Shown: in pieces, positions 1 through 64,000 of the stretch
Numbering within the stretch: position 1 is the stretch's first letter
Layout of the letters: each line of letters begins with the position of its first letter
Assembly: GCF_000007005.1 (NCBI RefSeq)
Contig: NC_002754.1
Length of the DNA stretch: 64,000 nt
Reading direction: 5' to 3' (one strand)
Source: Saccharolobus solfataricus P2
GTDB lineage: Archaea > Thermoproteota > Thermoprotei_A > Sulfolobales > Sulfolobaceae
Program-made: the position numbers and the translations under genes
The notes under the pieces: model-generated
Databases searched by the model: none
What the model was told of the DNA's origin: nothing
Seen by the model: only the letters and a program-made list of their open reading frames with translations

Positions 1-251
1 CCTGCATACACTTCCAAAACTTGTGCTAGGTGCGGGTATGTGAAAAATGACTTGTCTCTATCTGATCGTGTTTTCGTTTGTCCCAACTGTGGTTGGATTG
101 CAGATCGTGACTATAATGCTTCTCTTAACATCTTACGTGGATCGGGGTCGGAGCGACCCTTAGTGCCTGTGGAGCTCCGCCCTCTACCAGTACTCTGGCA
201 AGGTGGGGCTATGAAGCAGGAAGCTCCCTCATTTATGAGGGGGTAGCTCAC
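1..251 (+). mobile_element. tnpB: 3' end of an IS605-family tnpB-only element (ISC1316-like): tnpB C-terminus (1-246) plus right end/omegaRNA region
   Basis: Frame 1 reads [12 protein letters not shown]...CPNCG...[11 protein letters not shown] (zinc finger + RuvC-III). Ends ...GTAGCTCAC at 251. Near-identical to 25253-25499. Confidence 0.92.
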
Positions 252-1092
252 ATTTTTGCATTATGGCTAGGGTATCTTTAGGGGAGAATTTACCTAGCCT
301 TCTATATGCTACTATTGGCTTCCCGAAATAGAGGCTAGGTAGTATTACATCGCCTATAGCCCCAATCCAGCCCCAGTCCGCGGGTGTATAAAATACATCC
401 TCTTCTCTTGGTGCCATTTCGAAATAGAGCTGATAGGCAGGAATATGTCCCAACAGAAATCTATGAGCATGAAGGACTCCCTTTGGTGCTCCAGTACTAC
501 CAGAGGTATAAAAGAGTTGGGCTGGATCATCACTCTTAGTATCTACCGCATAATGTACTCCAGAGGTCTTTTTAACCTCATCGAAATTAATTTCACTTTC
601 ATCTCTAGCTTCATCAGCAACTATAATCTTAGTTACGTTCCTTAATTTTTCTCTAACCTCTTTTCTTGAACCTTCAATTATTATAGCCTTGGCATCACTT
701 TGTCTTATTCTATATTCAACAGCCTCTACTCCCATTAATGGTGAAATCGATAAGCTAATTGCTCCAAGCCTATATAGTGATAAAATACTTATTACAGTTT
801 CAACCCTGGGCTGTAAGTAAATACCAACCACATCCCCTCTTTTTACTCCTATTTCTCTTAAAATTGTTATTAAAGAATCGCTAAGACTCTTTAATTGGGC
901 GAAAGTATAAACGAAATGATCACCTTCCTCGTCTTCATAGTATATTGCGATGTTATCTCCTACACCTTCCTTAACCTTTCTATCTAATATCGATTCTCCT
1001 ATATTAAAGCGAGAAGGAATATTCCATTTGAATGTTCTCACAAGTTCATCATAATTATGAAATCTAATTTCCCTCAAATCTACCTCGAGCAT
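252..1092 (-). pseudogene. Acyl/acetyl-CoA synthetase (AMP-forming), N-terminal part, interrupted by the IS605 element
   Basis: YTSGSTGAPKG AMP-binding motif and TPADWGW. The ORF runs into the IS right end at 251 (MQK, then IS-derived CELPPHK). Confidence 0.88.
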
Positions 1093-1192
1093 AAGAAGAC
1101 TATCTCAATTCTAGTATATAACTATTATTATTTATGATAGTATTAAATTGATGGTAAGTTAAGCTTTTAAATATAAATTAGGAAAAGGCTTT

Positions 1193-2293
1193 ATGTATAG
1201 GGTTATTGAGTTAGGACACGTAATTTCAGCACCATTCGCAGGAGAGATCTTGAGACATTTAGGATTTGAGGTAATAAAGATTGAACCACTACTAGGAGAT
1301 CCAAGTAGGAAAGACGACGTTTTAGTAGATTCCATGTTCGTCTTCAATAATAGGGGTAAAAGATCAATTTCCGTAGATTTAAGAAAGGAAAAGGGAAAAG
1401 AGGTTTTCCTAAGATTAGTACGGAACTCCCACGTCTTAATCGAGAACTTATCTCCTCATGTAATGGATAGGCTAGGATTATCAGATGACGTTATATTTTC
1501 GACCAATCCCTCCTTAGTATACTGCTCCATAAAGGGATATCCTAAGGGGAAATACGAAAATCTACCTGCCTTCGGTACCATAATTGAGGCGGAAAGCGGT
1601 ATCATGGATGCTAATGGAAAGGCAAGGTTACCTGCTTCAATAACCGACATGAACGCATCTACGTATTGCGTAATTACGATTTTATGGGCACTGCTTATGA
1701 AGAAACCCGGGCACTATAGGGTGAGCATTATCCAAGCCAATACAGTTTGGTTAGGATATTATCTCATAGCATATCAGAAATACGGTAAGCTCTTTGAAGC
1801 TGGAAAAGATGAACTTCCCTTCTGGGCTCCCTATGAGTTATTCAAGAGTTCCGAGGAGAAGGAATTTTACTTAGCAGTAAATGATAACGAAAAATTTACA
1901 AAGCTCTGTAAGGCACTGGGATTAGAGGACCTATTAGCTGATGAAAGGTTTAAAACTAACGCGGATAGGGTTAGAAATAGAAAGATATTACATGAAAAGC
2001 TTCAACAGAAGTTCAGCTCAATGAAACTGGAAGAGATAATGAACATTTTACGTTATAATGATATACCCGTGGGTAAATTAAATAACTTGAAAGATTTAAT
2101 TAGTAACGAATTAGTGGAATGGGATACGTTTAGAAACGTTCAAGTACCTAAACTCCCTCTACCAGGTAGTCTTAATAGCCAACATGTGCCAAATGTAGGG
2201 GAAGATACTCTATATATATTAAAAGAGCTTGGGTATTCAGAAAACGAAATAGAAAGTATGATAAAAGAAAATGTAATTAATTATAACAAATAG
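1193..2293 (+). CDS. CaiB/BaiF family III CoA-transferase
   Basis: VIELGHVISAPFAGEIL, VIKIEP, NRGKRSISVDL, VLIENL motifs; 366 aa. Confidence 0.92.
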   Translation: MYRVIELGHVISAPFAGEILRHLGFEVIKIEPLLGDPSRKDDVLVDSMFVFNNRGKRSISVDLRKEKGKEVFLRLVRNSHVLIENLSPHVMDRLGLSDDVIFSTNPSLVYCSIKGYPKGKYENLPAFGTIIEAESGIMDANGKARLPASITDMNASTYCVITILWALLMKKPGHYRVSIIQANTVWLGYYLIAYQKYGKLFEAGKDELPFWAPYELFKSSEEKEFYLAVNDNEKFTKLCKALGLEDLLADERFKTNADRVRNRKILHEKLQQKFSSMKLEEIMNILRYNDIPVGKLNNLKDLISNELVEWDTFRNVQVPKLPLPGSLNSQHVPNVGEDTLYILKELGYSENEIESMIKENVINYNK

Positions 2294-2305
2294 AGAAGAA
2301 AAGAA

Positions 2306-2348
2306 GGGGTTGGACTTTTATAGGATTTCATGATATTTAAAATCAAAC
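2306..2348 (-). mobile_element. Isolated remnant of an IS607 (ISC1904-like) right end
   Basis: GGGGTTGGACTTTTATAGGATTTCATGATATTTAAAATCAAAC closely resembles 6776-6818 of the IS607 copy in this window. Confidence 0.6.
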
Positions 2349-2572
2349 AGGGGAACCTTTCCACCAAGGAACTCCATGAACTTCTCACTGCCCCTTATCT
2401 TCCAAGTAGTTCCAAGTGGTGGACGAACTTGATTAGGAGGGTTTTGAAGAGAAGGATAACGTCTCACTTAGGTCAAGTAAAGGGACTCTAACTTGTTTCT
2501 AAACTTCTCCCAAGGGAGGACCTTATCGGCTTTGAGTAACAAATCTTTTTCAGTTGAAATTGCCTTTACCAT
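2345..2572 (-). pseudogene. IS5-family (ISC1212-like) transposase N-terminal remnant
   Basis: Reads MVKAISTEKDLLLKADKVLPWEKFRNKLESLY, then stop; further fragments DVILLFKTLLIKF and FMEFLGGKVP. Confidence 0.6.
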
Positions 2573-2703
2573 AATATTATCTCGTCCCATTTTCTTATTA
2601 ATATTACTCATGAATAGCCATTTTAAACAACTTGGATAACGTCGCGTTTAGTTTCTCTCAATCAAGAGAATGTTTTTAAAAGCTAGTAATAATAAAGATA
2701 TAA

Positions 2704-3360
2704 TTGAAGATGTCGCTGGCTGAAGAGATTAAAAAGGTCCTAAAGGAGAATCCATCAATTATAGTGGACGCGCTCGCGCAGAGACCAGAAATTCTCTATG
2801 ATGTATTAGTTAAGTTGATGCCATGGCAAGTTATAATTCGTGATATTGATGACCTAAAAAATCATACTCAAAAAATAGAAAAGGAGTTAGGGGAAGTAAA
2901 GGAGAGTCTGAAGAATTTTGTTACTAAGGAGGATGCTAAGAATTTCGCCACCAAGGACGACATAAAGAGGTTGGAAACTATCATTACTGGTTTAGGTGCG
3001 AGGTGGGGATTATTAAGTGAAGATGCGTTTAGGCAAGGCGTATATGAGATTATGAAATCTGAGGGAATTGTTGCTAAGAAGGAGCTCGTATACGATAAGA
3101 CTGGTGAAGTATATGGCGAACCTTCTGATGTCGAATACGATTTAATGATAGAGGACGGAAACTTAGTAATGATAGAAATAACTTCAGCTATAAAAAGAGG
3201 AGATCTACCCGTAATTAGGAAGAAGAAGGAATTTTATGAGAGAAACAAAAACGTGAAGATATCTAAAGTAATAGTCATAACACCTTTTTTACACGATAAA
3301 TATCCAGATAGGCTAAAAGCAATGGCAAAAGATATGGGAATAGAAATAATTAATCCTTAA
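2704..3360 (+). CDS. Coiled-coil + PD-(D/E)XK-like protein (DUF3782/DUF1626-like)
   Basis: TKEDAKNFATKDD repeat-like coiled coil, then DVEYDLMI...MIEITS nuclease-like motif; 218 aa. Confidence 0.7.
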   Translation: MKMSLAEEIKKVLKENPSIIVDALAQRPEILYDVLVKLMPWQVIIRDIDDLKNHTQKIEKELGEVKESLKNFVTKEDAKNFATKDDIKRLETIITGLGARWGLLSEDAFRQGVYEIMKSEGIVAKKELVYDKTGEVYGEPSDVEYDLMIEDGNLVMIEITSAIKRGDLPVIRKKKEFYERNKNVKISKVIVITPFLHDKYPDRLKAMAKDMGIEIINP

Positions 3361-3781
3361 ACTATTGTGACAAAGGAAAAGCAAGCCTCGCCCCTTCTCG
3401 GTACTCCCAAAATCTATTTCCAGAAATAATCCACTTCGAAATATTATAGAAATTAAGCAATTAAAGTTTATAACTATCTGACAACTAGCTAAAATTTAAA
3501 GTAAAAATCTTACTAAATACTTCAATATTTATGTATTACTTAAGAAGCAGTACTATAATTCATGTTATTCACCTCATATTTTCTCATAAATTTTAGAAAA
3601 ATTAGAAAGAAATACTTTAATTTTATAGAAATTCAGATAGAATCATTCCCTTTTGATATATTTTATCATATATAAGGAGGTCAGTTAGATCATATAACGT
3701 TCTTCTATTTATTTAAACATGGGGCTTATGCGACACTAGCGGAAGGGATTTTTCAACCCTAAATCCCCATGAAGATGGAAA

Positions 3782-4555
3782 CTATTTCAGAATATACTCC
3801 TTAAATCTATTCACGTTTTCCGGATCATAAGATGGAATAACAACATCACATTCCCTCCTCATGTAATCGTAAGCATTTAAACACTCGTAGATATCCTCTG
3901 CAATACCAATTGGTATATTTTGTTCAAAATTATTCATAACAAAAGCTGAATCACTTATACACCATCTCTTTTTATCAAAATTGAACTTGACCAACATCGA
4001 GCTTCTATGATGACAACCAGTCCACTTAACCTCAATACCCTTAATTACTTCTTGATTTTCTACCAAAACAATCCTATTCCACGCTTCATCAAATAAATAT
4101 TCCCTAGTTAATCTGGGTAAGTAGATGTCCCTATTTAAGAAAGGTGAAGGAGATGGAGTAACTACATCCTCATACCATCCCTTTTTAGAGAAGTATAGTT
4201 TAGCTTTTCTGAACATATGAATTCTTCCTATAGTGTAGTCTTGAACTGGAGTAATAATAATGTGAGAAATGTCATCAGTGGTTATGTTCAGTTTTGCTAG
4301 AGCATTTTCGATCTTCTCTACATGTTGAAATTTGCATCTGTCGCTCTTAGCCCATTCCTTCAGAAACTTATTCCTTAAGCTTAAGTCATCCGGTAATCCA
4401 GTATTAATTAGCACATATTGATCGTTTTCTGTCTTTATTAAAAAGGAGTAAAATGACAATCTATACCACTTGTCAAAATCTTTCATCCAGAAAACCTCTG
4501 CTCCAGGTACCTCTCCATGATCACCAACCTGTATTATCTTAAATAGAGAAACCAT
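3782..4555 (-). CDS. Metallo-beta-lactamase-fold protein (AHL-lactonase-like) with degenerate metal motif
   Basis: FLIKT...VLINTG, DDISHIIITPVQD, CISDS and VVIPSYDP follow the MBL layout, but HxHxDH is replaced. Confidence 0.7.
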   Translation of the reverse strand: MVSLFKIIQVGDHGEVPGAEVFWMKDFDKWYRLSFYSFLIKTENDQYVLINTGLPDDLSLRNKFLKEWAKSDRCKFQHVEKIENALAKLNITTDDISHIIITPVQDYTIGRIHMFRKAKLYFSKKGWYEDVVTPSPSPFLNRDIYLPRLTREYLFDEAWNRIVLVENQEVIKGIEVKWTGCHHRSSMLVKFNFDKKRWCISDSAFVMNNFEQNIPIGIAEDIYECLNAYDYMRRECDVVIPSYDPENVNRFKEYILK

Positions 4556-4821
4556 ACCATTATATTCCTTCTGAACTTATTAATATACACTCATACGAGT
4601 TTGGATAATTTAGTCAATAATCAGTCCTAATTAATATTGAGAGGTATGATTACCATTTAGCAAAGAATCTAAGAAGAATGGGATAGATGGGAAATGGATA
4701 TGATAGAAGATAAGACAAACCTTACCCTTTACGGTAGACCCAAAATGATCCCCTTGAAAATAAATCTGTAACATTATTAAGCGTTTTCTCTATTTTAATA
4801 AAATTATCCTTGATATTACTG

Positions 4822-5653
4822 TTATGAATAAAAGGATGAGTAAAAGTCTTCCCTCTTCACATCCTTGAATATGGTGAGGAGGAAGTAGAGAGCTATCATG
4901 AACATCAGCTTACGAAACGCTAACCTGGTTGAGCTTATGAACGGGAGAAACGACTTGATATTCCTATAGGAAGTCTCTATTGGGTTCACCTTGTTGTAAA
5001 GCCTAAACACCACATCCTTGGGTAGATCTAGGTTTGTGGCCCTAGCGAAGTACTCAATTCTTCCTCCTAATCCCTACCTTGAACAATTGACTTGAACTTC
5101 ACCTGCTTTTACCTCCTATGTCTCTTGCTATTCTTCGCCTTCATCGAAATCGTTGTGGATTTTCAAGGTACCTACTGGGACTGCAACTTGAACTTGGAGA
5201 TGAAGTTCAACACGTCTGCTGAGTAGAATCCCGCGTTAAGTGTTATCAAGTTTACTGAGATCTGTTCAATAAGTAGCTTGACTGTGTCGTCTTTTGTCAT
5301 CCCTTTCTCTTGTTCGATGAATGCTAGTATTTTCCCGTTGTGTTTTGTCGTTGCAGTTGCGTAGTTCCATGAGTATCCATCTTCTGAGCTACCTAACCTC
5401 TCTATTGGTCTGGTACTTTATCGTGGTCCAATCTATTGATATGTTTACTTTCTTCACTGCTTTTAGCATTTCAAGGGATAGTTGTTTCACTCGTTTGAGT
5501 AATTTCTCGGCTACTTCTTCTTTCTCGGCGTAGTTTCTCACTGTTTGGCTTGAGGTCTTGAACATCTTTGACTTGTTCTCGATTGAGCCGTTCCACGGCT
5601 GTGACGAGTGTTTTGGCTACTTCTTCTCCCTTTCTTCCCTTAAAGTCTATCAT
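4822..5653 (-). pseudogene. ISH3-family (ISC1225/ISC1359-like) transposase pseudogene
   Basis: Fragments in several frames: FKGRKGEEVAKTLV, ISIDWTT, ITLNAGFYSADVLNFI, YFARATNLDL, PIETSYRNIKSFLPF. Confidence 0.8.
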
Positions 5654-5990
5654 GGAAAGTAATTTATACCCTATTTGCTGAATTTGGGTGGGGAAAGTTA
5701 AGTATTATTATTTGGAATTCACTCTTGGTAATACAGATCTCCTCACCTAAAATTTTTCCTTTCAATTTGTTGAATTCTTAACACTATAATTTACTCTATT
5801 ATCCTTTATAAGCTGGATATTAATTAACTGATATTGTTTTTTTTTTTGTAAAAAGATTTTGGGTCTACCGATGAGGACGGGTTAGCTCACCTCTTACTTT
5901 CTTTAAACTAATCAGAAGTTTAAGGCGAATTCATGGCTAACTTAACGCCAATTTAAAAAAAGGTTTATAAAATCTATAAAGAAATATAAA

Positions 5991-6653
5991 ATGATGAAAA
6001 GGAAATTTGATCTCAAAAAGGATGTAATAATAGCGTTAAATCCATTGCAGACAAGATACCAACTGTTCTCAGAAAGAGTATTTCAGCCTTTGTATAGTGC
6101 GACAAATGATGGAATTTATCGTATGGAGAGACTCAAAAGAACCGGAATCGGACTCGGGCTTACGCTAGCTGAACTTGGAGTAGGTGTTCTAATCATCTTT
6201 CTTGGTATCTTCATTTATTTCACTATTTATTTCACTTATCAATATATTTATATTCCTCCACTTGCCCATTATCCACTTGCCCCAGAAATAATAGTGTACG
6301 CAATTCCTTTTGCCATTCCTATTGGAATTTTTATTGGGATTATAGTTGCACTTGTTTTTGGAATTGTAAAGCTGGTAAAAATTATCAGAAAACTTTCAAG
6401 AAAAATAAATATAGCAGAAGGGGAACTAGTAGTTCCATGGGTCTCTGTAAGGAATATCGTAGTTACTAATGTAAGGCAGGAAAATATAGCCAACAGACCC
6501 AGTATTACTCTGAATATAATCTCGCCGGTTTACAAGGAAATAGGCGATTGGCATGTTCTAACAACGGACGGAAGAGACATAACAATACCTAACGTTGACG
6601 ACCCATTTAATAAGCTAAATTATGTAAAAAACAGATTTAACTTGACATTCTAA
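5991..6653 (+). CDS. Hypothetical membrane protein (2 TM segments, C-terminal beta-rich domain)
   Basis: 220-aa ORF with two long hydrophobic stretches. Confidence 0.75.
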   Translation: MMKRKFDLKKDVIIALNPLQTRYQLFSERVFQPLYSATNDGIYRMERLKRTGIGLGLTLAELGVGVLIIFLGIFIYFTIYFTYQYIYIPPLAHYPLAPEIIVYAIPFAIPIGIFIGIIVALVFGIVKLVKIIRKLSRKINIAEGELVVPWVSVRNIVVTNVRQENIANRPSITLNIISPVYKEIGDWHVLTTDGRDITIPNVDDPFNKLNYVKNRFNLTF

Positions 6654-6787
6654 AAATTTTTTACATGTACGTCGTTGGACTTCCGCTTGGAGGGTTTCTG
6701 GAGGTGTTGATGGGGTAGTATATTGTTTGGACACTCAATCCCTCCTACTTGAAAGCTCTGATCGTATATTCCCCAGGGGTTTGGGCT

Positions 6788-8135
6788 TCATGGGATTTCA
6801 TGATATTTAATATCAACCCTCAGCCCTTGGGCTTCACCGAAGTCGCGGACGTTCATCCTTCTCCGCCCCATTAGCGGAATAACCCCAACCCACACCCGCG
6901 CTATTTCACGGATGTGAGGGAATCCGCACATCTTGAGATAAATATTCAGTGAAGCATTCAATTGCCTATCTAACTTGAACCCGCACCTCTCACACTCAAA
7001 GGTCTTACCAACCTTTCGGGATACAAACCTACATCTGGGGCAAGACCTCGAGGTGAGGTACGGGTTCACTTCCTTAACGAAAGAACCGTAAAGCGGAGCC
7101 TTGTACTTCAACACTCTGTGTATACTCCTCCAAACAGTCCTAGAAATCTTCCTCGAAAGAGAGTCATTAGCATCCTTAAACATACTCTCTTTGTTAAGCT
7201 TTTCCACAGCGAAAAACGTCATGGGGTACAAGTCCAACAAAGTGTTTACAAACTTGTGAACGAAGTCCAGAACGCGATTCCTCTCCCTATGCGAATACTT
7301 CCTCATCAACTCTCTCCCTCTTCGTGTGCTTTGATGCAAATGATTGCACCTTAGCCCTCTTCACCTCCATGGAGTACTTAAGGGAGTACAACTGCTTCAG
7401 AGAGATTGTAACGAATTTCTCACCATCATAAGCATCTAGAGTATAAAGGTTGGAGTCAATAGCTAGAAAGTTCACTGGTGTTACCCATGGTAACTTGTAA
7501 CGAAATGGTAGGTAAACCTTCTCCTCCTTAATTATAGGTTCACCAAGTTCCAACTCCTTAACCCTTCTTGAGAACCATGACTTACTCCACGAGAAGGTGA
7601 TGTACTCATGAGGTCTTACCGTTATTCTAACGCTTTCCCCCACAACCTTCCTCAGAGTCGTCTTTATCCTAACGTAAGCCTTCTTCACCCTTGGTTTTTC
7701 AATCGAAGCTCTCCCCTTTATGGCCCTTTTCCTCCACGACTTCAAGATCGAGAATGCGTCATTAATTGCCTTATCGACGTAATGTGACGCAAGGTGATTG
7801 ATCTTCTCCAACTCTTCCCTAAGTGGTTTGTATACTTCCTTCTTCTTCGGTAGTGTTATCTTGTAATTACCGTTCTTTTTTCTTACTTGTATTTTCGTTA
7901 AATTCCACAGGTAGTCAATTGCTTTCTGTAGTAGTGTTCTGTATTCTTTAATTAACTCTTTGCTCTTCTCCCTCTCACTATTCTTGATGGAGTACGTGAA
8001 GTGCACTAGTATTTTGGAAAAGTTCTTAGACTATGATCTAGTGGTATATCCTTTGCCTAAAGCTATAGACTTTCTGAAGGCACTAACGTATTCCTCTTCC
8101 GGTTCAAATTTTCCAATTCTTAAGTTCTTCAGCAC
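6788..8135 (-). pseudogene. tnpB: IS607 tnpB, disrupted by SM1 (8007-8085) and a frameshift near 7310
   Basis: GTG start at 8135 is in frame with ORF 7287-8006. FLAIDSN, FAVEKL, CPRC...CERC and DRQLNASLNI are split over two ORFs. Confidence 0.85.
8007..8085 (+). mobile_element. SM1-type 79-bp MITE (copy 1)
   Basis: TAGTATTTTGGAAAAGTT...ACTTTCTGAAGGCACTA, flanked by AC on both sides; three more copies in the window. Confidence 0.9.
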
Positions 8136-8691
8136 ATTTCTTCACCTTTTCGTATTTATGACTTCTCATACCATACAGTTTCCCGCTGAACGAGACTAGT
8201 GCTGACATTAGGTCTTCAACTAGTTCTTCCTCTTTGTCCTCTTGGTTTAGTACTACTATTTCACAGTTGTGTGCTTTGCACACTTCCTCTAGGATTTCGA
8301 AACCGAATCTAACAAGTCTGTCTGGGTAAGCAACAACTACGCGTGATACTTCGTTATTTAATATCATTCTCAACAACTTCAAGAACCCCTTTCTCTTCAT
8401 GTTTAACCCGGAACCTATGTCTGTGATTACTTGGTCGTATTCTTTGACTTGTTCCTCTAGGTACTTCACTTGGTTTACTAGATCGTCTTTTTGCGTGGAA
8501 GATGATACTCTAGCGTAAAGTATTACTTTTCTTTTTCTAATAATTCCCATTAGCCTCTCTATGTCTTCTTCTCTGAATCTCCATTTTCCGCTCTGTAGTA
8601 TAACTGGTTTTATGTATCCTTTCTTAACGTATTCTCTAAGTGTTGCATAGGATATTCCTAGTCTTTGGCATGCTTCCTTTGGTCTTAGCAT
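8104..8691 (-). CDS. tnpA: IS607 serine recombinase TnpA
   Basis: MerR-like HTH, ILYARVSS, DIGSG, YPDRLVRFG. Confidence 0.95.
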   Translation of the reverse strand: MLRPKEACQRLGISYATLREYVKKGYIKPVILQSGKWRFREEDIERLMGIIRKRKVILYARVSSSTQKDDLVNQVKYLEEQVKEYDQVITDIGSGLNMKRKGFLKLLRMILNNEVSRVVVAYPDRLVRFGFEILEEVCKAHNCEIVVLNQEDKEEELVEDLMSALVSFSGKLYGMRSHKYEKVKKCAEELKNWKI

Positions 8692-9004
8692 TGTATAAGA
8701 GTTTGTGGCAAAATAATATAAACTTTACGGTTTATCGGAAACTGTTGGCAACGGCTTCCGACTAAAGACAAAGAAAGTTGATAATATTAGAAATTCCCCA
8801 TCCATAGCTATAGGATCTATAATAAACATCAACGCTCCTATAGGTAGTGTTGCGAGAATCGCAAAACTGACTTTCTCCCGCCACTCATGGCGAGGTTTTC
8901 AGCAGTTTGTAATTATATTATCTATTTGCCTTAAGCTATGTGGCCACATTGTACTATGCAACGGTGAATTACTTATATATGCAAAAGTTGAGAATATACA
9001 TGCT

Positions 9005-9811
9005 ATGACTTTCTCAATAGTCATTTACGATCCCGATGAAAAGGCTTGGGGTGTAGGAGTAGCAAGTAAATTCCTAGCTGTTGGTGCATTTGTACCGTGG
9101 TTGAAACCAAATGTTGGCGCAATTGCTACGCAAGCTTTAGCTAATTTAACATATGGTATAAATGGGCTATCCTTGTTGGAAAAGGGTTATAGTGCGTCTG
9201 ATTCAATAAGGATTCTCACAGAATCGGATCCGTTAAGGGAGAAGAGACAAATCGGCATTGTCGACTCTAAGGGAAATGCTTCAGCCTTTACTGGAAGGGA
9301 ATGCTATTCGTACGCTGGACACATAGTTGGAAATAACTTCACCGTGCAAGGCAATATATTAGCCGGAGAAGAGGTTTTAGAGGCAATGGCAAAGGAGGCT
9401 GAAGGTAAGGGTAAAATTTATGAGAAGATTCTTAGAGCGTTAAAGGCTGGTGAGAGTAAAGGTGGTGATAGAAGAGGAAAACAGAGTGCTGCAATAATTG
9501 TAGTTAGAGCAGTTGAAAGGAGTGAGAGGGAAATTGATCCTTTAGTAGTAGGAAAGTACGTGGATTTGAGGGTTGATGATAGCCCAGACCCCTTGAGGGA
9601 TTTGGAGAGGCTATTGGATCTATGGGTTGCTACTTTTGTTGAGGAGGAAATGGTGAACGTTAAGGATTATGAGGATCAGATTAGGGATGCTTTGAAAAGA
9701 TGGGGATATAGCGATTTGAGAACCTGGGTTGAGATAAACAATTTTGAGGGGAAGTATACTGGGGATAAGATCGGTAAAAGTGTGTTGAAGATTTTACTAT
9801 CTAAAGGTTAA
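9005..9811 (+). CDS. DUF1028 family Ntn-hydrolase-like protein
   Basis: MTFSIV...GVGVASKFLAVG, GGDRRGKQSAA, DLRVDD. Confidence 0.88.
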   Translation: MTFSIVIYDPDEKAWGVGVASKFLAVGAFVPWLKPNVGAIATQALANLTYGINGLSLLEKGYSASDSIRILTESDPLREKRQIGIVDSKGNASAFTGRECYSYAGHIVGNNFTVQGNILAGEEVLEAMAKEAEGKGKIYEKILRALKAGESKGGDRRGKQSAAIIVVRAVERSEREIDPLVVGKYVDLRVDDSPDPLRDLERLLDLWVATFVEEEMVNVKDYEDQIRDALKRWGYSDLRTWVEINNFEGKYTGDKIGKSVLKILLSKG

Positions 9812-9881
9812 GAGTTTAAAAATTAATTTATTATAAAGTGAGGAGTAAAAGATTAAATAGTTAAACATTCATCTCTTAAAT

Positions 9882-11561
9882 ATGCAATACAAATGGGTTG
9901 CCTTAAGCAATACAACAATTGGAGTGCTAATGGCTTCAATAAACGGCACAATAACCCTAATCTCCCTCCCTGCCATATTTAGAGGAATTAACATTAACCC
10001 CTTTACCTCATTTCAGTACCTATTATGGATATTAATGGGATATAACGTAGTTACCGCAACCTTGTTAGTGTCATTTGGTAGGTTATCTGACATTTTCGGC
10101 AGGGTTAGGTTATACAATTTAGGTTTTTTAATCTTTACAATTGGCTCAATTCTGCTTTTCTTAACTCCCAATACTGGTAGTCTAGGTGCACTAGAGTTAA
10201 TATTGTTTAGGATAATCCAAGGAATAGGTGGAGCTTTTCTCTTCGCAAATAGTGCTGCTATAATCACAGACGCTTTCCCGTTTAATGAGAGGGGTAAGGC
10301 TCTTGGAATAAATCAAATCGCAGCCTTAGCTGGATCCCTAGTTGGTTTGATACTAGGCGGGATATTATCTGTAATAGATTGGCGTTACATATTTCTAGTT
10401 AGCGTCCCAGTTGGTATACTAGGTACAATATGGAGTTATACGAAACTAAAGGAAATTTCAGTACCTAGTAGGAGTGAGGGTATAGATTGGGCTGGAAACA
10501 CAACCTTTGGTTTGGGTTTGATTCTAATCCTCATTGCAATAACTTACGGACTGTTACCTTATGGGAGTTCTCAGCTAGGTTGGGGAAACCCATTCGTGAT
10601 TGGTTCAATGGTAGCTGGTATAGGATTAATAGGTGCATTCATCTACATAGAGAATAAGGTGAAATATCCCATGTTTAGGTTAGAGTTATTTAAGATTAGG
10701 ATGTTCACAGCAGGGAATTTAGCCAGCTTTTTGAGGTCAATAGCATACGGTGGATTAATGATAATGTTAATAATATTCTTACAAGGAATATGGCTTCCAC
10801 TGCACGGGTATAGTTATGAGGAAACCCCATTCTGGGCTGGTATATATACTATACCATTAATGATAGGCTTTGTAACTATGGGCCCAATAAGCGGTTGGCT
10901 TTCCGATAGGTATGGGGCTAGGCTCTTGGCAACACTAGGAATGGTAATAGTGGGTATAGGATTTCTATTATTAACACTCCTTCCCTATAATTTCAACTAC
11001 CCAGAATTCGCCCTCATAATATTCATAATGGGACTGGGAAATGGAATGTTTGCTTCCCCAAATACTGCCTCAATAATGAACTCCGTACCACCTAAGTATA
11101 GGGGAGTAGCATCTGGAATGAGGGCTACAATACAAAATACTGGTCAAACGTTAAGTATGGCATTGTTTTTCACCATAGTCATAATCTCCTTAGCCTCAAC
11201 ACTACCTACTGCGTTGGCAAATGCGGTAACTCAAGCCGGAGCTCCTCAATTAGCTCCATTAATGCAAAAGATACCGGTAACTGGTGCCCTATTTGCGGCA
11301 TTTTTAGGATATGACCCAGTTAAGACAATTCTCTCATCTCTACCCCCACAGATAACTGTTCCACCACAAGCCGTAGCGGTAATGGAACAGCACGATTGGT
11401 TCCCAACAGTTATTGCACCATCCTTCATGATAGCCTTAAGGGAAGCATTCTACATAAGTTCAGTTTTAACTTTCATTGCAGCTATTGCCTCGGCTTTAAG
11501 AGGTAGGAGAGTTATTGCAGAACAACAAGATGGTGGTGAAATAAATGCAAAAAATAGATGA
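9882..11561 (+). CDS. MFS drug:H+ antiporter (DHA2, EmrB/QacA-like)
   Basis: GRLSDIFGR motif [11 protein letters not shown], ~14 TM segments; 559 aa. Confidence 0.92.
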
Positions 11562-11979
11562 AAAACTCCAATTAATGAATACTATAGCTAAAATCTATAG
11601 AGGATCAATAAAGGAGTTTAACAACAGGCTAGGTAAGTTAATGAACCTATCCTACTTGGACTTTTCAATACTTAAGGCCACATCTGAGGAACCTAGATCA
11701 ATGGTTTATCTTGCTAACAGATATTTCGTAACTCAATCAGCAATAACTGCAGCAGTGGATAAATTGGAAGCCAAGGGATTGGTTAGGAGGATAAGGGACA
11801 GTAAAGATAGACGAATCGTAATTGTGGAAATAACACCAAAGGGCAGGCAAGTGTTATTAGAAGCTAATGAAGTACTTAGAAATTTAGTAAATGAAATGCT
11901 AAGTGATGTGGAAAACGTAGAAGAACTCCTAGAGGGTTTAAATAAAATACTATCTAGAATAGGAAGCTCCAAGGACTAG
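11545..11979 (+). CDS. MarR family transcriptional regulator
   Basis: [19 protein letters not shown]...DRRIV wHTH; overlaps the MFS stop (operon). Confidence 0.92.
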
Positions 11980-13945
11980 GGCTACCAATGTAATGATCCA
12001 AATAGTTCATTTCCGCCTTTCCATTATAGCCATTTATCCTTGATGGCTGGTCCCATACCATACCGTTTTTAACCAAATTATCCCACTCTTTCTTACAAAA
12101 GCTTAAGTCTCCAACACCTTTCTTATAAGCTAACCAGCAGATGGCGAAGACCATTCTAGGCCATGAGGAGTAAGTTTGAACACTCAAACCAACAATCTTA
12201 CCATTATCGTCCACGAGGTTAGGAACACAATGGGGAGAAGCGTTACCATTAAGCCTTATAATACTCTCTAACGCCTTCTTTATTATGTCCTCTTCTACAA
12301 TATCCTCTAGTCCTACTAGTGTAGTAAACCACTCGCCATACAATTGGGCAAGAAATGACGCATTATCAACACTATCCCAAGCCTTAAAATACCTGCCATT
12401 AAACATTCTTCTAAACGCTTCTCTGGCAGAACTTAGCTTTTCACTGATAAAATCAACATAATTACTATCACCAACCAACTTTGCAATCTCCCTCATAGCA
12501 ATTAAAGACCCAATGAAAAGGGAGGAAGTATAACTATCATGACCCTTAATGATGGTAGCGTCAAAAGCATTGTCCATCTCTCCCTCCATGAATGGTAAAT
12601 TCCCCTTACACTGCCTTAATTCCCAATCCATGACCTTAACTAGAATTGGGTAAACCTCTTTCAAGAATTCAATATCGTTAGTGAACTTAAAGTACCTATA
12701 CACTAGGAGTATTAAGCTCGGATTCATATCCTTCCATCTGGGAGGAGAAGTAGTACCATCAATGGGAGAATCTAAGGAATGATAGCCTAAATCATGAGGA
12801 ACATAACCATCTTCTCTTATATGTCTAATCAACAACTTCAAAAACGATTTTTCTAACTCTGGAAACATAAGAATCACTGGAAGTGAGCCAAACTCATAAC
12901 AAGCGCCTATAGTACCTAAATATGGACAGTTCTGTGGTGCTTCGTAAATCGCAAACCTACCCTTCTCATCTAACCAAGTATTGGAGGAGAGGATATATGC
13001 GCTGTTTATTATGGCGTCTCCTAACCAGTCCTTTACGTTTACGATATTATGGAAAATTTTGTTTCTTAACTCATTAAAGTTGTCTAAAAAATACTTTGCT
13101 ACTTCCAACGAATCTTTAAAGAAGTTCTCGTAATAATGCCCGTAGGGGTAAAACACGTGCTTACCAGTAAAGTACCAAGCGAATACGTATCTTATTTCAT
13201 CCCCTTCTGAGTAGTTGGATATTAGAATACTTGCCGGATCATCCCTATGACCGGTTACCTCATGAGGATCATCAGTTACTTCCTCCTCCCTATCCAGTTT
13301 CACCCAAGGTTCCTCATTTTCATATTGTGATAACCAGAAGTTTATTGTCTCGCTTGGTTTCCTCTTCAAGTTGTACTGCGTTATTATCTTACTTACATTC
13401 TCTGATATTAACGAGGTATTTCCCTTAGCTGGGTCGTAATCATTCGCCTTTATGTTTTTATGAATTACCCCGTTCCTTATTCTCTCATTTAATCTCCCAA
13501 TGCTTACACTACCTACGATGTTTGGGAAGGAAATTGCAACTATCCCCTCCCTACTACCCTTAACTCTTAGACTAATTCCTACTGCAGGTAAGGACGAATT
13601 TTTCACGTCACGAGGGATTATTGATGAAAAAGCCTCCAACACTACTTCAACGTCGTCATTCTTTCCCTTTACTGTAACAACAGGGTATTTACCTTCATAG
13701 AGTATTTCTCCACGAAACTCACTTACCTTGTATAATCCACTATCTTTCTGGAATAGGAATCCCCTTTTATCTTTAGGCTTAATATATATGTGGAACCCCC
13801 TTAGTAACTTAATTGGATTTCCCCAATTGTTCCTTATTGTGATGTTTGTTATTCTTACCTTATTATCAATTTCCAGTTTCCCAGTACCAATTCCTCCTAA
13901 GGGTACTCCAGCCACGATCCTATCCTTATCAGTATATGTAACCAT
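11954..13945 (-). CDS. GH116 beta-glucosidase/xylosidase (GBA2-like)
   Basis: GVPLGGIGTG N-terminus, FAIYEA, VPHDLG, WKDMNP; 663 aa. Confidence 0.92.
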   Translation of the reverse strand: MVTYTDKDRIVAGVPLGGIGTGKLEIDNKVRITNITIRNNWGNPIKLLRGFHIYIKPKDKRGFLFQKDSGLYKVSEFRGEILYEGKYPVVTVKGKNDDVEVVLEAFSSIIPRDVKNSSLPAVGISLRVKGSREGIVAISFPNIVGSVSIGRLNERIRNGVIHKNIKANDYDPAKGNTSLISENVSKIITQYNLKRKPSETINFWLSQYENEEPWVKLDREEEVTDDPHEVTGHRDDPASILISNYSEGDEIRYVFAWYFTGKHVFYPYGHYYENFFKDSLEVAKYFLDNFNELRNKIFHNIVNVKDWLGDAIINSAYILSSNTWLDEKGRFAIYEAPQNCPYLGTIGACYEFGSLPVILMFPELEKSFLKLLIRHIREDGYVPHDLGYHSLDSPIDGTTSPPRWKDMNPSLILLVYRYFKFTNDIEFLKEVYPILVKVMDWELRQCKGNLPFMEGEMDNAFDATIIKGHDSYTSSLFIGSLIAMREIAKLVGDSNYVDFISEKLSSAREAFRRMFNGRYFKAWDSVDNASFLAQLYGEWFTTLVGLEDIVEEDIIKKALESIIRLNGNASPHCVPNLVDDNGKIVGLSVQTYSSWPRMVFAICWLAYKKGVGDLSFCKKEWDNLVKNGMVWDQPSRINGYNGKAEMNYLDHYIGSPSPWSFLF

Positions 13946-13999
13946 GCTATATTAGTTTGAGGTATAAATGGTTAAAAAGGTCTTAGAGTCTTATATTGT

Positions 14000-14998
14000 T
14001 TAGAGGAGAGTTTCAGAAAAGTTGGATACGGTCCACGAGAAGTATGCCGTACCGTTAGAAGTCATGGTGCCCCATTCTGTACCAAACTCCCAATCCGTTA
14101 GATAATAGTTTGTAATGTTATAGCTTGTAAAGTTACTTAACGCTTTAATAAACAAGTTGGGTTCATAGCTAACGTAACCATTTGTAACTTTCCAGCCATC
14201 TGGTCTAAAGGCTATGTACTCCCATCCTCCCCATGGAACACTTTTCATCTCCCAGACTTGAAAAGTAGCGTTAACTAAGGTGTGATTAATGTAGATTGGG
14301 ACGACAACTTTCCCAACCTGTTCTCCTGCTGGTTGTAGGTTTTGGCTAAATAACCAGACCATTATCTCAATATCTCCATTGCCTGGAGCAGTTCCGGGGC
14401 TGAATGCAATTTGAGGTCTAACTATCCACGCATCAGATGCAATATCAAAATTTATTGATGGATCTAATTTAGTTAAGTTTATGTAAAATGAGACCATGAA
14501 CGGTGTCATGTTACCTATCCTCATTGGGAATATGTTACCAGCATATGCAGTATCCCAAGGCTTTCTTCCTACATAAATCTCAGGATAACCGTTAGTCCAC
14601 TCCAATGGTTTAACTTGTGTTAAGTTAAAGCTAACAGAGAGTGTACGAGCAAGCGGATTAAATACCATAGTGTAGTTGCCATTATAGTTTTTAGCATTCC
14701 ACATATTTACTTCAAGGTAGAACGACGGTATAGTTGAATTGTTCAAATAGACTGGGGTAGGAGAACTAGCAGAGGAGGTGACATAGATTAATTGATTATA
14801 TGAAGTAATGGAAGTTACTGTTTGTGTTACGGTAGTGGTTATTGCATTTGTTGTAGTCGAAGTACTAGTTGTAGTGGAAAATTCGGTTGTAGTTACGGGT
14901 TTAACGCTGAGAGACTGTTGATGCAAGTAAATGATTCCCCCCATAACGCCAATGGCTATTATCACAATTACCGGAAGCACAATATATAATTTATTCAT
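14000..14998 (-). CDS. GH12 endoglucanase, membrane-anchored with Thr/Ser linker
   Basis: N-terminal TM, T/S-rich linker, GYPEIYVG, EIMVWL, WEFGTE catalytic Glu motifs. Confidence 0.92.
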   Translation of the reverse strand: MNKLYIVLPVIVIIAIGVMGGIIYLHQQSLSVKPVTTTEFSTTTSTSTTTNAITTTVTQTVTSITSYNQLIYVTSSASSPTPVYLNNSTIPSFYLEVNMWNAKNYNGNYTMVFNPLARTLSVSFNLTQVKPLEWTNGYPEIYVGRKPWDTAYAGNIFPMRIGNMTPFMVSFYINLTKLDPSINFDIASDAWIVRPQIAFSPGTAPGNGDIEIMVWLFSQNLQPAGEQVGKVVVPIYINHTLVNATFQVWEMKSVPWGGWEYIAFRPDGWKVTNGYVSYEPNLFIKALSNFTSYNITNYYLTDWEFGTEWGTMTSNGTAYFSWTVSNFSETLL

Positions 14999-15090
14999 TA
15001 TCCTACTTTATAATCCTTTAGGTACTAAAGATTTTCCGGCTAACTTTTATTAATGGATTAGCTTTTTATTCTTAGCTCGCTAAATCTCTT

Positions 15091-16272
15091 ATGGATTTAG
15101 TTGAGAAGTTAAAAAATGACGTAAGAGAAATAGAGGACTGGATAATTCAAATTAGAAGGAAAATCCATGAGTATCCGGAACTTTCCTACAAGGAGTATAA
15201 CACCTCTAAACTAGTAGCGGAAACGTTAAGGAAATTGGGAGTAGAAGTGGAAGAAGGCGTTGGATTACCCACAGCAGTGGTTGGTAAGATTAGGGGAAGT
15301 AAACCAGGAAAGACTGTTGCTTTGAGAGCTGATATGGATGCCCTTCCGGTAGAGGAGAACACTGATCTAGAATTTAAATCCAAAGTTAAGGGAGTAATGC
15401 ACGCATGTGGTCATGATACTCACGTAGCAATGCTCTTAGGTGGAGCTTATCTGTTAGTTAAGAATAAAGATTTAATCAGTGGTGAAATTAGGTTAATATT
15501 CCAACCGGCAGAGGAGGATGGAGGATTAGGAGGAGCAAAACCAATGATTGAGGCTGGAGTTATGAACGGTGTAGATTATGTATTTGGAATACATATATCG
15601 AGTAGTTATCCTTCTGGAGTTTTCGCAACTAGAAAAGGCCCTATAATGGCTACGCCGGACGCATTCAAGATAATCGTTCACGGGAAGGGCGGTCATGGTT
15701 CTGCTCCTCATGAGACTATTGACCCAATTTTTATATCCTTACAAATAGCTAACGCAATCTACGGCATAACAGCAAGGCAAATTGATCCAGTTCAACCCTT
15801 TATCATATCCATTACTACAATACATTCAGGTACAAAGGATAACATAATACCAGATGATGCCGAAATGCAGGGAACAATTAGAAGTTTAGACGAGAACGTT
15901 AGAAGTAAGGCTAAGGACTATATGAGAAGAATAGTTTCGTCAATATGTGGAATCTATGGTGCAACTTGTGAGGTTAAATTCATGGAAGACGTCTATCCAA
16001 CTACCGTAAATAACCCTGAGGTAACTGATGAGGTAATGAAAATTCTATCTTCAATATCAACAGTTGTTGAGACAGAGCCAGTGCTAGGAGCGGAGGACTT
16101 CTCCAGATTCTTACAGAAGGCTCCAGGAACGTATTTCTTTCTGGGAACCAGAAACGAAAAGAAAGGATGCATATATCCCAATCACAGCTCTAAGTTCTGT
16201 GTAGATGAGGACGTGCTAAAATTAGGTGCCTTAGCTCACGCATTATTGGCAGTAAAGTTCAGTAATAAATAA
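15091..16272 (+). CDS. cpsA: Thermostable carboxypeptidase, M20D amidohydrolase
   Basis: HEYPEL, ALRADMDAL, MHACGHD, FQPAEE, GAEDF, NHSS. Confidence 0.92.
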   Translation: MDLVEKLKNDVREIEDWIIQIRRKIHEYPELSYKEYNTSKLVAETLRKLGVEVEEGVGLPTAVVGKIRGSKPGKTVALRADMDALPVEENTDLEFKSKVKGVMHACGHDTHVAMLLGGAYLLVKNKDLISGEIRLIFQPAEEDGGLGGAKPMIEAGVMNGVDYVFGIHISSSYPSGVFATRKGPIMATPDAFKIIVHGKGGHGSAPHETIDPIFISLQIANAIYGITARQIDPVQPFIISITTIHSGTKDNIIPDDAEMQGTIRSLDENVRSKAKDYMRRIVSSICGIYGATCEVKFMEDVYPTTVNNPEVTDEVMKILSSISTVVETEPVLGAEDFSRFLQKAPGTYFFLGTRNEKKGCIYPNHSSKFCVDEDVLKLGALAHALLAVKFSNK

Positions 16273-16294
16273 AGGGCTTAATGCTAAATGAGTA

Positions 16295-16774
16295 TTGGAA
16301 ATGGAGAAGGAAAAGGTTCTCAATATTTTGAGGAATTCCTCAAATTTACCTTTAAGTTTAATTAAAGAATTCCTCTCAGACAAGGATAAGGATATTAAAC
16401 ATGAAGCTTGGAATTACGTTATTTTGAACGTTAAGGATAAGGAGTTCCTATTAGAACTCTTATCATTTCACGATACCGGTACAAGATATAGAGCTTGGAA
16501 TAGTGTTCCAGAATTCATTATAAGTGGAAGATTAACATTAGAGGAGGTAATTAGTAGAAAAAGGTACTTCCTTGAAATGCTTAAAGACGATAATAAAGTC
16601 GTAAGGGCACTATCTTGGTATGTTACGTTAAAACCCTTATTGGAAATGAAAATAGTAAAAATGGAAGAGATTCTTAGTTATTCGCCCTTTCTGTGCGAGT
16701 TAATTAACTCAGAGTTTCACGATGTCGTACTAGATACTATGGATGAATTTAGGATTACATGCAAGTTTATATAG
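16295..16774 (+). CDS. Hypothetical alpha-helical (HEAT-like) protein
   Basis: 159-aa ORF with repeated D/GxRxxAW helices. Confidence 0.65.
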   Translation: MEMEKEKVLNILRNSSNLPLSLIKEFLSDKDKDIKHEAWNYVILNVKDKEFLLELLSFHDTGTRYRAWNSVPEFIISGRLTLEEVISRKRYFLEMLKDDNKVVRALSWYVTLKPLLEMKIVKMEEILSYSPFLCELINSEFHDVVLDTMDEFRITCKFI

Positions 16775-16909
16775 AAATAGAAGATACAGCTATTTATATA
16801 GATATGTATAGATTGTTCTTCTCTATTTTATTTACGAGATATGTTATATAAGTATTATAGATCTTCGCCCAAAATCCTTTTATTATTAACTTGTAAGGAG
16901 TCACTAAAG

Positions 16910-17976
16910 ATGATTTCAGTTATCATACCGGCATTTAATGAGGAAAGAAGAATAGGTAAGACGTTAGAGAAAATATCATCAACACTACCTAATGCTGAAG
17001 TAGTTGTAGTGTTTGACGGACATGATAATACACCAGAGGTTGTAAAGAAATTTCCAGTGAAGCTCATAATAAGCAAGGAGAGACTTGGTAAAGGAATGGC
17101 ACTAAAGAGGGGAATTACTGAAAGCAATTTCCAGAGAGTTTTACTATTGGACGCCGACTTCCCCATAACTGAGGAGGAATTGAACAAAATCCTGAGTACT
17201 GACGCAGATCTGGTCATACCTAGGAGGAAAATTATAGGCATGCCATTAAAGAGGAGATTTCTGCATAAGGCGTTTATAGTGTTAACAAAGATCCTCTTTC
17301 CTTCTCTACTGAAGTTTTCTGATTTCCAAGCAGGTGTTAAGCTAGTAAACCGGGAAAAGGTTGTAAGCGTATTGGATGAACTAATAATTAATGATTTTCT
17401 ATTCGACGTTAACCTAATTTACGCATTTAAGCGTAGACATTATAAAATAAAGGAAGTTGAAATAAATTATATTCATGACGAGAGTGATAGTAAGATATCT
17501 AGGGGCAGTGTTCTCAAACAGTCATGAAATTCAAAAAATGTTTGTAAAAATATTGGAGTAATATGGGAAAACGCTCATTTAACGTTTAAGATATAGAAAT
17601 TTGAACAGAGACATTATTTTAGAAAAGCTTATGTGCAAGAGTTTACGAGGTTCATTCTAGTACTACCACAAAAAGATTTCATAACCCTCCCACATAAACC
17701 CTTTTCAGAGGCTGTTTTTCACGTTCTAATTCCTTAGCTACATCTAGATCGAAACGACTAATTATGAAAATTTCTAACCTAATTTAATTTTACTATATGA
17801 TATCGAATAAGATGACTGCATGAGAACACTCCCTATCTAGGAAGTTAATGAAAATCGTTATTCTAATGTTTCTCTCCTTAATAAAATTAAGAATATATTA
17901 TTCTCCCTTCAAGAAAATATTATACACTGAACCTTACCTAAAGGTACAAGGATACATTCTAAGTAAGCTAAGATAA
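16910..17976 (+). pseudogene. GT2 glycosyltransferase (dolichol-P-hexose synthase-like), C-terminus split off by a 330-bp MITE
   Basis: MISVIIPAFNEE, LLDAD, DFQAGVK. Removing 17504-17841 restores a 44-aa tail ending at TAA 17974-17976. Confidence 0.85.
17504..17833 (+). mobile_element. 330-bp MITE with ISC1173-type ends
   Basis: TIRs GG(C/G)AGTGTTCTC...; 8-bp TSD TATCTAGG; second copy inverted at 42561-42890. Confidence 0.88.
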
Positions 17977-18498
17977 TCTACCAGTTATAATTCTTGAAAT
18001 TAGATTAAAGGTACCTGCAAATAGAGCTATCCAGTAATAAATTGTGGGATAGCTTTCTACCAGAACTGTTACAATAACGTTTTTGTACACTATACTCATA
18101 TTCTCACTCCCTATTATAAACAATGGGTATTTAACTGGGGTAAAGTAGTTAACTACGTTATTAAATAGCAAGTAAAATATCAAGGGGTCTAATATGTAAA
18201 GATAGCTCACCCAAGTTATCAGTAGGTAGTGTTTAATTATTTCCTTTTTCAAGGCTAGATAAATATAGTAGAGTGAAACACTTATTACATAAAATCTAAA
18301 GGCAAATAAAATATAGTTTATTATTGTGCCAATTTCTAATGTTCTTCCTAAGAATTCTAGATAAAATGAAAAGAGACTATCTTTAATTGTCACCATTCCA
18401 CCAGCAGAATAATACCACCAATAGCTAGGGAGGAGTGCTACTAATATATTTAACAACATACTTGTAATTAGCATTAACGTGATTTTCCTACCTCTCAT
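17968..18498 (-). CDS. Hypothetical multi-pass membrane protein
   Basis: 176 aa, ~4 hydrophobic segments; overlaps the upstream ORF by 4 bp. Confidence 0.75.
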   Translation of the reverse strand: MRGRKITLMLITSMLLNILVALLPSYWWYYSAGGMVTIKDSLFSFYLEFLGRTLEIGTIINYILFAFRFYVISVSLYYIYLALKKEIIKHYLLITWVSYLYILDPLIFYLLFNNVVNYFTPVKYPLFIIGSENMSIVYKNVIVTVLVESYPTIYYWIALFAGTFNLISRIITGRLS

Positions 18499-18905
18499 AT
18501 TATCTCACTTTGGGAGAAAGTCGTATTGAAAATCTTTATCACCATAGTTAAGTTGTAGGAATTATCTTTAACTGCCATCTCAAACATTTTAAAATTAGTA
18601 ACTACTACACTAACGTTCTTTACCTCATTTGGATTGATTGTTACGGGTTTTGATAAGTAAGTGTACTCCCCGGTAATATTTAGTAAGGTTATCGGTAAGT
18701 CAAGTGTGTTATTAAAGGTTAAGATTAACTCATTATGGGAGATGATTAACCCTATTTTTGGTTCTGATGTGAATAACGGAATAATAATGGAATTAACCTG
18801 GTTAAAAGAAGTTTGGACTAAATTGATTGGGTTATTAAGGATAGCGAACTGGACGATTAGTAATGAAATGAATACTACTAAGCCTATGATTTTACCTAAA
18901 TTCAC
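18495..18905 (-). CDS. Hypothetical exported/membrane-anchored protein
   Basis: N-terminal signal/TM, many N-x-S/T sequons; 136 aa. Confidence 0.75.
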   Translation of the reverse strand: MNLGKIIGLVVFISLLIVQFAILNNPINLVQTSFNQVNSIIIPLFTSEPKIGLIISHNELILTFNNTLDLPITLLNITGEYTYLSKPVTINPNEVKNVSVVVTNFKMFEMAVKDNSYNLTMVIKIFNTTFSQSEII

Positions 18906-18928
18906 GTTTTAATATAATATATTGACTA

Positions 18929-20053
18929 CTATAAATCTTTCAACGATAAAAGTGAAACGATAGATATTACACACCCGGCGTCCAAAGCTAGCATTGATAT
19001 GGAAAAACTATGAGTTAAATACAGTACCAATCCCACAAAGGATGGAGCGATCATGGTCCCAATTTGGGATACAGCGTTAGCGAAACCTATTGAGGTCCCG
19101 GCACTAGATTCACCAGCTATTTTCATTATTAACGAATCAGTTGGAGGTCTATAGGAGAAAGAGAAAATACCTAATAGGAAGGCCTCTGGAAGTATATCAA
19201 TGTCATTTGAGAAAATTATTAAAAACGTTAATATGATAAAGCCTATCAAATTTATCAAGATGACGTTACTGTCACCAAATCTTTCAACAAGTTTCTCTAC
19301 ACTTAGAATACCAACTAGTTGACCAACTCCAAAAAGAAGAAGAAATAAGGCTGACAATGTGGGAGAAATACCTCTGTAAAGTACTAACATCGGGAAAATC
19401 CAAGTTGTTGTTCCCCATGTGGACCACAGCTCTCCTAATCTGACCAGTGTTGCCATGGTAATCTTCCTATTAAGTATCACCCTAAACGATCTCTTGATTT
19501 CAGTTCCACTAACGCTTATCCTACTGAAATGACTCAAAATAGCAATTAGTCCGAAACTTACTGCCATGGCTAAGTAAATAAATCTCCATAAATGTAGTAG
19601 GAAACTCGCTATAATACCTAAAGTAATGATAGTAATTGGTCCAGCACTTTCAACCAGTGCCACGTAAAATGTGAACTTTGAACTGTGAGAATAACTTACT
19701 GCGACTATTTTCATAGCTGATGGAAATATGGAAGCTGTTATCAGCCCCTCTATCAAATAGGCTATAAGTAAGATAGTGTAGTCTGTAAGGTAGAGGAAAA
19801 GTAATAGATTCATCCCTACTAAGATAATTGACGCATACTCCACAGCTCTACTTGGACCAATTCTATCTATAATTAAACCCCAAGGTATTGAAGACAATAC
19901 ATAACCTATATAAAACGCTGTTGCCACTAGCCCAATTTGGATAGAGTTTAAGTGAAAAAGTAAGGCAATTGGCAACGATATAACTCCCCAACTTAGTCTT
20001 AAAAACAACTGAAGAAAAGTACCTATCCAACCCACTATTATATTTCTTAACAC
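18929..20053 (-). CDS. MFS transporter
   Basis: GLIIDRIGP motif A, ~12 TM segments; 374 aa. Confidence 0.9.
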   Translation of the reverse strand: MLRNIIVGWIGTFLQLFLRLSWGVISLPIALLFHLNSIQIGLVATAFYIGYVLSSIPWGLIIDRIGPSRAVEYASIILVGMNLLLFLYLTDYTILLIAYLIEGLITASIFPSAMKIVAVSYSHSSKFTFYVALVESAGPITIITLGIIASFLLHLWRFIYLAMAVSFGLIAILSHFSRISVSGTEIKRSFRVILNRKITMATLVRLGELWSTWGTTTWIFPMLVLYRGISPTLSALFLLLFGVGQLVGILSVEKLVERFGDSNVILINLIGFIILTFLIIFSNDIDILPEAFLLGIFSFSYRPPTDSLIMKIAGESSAGTSIGFANAVSQIGTMIAPSFVGLVLYLTHSFSISMLALDAGCVISIVSLLSLKDL

Positions 20054-20107
20054 AAAATGCTAATTGGTTAAATCCCTCTTTTATGGTTATCGTTCAAAAA
20101 TATACTT

Positions 20108-20186
20108 GGGCGATTCAGATGTCTTTTGCGAATTGTAATTTATAAATATGCAATTGTAAAAATAATATGTTAATATTGATAATCGT
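20108..20186 (-). mobile_element. Half of a ~164-bp MITE (SM4-sized), cut by the IS630 insertion
   Basis: Resembles the reverse complement of 34360-34443. Confidence 0.6.
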
Positions 20187-21236
20187 TAGTGTTTCCGAAA
20201 AGTTTATAGATTAGTATTACCAGATTGAACTATGCAAGATTTGGTTCAAGCTTATAAGGAAGAGAAGAACGCGAGAATTAAGGAGAGGATTCTTGCAGTG
20301 AAGCTGCACGTAGTTGATGGTAAATCGGAGAAAGAAGTTTCGAAAATGCTTAACAAGGGCTATTCCACGATAAAATTGTGGATTGGCAAGTACAAGAAAG
20401 AAGGTCTTGATGGACTAAAGGACAAGCCCAGATCAGGAAGACCCAGAAAAGTAGAAGAGGAAAAGATAAAACAAATTCTGGAAGATAAGCCCCAAAAATA
20501 CGGAATACAACAAGAATATTGGACAATGAAAACACTCAAGATAGCACTACAAGAACAAGGAATAGAATACAAGAAATCCAGACTATACGAACTAGTCCAC
20601 GAACTAGGATACAACCTAGTAAAACCCAGACCTACCAACATCCAAGCAGAAAAGGACAAGTGGGAAGATTTTTAAAAAAAATAAAGAAATTGGAAAGAAA
20701 GGCACTGTTCTTTCTAGACGAGTGTAGGACAGTAATTAGCACGTCAATTAAGAAGGTTCTAGCTAAGGTTGGCAGTAAGCCCGTAATGCGCGTCAATATA
20801 GGTTTTTCCTCAATCTATGTTATTCTAGCTATAAACGCTTGGACCGGCGAAGTAGTGGTTTCTCTTGCTGAAAGGCCTAACTCTGAATCCGTTAAGTATT
20901 TCTTGAGGTACTTTAAGAGGCGTGTGGGTAGTGGTAGGGTTTACATGGTCATGGATAATTACTCTCCTCACAAGACTAAGGGTACGCTTGAGGTTTGTCG
21001 CAGGAAGGGTATTCATCCCGTGTTTACTCCTCCTTACTCGCCTGAGCTTAATATGGCTGAGGCGGTCTTCAAGTCCCTCAAGAACTACATGAGCAATAAA
21101 ATATTCTATACGATAGAAGACGTTAAAAACTGTATTAAACAGTTCTTTGAAGAAAATAAGTATAGATTTAATCTTAATGCAATAACATACCTAGGATTAG
21201 ATAAAATTGAAGTCTAAGAACTTTCCGGAAATACTA
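20187..21236 (+). mobile_element. IS630-family element (ISC1048-like), probable autonomous partner of SM1
   Basis: 1050 bp. Ends TAGTGTTTCCGAAAAGTT / AACTTTCCGGAAATACTA resemble SM1 ends. GT on both flanks. ORFs 20232-20675 (HTH) and 20519-21217 (DDE: LDE, MDN, PELNMAE) meet at TTTTTAAAAAAAA. Confidence 0.9.
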
Positions 21237-21397
21237 GTGAATCTGATCACTATTTGATATGAAGATAATAGTATTTAGGAAGAAAATTATTCAATATATC
21301 TACAGTATCATATAACAATGTATACCGACTACCGATATGATAGAGGAAAAGTATTCAACAGTTCAACTAATCAATTCATGAAAAGAACTTTATGATA

Positions 21398-22696
21398 TCA
21401 TTGAGAGATAGTGTTCTTAAGAACTTCTAGTACTTTTGCGTAGTTGTACCTTTTATCTAAGGTTTTTATATCAACTTTTGGCTCTCCAGTAAGAGTGTTA
21501 GTAATCTTAACTACATTATTTCCATTTAGCTCAAGGATCAACTGCTTGTTAATTTTAGCATTAAAGCCATTCTTATAATTATAATATTGATGATAATAAC
21601 TTAAACAATTTAAGTATTCGCCCATGTCGAACCTATCGTGATAAGTCGTAGTCTTGAGAACGATAGGTTTAATCTCCGTTGAAGCGCTTAAACCCAATGA
21701 CTGATCCATCGTGACAAGGTAAACATTAGTTGGAATCGCCGTTTTCAGCCTATTTACCTCTTTTTTAAGCTCCACATCTCCGTAGCTCTGATTTTTAAGC
21801 CTATCCTCTAATTGACTTATGGATGGGAGATGAACTTCCTTAAAGGTTTGTAAACCCAATATGAATTTTATTAAATTAGGATCCTTTTGGGTACCTTGTG
21901 TCTTACTTTTCAGCTCCCTATATACTGAAGTTGACGGTATTAATCTAAACCCCTTCTCCCTATCGTAAAATAGTCTTTTGATCCTATTTCCTAAACTTAT
22001 ATAAACGTTAGTATCGGCTACGAAGAGCGCATCTTCCTTCTTAATAATATCCAGTATCTTCTCCTCTTCCCGAAAGGTTCTCATACCACTTCTCGTTTTG
22101 CACAATTCTATAAATTCATCTCCCTTCTGATCATCAATGTAATTATTGTCACCAAGTTTTATCTTAACTTCCCCATGAAGGCTCAGAATATTATAAAGAG
22201 CCGTTAGTGACTCAATATCAAGTTCTGAGTCCAGTTCGTCTCCCGCTGTAGTAAGAGGCAAGTGTCTAAACTTGATTTCTTCCCCGTTTCTCATGTTAAA
22301 TATCTTTATCTCATTAAAGGGTACGTAACCGAATACCCTGTACCCCTCATTCTCGTTCTTTAGATAAACATATCTTACCTCCCTAGCTTTAGAGTAGTTA
22401 GCGGTAGTTAATGCCATGTATTTTCTACCCGGCGTAATGTCTAAAACGTCCGGATCATATTCCGAAATTTTCTCCCTCCACGTCTTTACACCTTCACCTA
22501 TTACAATGTCCTTTACTTCAACGTTAATTCCTAAGTAACTTAATGCCTTCTTTAAATTATCCTCTATCCTTTTATGTGGTGGAGATTCCCTTAAAATGAT
22601 AATTTGTGTGGGCTTTAGGTCAGTTAATAGTTCTGTCATTATCGCGTTAATTGTTGTAACTGATTTGTCTGAACCAAGTGTAGCTAACTTTTCCAT
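21398..22696 (-). CDS. CARF + PIN domain protein
   Basis: N-terminal Rossmann-like region with DITPGRKYM (CARF); C-terminal VADTNV, VYREL, YGDVE, VTMDQSL (PIN acidic residues); 432 aa. Confidence 0.75.
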   Translation of the reverse strand: MEKLATLGSDKSVTTINAIMTELLTDLKPTQIIILRESPPHKRIEDNLKKALSYLGINVEVKDIVIGEGVKTWREKISEYDPDVLDITPGRKYMALTTANYSKAREVRYVYLKNENEGYRVFGYVPFNEIKIFNMRNGEEIKFRHLPLTTAGDELDSELDIESLTALYNILSLHGEVKIKLGDNNYIDDQKGDEFIELCKTRSGMRTFREEEKILDIIKKEDALFVADTNVYISLGNRIKRLFYDREKGFRLIPSTSVYRELKSKTQGTQKDPNLIKFILGLQTFKEVHLPSISQLEDRLKNQSYGDVELKKEVNRLKTAIPTNVYLVTMDQSLGLSASTEIKPIVLKTTTYHDRFDMGEYLNCLSYYHQYYNYKNGFNAKINKQLILELNGNNVVKITNTLTGEPKVDIKTLDKRYNYAKVLEVLKNTISQ

Positions 22697-22830
22697 AAAT
22701 ATATATATATAACAAAAAGGTCTTTTTATTATTATAACAGACGGGGGTTCAAAGGGGGCGGAAAACTTCTCTTTGAGATGGATCCCTTTGTAGAAAAGTT
22801 AAAAATAGGAAAATAACGAAATACACATCA

Positions 22831-25462
22831 ATGCCCACCTTAGGGTTTCGCTTCCGTGCTTACGCTGACGAACAAACCCTTAGGGCGTTAAAAGCCCAGT
22901 TGAAGTTAGCATGTGAGGTATATAACACCTTAAGGTGGGCAGACATATACTTTTACCAAAGGGATGGGAAAGGGCTTACACAAACTGAGTTAAGACAGTT
23001 GGCTCTAGATCTGAGAAAACAAGATGATGAGTATAAGCAACTCTACTCGCAAGTAGTTCAACAAATAGCTGACCGTTACTACGAAGCTAAGAAGAGGTTT
23101 TTCGAAGGTTTAGCACGTTTCCCAAAAGAAAAGAAACCTCATAAATACTACTCCCTTGTCTATCCCCAGTATGGTTGGAAAATACTTCAAGTTAGAGAAA
23201 TAAGAAAAGGAAGCAAGAAGAATAAGAAGAAACTAATAACGCTTAAACTATCAAATCTTGGTACGTTCAAGGTAATAGTTCACCGAGACTTTCCCCTTGA
23301 CAAAGTAAAGAGAGTGGTCAGTGGTGTTTCACCAAATTATTTCATTTGAAAGATATAATATTAGTCCTTTCAAAAAGAGATTGATATAGAGAAAAACAAT
23401 AAAATTATTATGAAACATAACATGTTAAGGTAATTTGCAAAAAATATAGCGTACAATTCTAATAATAAGAGGAGAATTCTGAATTTTTCTCACGTGGTGA
23501 AAACGACGTGCATAGTCTCCTCTGAACACCGAGAAAGTTAGAGAAGCTTGACGAATGAATCGAAGGACAAAACCTTCTTACACGTGGACTTGAAGTTAAA
23601 GAGAAGATGATTCACTAGATTCCACGCAGAATCCAGAACCGTGTAATAGAGGAACAAGAAGATCTTGTTACTCAACTTCCTAACATACCTTATCCTTGCC
23701 TTCCTAACCTTAAAACCCTCCTCAACCTGCCACCTCAACCTATAGAGTTCAGCCAGTTCATAGGGATCTCCCTCGAAGTTCGTCACGAACATAAAGTGCC
23801 TCGGCTTTCCCTTAACGTAAACCACATCGTAATAATAAAGCCCTTCAAATTTCAAGACCCTATACGCAACGTAAACCTTGTCCTTAACCTCGTATCTCTT
23901 CTCAACTAATGGAACGTTAGATAGTTCCTTGAATCCCTTCAAGTTCGACTTTCCTCTCACAATGGTCTTCACGGGCATTTCCTTGATGACCCCTAGGTTC
24001 AAGAATCCGGCGTCAGCTACAACGTAATCTATTTCCATGTATTGGCTTACTTCCCTCACGCTCCTGAGTAGGAACTGTGATGGACTGTCGCTTCTCAAAT
24101 CTGCTACCTCCACTAGGAGGGGTAACCTTAAGGGATATACGAGGTCCAAGGATCTCATCTTTACTCCTTTTCTCTTCCAGTTGTAGAGTAGAAAGCCCTC
24201 TGCTTTTTCTTGTTCCTTTTCTCCCACGGTTAATCCGGTCTCATCTACAGCGACTACGTTGATCTCTCCCTTTACTTCTCTGTAGATTGGGTAGAACTTG
24301 AAGGTTCTCTGACCTTTACTAATTACTTTCTCGCCTCGTCTTACTACCTTCAAGTAGTATTTTCCTCTGTTTCCGGTTAGCAAGGATGGTGCTGCTTTCA
24401 CTATTTCCGGGTCTAGATCTTGAGAGATAACGTTAATATTGTTTGTTGCTAAAGTTATAGCGAGGGACTTCAGCTCCGTTTTGGATACTTGTATGGTTTG
24501 CATAACGGAGTTATGGAGTCCCTCGCTTTAACCTTTTCTTGTTCATCTCGTCCTTCCACCTACTTTCCTCTATTGATAATACTAGACAAATGGTATTACT
24601 CTTTATATATAAACTCGTTTTCTGTTAGTTTCTTCAACAAATATGAAAATTTTTTGCTTCTTGTGTTGAAATAAGCCGATTTTCTAACTTCGCTCTGATA
24701 TTTTTCTCTTCCATAGAAATTGTATCATTTTGAGTAAAATTGGTGAAACACCACTGGAGAGTGGTAGTGAAGCTAACAAGATCTGAGAGGATATACATCA
24801 CTTTCGTAGTTGATCACGAATTCCCCAAGTTACCTAACACTGGTAAGGTAGTGGCGATAGATGTTGGTGTAGAAAAGTTGTTAGTAACGTCAGATGGTGA
24901 GTATTTTCCTAATTTGAGACCTTACGAGAAAGCGTTATGGAAAGTGAAGCATCTACACAGAGAACTTTCAAGGAAGAAGTTCCTCTCTCATAACTGGTTT
25001 AAGGCTAAGGTTAAGCTTGCTAGGGCTTATGAGCATTTGAAGAATCTAAGAACGGATCTTTACATGAAGTTGGGTAAGTGGTTTGCTGAGCATTATGACG
25101 TTGTAGTCATGGAGGACATTCACGCTAAACAACTTGTGGGTAAGTCCTTGAGGTCTCTGAGAAGGAGGCTGAGTGATGTGGGATTTGGTGAGTTGAGGGA
25201 TGTGCTGAAGTATCAGCTGGAAAAATACGGAAAGAAACTCATCCTAGTTAATCCTGCATACACTTCCAAAACTTGTGCTAGGTGCGGGTATGTGAAAAAT
25301 GACTTGTCTCTATCTGATCGTGTTTTCGTTTGTCCCAACTGTGGTTGGATTGCAGATCGTGACTATAATGCTTCTCTTAACATCTTACGTGGATCGGGGT
25401 CGGAGCGACCCTTAGTGTGGAGCTCCGCCCTCTACCAGTACTCTGGCAAGGTGGGGCTGTGA
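22831..25462 (+). pseudogene. tnpB: tnpB split by ISC1439; rejoins as 394 aa
   Basis: 22831-23318 + 24766-25462 are in frame ([11 protein letters not shown]). AIDVG, VMED, DRDYNA and the zinc finger are all intact. Confidence 0.92.
23319..24756 (-). mobile_element. ISC1439-like (ISH3/IS4) element; transposase 23538-24503
   Basis: 1438 bp, TIR CAGTGGTGTTTCACCAA, 9-bp TSD GAGAGTGGT, DDE motifs (AVDET, VADAGF, RWQVEEGF). Confidence 0.93.
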
Positions 25463-25908
25463 AGCAGGAAGCTCCCTCATTTATGAGGGGGTAGCTCACT
25501 TAATACAAGCCTTGAGATAGAAAAACCTAAACTATAGTAGTACATCAGTGTTGATAACAGATTTATTACTTTTTATCAATATAAATCATATAAAGTATCC
25601 GTTTATTTTCAATTCGATATATAATTTAGCTTTTAACAAGAAGAAGATATAGTAATTTTAAAAAAAAAGAATCTTTTCCAAAAATTTTATTACGTAATTA
25701 AAACATTTTGCGAAAGTGGTATTAGCTGAATTTAAACTAAATTTCAAATGAATGAAATTATTGTCCACACTCAATTAAACCACTAGTTCTCCTCACCAGA
25801 TATGGATTATTACGAAATAATATATACAATTAGACTCAATAATATTCAAAAATACTATAAAGTAAATTATAGAAAGATTTATTAGGTAAATAATCTATAT
25901 TAACAAAC

Positions 25909-26946
25909 ATGATTATAAAACCCGAACCATCACTTAAAGATTTATCCTATATAATTGAGAACGCAGGATTAAAGGCTAGTGATTTACTAAACATGTATAA
26001 GAGAATGCTAATTATCAGATACTTCGAAGAGTCCATAAGGAAAATTTACCATGAGGGAAAGAATCCCTTCAATATGGCATCCGGTAGAATTAGGGGAGAG
26101 ATGCACCTATCAATAGGGCAAGAGGCAGTTGCAGTTGGTACGTTATACGATATTAGAGACGAAGATGTAGTAGTGAGCACCCACAGACCCCATCATCACG
26201 CTATTGCCAAAGGCGTTGACTTAAAGGGATTGGCAGCGGAAATTTTAGGTAAAGCTACTGGACTCTGCAAAGGAAAAGGAGGGCACATGCATCTGTTCGA
26301 TAAATCTAAGAACTTTGCATGTAGCGGAATTGTAGGAGCTTCTTTTCCTCAAGCAGCTGGCGCTGCCTTTGCGTTTAAATATCTAGGAAAAGATAACGTG
26401 GCAATATCATTTGCCGGTGAAGGTGCAGCCAATCATGGTACCTTCGCTGAAACTCTAAATATAGCAAGTGCTTGGGAATTACCATTAATAATAGTTATAG
26501 AAGACAACAAATACGCTGATTCTACACCTAAATCCTTCGTTATGTCCACCACTTTCCATTATCAGAGAGGTTTAGCATATAACGTCCCATCATATCTTGT
26601 TGACGGAATGGATGTAATAGACGTCTACTCAACTTCTAAAAAAGCCATAGAGAGAGCAAGGAAAGGTTTTGGTCCCACATTAATTGAAGCTTTAACTTAT
26701 AGGTATGTAGGACATTTTGAAGGAGACGGAGAGGAATATAGAACTAAAGAGGAAGTGGAGTTCTGGAGCTCATTAGATCCTATAAGGAGATTAGAAAACA
26801 GACTATTACGTCTAAATTACGCTGACAGCGACATTCTAGCTAGACTCAGAGAGGAGGCAAGAAAGCAAGTTCAAGAGGCAATAGATTTCGCAATAAATAG
26901 TAAGTACCCAGAGCTAACTGACGCATTCGGAGGTGTCTTCGCATGA
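25909..26946 (+). CDS. pdhA: 2-oxoacid/acetoin dehydrogenase E1 alpha subunit
   Basis: HLSIGQEA, THRPHH, GEGA...N TPP motif, TYRYVGHFEGD. Confidence 0.9.
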   Translation: MIIKPEPSLKDLSYIIENAGLKASDLLNMYKRMLIIRYFEESIRKIYHEGKNPFNMASGRIRGEMHLSIGQEAVAVGTLYDIRDEDVVVSTHRPHHHAIAKGVDLKGLAAEILGKATGLCKGKGGHMHLFDKSKNFACSGIVGASFPQAAGAAFAFKYLGKDNVAISFAGEGAANHGTFAETLNIASAWELPLIIVIEDNKYADSTPKSFVMSTTFHYQRGLAYNVPSYLVDGMDVIDVYSTSKKAIERARKGFGPTLIEALTYRYVGHFEGDGEEYRTKEEVEFWSSLDPIRRLENRLLRLNYADSDILARLREEARKQVQEAIDFAINSKYPELTDAFGGVFA

Positions 26947-27941
26947 AAATAAGGGGAATCGCACAAGCCATTGCCGAGGGAATAAGACAAGAGATGGAGA
27001 GAAACGACAGAATTGTGGTACTGGGAGAAGACGTAACATATTGGGGGGCAGTCTTCGGATTTACTATGGGACTTTTTGATAAGTTTGGAAGAAAAAGGGT
27101 TATCGATACACCCATTACTGAACAAACATTTATGGGCATTAGCGTTGGCGCTGCTTCCTCTGGCTTACACCCAGTTGTTTCATTAATGTTCGTAGACTTT
27201 CTAGGTGCGGGATTCGATCAAATGTTCAACCATATGGCAAAGAATTATTACATGAGTGGAGGTCAATATCCCATGCCAATTACTGTAATTACGGCAATAG
27301 GAGGAGGTTATGGTGATTCCTCACAGCACTCACAAGTTTTATATTCACTCTTCGCCCACTTACCAGGATTTAAGGTGATAGTACCTTCAACACCATATGA
27401 CGCTAAAGGTCTTACAATTAAGGCACTAAGAGACAACAACCCAGTCATAATATTCGGACATAAACTATTAACTGGACTACCATTTTTACCATTTGAAGGG
27501 AATGAAGAAGAGGTCCCAGAAGAACCTTATGAGATCGAATTCGGCAAAGCAGCCATCAGAAAAGAAGGAACTGATCTAACCATAATTTCCGCCGGCTTAA
27601 TGGTCCATAGAAGCTTGAAGGCTGCGGAAATGCTACAGAAAGAGGGAATTTCAGCCGAAGTAATAGACGTAAGAACGTTCGTCCCGTTAGATGAAGAAAC
27701 CATAATAAAGTCAGCTAGGAAAACCGGAAGAGTGCTAATTGTAGACGAAGACTATATGAGCTATGGTGTAACTGGAGAGATAGCATTCAGAATACAGTCT
27801 AAGGCATTAAAGGATCTTAAAGTCCCCATATCCAGGCTTGCAGTTCCAGACGTTCCAATACCCTTTTCAGAGCCTTTAGAAAATGCGGTAATACCCAACG
27901 TAAATACAATCTACAGTGAAGCGAAAAAGTTAATCCAATAA
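26943..27941 (+). CDS. pdhB: 2-oxoacid/acetoin dehydrogenase E1 beta subunit
   Basis: LGEDV, DTPITE, HSQ, EVIDVRT; ATGA overlap with alpha. Confidence 0.9.
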   Translation: MKIRGIAQAIAEGIRQEMERNDRIVVLGEDVTYWGAVFGFTMGLFDKFGRKRVIDTPITEQTFMGISVGAASSGLHPVVSLMFVDFLGAGFDQMFNHMAKNYYMSGGQYPMPITVITAIGGGYGDSSQHSQVLYSLFAHLPGFKVIVPSTPYDAKGLTIKALRDNNPVIIFGHKLLTGLPFLPFEGNEEEVPEEPYEIEFGKAAIRKEGTDLTIISAGLMVHRSLKAAEMLQKEGISAEVIDVRTFVPLDEETIIKSARKTGRVLIVDEDYMSYGVTGEIAFRIQSKALKDLKVPISRLAVPDVPIPFSEPLENAVIPNVNTIYSEAKKLIQ

Positions 27942-28070
27942 ACACTCTAACGAGAAATTATTGAAACTGTTTAGTGGTAGCGTCAAATATTATCAGTAGA
28001 ATCCGTTTTATACAATAATTTTCTCTTAATAAATGAACAATCATGAATTTTACAAAAATAGGAGTTTATT

Positions 28071-28234
28071 GGGCGATTCAGATATCCGTTGTGAATTCAC
28101 TTTATTTTAAAGATTACTATGAATTTAACTAAATGAAGATGACCGACTAATAGAGATATATAGTTACTAATGTTAATATTTTTTACATCTATATCATTCA
28201 CAAATTGAAATCGCAAAGGATCCGTGAATCACCC
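28071..28234 (+). mobile_element. ~164-bp MITE (SM4-sized)
   Basis: Ends GGGCGATTCAGATATCC / GGATCCGTGAATCACCC; related copies at 34280, 29306, 20108 and 44115. Confidence 0.75.
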
Positions 28235-28339
28235 ATTATAAACGATTGTACTATGATTCTTCTGGAATACCTTTAACTATGCAAGTTTTAGACCCTTTAT
28301 CTATTACTATTGACATGTATCTTAACACTTCAAGACCAA

Positions 28340-28729
28340 TCAAGCTTCTCCCCTCAAAGTCCCTAGATATTCCCTGATTATCAGTATGTATGCCTTCTCT
28401 TGTGGGGTTAGTTTGCTCTTTCTCCCTTGTTCTTTCTTGATCTTGACGAACTTTGCCTCCTCCAAGTCTTGCCTTAGCTCTCGACCGAATCTCCTTAATC
28501 TGGCTAACCTCTCTTCTTCGCTCTCCTCAGAGTTCTCTATCTTACTGAGCCTACTTTCCTTGTACAACTTGATCAAGTCCTCTATTGACTCCTTGAAATT
28601 GTCGAAGTCTTTCTGAGTTAACTTCTTATTCACTAGTGCTTTCAGAAAGTTTATAGCTTTAGGCAAAGGATATACCACTAGATCATAGTCTAAGAACTTT
28701 TCCAAAATACTAACGTGTTCATAATACAA
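28340..28729 (-). pseudogene. Transposase N-terminal remnant with an in-frame SM1 insertion
   Basis: KKEQGRKSKLTPQEKAYILIIREY resembles a transposase N-terminus; family uncertain. Confidence 0.55.
28634..28712 (-). mobile_element. SM1-type MITE (copy 2)
   Basis: 79 bp, reverse complement of copy 1 with few changes; AC/AC flanks. Confidence 0.9.
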
Positions 28730-28836
28730 AATAAGGGGTATCTAAAGTTTTTGTCCCAGAGTCGGATTTATCCAGTTATAAGTACAGTTCTAATGGAAAG
28801 CTTACATTATTCTTTCAATTCCTTTATGGATTTATC

Positions 28837-28868
<32 letters not shown>

Positions 28869-29395
28869 TTTTCTGTCTAATTGAAATATTGAGTATCATT
28901 TATATACATTCAATTATTTCACTTTGATTCGTTTTGATCGCATTGAGGCTCGAACTTTTACACTTTTAAATCCTTTCAAAAAATCGAACTTATAGGTTAA
29001 ATCAGACGTGAAGGTTCCTCCTAAATTCGTTGCGTCTCCTAAATAGCTATTCAACATTTATACTATTTCATCTAAGTATTTTTTATTTTAACGTCAAGTT
29101 ATCTTTTTAAAGGTATTTATAAGCAGGCTACTTTTACGTTTGATTTCACGAGCCTGTATTAAAAATTATTTAAAGTCATATTATGTTTATACCAATATTA
29201 TTTGAATTCTAAATTTAATGAAAATAAGTTTTCGTCTTATGGTTGTTAATCAGAGGATTTGTAAAAGTATAAGAATGGGTATATATTGGTTTGTATAGGT
29301 TTACCGTGGGATTCAGATATCCATTGCGGATTCCCTTCATCTTAAAGATTGTTATGAAATTAATTACATGAAGACAATTAACTAGCCGAGACGCG

Positions 29396-30034
29396 GGGAG
29401 TGTTCTCATGCAGTCATCTTATTCAAGAAGTATTAGTAAAATTATATCAAGTTTATCTAATATACTGTACTTCCTTCAAGTAAGCCTCGTTCAAGGGAGT
29501 TCCCTCTCTTGAAAACACGCGAGGGTACATTACATTTGACAAGGCTAAACTGTACTCCGCCATTCTTATACTCCTATTAACAGCTTTAGTATCCCTAGCC
29601 AGCCTCGCCAACCTACACCAAGAATTATGACTCTCCACAAGATAAGTATACTTCTTACCCGCTACACGATTATCGAGAACTTGATAAACACAGTAGTAGT
29701 CAGTATAGTTTACCTCACTCCTAGTTAACCAACCCAAGAGATAACGAAAAGTCCCATAACTCCTATCCCCAAACTCGTAAAAAGGCACCCCATCAGCCAG
29801 GACTGTCCAAATCCACAAATCCTCCCTCATCACCCCATACACTAGTATTTTGGAAAAGTTCTTAGACTATGATCTAGTGGTATATCCTTTGCCTAAAGCT
29901 ATAAACTTTCTGAAAGCACTAACGTTCTAATCTATTGGCTGCATCTCGATTAAAACGACTAATTGTGAAAATTTCTAGTTTGATTTAATTTTACTATATA
30001 ATATTGAATAAGATAGCTGCATGAGAACACTCCC
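29396..30034 (-). mobile_element. Internally deleted IS1-family element (ISC1173-like); transposase remnant 29453-29842
   Basis: Both ends GGGAGTGTTCTCATGCAG. GDRS...YTDY...ESHNS...LARLARDTKAVNRS match the IS1 C-terminus. Confidence 0.8.
29843..29921 (+). mobile_element. SM1-type MITE (copy 3)
   Basis: 79 bp, AC/AC flanks. Confidence 0.9.
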
Positions 30035-30053
30035 AAAATAGTCATTTTGGTGG

Positions 30054-30872
30054 TTACCATTTTATAAAGTAAGTCCCATAATCTGGTTGCCACAGTTCTA
30101 ATGTAATTTTATTTCTATCTGCCGCTAACCTATGTTCGCTTTGTATCTCTACTCCCTCATGAGGCCCATCTAAGGTGACTACTAAAACTTTTTCCGCCTT
30201 CACGTTTTTTGGAACCCATGGTAGATTTATCGTAATCTTTGCATAATAGGTGGGTTGACCTATTGTGATCCCTTCCATACTGTAATTCATATTGTATCTT
30301 CTATAAAGCTCTTCCATAGTTGATGGAAAGTATTTTTCATCCCAAGTATAGAACCCGTATTTTATCAATTCCCCTACCTCTAACGGGGGATCAAATGTTA
30401 CGCGGAATTTAATGAGCTTAGGATCTACCTCTTTTTCCCACTTACCTTCACCTCTTTTATTCTCATCCAGCAGATTTTTCCTAGTTATCTTATTAAACCT
30501 TATTACTTTAGAGGCTTTTTCCGCGTTGAACCTATTGGATTGATGAATTCTTTCCTTAACCCCGTTAACTAAAGGAGTTGCTTCGAAGTTTATTCTTAGA
30601 GCTCTATCTCCTTTAGGAGAGGCACTGCATATCTTATTTATGTTAAGGAATAGGAGATATTTATCTCCTTCAGAGTATACCTTACCCTTAGTTATCGTAC
30701 CGTTCTTTAAACCTATTATATTTAGCTTACTCAGCCCATTTAGTATTCTTTCTATTTCTGTTCTATTCATTCTTATCATTATCTCGTTTATGTTAACGTC
30801 CTCATTATCAATGCCAACTTTCTTAAGTAGTGTTGCTATGAGTTTTTTTGAGGCTAAGGAAAGTTCTCCCAC
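30054..30872 (-). CDS. Putative HTH-like regulator with uncharacterised C-terminal beta domain; paralog of 41406-42197
   Basis: Helical N-terminus; C-terminal GELIKYGFYTW...PT...QPDYGTY pattern shared with the paralog. Confidence 0.65.
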   Translation of the reverse strand: MGELSLASKKLIATLLKKVGIDNEDVNINEIMIRMNRTEIERILNGLSKLNIIGLKNGTITKGKVYSEGDKYLLFLNINKICSASPKGDRALRINFEATPLVNGVKERIHQSNRFNAEKASKVIRFNKITRKNLLDENKRGEGKWEKEVDPKLIKFRVTFDPPLEVGELIKYGFYTWDEKYFPSTMEELYRRYNMNYSMEGITIGQPTYYAKITINLPWVPKNVKAEKVLVVTLDGPHEGVEIQSEHRLAADRNKITLELWQPDYGTYFIKW

Positions 30873-31079
30873 ACCTTAATATTCTTAAAGCGTGTTATAA
30901 AAGTGTTGCTAAGTCCTCTATGTTGGAAACAAAATGCGGAAGTTGAAACCAAATTAAAATTAGATTAACTATCAGTTAATATTAATATTAAGTTATAAAC
31001 AATTAAAAGGTAAATATTAAGTAAATCTATAAAATTTAATAGGAAACATTTATATTTTAAAGGATACTACTAAAGATAC

Positions 31080-31931
31080 ATGATGATGGAGAAAATAGTA
31101 ATGGTTGCTATATTGATTTTATCAATCATTTCACTGCCATTGACTATAATATATCCTCACGCTTCTTCATCTCTTCATTTAGGTCCTCAAAGAATATGCT
31201 TTAATATAACGTCAAACAATTACGTAAGTGCAGTATATAAGCCGATAATTCAAGTTTTAAACTTAAATGCTAGGCCAAACTCAACCGTTAATATAACCTT
31301 AAGTTTAACGAATTCGTCAATGCCTATGATGCTTAAAGTACCTAAGTTCAATCTATTAGGATATACTTTAGGTGGCAAACTGGTGACAATCAACGTGAAC
31401 CCTTTAGGATCTCTCTGTTACGGCATACCTGATCTATCGATTTCAACACCCGTTTTCTCGGCAGGTGTTTATATGGTTTTCAGCGGGTATATAACTGGTG
31501 TTTTGTCTTTTTCTGGAAATATTTCCAAACCATTATTAATAAGACTTACAGATGCGGGAAACTTAAGTATACCTATTAAAATTCCTCTCCATGCTTCTGG
31601 TAAAGGAATTATAACGCTATCTAATATTACCTATCATGTAGCTATAAGCCTAGTTGTTAAATATTCTTCACTGCTAAACTCTGGGAATTATACTATACTG
31701 CCTCTAAAGCCTATAGGGAACTTTAAGGGAGTCCCGTCCTATATTAATGGAATTTATGTTATTGAAAGCAATTCTTACATGACCCTTCTTATCCTTTACT
31801 TGTATATTGTGATTGCAGTCGGGATGATTATAGCTATAATTGTCAAATTTAGGAGGAAAATAATACATATTATTACATTCCTCAAGCACTTCGTGAAACT
31901 TACAAACCCATGCTTAGATAAACCAAAATAA
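31080..31931 (+). CDS. Secreted, C-terminally anchored surface protein
   Basis: Signal peptide, N-glycosylation sequons, C-terminal TM + KFRRK. Confidence 0.75.
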   Translation: MMMEKIVMVAILILSIISLPLTIIYPHASSSLHLGPQRICFNITSNNYVSAVYKPIIQVLNLNARPNSTVNITLSLTNSSMPMMLKVPKFNLLGYTLGGKLVTINVNPLGSLCYGIPDLSISTPVFSAGVYMVFSGYITGVLSFSGNISKPLLIRLTDAGNLSIPIKIPLHASGKGIITLSNITYHVAISLVVKYSSLLNSGNYTILPLKPIGNFKGVPSYINGIYVIESNSYMTLLILYLYIVIAVGMIIAIIVKFRRKIIHIITFLKHFVKLTNPCLDKPK

Positions 31932-32169
31932 TAGAACCTAACCTCAATTCAAGAGCGTAGGTATAATGAATGTAGCCTTTTTCATAATAGTTTCAAAAGG
32001 ACTAGTTTTAACTTAAGATGTTAAAAATGAGTTAGTAATAGAAACAACAAGAAATATTTTGTATTAGGGAATATCATTTTCCTTCGCGTCTATTAAGAAA
32101 AAGGCTATAATTGCTCGCACTCCTTCTTAAGCATACATATTTATATATAACTTAAAACTACTTGTTTAT

Positions 32170-34011
32170 GTGAGCTATAGGACATTACTCTCAATAATTG
32201 TGATAATATTGGTAATGATTTCTTCCTTTTCCATATTATGTATAATAATATCTAATGCAGAAATTACTATTAACAATAATATTACAGATTCAAATAATAT
32301 TTATATGGCCCCTAATTTTTTTGGTGCCGATCCCGCTATGATCTTTCCCTATAATAGTACAATGTTGGGAATTATTCTAGCAGGCGGTGGTGGTCCAGAG
32401 CTTTCTGTAAGTCAAGTATATAATTTATCGTATCCTTATAATCAAGTCATGTTTAATTATCCGGAAAATGGACCTTTAGAGTTAAATATGTCTTATGATA
32501 ATTGGTCCATTCATGAAATATCATTCATAGCTCTACCAACTGTAGATGTTTATCCTACGAAAATATATAACTCTTCACTTTATCTTGGTAAGGGACTACT
32601 CTCCGCTACCTATAAAAATATCGCTATCATAATTATTTCTTATAAAGATTTTTCCAAATATAATATAACTCTTAGTCAGTATCCTTCCCATATTCTTCAA
32701 GGAACGGATGGCATAGGTTTATTTATAATTCCGCTGCAAGCATTACCATGGGTTTATGGGAAAAGTGTTAACTCATCCGTGATCCAACAGACCTATATTT
32801 TTCAAAACGAGACAAATTTAATAATTAACGGAAATGATTTTGGGTCTTTAACTCAATTGGGTCTTTATGATGAATTATCATCAACTGTTCAAACTTTAGA
32901 GTTTTTAAACACTACTTCACCTTATTCAAGTATATTAATTGATTCGATAAATAACACTATAGAAGCTATGGCAAATCGATTTACCATTGATAACCAAACC
33001 ATTGATAATTCAATTATTGACCTGGCCTATAGTTCGTCAACATTAACTCCCGGAGAACAAGAATTTTACGCTTACATAGTGAGTTTCGGTGGCAATATTA
33101 CTACTAAAATAGAAAGTGAAATCTATTCAATTTTACCTAAATTAGTTAATTTAATACAGTATCCCAGTATCTCAAATCAATCTCCAACCACAATAGTTTC
33201 GGTGTTTAATGTTCTGAATAGATCAGCTACTAAAGTACCTGGTGTTGTATATGGATTACTTTACAATTCTACTGGATTAATTTCAAAATCTATAATGAAT
33301 TCTAATGGTGAGTTAGTATTTAATGTTTCTCCAGGTACGTACGTACTTTACGTCTACCATTATCCAAACTTAGGACTTAATTATACAGAATATTGGGGTC
33401 AAATTAGAATAGATGTCAGATCTGGTATAAATAAATATAATTTTACTAGAGTTGAGCCGTGGATTTACAATATAATCGATACATCGATAGATTCTCAATT
33501 TAAGATATCTGTGAAAATTATTAATCCATTAAATCAAACAGTTAGCGGGCAGCTATATTTATGGATAAGTAACGGAATCGCATCCTCAGCTAGCGCTCCA
33601 ACATTTGAAAGTCAGTTGCTCTTAAATCCTGGCGTAAATTCTATTAATTATACTTATACAGCCTCAAGTAGTGGTTCTTACTATGTTTACGCAGTTTTGA
33701 AATCTTTTGTTTTAAATCCTGAAGGAGAGCCAATAACCACTGATCAATATAATTGGACTAGTATGGGAGGTATAAATATAAGTAATACGCCTACTCAAAC
33801 TGTAACTACAACGTTTACGGTTACCCAAACCACTGTAAACCGGCAAACTATCACCTCTACCGTTACCCAGACAAGCGAAGGTACCACCACAGTAGTAGTG
33901 GTTAATAAATCTTTAAGTGCTGGAGCAGAGCTATTAATTATCACTATATCTATAATAATTATTGTAATTATGGGAATTATAATAATTCTGTTCCTAAGAA
34001 GATCTAAGTGA
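32170..34011 (+). CDS. Cell-surface glycoprotein with Ig-like domains, Thr-rich stalk and C-terminal TM
   Basis: Signal peptide, NGELVFNVSPGTYVL Ig-like pattern, TVTTTFTVTQTT stalk, TM + RRSK; 613 aa. Confidence 0.8.
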   Translation: MSYRTLLSIIVIILVMISSFSILCIIISNAEITINNNITDSNNIYMAPNFFGADPAMIFPYNSTMLGIILAGGGGPELSVSQVYNLSYPYNQVMFNYPENGPLELNMSYDNWSIHEISFIALPTVDVYPTKIYNSSLYLGKGLLSATYKNIAIIIISYKDFSKYNITLSQYPSHILQGTDGIGLFIIPLQALPWVYGKSVNSSVIQQTYIFQNETNLIINGNDFGSLTQLGLYDELSSTVQTLEFLNTTSPYSSILIDSINNTIEAMANRFTIDNQTIDNSIIDLAYSSSTLTPGEQEFYAYIVSFGGNITTKIESEIYSILPKLVNLIQYPSISNQSPTTIVSVFNVLNRSATKVPGVVYGLLYNSTGLISKSIMNSNGELVFNVSPGTYVLYVYHYPNLGLNYTEYWGQIRIDVRSGINKYNFTRVEPWIYNIIDTSIDSQFKISVKIINPLNQTVSGQLYLWISNGIASSASAPTFESQLLLNPGVNSINYTYTASSSGSYYVYAVLKSFVLNPEGEPITTDQYNWTSMGGINISNTPTQTVTTTFTVTQTTVNRQTITSTVTQTSEGTTTVVVVNKSLSAGAELLIITISIIIIVIMGIIIILFLRRSK

Positions 34012-34279
34012 TCTCTTAATTAATTTAATTATTGGATATGTACTAAATTTTATAAATCATTAATAATATTCTGAGAGTATAGAATTTTATCCCATATAAG
34101 ATGTGATTGGGAACTTTTCTTATTATAGTAAAAATTTCTAGTTCCATTATTAACTTATGCTGTAATTTGTATGCATACATACAGATAATTAATGTCGTAG
34201 CAATTATCATATCTTCCCTTGATAATACCAGAAACCTTGTACGTCCTAGAAAGTTTTTAACCTTCAAGTCCACTTTATG

Positions 34280-34443
34280 GGGAGATTCAGATATCCGTTG
34301 CGAATTCACTTTATTTCAAAGATTACTACGAAATTAACTAAATGAAGATGATTAACTAGCAGAGATACACGATTATCAATATTAACATTTTTACAACCGC
34401 ATTATTTACAAATTACAATTCGCAAAGGAGACTTGAGTTGCTC
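34280..34443 (+). mobile_element. ~164-bp MITE (SM4-sized), diverged
   Basis: Colinear with 28071-28234. Confidence 0.7.
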
Positions 34444-34562
34444 TAATGTTGTCATATACATCGAAATTAGTTCCAGAACAACGTTGCTTTGGAACCATTT
34501 GATATAAGATATATATAAATAGCAGATAGAGTAGAAAGAAACTAATAAGGGGATGAAAGGTA

Positions 34563-37500
34563 ATGTTAGAAGTAGTATATATAGTAGGAGCATTTGGATC
34601 ACCGTTGCTAACTCCGCCTACGTTGGCAGTAGCTGGTTTCCTTATCGCTGTGCTTATGGGTCTAGAATATGGTGTATTATGGGTTCTAACTGGAGAATCT
34701 TTAAATAGAGAACTAATATTAGTTATATCAAATATAGTTTACTCGATAGCGTGGTCTATTACTGCACTACCTTTTACTCCAATATATTATACACTTCAAC
34801 CTTATTTTTCTCAACCTCTCCTCATTTACCTTTATCTAGCACTTTTCATAGGTTCTATATTGCTTGGTGTAATCCCAGCTATAATGTATATAAGAAAATA
34901 TTTACAATTTAATAAAATACAAAAGGAATTTAAACAGTTAGAACTAGATTATAAATCCATAAATCAAGAATATAGTGAAATTAATACGAGACTTAATAAA
35001 GCTAAGGAGGAAATCAATAATGTCATGGATAAGATTAATAAAGCTAAGGAATTACATGAAACCGCACTTAGGGATCCAGACTTAATAGTTACGGCACTTG
35101 ATAAAAAACCTGAGATACCAGAGGTTATAAGACCTAATGTAAATTACGTAGTAGCAGGCTTAGGAGGTACTGGAACAGCGCTATTGGAGGCACTCATAGA
35201 TTATTTAGTTTCAAAAAACGTCATTAAGGAAGACGGGACTAATCCTTTCTTATTCGTGGCTTTTGATACGAACCAAGCAAGTATTGCGAGACTGAGGAAA
35301 AAGTATGAATATACACCAGTTGGAAAACTATTGTATACCTTTAATAACTTTGAGGCACTCACTACAGCTAATATAATAAGCCATAATCCTTGGCTTGCTG
35401 GGTTAAACGTTGATGTAATTCAAGGCTCTGGAATGAAGAGAGCTATAGGTTATGCATCTTATAATACGGTGAAGGAAGCCATGATGGAGGATATCCTCAG
35501 AAGGTTAAGTGATTTAATTGCCAAAACGAGAACTAATCGTATATTTTTAATAGTATTTACCGCTTTAGGAGGAGGTACTGGTTCTGGCTCATTCATTCAT
35601 TTTACGAAGGACTTTATAAGTAGGCTAGGTAGGATAACTGGAGATTCAGAACCTTACGTGAGAGTGTCCGGAATGTAATTATCTGAACGAATAGATAAAC
35701 AGAATGATAAATATTAATATTGCCAGAAGGGTAGGACCTGGATCACCGAGAAAAACTTATAATGGAAAAATATCAAGACGAGAGGATTTACCTATCGCGC
35801 ATAGCGTTGCCTGATCGCGAGGAGGCGCGTCTCAGAGCTGAACGGCTCTACGTCCTGGAGGAGTCCTCCGTTGGATCGCGAGGAACATCTTGATGTTGTA
35901 GATCACTCCCAGGACGTGAAGGAAGACGTCGTTCCTCCAGGTCGTGGTCCCGTAGGGCCTCCAGAACGCGTTCAGGTAGGTGCCGAAGAACTCCACGTGG
36001 GCCCTCAGGGTAGTGAAGGGCTTCTCCCGCGCTATGAGCTGTGTCGGGGAGGGAGAGAATCCCCTGTCCGCGATCTTAATCCCCTTGAGCGGTGACTTGA
36101 ACCTCTTGTCCGAGAAGTTGGCCGGCTTCACCGTGATGGACCTCACGAAGAGGGAGACGGAGATCACGGCTATGGCCTTGAGCCCGTAGTGCGAGACCCC
36201 TCTCTTCTTGGTCCACCTTCCCTCGAACCTCCTCTTGGTTCTCCCCAGGGAGAGCAGCTTCCTGGCCCTCTCCAGGTTACCTTCCCTCCTCTCCAGCTCC
36301 GCCTTCTCCCGAAAGGTCTCCACGCTCCTCTTCCCAGGAGGTAAGTCCAGTAGGAAGGAGTCCACTAGCCACGCCATGAAGTCCACGAGATGCGCGCTCG
36401 CAGGGAGGTAACTGGGTAGGCACTTCTCCTCAAGCTTGAAGGAAATCTCCAACAACTTCTTCCTCACCCCGTACAACCTGCCCACGAAGTCGTGCAGCGT
36501 GCTCTTCCCCACCTTCCTCCCCACGAACCAGGCCACGACCACGTTCACGTTAACCATTTTCACCGCGTCCCTATAGGAGCAAGAGTAGAGCACCATGACG
36601 ATTAACAACTTCAAGTAAACCAGCGCGCCCTCGCCCAGAACCCTCTCCAAATCCATGGCGTCCAGCACGGGCTTGATCTCCGTTAACCATTTTTCCCTCC
36701 ACGGCATATCCTCTATTGGGGGAAGAGGGTAGTACATCAGGTTTGGTATGTGTCTTAATGTTCTTGCCATGGTACTACCCTCTACTCCCATAACTTAAGT
36801 GTTACTCCAATTTAATCCAAGATAATGCTAAAAACCAATTTATTCTTGCCAATAAAAATTCAATTTTTTACATTCCGGACACTCTCACGTGATGGGATTC
36901 GGCGTGCTACCTAGAGGAAATGAAGGTAAATTATTTCACGTTAATGCATTTTCCGCTATAAAGGAAATGCAGTTTATACTTAAAAATGGCGTTAGATCAA
37001 AAGATGAGAAGGCAAGTAGCGGAGCAGAAAATACTATAAATCTCATTAATCCCTTCTTAGCATTTTTCATTATAAGTAGAGATAGACCCGTTAGAGATAT
37101 AGATACTAATATAGCGGTAGGTCTAGCGAGATTTATATCGGATATAGGTACTTCTGGCGTAGTTGAAGCAAATCAGCAAAGTAAATATGCTGAGACTTTC
37201 GATCTCGGAGATATTAAAACTAAAGCTGCAATGTCTCCGGATTCCTTCTTCACCTTCAACAGATATGACATTTATTTCCCTGCTTCAAGAATATCGTGGT
37301 ATAAAAACGTAGGAGTTATTGTAGTTAATGACATTAATTCTAGATATGCTAAATTAAGGGAAGAGTTAAATGAAATTTCGAGACTCTTATCTGGATACAA
37401 GGATAATATCTCGAAGTTTTTAGCGAATTTAGATAACCTTAACAATACCGTTAAATCCATGACTGTAAAGGTGTACAGAAGATGGAGCAATAGAATAGGC

Positions 37501-38907
37501 GAAACACATACTCAACTTCTAAAGTGGAGGGCGGAAGTAGTAGAAGGAGGGAGTATATCACCTAAGAACCTTGAGACTCCATTAAATAGCATGAATAGCT
37601 CTACTGAAGAAAACGTTGAGAGTATAGTAATCTTAAAGAGGAGAATAGATGAGTTCAATGAGATTGTGAAGGAAGAGGAGTCATTTTTAAAGAGTCCTCC
37701 TGCAAGCCAGATAGAGTACGTCTTTCCAGTTAGAGAACTTGAGAATTTTAACGTATCCCAGTTATCCACGGACAAAGCATCACTTTATAGACTAATCGAG
37801 GAGTATAGGAGAAAAGACGAATTCTTAAGAGCTTTAGCAGACTTAAAAGCTCCACTAGGTTCAGTAGGGCAGACAATGGCTAATATCGATTACCAGAAAA
37901 TTAACGTTCCTATACCCATAACTACCGAGGCTAAAGAATTCATTTCTAAGTACAATTCTGGCTTAATAAAGCAGAATGCAGTAGTATCCCCCGATATAGC
38001 TAGCGTATTGATGGTTACTGCATCAATGCAGGATAATATAAACGTTAATGATTTTCCTAATCCAGAAACCCTTAAACAAGCGTTAGAGAGTAAGACTCGC
38101 AATCCAGACGCTAAAATGGGCTATATCAATTCAAAAAGATTTAGTATATCCACATATCACATAATAAATGGTGTTTACATATGGAGAATATCTAAAAATA
38201 CCCCTCCTATTCTAAGGGATTTAACGTACCTCATAGAGGATTATGAGGCTGTTAAGAACGAAAACTTTGGAGAGTTAATTTACCATCATACATTGTTTTA
38301 TAATGATCCTCAGACCTTTGAAGCATTAACGGGAGAACAAATAGCCAATTTATCCCCTAATCAAGCAGCTTGGAGGATAATAGAATTTTGGGCGAACTAT
38401 AATCCAGAAATAGAATATATTAATATTTGGGGAATTATAGAATTAGCCGGCGTATATAGTGATCTTAAAATTATTAATAATAATATTGATAATTTAATGG
38501 AATTACTTGACGGAGCTATAAAGAGTTTACAAAGGGGAGTAACTAACGTAGATGTGGTTAAGGTAAAGAAATATTTAGATGCAATAACCTCGGCAAAAGT
38601 TCCATCTTCAGAAAACGTTAAGGCAATCTACGAGGCTAATAAAATAGCGAATAAAGACGAGGTGAATAGAGGTCTCAAAGAGATAGCCGATTTAAGCCTA
38701 CAAATACTCTCAAAACTGGAAGACATAAAGGTGAGATACGGTCAAAAATGGATAGATGATCTGAATAAGTTAAAGAAGGAATCCACAGATTACGGTATAA
38801 ATAGGATTATACAAACCCTTATAAATCACACTGATACGTTAATTACTAAATCAGAGAGTTTAAGTGAAGATCTCAATAAATTCGTGGAATCCATAACCTT
38901 AGAGTGA
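34563..38907 (+). pseudogene. Membrane-anchored tubulin/FtsZ-like GTPase (~1037 aa), split by an IS
   Basis: GLGGTG, AFDTN, GSGMKRAIG, ALGGGTGSG before the IS. 34563-35659 + 36891-38907 = 3114 nt, in frame (PYVMGFGVLP). Confidence 0.88.
35660..36886 (-). mobile_element. IS5-like element (ISC1234-like ends); transposase 35832-36791
   Basis: 1227 bp, perfect 19-bp TIR GAGAGTGTCCGGAATGTAA, 4-bp TSD ACGT, DDE motifs (LVDS, IADRGF, HVEF); visibly GC-richer than the host gene. Confidence 0.9.
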
Positions 38908-38913
38908 ACTAAA

Positions 38914-41409
38914 TTGTCCTCCTCATTCGATCCTGAGAGATCCCTACTAGATTTTTTCAAATCCAATAACAGCGAGCAAACGTTCTATATTTTGAAGGGA
39001 CTTTATGAAATATATAAAAGTAAAGGTTATACTGAGTTCCTTAAGGATATTACTGGTCTAATTAATTTAGTAGCGAAATATGAGACTATGCTATCCATAA
39101 GTTCTAACACTAAAGGTAATTTAAAGAAAATAAAGGATATGTTGGAGAGGTTAAATATAGACGTGAAAGAACTGGAGAGATTATCAAAAAGTATTGCCTC
39201 TGACCTCATTAATAACATAAACGATGTTTGTATTTCAATTCAAGGTTACTATAATGATAAGAAACTACCCATGGTTTTCAAATATAGCTGCCATGAAATG
39301 TTACCAGATCCTTATAATGCTGACCATAACTACCCCGCTAGGTTAAAGTATTTCTTGACAACAGTTCTTAGAATGAGGAATTCTTACGAATCAACAGTTA
39401 GATTCTCTACAGATTTAATAGATTACTATTCTAAAAAATTGGGATATGATATATCAAATATAAAGGACTTTTCCGAGAAATTAAGATTCGTAACTAACTC
39501 CCTTCTGGATCCTTCTTTCATATCAACCCTTCAAGGAATTACTAAAGTTCTGATGGATTCAACCGAGTATTTATGTGTAATATCTTATTACTTAACACCT
39601 CAAAAAATTAGAGGCAAGAAACCCTCAACAATTATAGAATACGAGCCATTAATAGATAATATTATTAAATACTCATCATACTTCCTAAGATTTATTTTCG
39701 AAAAAACTGACAGATTTCTAAATTTTATTCCATCAGCTGGCCTAAACTTAACTGAATTAAGGAATATAGCCAATCAAATGCTCGAAATACTCTCTAAAAT
39801 TAACCTAAATGTTTTAGAATCTTATCTTACAAATCAAGGAGAGTTGAAACTATCTCAAATTTATACTGGAGACCTACTATTCTTTACCTTCTTTAATTTA
39901 GCTGATGCATTAAATATTTATGATGATTACATATATAAAATCAGAAACGCAGTACTTTCCGTACCTTTAGAAAATAGGATCGCAATAACTAGAAGTATTC
40001 TCGGATTAAAAGATGTTGAGGATATTAATATGAGCTGTAGAGATGTACATAATTTTATTCTAAATATGAATGAAATCTCAAATGAAATTTATTCTGGTGG
40101 AAATATTGCAGAATTAATAGATAGTCTGCGAAAGTACGTTTTCATAAGGGATTCTATAAATTATGCTTTTAAAGATGTAGCACTATTAATGCAGAACGTA
40201 CTATACTCTAAAGAAATCACGTATTTAAGTATGTCCCTTCACGTAGAAAACTACATACATAATACCTCAGCCATAGAATTACTTGATAGAATTAGAATAG
40301 ATTATAATGATTATAACCGATTAATTAATAATTTACATGAGTTTAGGGACTGGATTAACGTACTCAAAAAGCTCGATTTAGATCAAAAGTTGTCTGAATC
40401 TCTAGTCAAGGTAGTGAGCGGGGATCCTCCAACTAATAGTAAAATGAGTTTGGATGAAGTAATAGGAAAGATAATTAAGAGAGAACAAGCTAACGTTGAG
40501 GAAGTTAAAGGAACTGGAATATACGAATTTAGAACAGACAATAGGGTAATAAGAGCCATGCCCGTTATATACGATATGTGGAAGGAAATAGGAGATGACG
40601 GGATAGAATATTCCCATTTAGTAAATTGGTTAAGTAAGAGATTAGATATTGATGATGATAGAAAAGTTAATGAGATAGCAATAAAATACTTAAATGCGTC
40701 ATATTATGCAGGGTTAATAAAACTTGAAGAAAAACCGACAACTAAGCCTCCAGATACTGAACAAACTCGTAAAAGAGAAATCACGATTAACGCAATAGGT
40801 ATCCCTACTGGAGCAAGATGGAAATTCATACTCGCACGGGAAAATAAATATCTTAATTTCGATACAAACGAAAGTTCGATAAGGATTAAAGCGCAAGAAA
40901 AAGATAATCTAACTTTCTATGATGTTACGATAGGCAATGTTATATATGTACCCTATCCTAGGACGTATACCATTAGATCTAGTGATTTATCAAAAGGCGT
41001 GTTAGACGTAAAATATAATGTATCTTCCCCTCAATCAAGTCAAAGGACTGGAAAAACTAATGTGCAAACTAATGTAAAGATTTCCAAACCCAAGGGAACT
41101 GCAACCGCAGGTGTTATATTATCAATAGTATATATTATCGAACTAATAGTAATTGCAAGTGGATTCCAATACTCTAACATTCTATTTGAAGCATTAACAG
41201 TAATGGACATATTCTTTCAGTTAGCAATAATGGGATTACTAGTATCCGCTGTAACTAACCCCTATAACTCCCATAAAAAAGGTTCATATATTATCATAAT
41301 ATCGATAATAATGTTCTTCTTTTCAATCCCCATAATAGAATATGTGATATTCTTCATTATATTTGATATTGCAGTTGGAATTTCATTAGCAAGATTTAAA
41401 CGTAGGTGA
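38914..41409 (+). CDS. Large helical protein with Ig-like segment and ~3 C-terminal TM helices
   Basis: 831 aa; starts 6 bp after the tubulin-like gene; GIPTGARW Ig-like motif; hydrophobic C-terminus. Confidence 0.8.
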   Translation: MSSSFDPERSLLDFFKSNNSEQTFYILKGLYEIYKSKGYTEFLKDITGLINLVAKYETMLSISSNTKGNLKKIKDMLERLNIDVKELERLSKSIASDLINNINDVCISIQGYYNDKKLPMVFKYSCHEMLPDPYNADHNYPARLKYFLTTVLRMRNSYESTVRFSTDLIDYYSKKLGYDISNIKDFSEKLRFVTNSLLDPSFISTLQGITKVLMDSTEYLCVISYYLTPQKIRGKKPSTIIEYEPLIDNIIKYSSYFLRFIFEKTDRFLNFIPSAGLNLTELRNIANQMLEILSKINLNVLESYLTNQGELKLSQIYTGDLLFFTFFNLADALNIYDDYIYKIRNAVLSVPLENRIAITRSILGLKDVEDINMSCRDVHNFILNMNEISNEIYSGGNIAELIDSLRKYVFIRDSINYAFKDVALLMQNVLYSKEITYLSMSLHVENYIHNTSAIELLDRIRIDYNDYNRLINNLHEFRDWINVLKKLDLDQKLSESLVKVVSGDPPTNSKMSLDEVIGKIIKREQANVEEVKGTGIYEFRTDNRVIRAMPVIYDMWKEIGDDGIEYSHLVNWLSKRLDIDDDRKVNEIAIKYLNASYYAGLIKLEEKPTTKPPDTEQTRKREITINAIGIPTGARWKFILARENKYLNFDTNESSIRIKAQEKDNLTFYDVTIGNVIYVPYPRTYTIRSSDLSKGVLDVKYNVSSPQSSQRTGKTNVQTNVKISKPKGTATAGVILSIVYIIELIVIASGFQYSNILFEALTVMDIFFQLAIMGLLVSAVTNPYNSHKKGSYIIIISIIMFFFSIPIIEYVIFFIIFDIAVGISLARFKRR

Positions 41410-42197
41410 TAGGTATGGAAAAGAAAAACTCAATAAATATATCATTATTAGAAAATTTAGCAAATTTTTTCTCCATAGGGGAAATAGAAAAGGGAGAACT
41501 AAGAGCAAATTCAGAAATAATTAATTATCTTTTAGAACAAGGTCTAATAAGACAAATAGAGAGAAATTTTATAGTAGATGAACTGCTCAAATTTATTATA
41601 TTAAAATATAGTAATATAGTAAAATTAAAAATGTCTAAAGACTATTTAGTGAAGACTCAATCAATATATATACTCTTAATGATAGTAGACGAGAATTATC
41701 ATAAAATACCTTTTTACGACTATATTGCGTATAGCGGACTGGTTAAGATAAAAAAGAAGAGAATTGCAAGGAGTGTAATAAGAAATGGTAAAAAGATCAT
41801 CAATAATAATCAAGGCGAAATACATTTAATGAAATATCAAAAAAATAAAATAAAGGCTGAGATTAACCTAGATCAAACGAAGTCTGGAGAGATAATTGAA
41901 TTCGGCTTATATATATGGAATAGGCCATCTAAGCTAAGTTTAATGGGAGATAAGACCTTTAGCCAAAACTATTTCTGGATATACGCTCCTACCTTAGAAT
42001 ACTCCACCAAAATACTTCTCGAAAATAATCTAAATGTAGAATCGATAAACCTAGAAAGGTTCTTATATCTAGATGACAACCATCAAATTAAGGCACCAAT
42101 TAAAAATCAATATATGCTCAGAAAAGAAAAAAATTATATTGAGATAAAAGTGCATTATCCTGATTATGGTATATATAAACTATCGTACAATTTATAA
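41406..42197 (+). CDS. Putative HTH-like regulator, paralog of 30054-30872
   Basis: GEIIEFGLYIW...PT...YPDYGIY; overlaps the upstream stop (GTGA). Confidence 0.7.
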   Translation: MIGMEKKNSINISLLENLANFFSIGEIEKGELRANSEIINYLLEQGLIRQIERNFIVDELLKFIILKYSNIVKLKMSKDYLVKTQSIYILLMIVDENYHKIPFYDYIAYSGLVKIKKKRIARSVIRNGKKIINNNQGEIHLMKYQKNKIKAEINLDQTKSGEIIEFGLYIWNRPSKLSLMGDKTFSQNYFWIYAPTLEYSTKILLENNLNVESINLERFLYLDDNHQIKAPIKNQYMLRKEKNYIEIKVHYPDYGIYKLSYNL

Positions 42198-42219
42198 ATT
42201 GTTAACTAGGTATTTATCT

Positions 42220-42536
42220 TAACGGGGGTTAAGGGGGCGGAAGACCCTTTCCGTGAGGGATGGATAGCCCCCTTATATAAAAGTTTTTTAACTAATCTAA
42301 ATCATATATTTTTTAATGATAGTTACCAATGGAGTGAGCGTCACCGAGACGTCTTGGTTAAAGCGAGGGTCGATGTGGTACGCCTCTGCTCCGGACAGTA
42401 GCCCCAAAGGGGTAACAGTGTCATGGTTAATGAGTTTCGTTCGGGGTCGGAACGACCCTTAGTGTGGAGCTCCGCCCTCTACCGCTGGCAAGGTGGGGGT
42501 ATGAAGCAGGAAGCCTTGTAGGGCAGGGTAGTTCAC
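42220..42536 (+). mobile_element. tnpB-less IS200/IS605 MITE/PATE (~315 bp) with left end and omegaRNA-type right end
   Basis: Left end CGGGGGTTAAGGGGGCGG. Right ~100 bp match the ISC1316 3' end and finish GGGTAGTTCAC. No ORF. Exact left boundary uncertain by a few bp. Confidence 0.85.
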
Positions 42537-42560
42537 TATACGAAAATCGTATCGATTGTT

Positions 42561-42890
42561 TGGGGTGTTCTAATGCATCCATCTTATTCGATAATAAATA
42601 ATAAAATTATATCAGATTAGAAATTTTCACAATTAGTCGTTCCGAATCCAGATGCAGCCAAAGGAATTAGAACGTGAAAACAGCCTCTGAAAAAGGTTTA
42701 TGTGCAAGGATTACGAAATCTTTTTGTAGTAGTACTTGAATGGATCTCGCGAACTCTTGCACATAAGTTTTTCTAAAATAATGTCTTTGTTCAAATTTCT
42801 ATATCTTAAACGTTAAACGAGCGTTTTTCATATTACTCCAATATTTTTACAAATGTTTTTTGAATTTCATGACTGTTTGAGAACACTCCC
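42561..42890 (-). mobile_element. 330-bp MITE, second copy, followed by an extra terminal repeat (to 42948)
   Basis: Diverged reverse complement of 17504-17833. Confidence 0.85.
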
Positions 42891-43213
42891 AACTTGATAT
42901 AATTTTACAAATAATTTTAGAATTTCATGATTGCATGAGAACACTCCCAATTCAAAGAAATCCAATTTTATTTATATCATCAGATACATATAATTAAATT
43001 TTAGACTATATTAAAAACAGAGTAAATTTTCTTATATTTGAAGAAACAATATGATAATCCTAGCTGAATTTATATTTGTAAGACGATTTTGGATCTACTG
43101 AGAAGGGGCGAGGCTTGTCTTTTCTGTGTCAAAAGAGTTTGAAACTGAAGTAGAAAGTCGTATCTTAAGTACTCGAGTTAAGTTTAAAGTCATGCTATAC
43201 ACTTTTTAATACT

Positions 43214-43995
43214 GTGATTTATACTTTACAATTCCAACTGAAAATCTCGAATGACGTAATTGTCCCCCTTTCACATCTAAACTCAGTAGGACCTTGTTCC
43301 TCTCCTTCTCCCCAACTTACTCAAAGATCACTGAAAGCAAGGAACCACACAAACCCTTAAGAATAACCGTAATAAAAGATCACGGCAAACCCTTATATTC
43401 CACGGGTAAAAATAAAATAGTGCTAAAGACTGAAAACACATACACATTTACCGTAAATACCCTATTAGAGGATGTGGTAAAGGAAGTGGTAAAGACCGAG
43501 AGTGTCAATAAGGAAATTTACAATACGAAATTTCACGTTGAGCTGGAAAACATTATAGTCAAAGAGGAGTTTAAGATTAATGATGCCAGATTCTACAAAA
43601 TTCACTTTAAGACCCCAACACTCCTACAACCCCCGAGACCTAGTATCAAAAGAAAAGGCAATAGATACGTCTTGTTCCCTTACGTTCCACTCCTCTTTTA
43701 CTCCATAGCCTCCCATTGGAATAGATACATGAATAACAAGATAGTTGGAGTAACTGGTAGCAAAACCCTATATTATTTTAGAGAAGTAAATTACAAGATA
43801 AGGCCTCTAACCGCATATTATGGGAACATACCTAATAAGGGATTTGTGGGATGGGTTTTATTTGAGTTAAAAGCTAGGAAGGGAAGCAATTTAAGGGAAA
43901 ACATCAGAAGGCTCTTAGATTACGCAAATTACTTCGGTATAGGAAAAAGCAGAAATATAGGTTTTGGAGAAGTAGATGTAAGACCTTTGGAATAA
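43214..43995 (+). pseudogene. cas6: Cas6 endoribonuclease with a -1 frameshift in a C5 run near 43264-43268
   Basis: G-rich loop [14 protein letters not shown]-terminus (GTG 43214) [18 protein letters not shown] joins PFTSKLSRT only if one C is added. Confidence 0.85.
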
Positions 43996-44114
43996 TATTA
44001 AAGATATCTTATTTGATTTCTTAAAGATCTATCATGCTGAATTATTACAGAATAGGTAACTTAATTTGATTAAATTAATGCATATACGTTTATCATTAGT
44101 TTTCCTCCAATTTT

Positions 44115-44268
44115 GGGTGATTCAAGGATCCTTGCGATTTCAATTTGTTTCTCTAAAAACAGATAAGAATAATTGATTCGACATTTTCGATAATACTAAT
44201 AAGAGACGAGGGAATGTTCTCATGCAGTCATCTTATTCGAGAAGTGTTAGTGAAAATATATCTGATTA
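44115..44268. mobile_element. Fragments of an SM4-sized MITE end and an ISC1173-type end
   Basis: GGGTGATTCAAGGATCC... followed by GGGAATGTTCTCATGCAGTCATCTTATTC. Confidence 0.6.
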
Positions 44269-44314
44269 GAGGTTTTTATAACTAGCTGGAATTTCCAGAC
44301 CTCCTAACTCCGAG

Positions 44315-45461
44315 TAGCACTTTACGGTTTTCTCCTCCTCTTGAACAGTTTTTTGATCCCACCCGCCTCACGGTAAATACTTTTTATCAATCTGGCCAAC
44401 CTTTTGGCCCCGAGTCTCAGACCCGTGGAGTACTTGAAGTATTGGACAACGAGGAGGGAAAGAGCCTTCAAGGCCACGAAGCCTGAGTTCCTAACCCAGG
44501 TCAAGAAGGACCCACCCTCGAGTCCCAAGGCCTTGAGCTCCCTAATCAAGACCTCGATGTCCCAACGGTTCTCCCAGGTCGTTATAATATCTTCAGCCGT
44601 GTCGTTAAGGTCGGTGGAGAAGAAATACCTCCTCCCGTAACCCTTATAGTCATCTATAACAAGTAACTTTATGGGAGTACCCAAGTACTCTACCAGGTAC
44701 TCCCCTTGGGGGAACTCGCCAACGGGCACGGATCTGCCACCCTCGACAACTCGCGCACTGGACTTGAGTTCCCCCATAGTATTCCCTTGGAGAGTCCTCG
44801 AGTTCACGTACCACGAGTCGAAGACCTTGGATTTCACATTCAAACCTGAGAGGGAGGACAGAAACTCCAAGAGGGCATCTATCTTGGTCTTGAACTTCAC
44901 CTCCTCACCCCTACGCTTGAGCTCCTCTTCCACCTTTCGGGGTATGTAGGCAATTATGTGGATCACGTAGATCTGGTTGTTCACCAGATCCTTGACGCCA
45001 ATCACAAGGAGCTGGATCGCGGACTCGAACCTCTTGTGCGCCCTACAGTAGAAGATCTGTGCTCCGTTTCTGGAGACCGGCATGGCCCTAGCGTAGAGCT
45101 TGTGGTCGTGGGTGTCGTCTATTATGAGAAGGACAGGATGATCCCCGACTAACTTCTTCACGATCTCGATTAGTTTGGCTTGAGCTGCCTTGTCCAAGTT
45201 ATTCAGTACGGTCTCGTAGTCCATCTCGGCCTCTTGAGCTATCTCGGTAGCATTTCTTCCCACAACCGCCCCCAAGAGTAGCCTCTTGGCAACGTCCTTC
45301 CTCGTTCCAGTCATGGATAGTATGACCTCGTTAACTGCCTTTTCCAATGCCTTGTAGTATTCCTCTCTCGTCAATTCTTCGGTCATACCAAAATTAAAGG
45401 CTCTAATTTTAAAAAGTTTTTATGGGCCTCTTGAACTGCCAGGATTTTCCGATAAATGCTA
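44315..45461 (-). mobile_element. ISC1217-like element; 354-aa transposase 44322-45386
   Basis: 1147 bp, imperfect 13-bp TIR TAGCA(C/T)TT..CGG, 6-bp TSD TCCGAG, IIDDT / FDSWY / RWDIE. Confidence 0.92.
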
Positions 45462-45836
45462 TCCGAGTATTGCCAGAACGTTAGGAATGACTAAAAGCCT
45501 CGAAATGTCTTCTACTTCTCTCTTAATATAAACTCATTGACAACTTTTGCTTCTACCAATTCCTTCTGGTCTGCACTATTCTTTTAGCTTCTTCAACATT
45601 CACATGCGGAGTAGACTCCACAAATATATTTTAAACTTTGTGGAATACACTCCACTAATCCGATGAGTTTGTACCTACCTCGCAAGTTGTCCGAATTGAG
45701 TAAAAACCCAAATAGTAAAGTTTATGGGAACCCAGAGACAAGGTTAATTGAAACCTTTTTTAACGATGATTCTGACAAAAGGTGAAACAAAGCTGATATT
45801 AAATAAAGATTTAAGGTCAGACAAAGAGGTCATATT

Positions 45837-46370
45837 ATGGAGTCGCAGTTACCTAAATTCTTAAAGGAACCGGAGAAGTACTCTAGGTTGAGATTACTTG
45901 AGGCTCTGCAAGAGCTCTATTTAAGCATTGAAATGCTCAAAGAAGGCTATAGCAGGAACTCCGCAAGTAAATTATTCCTCTCATGGAAGGCGCTTTTAAG
46001 TTCAATCGTTGTTACAAATTTTGGCAAAATAATGGAAACGAAGAAGAAAGAAGGGAAGGAAGACGAGATAAAGTGGTACATGAGAATAGGATATTCTGCA
46101 CCTACTACTGGTCTAATAGGGATTGCAAGAGACCTTGAGAATCTCGGATTTAAAGGGTTAGTTAATCTAACAACCGCAATGCTGGGGATTCACAGATACG
46201 CATATAACGGTTTAGATGAGGATATAAGTCCTTTTCACAGTAGGAGTGAAGCAATAATATCAATAAAGGGGTTAATAAAAGCTGAAGTTGAAATAGTAGG
46301 CTCAATGAAATTTGGGGATGAAGAGAAAGAGCTCTTTGAGAAAATAAAGAGGGAATTGAACAACATCTGA
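45837..46370 (+). CDS. PaREP1 family (HEPN-like) protein
   Basis: LEALQEL...EGYSRNSASKLFLSWKAL, IHRYAYNG; 177 aa. Confidence 0.8.
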   Translation: MESQLPKFLKEPEKYSRLRLLEALQELYLSIEMLKEGYSRNSASKLFLSWKALLSSIVVTNFGKIMETKKKEGKEDEIKWYMRIGYSAPTTGLIGIARDLENLGFKGLVNLTTAMLGIHRYAYNGLDEDISPFHSRSEAIISIKGLIKAEVEIVGSMKFGDEEKELFEKIKRELNNI

Positions 46371-46475
46371 TGGGGAGTCTTATCTAATTTTCTTTTGATG
46401 CAAAATGTTAGCGTATAAATTAGAATAAAGGAATCAGATAACTAACATCGTATATTAGTATAATAACAACGTAAT

Positions 46476-46613
46476 TTATTTCTTCTCTTTCTCCTCTAAT
46501 TTTCTAAACTCCAATCTGATCTCACCAAACTTAATACCTCTACTCCTACCAATACCCAGATAAGATGACGCTAACAAATACATTAAGGCTCTCCTCTTTA
46601 ACTTTTCATCTGG
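46476..46613 (-). pseudogene. cas6: C-terminal fragment (45 codons) of a second cas6
   Basis: PDEKLKRRALMYLLASSYLGIGRSRGIKFGEIRLEFRKLEEKEKK*; begins exactly at an ISC1217 end. Confidence 0.8.
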
Positions 46614-46638
46614 TAGCATTTATCGGAAAATCCTGGCA

Positions 46639-47901
46639 TAGTATTTATAGGAAAATCGTTACACTTTTACGTTACATTAAAAATATATAACGAATCTTTC
46701 CCGGTTAGATGAGAAATGTTTATTGATAAGCTATATACTTCGTCAGACTTTAAAGAGCAAGATTTATATTTCATGAGTAATACTAAATTGTTATGCCGAA
46801 ATCCAGAATGCACGGTATAAGGCTCGACAAGAAACAAGAGGAAGAGAGGAGGATTAACGCTGTAAAAGATGTGAGGAACGGGATGAGTATAAAGGACGTT
46901 GCCAAGAAGTATGACGTCTCCATCTTTACCGTGTACAAGTGGTTGAGGAAAGGTGACCTGAGCGCTAAGCCGAGGAAGGGACCCACGAAACTGAAGGACG
47001 AGGAAAAGCTCGTCCGAATCTTAGAAAAGAGCCCAAGAGATTTCGGCTTGAACTACGATTTCTGGACCTTGAAGCTCATAGCGTATATACTTGACAAGGA
47101 ATTTGGGATAAAGTACAACCCGAGGAGTTTAAGCCCAGTCCTCAAGAAGTTAGGCTTCAAGTACAAGAAAGGAAAGAGAACTTACGTTAGAGACGATAAC
47201 GCTGTAGAAAGGTGGGTGAAGGAACAAGGGGAGAAGCTTTTAAAAAAATAAGAGAAGGGTACAAGGTACACATCTTCGATGAGTCGTACGTGTCCTACAT
47301 AAACAAGGGTAAAGGCTGGATGAAGGTCGGAGGAGGGATAAAGGTCAACCCTAAGAGGAAGAGGTTTGCAGTAGTAGGCGGGATAACGATTAGTAAAGAG
47401 GGAATAACTTTCTCCTATTCGACATACAAGAAGCCCTCGCTGAACTCAAAAGATATTATACTCTACTTGAGGAAGGTAATAAAGGACGAGAAGACCGTGA
47501 TAGTGATGGATAATGCTAGAATACACGGTAATGAAGTGAGGGAATTCCTTGAGGAAAATGGGGTGGAGTTTGTTTATCTGCCGCCTTACTCTCCGGATAA
47601 GAGTCCGGCGGAGGGGCCGTGGGCAGTCCTCAAGAAAAGGCTCTACTCGAAGATTTACACGGACTTCGAGACCTTAATGTGGGATGCAACGAGGTTCCTA
47701 CGCTCCATATCCAAGAGAGTAAATGACCTTACGTATAGTGTGAAGAGGTGCGGTGAACCTTGGACGTCAATACTGAGTGAAGTTTTCTTGCCCTTTAAAG
47801 TCTGACGAAGTATAATATTAAGAAGTACAATGAAAGATATTTATAAATACATGGATAAATATTTTGACTTTTTATGATAAGGGAATTTCCTAAAACTACT
47901 A
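46639..47901 (+). mobile_element. SM2-type MITE (184 bp once ISC1078 is removed)
   Basis: 16-bp imperfect TIR TAGTA.TT.TAGGAAA; 6-bp TSD CTGGCA. Confidence 0.85.
46736..47812 (+). mobile_element. IS630-family element (ISC1078-like); ORFs 46793-47251 and 47212-47805
   Basis: Perfect TIR TACTTCGTCAGACTTTAAAG, TA TSD, A7 slippery run between ORFs, FDES / MDNA / YSPDKSPAE. Confidence 0.92.
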
Positions 47902-48003
47902 CTGGCAGTTCAAGAGGCCCATAAAAACTTTTTAAAATTAGAGCCTTTAATTTTAGTATGACCAAAGAATTGACGAGGGAGCTTCCGGTATAAAAACCTT
48001 TCC

Positions 48004-48089
48004 GTGAAAATCGAGCATAGTACACACCTCAATGCTGGTATTGGGGTAAAGAACTGTTTGATCCAGTGAAAATCGAGCATAGTACACAC
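48004..48089 (+). repeat. 24-bp direct repeat GTGAAAATCGAGCATAGTACACAC x2 with a 38-bp interval
   Basis: Copies at 48004-48027 and 48066-48089, next to the IS110 3' end. Confidence 0.9.
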
Positions 48090-48115
48090 TACTTATTCAA
48101 GTGATGTCACCTGCT

Positions 48116-49144
48116 TTACTCGCTAGCATCAAAGGGCTTATTATAATACAGCACAGCCCAAGTAATAACAGCAAGCTTCCTGGCACAAGCAGTAATCAAC
48201 TTTTTACCCTTCAAATTCTCCTTGTGCTCCACATAAAACCGCTTAATAATAGGATTAACCTTGATAGCAGTTAAAGCTGCAAGATAGAAAGCCCTCCTCA
48301 AAACAGCATCACCCCTCCTAGATATGCCTCTCGATACAACACTCTTCCCACTGAATTCAACAAGAGGATCGAGACCACAGTAAGCGACAAACCTCTTCTT
48401 GTCACCAAAACGCTTAACATCACCAACCCTTGCTAAAATTATACAACCCAGCGTTCTTCCAATACCCGGAATCGTGAAGATCAAACTATCCTTAGGAACA
48501 AGATCCTCAAGCTCTTCCTCAATCTCCCTCTTCCTAACCTCAAGCCTCTCCAACTCATCCAAGAGGAATCTAACCTCAGATAATACTATATTATCCTCCC
48601 CCCTCAATACCTCATTCAAGTTCTTCTTGGACAAACTGTCCTTATAGCCTAGAAGTATTAAATCCCTCCTTAGCCTATTCTTAACCCTAACAATGCTCCT
48701 TGTGATAAAATCCCATTGGCTTGTTAACTCCTTAGCCTCACTCGTTGTAAACTCACTGCCCATACTTATAACTAGTTCAGCGAGCTTTTTATCATTCTTA
48801 TCACTCTTCTTACCCCTAATGTCCTTGAACTTCTTGAGTACGAGGGGATTAATAATCCTCACTAGTATTTTGGAAAAGTTCTTAGACTATGATCTAGTGA
48901 TATATCCTTTGCCTAAAGCTATAAACTTTCTGAAAGCACTAACGTCGTACTCTTTACCCAAGTACTTAGCCAAGTTGATGTGGTAAACTCCCGTACTTTC
49001 TATAGCAACTTTGCAACCCTTTGGCAAGACTTGCTTTACTCCTTCAAAACCTTGCTTATTATTTTGAAATTCATAGTATTTACCTTGGAAGTACACTACT
49101 AATTTATCTTTTGAAACATCTATTCCGGCGACTGGGGCCTCCAT
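48116..49144 (-). pseudogene. IS110-family recombinase (ISC1190/ISC1229-like) interrupted by SM1
   Basis: GIDVSK, AIESTG, KSDKND, IPGIG, GLDP..FSGK. Removing SM1 + GT restores YDVRII. Confidence 0.9.
48863..48941 (+). mobile_element. SM1-type MITE (copy 4)
   Basis: 79 bp, AC/AC flanks. Confidence 0.9.
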
Positions 49145-49300
49145 GTATACTCACCCTTATTCGGGCTTCAAGCCCAACTTCCGGTCCGAATTGGAGGAGG
49201 CCAAGCTCCCTCTCGAGCTCTAAGCCCAAGGAGATCAACGGCCTCAACCCCAGTCAGATCTGTAATACGCAGATCTGACTAATATGTTTTATATAAGGAG
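49145..49300 (-). ncRNA. Candidate IS110 bridge-RNA-like structured leader
   Basis: TATA-like 49287-49296, 11-bp hairpin 49252-49280, GAGGCC/GGCCTC stem, GGGCT/AGCCC stem upstream of the recombinase. Inference only. Confidence 0.45.
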
Positions 49301-49301
49301 A

Positions 49302-49929
49302 TAAGCTACAAGACAGTAGAGAGACTATACTTCCACCCTCACATCTTCATCATCCTCTACAACCTGCTCTCAAAGACCGTTGATGACCTTAAGATTGACG
49401 CGACCATGGACGGGTTGTTCCCCAGTAGTAACCAAGCATTACAAGAGTGAAAGAGAGAAATCCAGGGAAGAGATAAAGGAAGGGAGAACTTCGTATACTC
49501 CTTCTTCACCTTTGACTTAGGCAGTAACCTGATTGTCGCTTACGGTTATTCGCTTAAGAGTGAGAGGGAGGCTTATGAGATGGCCCTCGAAGTCCTGAGG
49601 GATCTTGCCGTTCGAGTGGACTCTTGAGAGCTGATAAGTACTACAAGTCTACACTGGATGACTTCCCTGATTCTGAGGTCTACTTGATACCTAAGTCTAA
49701 CGCCACGATCAAGGGAGGGAAAAGGTGGAGGGAGATGATATTGAGGTTCATGAGGAACCCACTGGAGTATTTGGAGGAGTATTTCAAGCGTGAGAGGGCT
49801 GAGTCTCTGATCTTCATTAAAAGGAGGACAAGGTGGATCATAAATAAGGTTAGGGAAGAGAGGATTCACTTGACGATCTTAGCGAGGGTCGCGATTCACA
49901 ATCTACTGTGGTCTAAAGCGTTAGGTTAA
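49302..49929 (+). pseudogene. Degraded DDE transposase C-terminal part (IS5-like)
   Basis: SYKTVERLY, IDAT, LRADKYY, PKSN, RERAES, IHNL across frameshifts. Confidence 0.65.
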
Positions 49930-50220
49930 AAATCCTGTAGGGGTTCAAAGAAATTCCCTTACCATAAAAAATTTTAATACTTGTTCATGAACTAATGAAT
50001 ATCACGAGTTTTATTCCTTAGTCTCACCAGTTACTAAAAAAAGATTTTCAGTTAACGAGAGGATCTTTCTTATATGTTTTTAACGTAACGTAAAAATGTA
50101 ACGATTTTCTTATAAGTGCTAATCCCGAGATGCTATATAAATTTAGAACCCATTAGACTAATTTGTCCCAGACTCCACTAACCACAATGCTTTAATTCTA
50201 TGTTTAAACATGAATTTTAA

Positions 50221-53200
50221 ATGAGGAGAATCTTCAAAGCAGAGCAGATTGAAGAGATGCTTAGTAATAGAAATAAGGTATTTATAGGAGGTCTACCTTT
50301 TAGTGGTAAAACTACCCTAATAAATAAATTTTATAATAAGCATAAAAATGAGGAAATACAATTTATTGAATTGCCTAAAAAATTCAACAGTACTGATGAA
50401 TTGAATGAATGGAAGAATAAAATAAAGGGAATTCGGAGGGGTATAATAGAAGGAAGAACTTACATAATAGAACTCTTATTAGGTAAGGTATCAATAGCTA
50501 CTACACCATCTCTTCAATCTCCCTATTTGGATTTTAGGGGAAATGCAGTAAGCATGAGGAGTATAGATGCTATTAAGAGAATATATAAAAATGGTATAAA
50601 GGATGATAAGGTAGTATCTAAGATTTTAATGTACTCAACTATTACTACGCCAAATTACTTTACAATCATACCTAAATTAGTAAATGAAGGGATCGAGTTA
50701 TATAAGCAAGGTAAGTTAGATAAGGTCTTAGAGATTGTATTAGGAGTAAAGAGATTGTACTCTTCATTTCCTAAAATAGATATAAATGGAGAGGATAGTA
50801 TAACTTATGCTTTAGGATCAGTCTTACCTAGGAATATAGATTTTAAAACAGCGTGGAGCGAGTTAAGTGAAACGTGGAAAGAGTTAGTATATTATAGGCT
50901 TGACTCCGCGTTAAGACTTCTGCCCGGTAGTGCAGAGAAAATCATTGGTCAAAAAGACATTAAACCTTTAGGAGATAAGGTAGAGGTAGTTGATATAGAA
51001 CCCTTTTTCGTAGATTTAGTTGAATGGGGGAAGTCGATTATTCTCGACGGTAATAATCTCTGTATAGTAGGTCCATTACGCTCTGCAAAATCTTCCCTAG
51101 CAAATTATATATATTCTATGGTTAATTCTAAAGATGTTTCTTTGTTAGATTATAATAATTACGATCTATTAAGCTTAGATAAGAAAATAAAATCTGAAAA
51201 TAAAAAATATATTGCAGTTCTCACTGACGATATTTTTTATTCGATTCCCGTAGAATGTAAAGTAATAGAATCGAGAAGTTATATTAAAGACTTCATTGAT
51301 TACCTTTATTTAAAGAATAATGTAAGACGCGTAAAAGGCGCTAACCCTAATGTGCCGATTCACTATTACTATCTTTATAAATTAAAATATAATATGTCCG
51401 ATGAACAAATATATAATGAGTACAAATCTGATATGAACAAATATATTACAAATACCATTTTCGGAAATAATAAAGAATTAATCAATAATTATCTCTCACT
51501 TCTAATTTTAGGTAAAAAATATTTACTACTACCTGTGAAAGTTAGTGAAATAGTATTGAATAGCCTTAACAAACAAATAGATAAAACTTTTATTAACTGG
51601 TTCTCAGTATTCGATTTTACAGACTATGATGTAGATGCAAATGAGGAAATGGAAAAGGCAGTATATGAGGCATTATATAAAGTAAGGGAAGAGCTCATAA
51701 GAGTAGTTAAGGAGAATAGATTTGAGGAAGATCTACTTAAAGTCTATTTCGACGCCATATCAAGGTATCCAACTGATAACGATACCAGAATCGACGAGTT
51801 TATAAAGACGGGATACGGACATTATTCTCCAATTGTGTACCTTCTACTTTATAATCCCGACATAATAGAGGAATTTAATTGGGATTTAGGTGAAAGAGTC
51901 AATCAAGCCTGCAGTTCATTAAAAAGTTTAGAGGATATAATCTGGAAGGGTATAACTAGTTCGAAAGATATTGTTGACAAATTATTGGAAGAAGTAATGA
52001 ATTTCGCTGAATATAAACCGTCAAATTACGCTAGTATTTATGAAATATTATCGTCTGAAAACGTTAATATAGAATGTTTAAGAAAGGCGTTTAACATATT
52101 AAAGTGGTATATAAGCACTCTAGATGATCGACTTGTATTCCTGAAATTTGAAAATAAGTTATATAATGTTATATTAAAGACAAAGGATGATAAGCTAATA
52201 AACTACTATTTGAAAATGAGTTTTAAAGGCACTACGCGAAGTGCCATATACATTAATCCTGAACACATCAGCAAAATTGCCGAAATTTCAGATAACGCCA
52301 GACTGGAAGCCTTACCTTTAGTAATACTAAATAAAGCGATTAACGACGAGAAGGAAATAGACAAGATTATTGATCCCATAGAAACTTATGCTGCATTGCT
52401 AGCAATTATGCGTTTGGAAATCGATGCAATAGCTGAAGGTAAGATAGAGACTATCATTAAGTATTATAGGTATCTAGATGAGCTTTATGATAAATTTGTT
52501 AAAAAAGATGTTAGGAAAATCGACGAAAAAGTATTATTTACGCTTTATGATATAGCTTTTGATTTGAATGTAAATGAAAAGAGAGAAATATTGGATTTCT
52601 TAGCTGAGGAGAAGGAATTTGTAGATTCCGGATACGGACTAATAATGTTTTACTATTATAAAGTTAAAGATAATTTAAAGGAAGTTCTTGACTACATTAC
52701 TACGTTAATTGAACCATATTATAATCTTTTAATAAAAATAAGGAGAATGTATAATGACGAGGACGTATATGAACTATTCGAAGCATATAAGATAAAATTA
52801 GCTAAGACACTTATCACTTCAAGATACGATTATAAGTTAGTGCTGCAGGATATAATTGACTTATTGTCAAAAGCTAATATAAGTGATAGGGCATTAAAAA
52901 GGAGAATATTAGGTGCGTATTATATATCGAAATTCTTGCTATACGGAGAAGCTAAGAAAATTAAAGTAAGGGGACCGGAAGAGATACTTTATAGGGTAGC
53001 ATTAGCATTAACCGGAAATGAAGAGATGAAAAAGGAGTTCTATAAAACTGTTGAAAATATGGAAATTAATGATAAACTAATAGTGGAAAATTTAGATTAT
53101 ACCTTAGAAAATTTAGCATCTAATGACTATTTAATACCAATATTGGAAATATACTTCTATCTAAAAGGTGATAATGAGAAGTTATCAAAAGTAATGAAAT

Positions 53201-53316
53201 ATGTTGAAAAAGAACTATTGGGAGTACCTACATTTATACTTCATAAGCTATTCAACGAAATTAATGTTAAAGGGAATAGGAATAAATATATTGCATCATT
53301 AATATTGTTTATATAA
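50221..53316 (+). CDS. Large protein with two P-loop-like motifs and a helical C-terminal half
   Basis: GGLPFSGKTT (aa ~22) and VGPLRSAKSS (aa ~283); 1031 aa. Confidence 0.75.
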   Translation: MRRIFKAEQIEEMLSNRNKVFIGGLPFSGKTTLINKFYNKHKNEEIQFIELPKKFNSTDELNEWKNKIKGIRRGIIEGRTYIIELLLGKVSIATTPSLQSPYLDFRGNAVSMRSIDAIKRIYKNGIKDDKVVSKILMYSTITTPNYFTIIPKLVNEGIELYKQGKLDKVLEIVLGVKRLYSSFPKIDINGEDSITYALGSVLPRNIDFKTAWSELSETWKELVYYRLDSALRLLPGSAEKIIGQKDIKPLGDKVEVVDIEPFFVDLVEWGKSIILDGNNLCIVGPLRSAKSSLANYIYSMVNSKDVSLLDYNNYDLLSLDKKIKSENKKYIAVLTDDIFYSIPVECKVIESRSYIKDFIDYLYLKNNVRRVKGANPNVPIHYYYLYKLKYNMSDEQIYNEYKSDMNKYITNTIFGNNKELINNYLSLLILGKKYLLLPVKVSEIVLNSLNKQIDKTFINWFSVFDFTDYDVDANEEMEKAVYEALYKVREELIRVVKENRFEEDLLKVYFDAISRYPTDNDTRIDEFIKTGYGHYSPIVYLLLYNPDIIEEFNWDLGERVNQACSSLKSLEDIIWKGITSSKDIVDKLLEEVMNFAEYKPSNYASIYEILSSENVNIECLRKAFNILKWYISTLDDRLVFLKFENKLYNVILKTKDDKLINYYLKMSFKGTTRSAIYINPEHISKIAEISDNARLEALPLVILNKAINDEKEIDKIIDPIETYAALLAIMRLEIDAIAEGKIETIIKYYRYLDELYDKFVKKDVRKIDEKVLFTLYDIAFDLNVNEKREILDFLAEEKEFVDSGYGLIMFYYYKVKDNLKEVLDYITTLIEPYYNLLIKIRRMYNDEDVYELFEAYKIKLAKTLITSRYDYKLVLQDIIDLLSKANISDRALKRRILGAYYISKFLLYGEAKKIKVRGPEEILYRVALALTGNEEMKKEFYKTVENMEINDKLIVENLDYTLENLASNDYLIPILEIYFYLKGDNEKLSKVMKYVEKELLGVPTFILHKLFNEINVKGNRNKYIASLILFI

Positions 53317-53761
53317 ATTTTCTATATTTTAATAAATTATAATGGAAATAATAGTTGTCCTTCCTCAGTCTCATCGAGCTGGTCTGAATTAAGGAGTCAC
53401 ACTCTTCTTTTCCATACAACTATAATGTATGCTATCCCATTATGAGTGATATAACTCACGTTGAGTAGAGGTATATGGTTTATCTTCTCTATTGAAGACG
53501 TGATTGAAAAATCCTGGGTAGTTGCGACGATTACGAATAGGTCTATTGCGTATTCGCTTAAGAAAGATCAAAACGGCTAATGCGAAATAGTTTATTCATC
53601 ATTTTATCTATTATATTAGTAAAGTGGGAAAAAATAATATCTCCGATTTAAAACCATTTCTCCAGATTTCATCAAATATTTATTCAGAGATAGCACTTTA
53701 CAAACTTTTCATGACAATCACTGCTCAGAATTTCACAATTTTTCTCCTTTCCTTACACTCC

Positions 53762-54901
<1,140 letters not shown>

Positions 54902-54959
54902 TTATATGAGAAAAAAAGTTAAAATTTTTTATTAGCTTTCACGATAACGATTACAACAG

Positions 54960-55465
54960 TTATTTGGTAAGAGCTGATGTATATAATCTTTTTGTATTTA
55001 TGCATATATGATAAAACTTATTCTTAATTCTCAGATAAACGATTTTCATTATATTGGCGGTTATTAATTGGGAAAACAAACGTGCTTAAAAAGCTGTTTA
55101 AAAAGATAATGGTGCCTTAAAATGAAAAATTTATAATTGAAGTCGGAATAGTAGTAAACGATTATTTACGTGATGTAACGGTTTTATGAAAGTAAAGAGA
55201 TAAAGAGAAAACCGGTTAAGTTCGTTTTCATGAAGTTGTTTAAAAGTGTGAAAGTTCGAGTCTCAATGCGACCGAAACGAATCTTTCTATAATAATTGAA
55301 CGTTTATAAATGATAGGGTGTATTTCAATTTAACATAAAATCCTTGCGACCAGAAATTGTTAAATTAATTACAACTAAAATTGGTCGCATGAAGAGTAAA
55401 GGGTAGTCATGAAGATTTATAAGTAAGAAAAGAGAAAGAAAGATAGGAAGTATAAAAACACAACA
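54960..55465 (+). promoter_or_regulatory. CRISPR leader
   Basis: AT-rich non-coding region before the first repeat; TTTATAA at ~55416; inverted repeat TGCGACCA (55345) / TGGTCGCA (55382). Confidence 0.85.
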
Positions 55466-58400
55466 GATTAATCCCAAAAGGAATTGAAAGGAACTAGCTT
55501 ATAGTTTAGAAGAAAACAAACAAATAATGATTAATCCCAAAAGGAATTGAAAGATTTTCAGCTGAAAATTTGAAATCTGTAGATTTGGATGGATTAATCC
55601 CAAAAGGAATTGAAAGTTCCAAAATTGATCTTCTATTGCGTCTTTTATTGCTTTTGATTAATCCCAAAAGGAATTGAAAGATTGTAGTCTTTATCAATCC
55701 ACGTTTCTCTAATCTTGGATTAATCCCAAAAGGAATTGAAAGAATTTTATACCGTCAATCTCTTCATTGTCGCCATAATCGATTAATCCCAAAAGGAATT
55801 GAAAGGTGCTTCGCACATCACTCATCTTCTCTCATCACCTTCGATTAATCCCAAAAGGAATTGAAAGAATGTATAAAGGTAACCAGGAGTTGTCCCACTT
55901 TCAGATTAATCCCAAAAGGAATTGAAAGATATTTACCTTACTCTTTTGGAGAAAGGTTATACGACGATTAATCCCAAAAGGAATTGAAAGTTTAGGATTG
56001 ACGATAAAGAAGATGTTATCGTTGGTGGATTAATCCCAAAAGGAATTGAAAGCGAACGTAGTTTGAACCTGGCGGTATGTAGACATTAGCTTGATTAATC
56101 CCAAAAGGAATTGAAAGAGACTTGATGTCGTCCTGTTGCCAATTAGCGAGGGCTTGATTAATCCCAAAAGGAATTGAAAGCTAATAAAGACGTTAGGATG
56201 TTTGCAGTTGCCTGATGACCAAGATTAATCCCAAAAGGAATTGAAAGCTGGACAGTATTCAATTTTAACTGCAATTAAACCTCTCTTGATTAATCCCAAA
56301 AGGAATTGAAAGCAAAATATATACCGGTCTAAAGGTTTCCTGTATCGCAGACCGATTAATCCCAAAAGGAATTGAAAGTGCGACTTGCAGTATCGCAGAT
56401 GCAACCATTTTTGCATGATTAATCCCAAAAGGAATTGAAAGTTAACTCCACTAGGTGAACAAGTCGTCAAATCTCAAATTGATTAATCCCAAAAGGAATT
56501 GAAAGTTCAGAATAGCTTAATGCCTCAAATGGTAGATTTGGAATACCAGATTAATCCCAAAAGGAATTGAAAGAAATCTATATCAAGTTGTAATTGGTGT
56601 CGACAATCAGCTAGATTAATCCCAAAAGGAATTGAAAGTTACAACTTGTTGTCCAAACTCCGTGAGTAAACGTATTTGATTAATCCCAAAAGGAATTGAA
56701 AGAAATTTGGGACATTAAAAAAAGCTAAACAACTTTTGAAGATTAATCCCAAAAGGAATTGAAAGAATTCAAACCCCGGATCAAGAGTTAAACCAAGATG
56801 AGATTAATCCCAAAAGGAATTGAAAGACAATTATTAACGCTTAATTTGCAAGGTATAATTTCTTCGATTAATCCCAAAAGGAATTGAAAGTTCAATATAT
56901 CATCAGGATTCATTTTTACAATTTTAGATTAATCCCAAAAGGAATTGAAAGACTTCTACATTTATGTTGACTCCCATCTTGCTCATATCTTGATTAATCC
57001 CAAAAGGAATTGAAAGACTGCTATTTTTAGTTTACGATTTAAGACTGGAGTTTTAGATTAATCCCAAAAGGAATTGAAAGTTATCATTCTGAGGTTTAGC
57101 TTTTTCTATTTTTTCTATGATTAATCCCAAAAGGAATTGAAAGATAACTAATTGACTTAACTTCTTTTTGTTTTCCTCGATTAGGATTAATCCCAAAAGG
57201 AATTGAAAGCTCGCTAACGTTCAAATCTTTCAATAATTTTTGCACGTGATTAATCCCAAAAGGAATTGAAAGATCTTTATTTTCATTTTCATATTCCCAC
57301 ACTAGGATGATGATTAATCCCAAAAGGAATTGAAAGATCAAATTTGCGGAAGAGCAGGAAGACCGGGATATGACGATTAATCCCAAAAGGAATTGAAAGG
57401 GTTTTCTGCCAACGACTGCAATAAAACCAAAAAGATTAATCCCAAAAGGAATTGAAAGGTATTTTCTAGAAAACCTCTCAGCTTTTTCTTGGACATGATT
57501 AATCCCAAAAGGAATTGAAAGTCCCCTCCCTCTTCCTGAGTTTCTTCTGGCGATTGTCCGATTAATCCCAAAAGGAATTGAAAGTTTATATAATCCTCAA
57601 CTGTAAATCTTGGGATTTTTTCATGATTAATCCCAAAAGGAATTGAAAGATATTGTGCAGTAGAATAAATTATAATTGCGATTGCAAGATTAATCCCAAA
57701 AGGAATTGAAAGATACAATAGACACTACATGCCTAGATGAAGAGAATAAGATTAATCCCAAAAGGAATTGAAAGACAGAAAAATGAAACCCCGCAACAAT
57801 ATTTCAATTCTTGATTAATCCCAAAAGGAATTGAAAGCATCTTTTTCCGTCGCTTTATATCACCTATGGACTCTTCAGATTAATCCCAAAAGGAATTGAA
57901 AGACCATACCCAACTTCTAACAACGTCGTTCTTAACAACGGATTAATCCCAAAAGGAATTGAAAGAGTAAATCAAAAAGCAAATAAGTCAGGGGTGGAGA
58001 ATTCGATTAATCCCAAAAGGAATTGAAAGTAACGTTTTTAGTTATGTCGTTATCTTCTTCGTTGATTAATCCCAAAAGGAATTGAAAGTTGTAGTTTGAA
58101 TGCGAAACCATTTGCTAAGATATTGATAATGGATTAATCCCAAAAGGAATTGAAAGCGTTATCACAGTTATATTTCTTCTTTAAAATATCATATGATTAA
58201 TCCCAAAAGGAATTGAAAGTTATCCAGACATTAAGCATGTTGTCGTAGAGGTAGCTGGATTAATCCCAAAAGGAATTGAAAGTACTTTTCCATCTTGAGG
58301 TATTGCGTTTAGTTGCACTGATTAATCCCAAAAGGAATTGAAAGTAATATTTTCCAGATTGTCTAAAATTCATCAAATTAGATTAATCCCAAAAGGAATT

Positions 58401-61400
58401 GAAAGTCTGTCAGTAGCACAAATAATTTTGTTCTCATAAATAGTGATTAATCCCAAAAGGAATTGAAAGCGCCCATAGGACGGGATTTAGATTTCTTGTA
58501 GGATTTGTTTGATTAATCCCAAAAGGAATTGAAAGGTAAGGGGGCTATCCATCCCCGCCCGTGAGGCTTTCCGCCCGATTAATCCCAAAAGGAATTGAAA
58601 GTGAATCGTTATGGGCTTAGTTAATTCCGTAGTTAAACCGATTAATCCCAAAAGGAATTGAAAGAACTTAAAGTTGTTATACGTCATTGGAATAACATTC
58701 ATTGATTAATCCCAAAAGGAATTGAAAGTTTACGATATTCACGTCGACAGATACCCTTACTGCTGATCGATTAATCCCAAAAGGAATTGAAAGATAGAAT
58801 TGCATCAGACAGCTTTCATACCTCCGCATCTGATTAATCCCAAAAGGAATTGAAAGTGAATAGCAACATCGTGTAACCTCATCCTCAGCCTTCGATTAAT
58901 CCCAAAAGGAATTGAAAGTCTTTCGCTCCTTGCACTAGTTTTTCATTTTGCTCGATTAATCCCAAAAGGAATTGAAAGATATCCAACGCTTGAAGTAATA
59001 TTTGAATGTCAATACTTTGATTAATCCCAAAAGGAATTGAAAGATGCATTCCACCTCTGTTTCTTCCTCTTTACGCATTTCTGATTAATCCCAAAAGGAA
59101 TTGAAAGCTCTATATTCTACTATCCTCCCTCTCTGCTCTGGCGGATTAATCCCAAAAGGAATTGAAAGATCTCTGATTTCTCAGTTCTCTAATTCCGAAT
59201 ACTACATGATTAATCCCAAAAGGAATTGAAAGTAAAACTGCTCAAAAATGCTAGAATTATAATTATGGCTATGGATTAATCCCAAAAGGAATTGAAAGAT
59301 TTTGAATGTTACGACTCTCGTCATTTTTCCACCTCTTCTGATTAATCCCAAAAGGAATTGAAAGGGAGTAATCTTTCCAGTCAAAAGACTTTCAGCCCTC
59401 GATTAATCCCAAAAGGAATTGAAAGTTTATAAGCTTCAATAGAGCTTTATCTTGAGCAATCGATTAATCCCAAAAGGAATTGAAAGATAAATGGTACGTC
59501 TTCAGGCGGAAAGCCTTCCATTTGTGATTAATCCCAAAAGGAATTGAAAGATATTACCTTGCTGGATAAAGTTAATGATTTCATGATTAATCCCAAAAGG
59601 AATTGAAAGATCTTTAATAAATCCTCCTTTATTCTCATGTAATGCATGATTAATCCCAAAAGGAATTGAAAGTTATATTACGATAAAAGTGCCAGATATG
59701 GTTGTTGGCATTGATTAATCCCAAAAGGAATTGAAAGCCCACCAGAAAAAAAGAAGGGTGGGGGGCAAGGGCCCCGGGATTAATCCCAAAAGGAATTGAA
59801 AGGCATATATTATTGGCTGAGGTAAGGTCGGCATATCTGTCGGATTAATCCCAAAAGGAATTGAAAGCCATCCAAGCCTTGATTTGATATTCCTTTTAAT
59901 GTCTGCGATTAATCCCAAAAGGAATTGAAAGTTCATTATCCTCAATTTTTTCTATACCCTTGTTGTTCATTGATTAATCCCAAAAGGAATTGAAAGCCCC
60001 ACTGGAATGCACCATTTCTTGCAAGTAATACATTTGATTAATCCCAAAAGGAATTGAAAGATGCAGTTTGGCCTAAAGGAATATATACGTTAATGTCTGC
60101 GATTAATCCCAAAAGGAATTGAAAGCCATTATTCGGCACTGCATTTAATTGAAGCACTATACTGATTAATCCCAAAAGGAATTGAAAGAATATTTTGAAT
60201 ATTTGTACACCCATATGAAAAACGCAGGATTAATCCCAAAAGGAATTGAAAGTATCTCTTATTCGTAAGGGTTAAAACAAAATTATCTTGATTAATCCCA
60301 AAAGGAATTGAAAGTATATTGATGAGTCGAAGAATCTGATGAAGAACTTCCTTGGATTAATCCCAAAAGGAATTGAAAGTTTTTATTTAAGAACACTGAT
60401 GGAAAGATCTATAGGATTAATCCCAAAAGGAATTGAAAGACCCATATTGAAGAGTTTGAGCATAAAAATGATTCTAGATTAATCCCAAAAGGAATTGAAA
60501 GTTCTCAATTGCCTTTCCCACGATAACCTCAATCCAGTAGGATTAATCCCAAAAGGAATTGAAAGGAACGAACATGGTAAGCCCTGAGGACCTTGAAAAC
60601 GATGGATTAATCCCAAAAGGAATTGAAAGCTCAGCAGATTTAAACTAACGATATTAATTGTACACACTGGATTAATCCCAAAAGGAATTGAAAGTTAAGT
60701 TGTTTTGCTCTATTTAAAACAAAAATAATCCAAGATTAATCCCAAAAGGAATTGAAAGCAAGTGCAATAGCAAACTACTACTAAATATAACATATATGAT
60801 TAATCCCAAAAGGAATTGAAAGCTATATGGGGTCAGGGTGGAACTAAAATCGTGGCTTTAGATTAATCCCAAAAGGAATTGAAAGCTTACTTAAGCCTAA
60901 TATCTCCGCAACTTCATCAATAGTGATTAATCCCAAAAGGAATTGAAAGGAACTCTCTATTGCTGACGAACTAAGAGAAAATTGTTTCAAGATTAATCCC
61001 AAAAGGAATTGAAAGTCTAACAATGAATCTGTCATAAAGTGCCCGCAACTCTTGATTAATCCCAAAAGGAATTGAAAGAGATTATCAATCAAGTGATAGA
61101 GATATTGCAATTTTGATTAATCCCAAAAGGAATTGAAAGTGTTAGATACGGCAAGGCAAAGATTACAAACAAGGATGTGATTAATCCCAAAAGGAATTGA
61201 AAGAAAATGGTGCTTATCGCTATTAGGTAGTCGGCGTTGTTTGATTAATCCCAAAAGGAATTGAAAGACTACTCTTACTTTTTGCATTCCTTTTGGAGTA
61301 GGCGATTAATCCCAAAAGGAATTGAAAGTATTTACGTGCATAAAGAACATACCTCCAGCGCCTCCTCGATTAATCCCAAAAGGAATTGAAAGTCGTAAAC

Positions 61401-61959
61401 TTGAAACTGACCCGTATATCCGAATTTACGATTAATCCCAAAAGGAATTGAAAGGTATTATTCTCATAATAGGAACCGCCCTAGTGTATGCTAGATTAAT
61501 CCCAAAAGGAATTGAAAGCGTGATTACATGGAACATTACTTTTCCACCGAATATTGATTAATCCCAAAAGGAATTGAAAGTTTATGTTTTCGAGTTCTTC
61601 TGGTCTTAACATCACTCTAGATTAATCCCAAAAGGAATTGAAAGGTCAGTTATACGCTACATATGAAAAGATAAATGAAGGATTAATCCCAAAAGGAATT
61701 GAAAGATCTCTCTTAGTTTTGTCAAAGCTTCTGACCCGCTCCTGATTAATCCCAAAAGGAATTGAAAGTCTATCTTTATTGTTACAACTTTTGCATACGA
61801 CATAATTTGATTAATCCCAAAAGGAATTGAAAGTCCTCTATCATCTCCTTTAAGCACTGTGTAATCTCACTTGATTAATCCCAAAAGGAATTGAAAGTAA
61901 TACTGCAGTAACGGTACAAGTCATTGACAGCGCTGATTAATCCCAAAAGGAATTGAAAG
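55466..61959 (+). CRISPR. CRISPR array: 103 repeats of GATTAATCCCAAAAGGAATTGAAAG (25 bp), 102 spacers
   Basis: Counted by hand; first repeat 55466, last 61935-61959; no degenerate repeat noticed. Confidence 0.99.
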
Positions 61960-62457
61960 ATATGGTATTCAGTAAATTCATGCTATAGTCAATTTCTTAG
62001 TAAGTGCGAAGAGAAATAGCTTTTGTCTATACAAAGAATACCAGTTAAATCCCTTAACCCACTTATTTCCAACATTCCCCATTTAATAGCCCTTTTTATT
62101 TCTTTGCAATTATTACGAAAAAGACTATATTTGCAAGTGCTCAAATGTTTCACGTCAAGAATCCGCAACTAACCCGTTCCCTAAGAACTAAGTATATTTT
62201 ACACTTCTTTAAACTAATGGCTTACCATTGTTTGATGATGTGCATATCAAGTTATGATAAATCTTATAATGAGAATTCCAGCAAATTAAAAGAAGGCATT
62301 ACATGCCTCGCCTCTAACAGACCTGAGTTCGCAACTGTAGGAAGGAATTTTGAGGGAAGTGAGGATATGGAAACAATATGTTTCCTTTTTGGCTACGTTA
62401 CGATGAGAGTTACTTGAGATAAAAGAGTTATTAGTTTGCATTGTCTATCTATATAAT

Positions 62458-63333
62458 GTGTTCTTTACTCATTCAGATATGCTGTTGCTTTCAAAGAGGA
62501 TAAAGAAGTTACCTAAGAACGTGGATGAGGAGCTGAGGGGATGGAATTGGAGCGAACCACCAGTTTACACTAGGTCCCTTTCACAGGTATCAATTTCCGA
62601 AATGGTTTACTGTAGTACTCTGAGGAACGTTTACCTTAAGGTAAAGGGCTTTAGGGGAGAAATAGGTAGGCAAATACTTCAAGGTTCACTTATCCACACG
62701 ATTTACGCTATTGGCATTGAAGCAATCAAACGTTTTATTTATTCAAGGGAAAGCATTGATGGGAGTACTCTGAGAACGCTAATGGGAGATGAGTTTTACT
62801 CCCTACTTAAGGACTTAAGGGAGGAAGAGGGGATTTACGCAAAGGTCTTATGGGATCACATTACGAACATTTATTCAGCTGAACTGGATAGGGTTAGGAG
62901 TAAGTTCACTAACTTAACTAGGGATTCCTTGGTCTCCCAAGTTGTGCCGTTTTACGTTGAGTTTCCAGTTGATGGTTCCCTTCTGGGCTTGACCAATTTA
63001 AGGGTCGACGCCTTTATCCCTCACCTTCCCCTAATAGCGGAAATGAAGACTGGGAAATACAGATACACTCACGAGTTGTCCCTTGCAGGATACGCTTTGG
63101 CAATTGAGAGCCAGTACGAGATACCCATTGATTTTGGTTACTTGTGTTATGTTACTGTGACTGAAAAGGAGGTTAAGAATAACTGCAAGCTGATTCCCAT
63201 TTCAGATTCCTTGAGGAGTGAGTTCTTGGACATGAGGGATAAGGCTCAAGACATAATGGATAAGGGTGTGGATCCTGGGATAGCTAAGGATTGTGAGAGT
63301 GATTGCATGTTTTATAAGGTTTGTCACCCTTAA
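62458..63333 (+). CDS. csa1: Csa1 (Cas4-like adaptation protein)
   Basis: YCSTLRN, RVDAF, AEMKTG, LAGYALAIE, C-x3-C-x2-C..C Fe-S cluster; 291 aa. Confidence 0.9.
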   Translation: MFFTHSDMLLLSKRIKKLPKNVDEELRGWNWSEPPVYTRSLSQVSISEMVYCSTLRNVYLKVKGFRGEIGRQILQGSLIHTIYAIGIEAIKRFIYSRESIDGSTLRTLMGDEFYSLLKDLREEEGIYAKVLWDHITNIYSAELDRVRSKFTNLTRDSLVSQVVPFYVEFPVDGSLLGLTNLRVDAFIPHLPLIAEMKTGKYRYTHELSLAGYALAIESQYEIPIDFGYLCYVTVTEKEVKNNCKLIPISDSLRSEFLDMRDKAQDIMDKGVDPGIAKDCESDCMFYKVCHP

Positions 63334-63340
63334 TGTATTA

Positions 63341-63898
63341 ATGACAATAAGTGGGATTACGATAAAGCACTTCGCCTATTGTCCTCAAATAGTTAGGATA
63401 GAGAGCATGGGGTTCACTGAGAGAGTGAGCGAGGCCATGATTGAGGGGGAACAAGTCGAGAAAGATAAGGTTATGAACTTCCTTTACGCTACGTTAAAAC
63501 CGTTGAATGTTGTGGGAAAACCGATCTTTAGGTATGGGGACTTGATCGGTTCACCGGACTACGTTTTGATTTACCCAAATCACTGGGTTCCACTTGACGT
63601 TAAGAGTGGGAGGAAGAGGTATGATCACAAGTTGCAAATGAAGTATTACCTTTACTTAATGGACATGAATGGGATTAACGTGAAGGAGGGGTTACTGTAT
63701 TACGTTAGCCTTAAGGAAATGGTTAGGTTAGAGTACAATTACGCTGAGAAGAGGTATGTGGAGAAGGTTTTGAGTAAGATAAGGGAAGCCATAAACGGTA
63801 AGGTGAGGGTTGTTCAAGACGCGAGGAAGTGCTATAATTGTGGATTTTTCGTCTATTGTAAACCTAAAATAAAGGGAAATTTAGCTTATGTTGATTGA
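63341..63898 (+). CDS. cas4: Cas4 nuclease
   Basis: ITIKHFAYCPQ, GSPDY, PLDVKSG, QMKYY, KCYNCGFFVYC; ATG at 63341 is the likely start. Confidence 0.92.
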   Translation: MTISGITIKHFAYCPQIVRIESMGFTERVSEAMIEGEQVEKDKVMNFLYATLKPLNVVGKPIFRYGDLIGSPDYVLIYPNHWVPLDVKSGRKRYDHKLQMKYYLYLMDMNGINVKEGLLYYVSLKEMVRLEYNYAEKRYVEKVLSKIREAINGKVRVVQDARKCYNCGFFVYCKPKIKGNLAYVD

Positions 63899-64000
63899 GA
63901 AAAAGCATACTAAAACGTATTAGCATTTGAAGATATATACATACTAAGCAGATTGTTGATAGGAAAGGAATATTATTGGGTAAAACTGGTTTTTGAATAA

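Follow-up and report, generated by a model that had tools for sequence, protein, structure and literature searches.

An ISC1234-disrupted FtsZl1 operon adjoins a separable regA–surface protein cassette in Saccharolobus solfataricus P2, with winged-helix/β-sandwich paralogs in both units

We analyzed a window of 64,000 nucleotides from the Saccharolobus solfataricus P2 chromosome, focusing on the 12-kb region SSO1373–SSO1380, whose coordinates and gene sizes agree with a published table. At its left edge, regA (SSO1373; 30054–30872, minus strand; 272 aa, cytoplasmic) is transcribed divergently from surf1 (SSO1374; 31080–31931, plus; 283 aa) across an AT-rich intergenic stretch of 207 bp (30873–31079), and surf2 (SSO1375; 32170–34011, plus; 613 aa) follows. 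The tubulin-like gene, FtsZl1, lies in two ORFs encoding an N-terminal (SSO1376; 34563–35678, plus) and a C-terminal fragment (SSO1378; 36889–38907, plus; 672 aa), parted by an insertion sequence (IS) of ~1.23 kb. A gene for a large partner protein (SSO1379; 38914–41409, plus; 831 aa) and regB (SSO1380; 41406–42197, plus; 263 aa) complete the region, the last three genes being spaced as originally predicted, by a 6-bp gap (38907 to 38914) and a 4-bp overlap (41409/41406). As also predicted, the region adjoins CRISPR-Cas genes: Cas6 (43294–43995, plus; PADLOC Cas6a, 2.1e-79) marks the start of a CRISPR-Cas and IS-rich variable region, with Csx1, a CRISPR array, Csa1, and Cas4 downstream in the window. 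The original prediction knew of no functional description of this region, and this is correct; however, FtsZl1 and its exact neighborhood were published in 2010, when Makarova and Koonin tabulated SSO1373–SSO1380 as an FtsZl1 neighborhood (Additional file 5), cited SSO1376/SSO1378 as an example, transposon disruption included, and left the neighboring genes unassigned (PMC2875224). Hence, the tubulin-like gene is catalogued rather than new. What is new is the regA/regB family with its winged-helix plus β-sandwich fold, the conserved FtsZl1–partner core, and the separate regA–surf1 cassette.

The FtsZl1 N-terminal fragment matched Pfam Tubulin_2 (3.4e-09; 36.9 bits, cut-off 27) and Tubulin (5.8e-07), and profile matches in the PDB were FtsZ and tubulin, in line with the predicted tubulin-like gene. 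In this fragment, three predicted transmembrane (TM) helices and a coiled coil accompany a GTPase domain that carries the GLGGTGTA and GGGTGSGS motifs; the T6-H7 elements of FtsZl1 could not be identified in the 2010 paper (PMC2875224). The gene is not a single ORF, however, being disrupted in P2 by ISC1234 (35656–36890, minus strand), an IS5-type element whose name we take from the published gene table (PMC2875224). The element was delimited by its imperfect 32-nt terminal inverted repeats (35656–35687 and 36859–36890), its transposase (SSO1377; 35832–36791), and an empty-site comparison. Since the transposase is encoded on the minus strand, the interior genes are not all on the plus strand, contrary to the original prediction. 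ACGT flanks ISC1234 on both sides and is present as a single copy in the intact allele; the insertion was precise, the intact allele of a Saccharolobus MAG (locus L001) reading ...SEPYVLGFGVLPRG over the site. Junction mapping placed the end of SSO1376's own coding sequence at ~35659, the final codons and stop being supplied by the IS. SSO1378 comprises the remaining GTPase region and a long helical/coiled-coil extension, and aligned end to end with residues 368–1039 of the intact L001 protein. Intact FtsZl1 alleles of 1037 aa occur in related Saccharolobus MAGs. SSO1378 has no internal stops and showed a dN/dS of 0.18 against the intact allele; values of 0.10 to 0.25 indicated purifying selection for both fragments and all neighboring genes.

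The partner protein, SSO1379, consists of a ~620-aa cytoplasmic helical domain with a possible PqqD-like winged helix at its end, followed by a β-rich insert that is lineage-specific, a linker rich in Ser/Thr/Pro/Gln, and three to four C-terminal TM helices, although the position of the membrane anchor differs between lineages. SSO1379 had no sequence match in Pfam or the PDB except PqqD in one homolog (E=0.014). As a lead only, the last ~80 residues of the homologs' cytoplasmic domain have the β-β-β plus helices arrangement of PqqD/RiPP-recognition elements, but the match was below threshold, was found in only one of six members of the group, and RiPP biosynthesis genes were not found nearby. 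In every related locus (L001, L008, L010, L014, L015) the partner gene lies immediately 3' of FtsZl1, with distances of 6 to 33 bp in six loci, down to 35 to 39% FtsZl1 identity. The tight FtsZl1–SSO1379–SSO1380 operon is kept at about 50% identity in Sulfolobus sp. B5, where the regB ortholog directly follows the partner gene and a regA-like gene and three surface protein genes lie ≤5 kb downstream. In the more distant L014 and L015, FtsZl1 and its partner are present but no regA/regB-type gene accompanies them. Neither surf1 nor surf2 has a homolog in B5. FtsZl1 and the SSO1379-like partner after it thus make up the conserved core, with regB added only in Sulfolobaceae.

Like the Sulfolobales proteins, members of the FtsZl1 family (Tubulin_2, PF13809) combine an FtsZ-like GTPase domain with a coiled coil and a long C-terminal helical region. 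The family's operons have a predicted role in membrane remodeling; those of Euryarchaeota are arranged A2–FtsZl1–membrane GTPase–A1, and those of bacteria include vWA, OmpA-like, or kinase genes (PMC2875224). None of these companions occurs in the Sulfolobales-type operon; instead, FtsZl1 itself carries N-terminal TM helices and is joined by a partner of the SSO1379 type and, in Sulfolobaceae, also by a winged-helix/β-sandwich protein.

Evidence that regA and regB are true paralogs, as originally proposed, came from alignment, BLASTP, and profile searches. Both ORFs contain the predicted motifs GELIKYGFYTW/GEIIEFGLYIW, PT, and PDYGTY/PDYGIY (regA/regB), and BLASTP gave 28% identity over 134 aa (E=1e-07). 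A profile built from regA-type proteins, containing no regB-type sequence, matched regB at E=3.3e-12 (43 bits), the best of 2000 shuffled controls scoring 8.8 bits. The original prediction placed the similarity in the C-terminal halves, where the motifs are indeed found, but the profile match spans regB residues 22–260 and the homology is therefore full-length. regA had no family in Pfam, NCBIfam, or PADLOC; together, regA and regB define a small, unannotated, and previously undescribed protein family. Searches returned 38 representative matches at E≤1e-3 (22 at E≤1e-10), nearly all with the shared domain C-terminal in a protein of <400 aa. Hosts are mainly Sulfolobales and Marsarchaeota, the former including S. 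acidocaldarius, Metallosphaera, Sulfodiicoccus, Acidianus, S. islandicus, and Sulfurisphaera. regB falls in a separate clade (support 97/99), and most family members, including one of the regB clade, are far from any FtsZl1 gene. Surface protein genes are common in Sulfolobales; regA-like genes adjoined those for sequon-rich proteins with a signal and C-terminal anchor and/or DUF973 membrane proteins in five of seven contexts, the other two (L018 and L024) having no surface protein neighbors.

Structure prediction of the shared domain gave a confident regA model (AlphaFold 2, 30-sequence alignment; pLDDT 94.5, pTM 0.91) with an N-terminal winged helix (residues ~1–62, H-H-H-β-β) followed by a ~200-aa β-sandwich, an architecture shared by regB. 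The modeled winged helix is common to Sulfolobales one-component wHTH regulators (Lrs14/AbfR1, MarR, ArsR, and GntR-type such as YtrA), which likewise are small, cytoplasmic, and often divergent to membrane or surface protein genes. Profile matches of the N-terminal domain to Lrs14-like 6cmv, ST1889 (2d1h), FadR, ArsR, and MarR were weak (E 0.003 to 1.8, all below significance). Unlike these regulators, the regA family has a β-sandwich found in none of the matched families, no Pfam or NCBIfam membership, and a putative recognition helix that is poorly conserved and often acidic. Foldseek matched regA residues ~70–271 to the N-terminal β-domain of M1 aminopeptidases/LTA4 hydrolase, ribophorin I (Ost1), DUF3857 (3kd4), and the VIT domain of ITIH at E 4e-8 to 1e-5, with a probability of 1.00 and TM-scores of 0.34 to 0.43 (normalized to the whole 271-aa query), the M1-like match recurring in a viral library. 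Sequence identity to these proteins was only 5 to 12%, and regA lacks the peptidase catalytic domain and HEXXH of M1 aminopeptidases. Its β-sandwich lies in the cytoplasm and is joined to a winged helix, whereas those of the matched proteins are lumenal, extracellular, or part of an enzyme. Two homologs carry a TIR-like domain (sub-threshold, E=0.002) in place of the winged helix, suggesting a modular sensor and output design in which the regA β-sandwich could be the sensor domain.

Judged by modeled fold and gene context, regA and regB look regulator-like, as originally proposed. They might instead be structural or adaptor subunits rather than transcription factors, their winged helix serving as a protein–protein interface, as in ESCRT-II and CdvB, and their β-sandwich binding the cytoplasmic portions of FtsZl1, of the partner, or of envelope proteins. 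The regB/partner gene overlap, suggestive of coupled translation and of production in stoichiometric amounts, is consistent with such a role, as are the unconserved recognition helix, the acidic winged helix of regB (net −3, pI 4.8), the nature of the β-sandwich's structural relatives (ribophorin I, the M1 N-domain, and VIT) as protein- or peptide-binding modules within complexes, and the lack of significant sequence matches to DNA-binding families in Pfam and profile searches. Most family members, however, have a basic winged helix and stand alone, with no partner gene conserved beside them, several are divergent to their neighbors as is typical of regulators, and the best N-terminal matches, though weak, were all DNA-binding wHTH regulators. 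We consider it unlikely that both proteins are structural or adaptor subunits.

surf1 and surf2 are predicted surface-anchored glycoproteins, each with a signal/TM segment at the N-terminus and a TM anchor at the C-terminus, bearing 8 and 24 N-glycosylation sequons, respectively, and surf2 also a Thr-rich stalk; the two surface proteins of the original prediction are thus upheld. Palindromes in the regA–surf1 intergenic region (ATTAACTATCAGTTAAT and TTAATATTAATATTAA) are a candidate operator but, as the 7-3-7 palindrome was not preserved in the orthologous L001 region, a weak lead only. The regA–surf1 cassette (30037–31868) is inverted in L001, and in the closest relatives it is parted from surf2 by another IS. 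Homologs of surf2 occur only in close Saccharolobus relatives, and neither surface protein is conserved beyond Saccharolobus. With the cassette inverted in relatives and FtsZl1 and its partner found without regA/regB in distant lineages, the notion of one fixed system bracketed by paralogs was not supported; overall, the original observations are largely confirmed and their interpretation is partly supported. The 12-kb "module" instead comprises two units that can be separated, located in an IS-rich, defense-gene-rich, variable part of the chromosome. The same rearrangements, the confinement of surf1 and surf2 to Saccharolobus, the L014 and L015 loci, and the regA-type genes in genomes and loci without FtsZl1 would also fit a functionless juxtaposition of two unrelated accessory units in a rearrangement-prone region. 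We regard this as very unlikely: in B5 the operon again has a regA-like gene, of a different family branch, and surface protein genes within 5 kb, the chance of a distance <10 kb is roughly 0.01 (estimated at one to two family genes per ~2.5- to 3-Mb genome), and regB, itself paralogous to regA, is certainly part of the operon.

The genomic setting raises another reading, that the FtsZl1–partner–regB operon, with or without the regA cassette, serves not for housekeeping of the envelope or cytoskeleton but as an accessory conflict or antivirus system, in which a sensor would trigger GTP-dependent membrane remodeling or abortive infection. The operon is rare and scattered (only six protein clusters among 5.8 billion sequences; four loci in 185,579 species genomes) and absent from S. 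acidocaldarius and the S. islandicus matches, and its disruption by an IS in P2 indicates that it is dispensable. Operons lie in IS-rich variable regions with Cas6, Csx1, CRISPR, and an nSTAND3 NTPase in the P2 window, beside type I-A cas genes, VapBC, and PDC-S01 in L001, and beside a PDC-M38A/B-like pair and a macro domain in L015. In addition, β-sandwich homologs are fused to the TIR-like domain and adjoin Bil-type genes in L022. Guilt by association is weak here, however, because Sulfolobales variable regions gather accessory genes of many unrelated kinds; the TIR-like assignment falls below threshold, PADLOC models matched no operon component, searches of viral contigs found no relatives, and neighbors of regA-like genes are mostly surface proteins rather than defense genes. 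We regard a conflict role as quite unlikely.

The explanation that we favor, at about even chances, is of two adjacent units. The first is the three-gene operon FtsZl1–SSO1379–SSO1380, encoding a GTPase of the tubulin/FtsZ superfamily that is anchored in the membrane, its large helical partner, and the small winged-helix/β-sandwich protein regB; in P2 it is inactivated by the recent ISC1234 insertion in the GTPase gene. FtsZl1 and its partner may undergo GTP-dependent assembly on the cytoplasmic membrane face and remodel the membrane, with regB as an operon-specific derivative acting either as an autoregulator of the operon or as an adaptor subunit. The second is the cassette of regA, the divergent surface glycoprotein gene, and the second such gene adjoining it. 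In this cassette, regA-type proteins would be one-component regulators whose β-sandwich may bind a peptide, glycan, or protein ligand and whose winged helix may bind DNA to control neighboring envelope genes; any link between the two units would be similarly conjectural. SSO1373 is transcribed, with mild (1.66-fold) induction by H2O2 in a published microarray.

The eight ORFs between 30.0 and 42.2 kb of the window agreed exactly in size and coordinates with SSO1373-SSO1380 of Sulfolobus (Saccharolobus) solfataricus P2 in the published table (genome position = window position + 1,178,000). These are regA (SSO1373; 30054-30872, minus strand, 272 aa), surf1 (SSO1374; 31080-31931, plus, 283 aa), surf2 (SSO1375; 32170-34011, plus, 613 aa), the N and C fragments of the tubulin-like gene FtsZl1 (SSO1376/SSO1378; 34563-35678 and 36889-38907, both plus, 371 and 672 aa), an ISC1234 transposase between them (35832-36791, minus, 319 aa), the partner gene (SSO1379; 38914-41409, plus, 831 aa) and regB (SSO1380; 41406-42197, plus, 263 aa). 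The ORF listing reproduced the 6-bp gap and 4-bp overlap originally reported for the last three genes. The two predicted surface proteins, surf1 and surf2, each have a hydrophobic segment at the N-terminus and are anchored by a TM segment at the C-terminus, and both carry many N-glycosylation sequons. Genes between the flanks had all been placed on the plus strand, which is true of all except the transposase, missed at that stage; likewise, the tubulin-like gene was correctly recognised but is split by ISC1234 rather than being a single unbroken gene.

Few branches of the tubulin/FtsZ superfamily are as divergent as FtsZl1. The N fragment belongs to Pfam Tubulin_2 (36.9 bits against a cut-off of 27, E=3.4e-09) and retains the nucleotide-binding loops GLGGTGTA (T1 G-rich loop) and ALGGGTGSGS (T4 GGGTGSG), with GGGTGSGSF invariant across the FtsZl1 alignment (A3). 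Intact homologs matched both PF13809 and PF00091, and the FtsZl1 profile retrieved FtsZ from the PDB at 1.2e-05. P2 has no intact FtsZl1 ORF: its gene is interrupted at codon ~366 by an element with 32-nt inverted repeats (35656-35687 and 36859-36890) around an IS5-type transposase on the minus strand, named ISC1234 in the published table (PMC2875224). The insertion is precise: ACGT occurs on both sides of the IS and as a single copy in the intact allele, whose frame across the empty site reads ...SEPYV followed by (M/L)GFGVLPRG. Both fragments lack internal stops and have dN/dS values of 0.10 and 0.18 relative to the intact allele (0.18-0.25 for neighbouring genes), and the insertion is therefore recent. 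Natural intact homologs stood in for the P2 fragments, which were joined for no search or fold. With its copy broken, P2 is the wrong strain for FtsZl1 work, and intact alleles, 1037 aa long in Saccharolobus MAGs, are now located elsewhere. The gene pair had already been named an FtsZl1-family tubulin/FtsZ homolog 'disrupted by a transposon' by Makarova and Koonin, in whose 2010 analysis T6-H7 was not identifiable and whose table assigns no family to the neighbours (PMC2875224). In the literature searched, no experimental function for FtsZl1 or Tubulin_2 was found 16 years after that description. The original remark that the region lacked a functional description was thus sound regarding function, whereas the tubulin-like gene, its disruption and the neighbour list were already in print.

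Intact FtsZl1 homologs were rare, forming six protein clusters in a 5.8-billion-sequence collection. A scan of 185,579 species genomes recovered four FtsZl1 loci, half of them of the TM-anchored type, a metagenome scan recovered four, one of them a duplicate of L013, and no FtsZl1 was found in viral contigs. Saccharolobus sp. MAGs (91% DNA identity) carry, in this order, surf1(-), regA(+), an IS, surf2, intact FtsZl1 (1037 aa), partner (840 aa) and regB. In Sulfolobus sp. B5 (50% identity), the operon consists of FtsZl1 (1051 aa), the partner (769 aa; phmmer 1.5e-99) and, directly after the partner, a regB ortholog (264 aa; 1.1e-55); beyond it lie surface proteins of the PKD type, a regA-like protein of 322 aa (4.9e-17) and one more surface protein. 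At three distant loci (L010, L014 and L015; 35-39% identity) the partner gene is still immediately behind FtsZl1, and no regA/regB-type gene occurred within the sequence available at each. FtsZl1 has three to four N-terminal TM helices at all of these loci. The conserved part of the partner is a soluble helical domain of ~620 aa. Sulfolobaceae partners are membrane-anchored at the C-terminus and the L010 protein at the N-terminus; those of L014 and L015 have no anchor. The partner gene is also present in the complete genome of the cultured Saccharolobus caldissimus. Since the partner follows FtsZl1 at all these loci and regB joins them only in Sulfolobaceae, FtsZl1 and its partner form the conserved core and regB is an addition. 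SSO1379-type proteins are thereby newly defined as the protein that constantly accompanies TM-anchored FtsZl1 in Thermoprotei, the pair being the minimal conserved unit for study.

Pfam and PDB sequence searches with the partner returned nothing significant; PqqD/RRE (PF05402) appeared at a sub-threshold E=0.014 in one of six homologs, the protein of the window itself being unmatched. The operon differs from other FtsZl1 operons (archaeal A2 – FtsZl1 – membrane GTPase – A1, and the bacterial vWA type), in which vWA, GTPase, OmpA or kinase genes are typical: no P-loop GTPase, vWA, OmpA-like or kinase family was detected beside FtsZl1 with Pfam/NCBIfam. A ~380-aa gene after FtsZl1 in two distant loci (L011 and L012) was considered as a short SSO1379 homolog, which the comparison did not support (hhalign probability 3.9%). 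L014 (NZ_JBAMME010000155.1) is labelled as a Thermogutta (Planctomycetes) MAG and carries an FtsZl1 39% identical to that of Saccharolobus along with an archaeal-type partner; the contig is probably archaeal and mis-binned.

The motifs quoted for both flanking proteins are present in regA and regB, which aligned by BLASTP at E=1e-07 (28% identity over 134 residues) and by phmmer at about 1e-06 each way against the full ORF set of the comparison. In a non-circular test, a profile of 26 regA-type relatives, from which every regB-clade sequence was excluded, matched regB residues 22-260 at E=3.3e-12 (43 bits), compared with a best score of 8.8 bits for 2000 shuffled regB sequences. The claim of paralogy, staked on significant profile similarity between the two proteins, thus survives, and the similarity reaches beyond the C-terminal halves in which the shared motifs lie: this match makes regA and regB paralogs along their whole length. 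No further paralogs were found in the window or the loci beyond one or two per locus. Among 1.84 billion representative proteins, the shared-domain profile retrieved 38 (E<=1e-3), of which 22 reached E<=1e-10; almost all are shorter than 400 aa and carry the domain C-terminally. Named members came from S. acidocaldarius, Metallosphaera javensis, Sulfodiicoccus acidiphilus, Acidianus manzaensis, S. islandicus/shibatae, Sulfurisphaera javensis and Marsarchaeota, and Pfam, NCBIfam and PADLOC contain no model for the family. In the maximum-likelihood tree, regB formed a clade (support 97/99) with its B5 ortholog, one metagenomic protein and one from Sulfurisphaera, regA clustered with S. acidocaldarius and Sulfodiicoccus proteins, and the B5 regA-like protein occupied a separate, long branch. 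In the literature searched, mentions of the SSO and Saci locus tags amounted to one microarray line, for SSO1373.

Structure prediction of the shared domain, as originally suggested, gave a confident regA model (AlphaFold2 with 30 family sequences; pLDDT 94.5, pTM 0.91), a five-sequence alignment having given an unusable pLDDT of 37.5. Residues ~1-62 were modelled as a winged helix-turn-helix of three helices and a β-hairpin (H5-20, H27-31, H36-48, β52-55, β58-61; pLDDT mostly > 90), and residues ~70-271 as one large β-sandwich. Foldseek related the β part to a DUF3857-type domain in the PDB (3kd4, E=4.3e-08), ribophorin I/Ost1 of oligosaccharyltransferase, the N-domain of M1 aminopeptidase and LTA4 hydrolase, and the VIT domain of ITIH1, with TM-scores of 0.34-0.43 when normalised to the whole query. 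Unlike M1 aminopeptidase and LTA4 hydrolase, regA has only the N-domain-like β-sandwich and no zinc-peptidase catalytic domain, and no HEXXH motif occurs in the regA or regB sequences. Conserved positions of the family include DPPLxxGE, PT and W-PP. SSO1373 and SSO1380 are thus newly recognised as paralogs in a previously undescribed winged-helix/β-sandwich family with a confidently predicted fold.

Most likely, regA-type proteins are one-component regulators that would bind DNA, sense a ligand and control adjacent envelope genes. Weak family-profile matches of the N-terminal domain were all to DNA-binding winged-helix regulators (Lrs14-like at E=0.03, FadR, ST1889, ArsR and MarR), and the divergent gene arrangement and AT-rich, non-conserved palindromes are circumstantial indications of sequence-specific binding. 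The less favoured reading, that regA and regB act as adaptors, draws on a candidate recognition helix that is poorly conserved within the family and on the acidic winged helix of regB (net charge -3; +3 in regA). Curated HTH families gave no significant membership, only sub-threshold single-member matches (HTH_11 0.003, TrmB 0.008, GntR 0.03, Lrs14-like 0.03), and the search for shared operator motifs in the module's intergenic regions yielded only AT-rich k-mers and the palindromes. While regulation is preferred for the regA type, regB could be either a regulator or an adaptor specific to the FtsZl1 operon. In two metagenomic homologs (P0038 and P0039), the family β-sandwich is fused to a weakly TIR/DUF4062-like N-terminal domain (TIR-like at E=0.002) instead of a winged helix; this replacement argues that the β-sandwich is a sensing or binding module that combines with different putative output domains. 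Downstream of one of these two (L022, 218-1279) come radical-SAM, NUDIX and AdoHcyase-like genes, with BilB-like and BilD/ThiF genes near.

The region had been read as one regulated 12-kb module bracketed by paralogs, and this idea required correction. In a Saccharolobus MAG locus (L001), blastn showed the segment corresponding to window 30037-31868 (regA and surf1) to be inverted; there it lies between two direct repeats of ~100 bp, and another IS comes between it and surf2. Bracketing is therefore not conserved even in close relatives, although proximity is kept, and the 12-kb region is not a fixed unit, a result new here. The flanking repeats (L001 8289-8385 and 11474-11573) are each followed by a 70-76-aa ORF starting MELITIDEKAL, and the sequence recurs at window 44112-44210 beside ISC1217; it probably represents a small mobile element that played a part in cassette rearrangement. 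The expected synteny applied to FtsZl1 and its partner in all related loci, to regB only in Sulfolobaceae, and not to most family members: no FtsZl1, partner or remnant of either was found at seven loci (L018, L020 and L022-L026), and no member examined outside Saccharolobus and B5, the regB-clade protein of Sulfurisphaera included, has either gene within 7-10 kb. Five of the seven family contexts inspected (raw count) contained sequon-rich neighbours with a signal peptide and C-terminal anchor; in S. acidocaldarius one such neighbour is a PKD protein of 972 aa, in A. manzaensis a protein of 1259 aa. DUF973 polytopic membrane proteins also lie beside family members, often divergently oriented. 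The best-supported interpretation is a composite of two units, an FtsZl1-partner(-regB) operon, broken in P2, and a cassette of regA with surface proteins. Coincidental juxtaposition would fit the many family members that lack FtsZl1, while regA/regB paralogy and repeated proximity in two Sulfolobaceae lineages link the two units, which may be functionally coupled. Both are of known kinds, an FtsZl1 operon and a predicted one-component wHTH protein. With a homolog in the genetically tractable S. acidocaldarius beside surface-protein and DUF973 genes, the regulator idea is directly testable.

In that species (L020/L021, 4912-15313), the regA homolog, protein AAY81160.1, lies between two divergent DUF973 genes and, downstream, the 972-aa PKD surface protein, with a GntR and DUF5808 gene pair ~5 kb away. 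The pair resembles the published YtrA locus; if it is that locus, gene order would make the regA homolog Saci_1854. Genes for 2-oxoacid dehydrogenase E1 α/β (window 25909-27941, plus) lie ~2 kb from regA, and an E1β-type gene in A. manzaensis (L023 1-396) lies ~7.6 kb from its regA-like gene; these may trace the ancestral chromosomal position of the regA cassette.

The region sits in IS-rich variable DNA, with an IS1 fragment at 29453-29842 and ISC1217, IS630- and IS110-type elements at 44-49 kb, and, as originally stated, it adjoins CRISPR-Cas genes. Cas6 (43294-43995; strong PADLOC match) is separated by ISC1217 and the IS630- and IS110-type elements from Csx1 (CARF + HEPN; 53762-54895, minus), a CRISPR array (~56990-61580; repeat GATTAATCCCAAAAGGAATTGAAAG) and Csa1 and Cas4 (62458-63898, plus). 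Between the IS elements and Csx1, a 1031-aa ORF (50221-53316, plus) has an N-terminal nSTAND3 NTPase match (Pfam, 2.2e-07) and may encode a STAND-type defence or signalling protein. Related loci are surrounded by type I-A cas genes, VapBC, PDC-S01 and a PDC-M38-like pair. By association, this setting is compatible with an accessory, perhaps conflict-related, role, and would suit the alternative that the FtsZl1 region is itself a defence system; module proteins matched no defence system in PADLOC-DB 2.0, returning only coiled-coil noise at E > 1e-3.

Sulfolobales divide by ESCRT-III, not FtsZ, and FtsZl1 in these archaea is an old curiosity. FtsZl1 may polymerise and remodel membranes, as hypothesised in 2010. 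We regard as unlikely a further reading, that the winged-helix proteins with ribophorin/M1-N-like domains are a new archaeal sensor class coupling an envelope- or virus-derived ligand to surface-cassette expression or assembly, and that in Sulfolobaceae regB was recruited as sensor or adaptor of a membrane-anchored FtsZl1 and SSO1379 machine that remodels the membrane in an accessory, possibly anti-viral response. If true, this would give FtsZl1 its first function and an ESCRT-dividing archaeon a tubulin-like system.

Beside the Acidilobus-type FtsZl1-partner pair, L015 (5394-8591) encodes part of a macro domain (DarG-like, 1.3e-05) and an ATPase paired with a small protein, much as in the candidate defence system PDC-M38. 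In the window, a 129-aa ORF (28340-28729, minus) between the E1 genes and the IS1 fragment matches the C-terminal winged helix of DUF6293 close to the threshold (9.9e-06), and a tandem repeat with a 58-bp unit (1.9 copies, 86% match) occupies 42841-42950, between regB and cas6.

Follow-up and report, generated by a model that had tools for sequence, protein, structure and literature searches.

Two ORFs in the 64,000-nucleotide stretch of the Saccharolobus solfataricus P2 genome analyzed here (the window) belong to one gene that a single insertion sequence (IS) has cut in two, and this gene, SSO1376, is probably a pseudogene in this strain. It is likely to be a recently IS-inactivated, membrane-anchored FtsZl1 gene whose product is a GTPase that associates head to tail in an accessory role at the membrane. 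The gene is not "hidden," as the original prediction had it: both its identity and its disruption by a transposon, placed directly behind the GTP-binding loop and judged recent, had been described by Makarova & Koonin (2010, Biol Direct 5:33, PMC2875224), and NCBI names the intact orthologs "tubulin-like domain-containing protein." Since the finding repeats that publication, it does not define a new kind of system. The present analysis adds intact alleles, an undamaged C-terminal half and a conserved T7-like loop, together with a distinct clade anchored by transmembrane (TM) helices, a conserved three- to four-gene module and a second, independent disruption in S. caldissimus.

Features of the split gene, the IS and the neighboring genes (positions in the window).
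Feature	Position	Strand	Details
Upstream protein, surface-glycoprotein-like	32170..34011	+	613 aa; N-terminal hydrophobic segment, many N-x-S/T sites, C-terminal TM anchor
ORF, N-terminal half of tubulin-like gene	34563..35678	+	371 aa
5´ gene part	34563..35659	+	codons 1-365 plus 2 nt; ~4 TM helices (aa ~14-111), long stalk helix, loops T1-T4; from PF13809 and hydrophobic segments
T1 GLGGTG	35157-35174	+	aa 199-204
T2 FDTN	35262-35273	+	aa 234-237
T3 GSGMKRAIG	35424-35450	+	aa 288-296
T4 GGGTGSG	35568-35588	+	aa 336-342
Left ACGT copy	35656..35659		target-site duplication; palindromic, length formally ambiguous
IS	35660..36886	-	1227 bp, 52.5% GC; TIRs at 35660-35678 and 36868-36886
Transposase ORF, IS5-like (weak assignment)	35832..36791	-	319 aa
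Right ACGT copy	36887..36890		from the sequence
ORF, C-terminal half of tubulin-like gene	36889..38907	+	672 aa
3´ gene part	36891..38907	+	full-length codons ~367-1037; S5/T5/H5, predicted H7, T7-like TFDLGD, predicted H8, coiled-coil insert, C-domain remainder, terminal helical bundle
T7-like TFDLGD	37195-37212	+	full-length aa 468-473
Partner protein	38914..41409	+	831 aa; starts 7 nt past the stop of the tubulin-like gene
Third gene, soluble protein	41406..42197	+	263 aa; 4-nt overlap with the stop of the partner

When the flanks of the IS were rejoined with one copy of ACGT, the two ORFs fused in frame, giving RITGDSEPYVMGFGVLPRG (protein ...SEPYV followed by MGFGVLPR...). The empty site was found with identical DNA in two intact alleles (L041 and L044), which read GAACCTTACGTG(A/C)TGGGATTC with a single ACGT and have no IS at the orthologous position. 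The rejoined gene is predicted to encode 1037 aa, the length of the intact S. shibatae allele P0157 (found on 27 contigs). The in-frame join, the empty sites and this length bear out the original prediction of one ~1037-aa gene interrupted by a single IS. The point of insertion is codon 366, which falls after helix H4 and before strand S5 in the GTPase domain. Neither part of the gene contains a stop or a frameshift, and the 3´ part can be aligned over its whole length to intact relatives.

The IS ends consist of GAGAGTGTCCGGAATGTAA and its exact reverse complement, forming perfect terminal inverted repeats (TIRs) of 19 nt, or 23 nt with the flanking ACGT, and these two ends are the sole matches of the terminal repeat within the whole window, versus 0.02 expected by chance. 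The element also stands out from the gene by GC content (52.5% versus 35.1%). Of the clean target-site duplication and perfect TIRs first described, the TIRs and the ACGT flanks are present, while the duplication is formally 4, 2 or 0 bp long because the palindrome ACGT runs on into the inverted repeat. Assignment of the transposase to the IS5 family is weak, with a borderline match to Pfam DUF772 (22.2 bits, cut-off 23.1) and an E value of 0.002 to NCBIfam IS5_4 (score 17.5, cut-off 140). The IS had no match in the PLSDB plasmids, and no sequence features of ISC1225 for comparison with the 1227-bp element were found in the literature.

All analyses worked with the two gene pieces and with naturally intact relatives in place of a fused read-through protein, and the profile for the contig search was built from full-length sequences. 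In addition to P0157, intact relatives include P0002 (1035 aa; 87% identical to the N-terminal and 79% to the C-terminal ORF), P0003, P0004, P0005 and P0007. The intact orthologs are 1013-1060 aa long and span several archaeal orders with the operon kept. The distribution is very sparse and patchy: among 5.8 billion proteins there were seven word-level matches, and the profile had 45 matches at E<=1e-30. Compared with intact L044, the 5´ part is 93.2% identical (dN/dS 0.10) and the 3´ part 91.5% identical (dN/dS 0.18). Changes unique to the window do not exceed those unique to L044 (8 versus 15 in the N half, 18 versus 25 in the C half). These values indicate that the gene was under purifying selection until the insertion, and the low dN/dS without surplus change on the broken lineage implies that the gene was functional and the insertion recent, in agreement with the recent inactivation proposed originally.

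The same data bear on whether the two ORFs are instead old, decaying remnants whose tubulin motifs are chance matches or relics, functionless in any strain. Such a reading could draw on the breakage of the gene in the recorded S. solfataricus strains and, by a second, independent mobile element, in S. caldissimus, on the description of the post-transposon part as "partly disrupted and poorly alignable" (PMC2875224), and on the higher dN/dS against the second intact allele, L041 (0.40 for the N half and 0.81 for the C half). We consider it extremely improbable and rejected it given the open halves, the end-to-end alignment with intact relatives, a dN/dS against the closest intact allele far below 1 and the existence of intact alleles in several archaeal orders. 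The last two points also go against the grounds for refutation named in the original prediction.

Several lines of evidence support placing the protein in the FtsZl1 (Tubulin_2) branch, a very divergent family of tubulin/FtsZ GTPases, the superfamily named in the original prediction. The N half matched Pfam PF13809 (Tubulin_2) with 36.9 bits (gathering cut-off 27), and all intact relatives carry a precomputed PF13809 annotation. PF00091 scored 30.4 bits, under its gathering cut-off of 33, and Pfam gave no FtsZ_C match in the gene; a true FtsZ (L042), for contrast, carries PF00091 and PF12327. Alignment to canonical FtsZ with hhalign gave a 92% probability over T1-H5, and the best PDB sequence matches were CetZ proteins. 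The AF2 model of P0002 (pLDDT 89.9, pTM 0.78), which is 79-87% identical to the window gene, was compared with the PDB by Foldseek, and the top 50 matches were all CetZ, TubZ, FtsZ or tubulin with probability 1.00. They were led by CetZ1 4b46 (E 5e-8, TMt 0.69), followed by TubZ 4ei7, CetZ 3zid and S. aureus FtsZ. For FtsZ and CetZ the alignments occupied ~620 query columns for ~305-residue targets (TMt 0.65-0.70; 0.58-0.70 for S. aureus FtsZ), and ~335 columns were aligned for tubulins. A BFVD search returned only phage FtsZ/tubulin and no archaeal-virus counterpart of this architecture. TubZ-like plasmid segregation was rejected as unlikely, since the TM anchor is polytopic and the operon is chromosomal and includes membrane proteins.

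The five motifs named in the original prediction are all present and kept across the family. T1 has two invariant residues, G201 and G204 (37/37 sequences), and G199 occurs in 36/37; in T4, G338 and G340 are invariant (37/37) and T339 and S341 are found in 36/37. The two aspartates of the T7-like DxxD are also conserved (D469 in 32/37, D472 in 31/37). In the model the TFDLGD/TFDLSD motif falls between helices 436-453 and 470-479, an order and motif that fit FtsZ, and strands 485-493, 734-743, 767-776 and 783-791 around an insert fit a C-terminal domain that, judged from the alignment spans, is split by that insert. The equivalence of H7/T7 and of the C-domain is judged from the order of secondary structures, the similarity of the motifs and the Foldseek alignment spans. 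Both the hydrophobic segments and the model contain ~4 N-terminal TM helices, in line with the membrane anchor first proposed, and in the model these run on into a stalk helix of ~87 residues. A coiled-coil/alpha-beta insert of ~230 aa (hairpin 496-632) breaks the C-terminal domain, and a helical bundle of ~230 aa (808-1031) ends the protein. The ~500 aa of helical domain originally placed after T7 thus correspond in the model only in part to a bundle, which is preceded by the coiled-coil hairpin and the alpha/beta part. The family profile covers TM-less members of ~850-900 aa at positions ~196-1034.

The protein is probably a membrane-tethered, self-associating GTPase. As the TM helices are even in number and TM4 is followed by a basic segment, the GTPase would lie on the cytoplasmic side. 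It would bind GTP and associate head to tail, with the T7 aspartates completing the active site of the next subunit as in FtsZ and tubulin, and the resulting membrane-bound oligomers or filaments may, together with the partner, organize or deform the membrane. The function would be accessory rather than in cell division; Sulfolobales divide with Cdv/ESCRT-III (PMC2875224), and the gene is dispensable, since it is broken in two species. GTP hydrolysis and polymerization of FtsZl1 proteins are assumptions here, and the large insert and terminal bundle could block the canonical protofilament interface, a doubt also raised by Makarova & Koonin (PMC2875224). A related reading is that the protein is a non-polymerizing, membrane-tethered switch or tether in which GTP drives dimerization only, for vesicle formation or fusion or for contact with the upstream surface protein, following the logic of atlastin/mitofusin-type anchored GTPases with a tubulin fold. 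The TM anchor, stalk helix, GTPase and helical bundles do make up the parts list of anchored fusion GTPases, the C-domain insert might preclude canonical protofilaments, the upstream surface glycoprotein is conserved, and non-filament options were weighed previously (PMC2875224). All characterized tubulin/FtsZ proteins polymerize (PMC2875224), however, the conserved T7-like DxxD would be relevant solely in head-to-tail contact, and the data contain no sign of fusion or vesicle activity, making a pure switch very unlikely. Head-to-tail association is our preferred reading.

The tubulin-like gene is part of a conserved module of three to four genes, and it is co-oriented and tightly packed with the membrane partner and the small soluble protein. 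A homolog of the partner lies directly downstream in L041, L001, L044-47 and L006, while the partners in L003 and L007 are weakly similar. In the AF2 model of the partner (pLDDT 78), an all-alpha N-region is followed by a small alpha/beta part, then a beta-sandwich and three C-terminal TM helices. It had no match in Pfam, NCBIfam or PDB sequences and none by Foldseek against the PDB at E<0.01, and the homolog search found only four close relatives. The 263-aa protein is 39% identical to L001:5838-6629, has 260-264-aa orthologs after the partner in L001 and L044-47 (dN/dS 0.19), and gave no family or PDB match. The upstream protein is a possible fourth member, with orthologs directly 5´ of the tubulin-like allele (607 aa in L044-L046 and 625 aa in L047), 86.8% identity to the L044 protein (dN/dS 0.24) and no Pfam family over cut-off. 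Nothing was found when 34000-43400 and 30000-46000 were scanned for Rfam families and tRNAs. Among the neighbors in the window, L001, L003 and L041-47, there was no Pfam match to a vWA protein, kinase or P-loop GTPase. A vWA-type companion is a frequent but non-defining feature of the FtsZl1/Tubulin_2 family. Because this usual companion is absent here, inferences drawn from FtsZl1 gene context may not transfer to the module.

The surroundings raise the question of whether the module is a defense or conflict system in which infection triggers GTP-dependent membrane assembly, leading to membrane damage or to a block of virus entry or egress. In the window the module adjoins a CRISPR array and the genes for Cas6, Csx1 and a STAND NTPase. 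VapBC, HEPN/nucleotidyltransferase pairs and CsaX-Cas6 border the intact alleles, and HEPN and PIN genes lie near the L003 locus. The very sparse distribution, the fast evolution of the partner, the independent knock-outs by mobile elements in two Saccharolobus species and the near-ubiquity of relatives on Borg extrachromosomal elements point the same way. The adjacency to CRISPR and toxin-antitoxin genes and the IS hits may nevertheless be incidental, as Saccharolobus genomes are IS-rich and the region is rearranged, and the left flanks vary between loci. PADLOC gave only coiled-coil noise (LmuB and JetC at E>1e-5), a recognizable effector domain is absent, and a Thermoplasmata relative lies two genes from canonical ftsZ with no defense context. 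We therefore consider a dedicated defense role unlikely. Remodeling, cell contact and defense, the three roles named in the original prediction for the anchored GTPase, are each plausible, and the data do not favor one of them.

Within the tubulin/FtsZ superfamily, FtsZl1/Tubulin_2 is still the branch understood least, and intact Saccharolobus alleles in cultivable, genetically tractable relatives could make it testable. S. solfataricus and S. caldissimus, with their natural IS knock-outs, provide ready null backgrounds for complementation, and the kept DxxD of the T7-like loop bears on the question, posed in 2010, of whether activation of GTP hydrolysis via head-to-tail contact is possible. 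A broader proposal, which we regard as unlikely, is that the TM-anchored clade with its partner, small protein and surface glycoprotein forms a self-contained GTP-driven membrane machine built on a polymerizing tubulin fold, acting as an antiviral/conflict system or as an organizer of vesicles or the surface in archaea that divide by ESCRT-III. Were this true, the intact S. shibatae alleles would open it to genetic tests, and FtsZl1 would gain its first functional handle.

Among solved structures, CetZ proteins (4b46, 4b45, 3zid) are the best matches in both sequence and structure, sharing the GTPase domain, GGGTGSG and the T5 region LP..EG. Identity is ~10%, the sequence match is limited to T4-H5, and CetZ itself is without the TM anchor, stalk, coiled-coil insert and terminal bundle, so that the SSO1376-type protein is outside the CetZ family. 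T1-T5 are shared with FtsZ, and the putative T7-H8 motif (D-x-x-D then I/V-R/K-T) resembles the FtsZ type, but canonical FtsZ proteins have PF00091 over cut-off and FtsZ_C, and this gene has neither. The tubulin/FtsZ-like proteins of Borgs, Methanoperedens and Halobacteria have the same split architecture, in which the two ends match CetZ 4b45 and a long internal coiled coil lies between (bioRxiv 10.1101/2024.11.05.622173), but lack an N-terminal TM anchor and are placed outside the TM-anchored clade. Loci L010 and L011 are from Methanoperedens and ANME-2; the exact protein of the Methanoperedens relative is without a database record. [quoted passage not shown] T6-H7 was then unidentifiable in the family and the post-transposon part poorly alignable (PMC2875224), whereas the C half now aligns fully thanks to intact relatives, and the DxxD loop between the predicted core helix and H8 is recognized as conserved. 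The TM-anchored forms constitute a separate clade (support 99/97), and in place of the vWA protein, kinase and P-loop GTPase of the typical FtsZl1 operon, they are accompanied by a private membrane partner and the 263-aa protein.

The two ORFs of SSO1376, a tubulin-like gene of the FtsZl1/Tubulin_2 family (PF13809), are one gene cut by a single insertion sequence (IS), as the original prediction had proposed. The ends of the IS form a 19-nt perfect inverted repeat, GAGAGTGTCCGGAATGTAA, found only twice in the window, at the two IS ends (chance expectation 0.02), and ACGT borders the element at either side. When the flanks are joined over a single ACGT, ...RITGDSEPYV is followed directly and in frame by MGFGVLPRG.... 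Searches with the C-terminal ORF returned an identical protein in Saccharolobus solfataricus as well as full-length relatives of 1013-1057 aa, every one with PF13809. For the relative P0002 (1035 aa), the junction reads ...SEPYVMGFGVLPR..., and the DNA encoding it (locus L041) carries GAACCTTACGTGATGGGATTC, which corresponds to the window flanks with one ACGT. Another relative, P0157, which falls in the 90%-identity cluster of the window pieces, is exactly 1037 aa, matching the length anticipated for the fused product (~1037 aa). This protein, named 'tubulin-like domain-containing protein' by NCBI (S. shibatae and Saccharolobus MAGs), is present on 27 contigs, and its locus, L044, has a single ACGT at the insertion site. 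These intact alleles, of the kind sought in other strains, prove the empty site. The expectation of a clean target site duplication and perfect terminal inverted repeats was borne out for the repeats, but a duplication of 4, 2 or 0 bp would be indistinguishable here, since ACGT is palindromic and runs on into the inverted repeat.

The GC content is 52.5% for the IS compared to 35.1% for the interrupted gene, and 400-nt windows within the IS reach 60% (genome ~36%). This GC content, unusually high for S. solfataricus, may reflect a higher-GC donor lineage. A PLSDB search gave no plasmid match for the IS, whose 319-aa minus-strand ORF shows borderline similarity to IS5/DUF772 transposases. The name ISC1225 was considered; the literature on that element gave no sequence features for comparison, and the IS was left unnamed.

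The proposal that inactivation was recent is also upheld. Neither half contains a stop or a frameshift, each can be aligned with intact relatives over its full length, and dN/dS against L044 is 0.10 for the N half and 0.18 for the C half, rather than near 1 (0.24 for the 831-aa partner encoded downstream, 0.19 for the 263-aa gene and 0.24 for the upstream 613-aa gene). With L041 as outgroup, 8 amino-acid changes in the N half and 18 in the C half are unique to the window lineage, fewer than the 15 and 25, respectively, that are unique to L044, which gives no sign of neutral decay and points to a young insertion. Against L041 (GCA_964635305.1, CAZWOP010000055.1), dN/dS is high: the gene halves give 0.40 and 0.81, and the partner, which is intact, gives 0.71. 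Compared with the S. shibatae-type allele, the dS of L041 to the window is smaller (0.14-0.17) and its dN much larger. Rapid evolution, relaxed constraint or noise in the MAG could each account for this. The 3´ end of the L041 partner reads differently (900 aa). The S. caldissimus orthologue (L047:5151-5994, AP025226.1) carries an independent insertion of ~830 bp (38% GC) that breaks the stalk helix at about codon 152; the terminal inverted repeats of this element are 17 nt long (GAGTGTGGACAACAATT) and the duplication is 8 bp (AGATCAAG). In that species, an IS1-type transposase also separates the start of the tubulin-like gene from the surface-protein gene upstream of it.

Coordinates of features in the window (nt) and of segments of the P0002 model (aa)
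Feature	Position	Strand	Remarks
N-terminal ORF	34563..35678	+	371 aa
Insertion segment between both ORFs	35660-36886		1227 bp
C-terminal ORF	36889..38907	+	672 aa
Cas6	43294-43995		between tubulin-like operon and CRISPR array
Transposase ORF, IS701/IS4-like	44322-45386	-	raised GC
PaREP1-family ORF	45837-46370
Transposase ORF, IS110-like	48116-48862	-	raised GC
nSTAND3 NTPase	50221-53316		1031 aa; between tubulin-like operon and CRISPR array
Csx1 CARF-HEPN	53762-54895	-	between tubulin-like operon and CRISPR array
CRISPR array	56991-61580, probably further		repeat GATTAATCCCAAAAGGAATTGAAAG
P0002, ~four TM helices	18-111		last extends into ~87-residue helix, 84-170
P0002, Rossmann-type domain	194-428
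P0002, helix	436-453		followed by TFDLSD loop
P0002, helix	470-479
P0002, strand	485-493
P0002, long helical hairpin + alpha/beta piece	496-~725
P0002, additional strands	734-791
P0002, helical bundle	808-1031

With regard to the fold, the N half passed the Pfam Tubulin_2 cut-off (36.9 bits, cut-off 27) and scored slightly under that of PF00091 (30.4, cut-off 33). The family profile matched the canonical FtsZ of locus L042 with 92% probability, confined to T1-H5, and the best PDB sequence matches were to CetZ (4b46, 4b45, 3zid) around T4-T5. For P0002, an intact relative, AlphaFold2 gave a confident model from a 37-sequence alignment (pLDDT 89.9, pTM 0.78). Consistent with the tubulin fold foreseen for the fused protein, the top Foldseek matches of this model in the PDB were all to the tubulin superfamily, including CetZ1 (E 5e-8, TMt 0.69) and S. 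aureus FtsZ (TMt up to 0.70) as well as TubZ, CetZ and tubulins. The FtsZ and CetZ alignments extend over ~620 query columns for targets of ~305 residues, and those to tubulins over ~335. These spans and the order of secondary-structure elements suggest that the FtsZ C-terminal domain is present yet split by a ~230-aa insert. The earlier assignments of loops T1-T4 and T7 hold, given the conservation across 37 family members: G199 (36/37), G201 and G204 (37/37), D235 (35/37), R293, G338, G340, N384 and E391 (37/37 each), and D469 (32/37) and D472 (31/37) of the T7-like DxxD. We regard the identity as a membrane-anchored tubulin/FtsZ-like GTPase as virtually certain.

The TM-anchored proteins form one clade (UFboot/SH-aLRT 99/97), nested in a 100/100 branch apart from most TM-less archaeal members. 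They come from Saccharolobus/Sulfolobus, Acidilobus, Thermoplasmata and a 'Thermogutta' contig that is probably mis-binned; the TM-less relatives are from Methanoperedens, ANME-2 and others. As part of a conserved module, the membrane partner directly downstream has clear homologues at the relatives' loci L041, L001, L044-47 and L006; at L003, L007 and L042 the similarity is faint or another gene takes its place. A Foldseek search of the PDB with the AF2 model of the partner (pLDDT 78) gave no match below E 0.01. The Saccharolobus/Sulfolobus module adds a ~263-aa protein, for which no family or PDB match was found, and an upstream ~610-aa surface-type protein. Pfam searches of the window and the relatives' loci detected no vWA protein among the neighbour genes, and Rfam and tRNA scans of 34000-43400 and 30000-46000 detected no RNA genes. 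In L042 (Thermoplasmata MAG contig_46361; L042:15253-16386), a canonical ftsZ (PF00091 + FtsZ_C) lies ~2 kb from the TM-anchored FtsZl1 gene and its 411-aa downstream gene, with a run of ~20 small unannotated minus-strand genes upstream.

The protein thus described is built of a polytopic anchor and a stalk, a GTPase of the tubulin fold in which the nucleotide loops are complete, a T7-type acidic loop that is conserved, an insert and a terminal bundle, and it is co-encoded with a membrane partner. The GTPase domain would lie on the cytoplasmic side, given the even TM count, the basic segment after TM4 (MYIRKYLQFNK) and the domain's need for GTP. By analogy with all studied superfamily members, the subunits would associate head to tail, T7 completing the active site of the neighbour, and the outcome would be oligomers or filaments that are bound to the membrane and work with the partner. 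Their role would be accessory, as most Sulfolobales lack the gene, two species have it in broken form, and Sulfolobales divide by Cdv (PMC2875224). We give this polymerising scaffold slightly less than an even chance. The main rival, a role in defence or conflict, is suggested by the Cas6, nSTAND3, Csx1 and CRISPR array downstream in the window, by TA and HEPN genes around intact alleles, by the patchy distribution and repeated gene loss, and by the family members carried by Borgs (extrachromosomal elements), though a PADLOC search yields nothing, no effector domain is recognisable, and the region is IS-rich, as seen from the two further transposase ORFs, and rearranged. The E1 dehydrogenase alpha/beta genes precede the module in the window (25909-27941) and follow it in S. 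shibatae-type loci (L044:20563-22548), and L044, L045 and L046 differ among themselves in their left flanks; the surroundings of the module are therefore subject to rearrangement. GC is about 50% around 44200-45000. Between the 263-aa gene and cas6 (42200-42950), GC rises to 46% over a short patch (42200-42600), and 42841-42950 contains 1.9 copies of a 58-nt tandem repeat; an Rfam/tRNA scan of this patch gave no match.

The core of the finding is already known, since SSO1376 was described as FtsZ-like, transposon-disrupted and a member of the new FtsZl1 family (Makarova & Koonin 2010; PMC2875224). That study called the sequence beyond the transposon 'partly disrupted and poorly alignable' and did not recognise T6-H7 in FtsZl1, and later papers reported FtsZL1 proteins in two Sulfolobales and handled Tubulin_2 proteins as a divergent outgroup. 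Intact alleles, together with strains that are naturally null, make this so far untested tubulin-superfamily branch accessible to experiment. Unlike the usual FtsZl1 gene, the TM-anchored gene is not accompanied by a vWA protein. In contrast to the 2010 account, the C half proves undamaged and can be aligned throughout with the relatives known today, and the model predicts a conserved H7-T7(DxxD)-H8 arrangement. A split layout like the one suggested above for the C-terminal domain is described in a Borg preprint for TM-less relatives, whose start and end match 4b45, with a coiled coil between (bioRxiv 10.1101/2024.11.05.622173).
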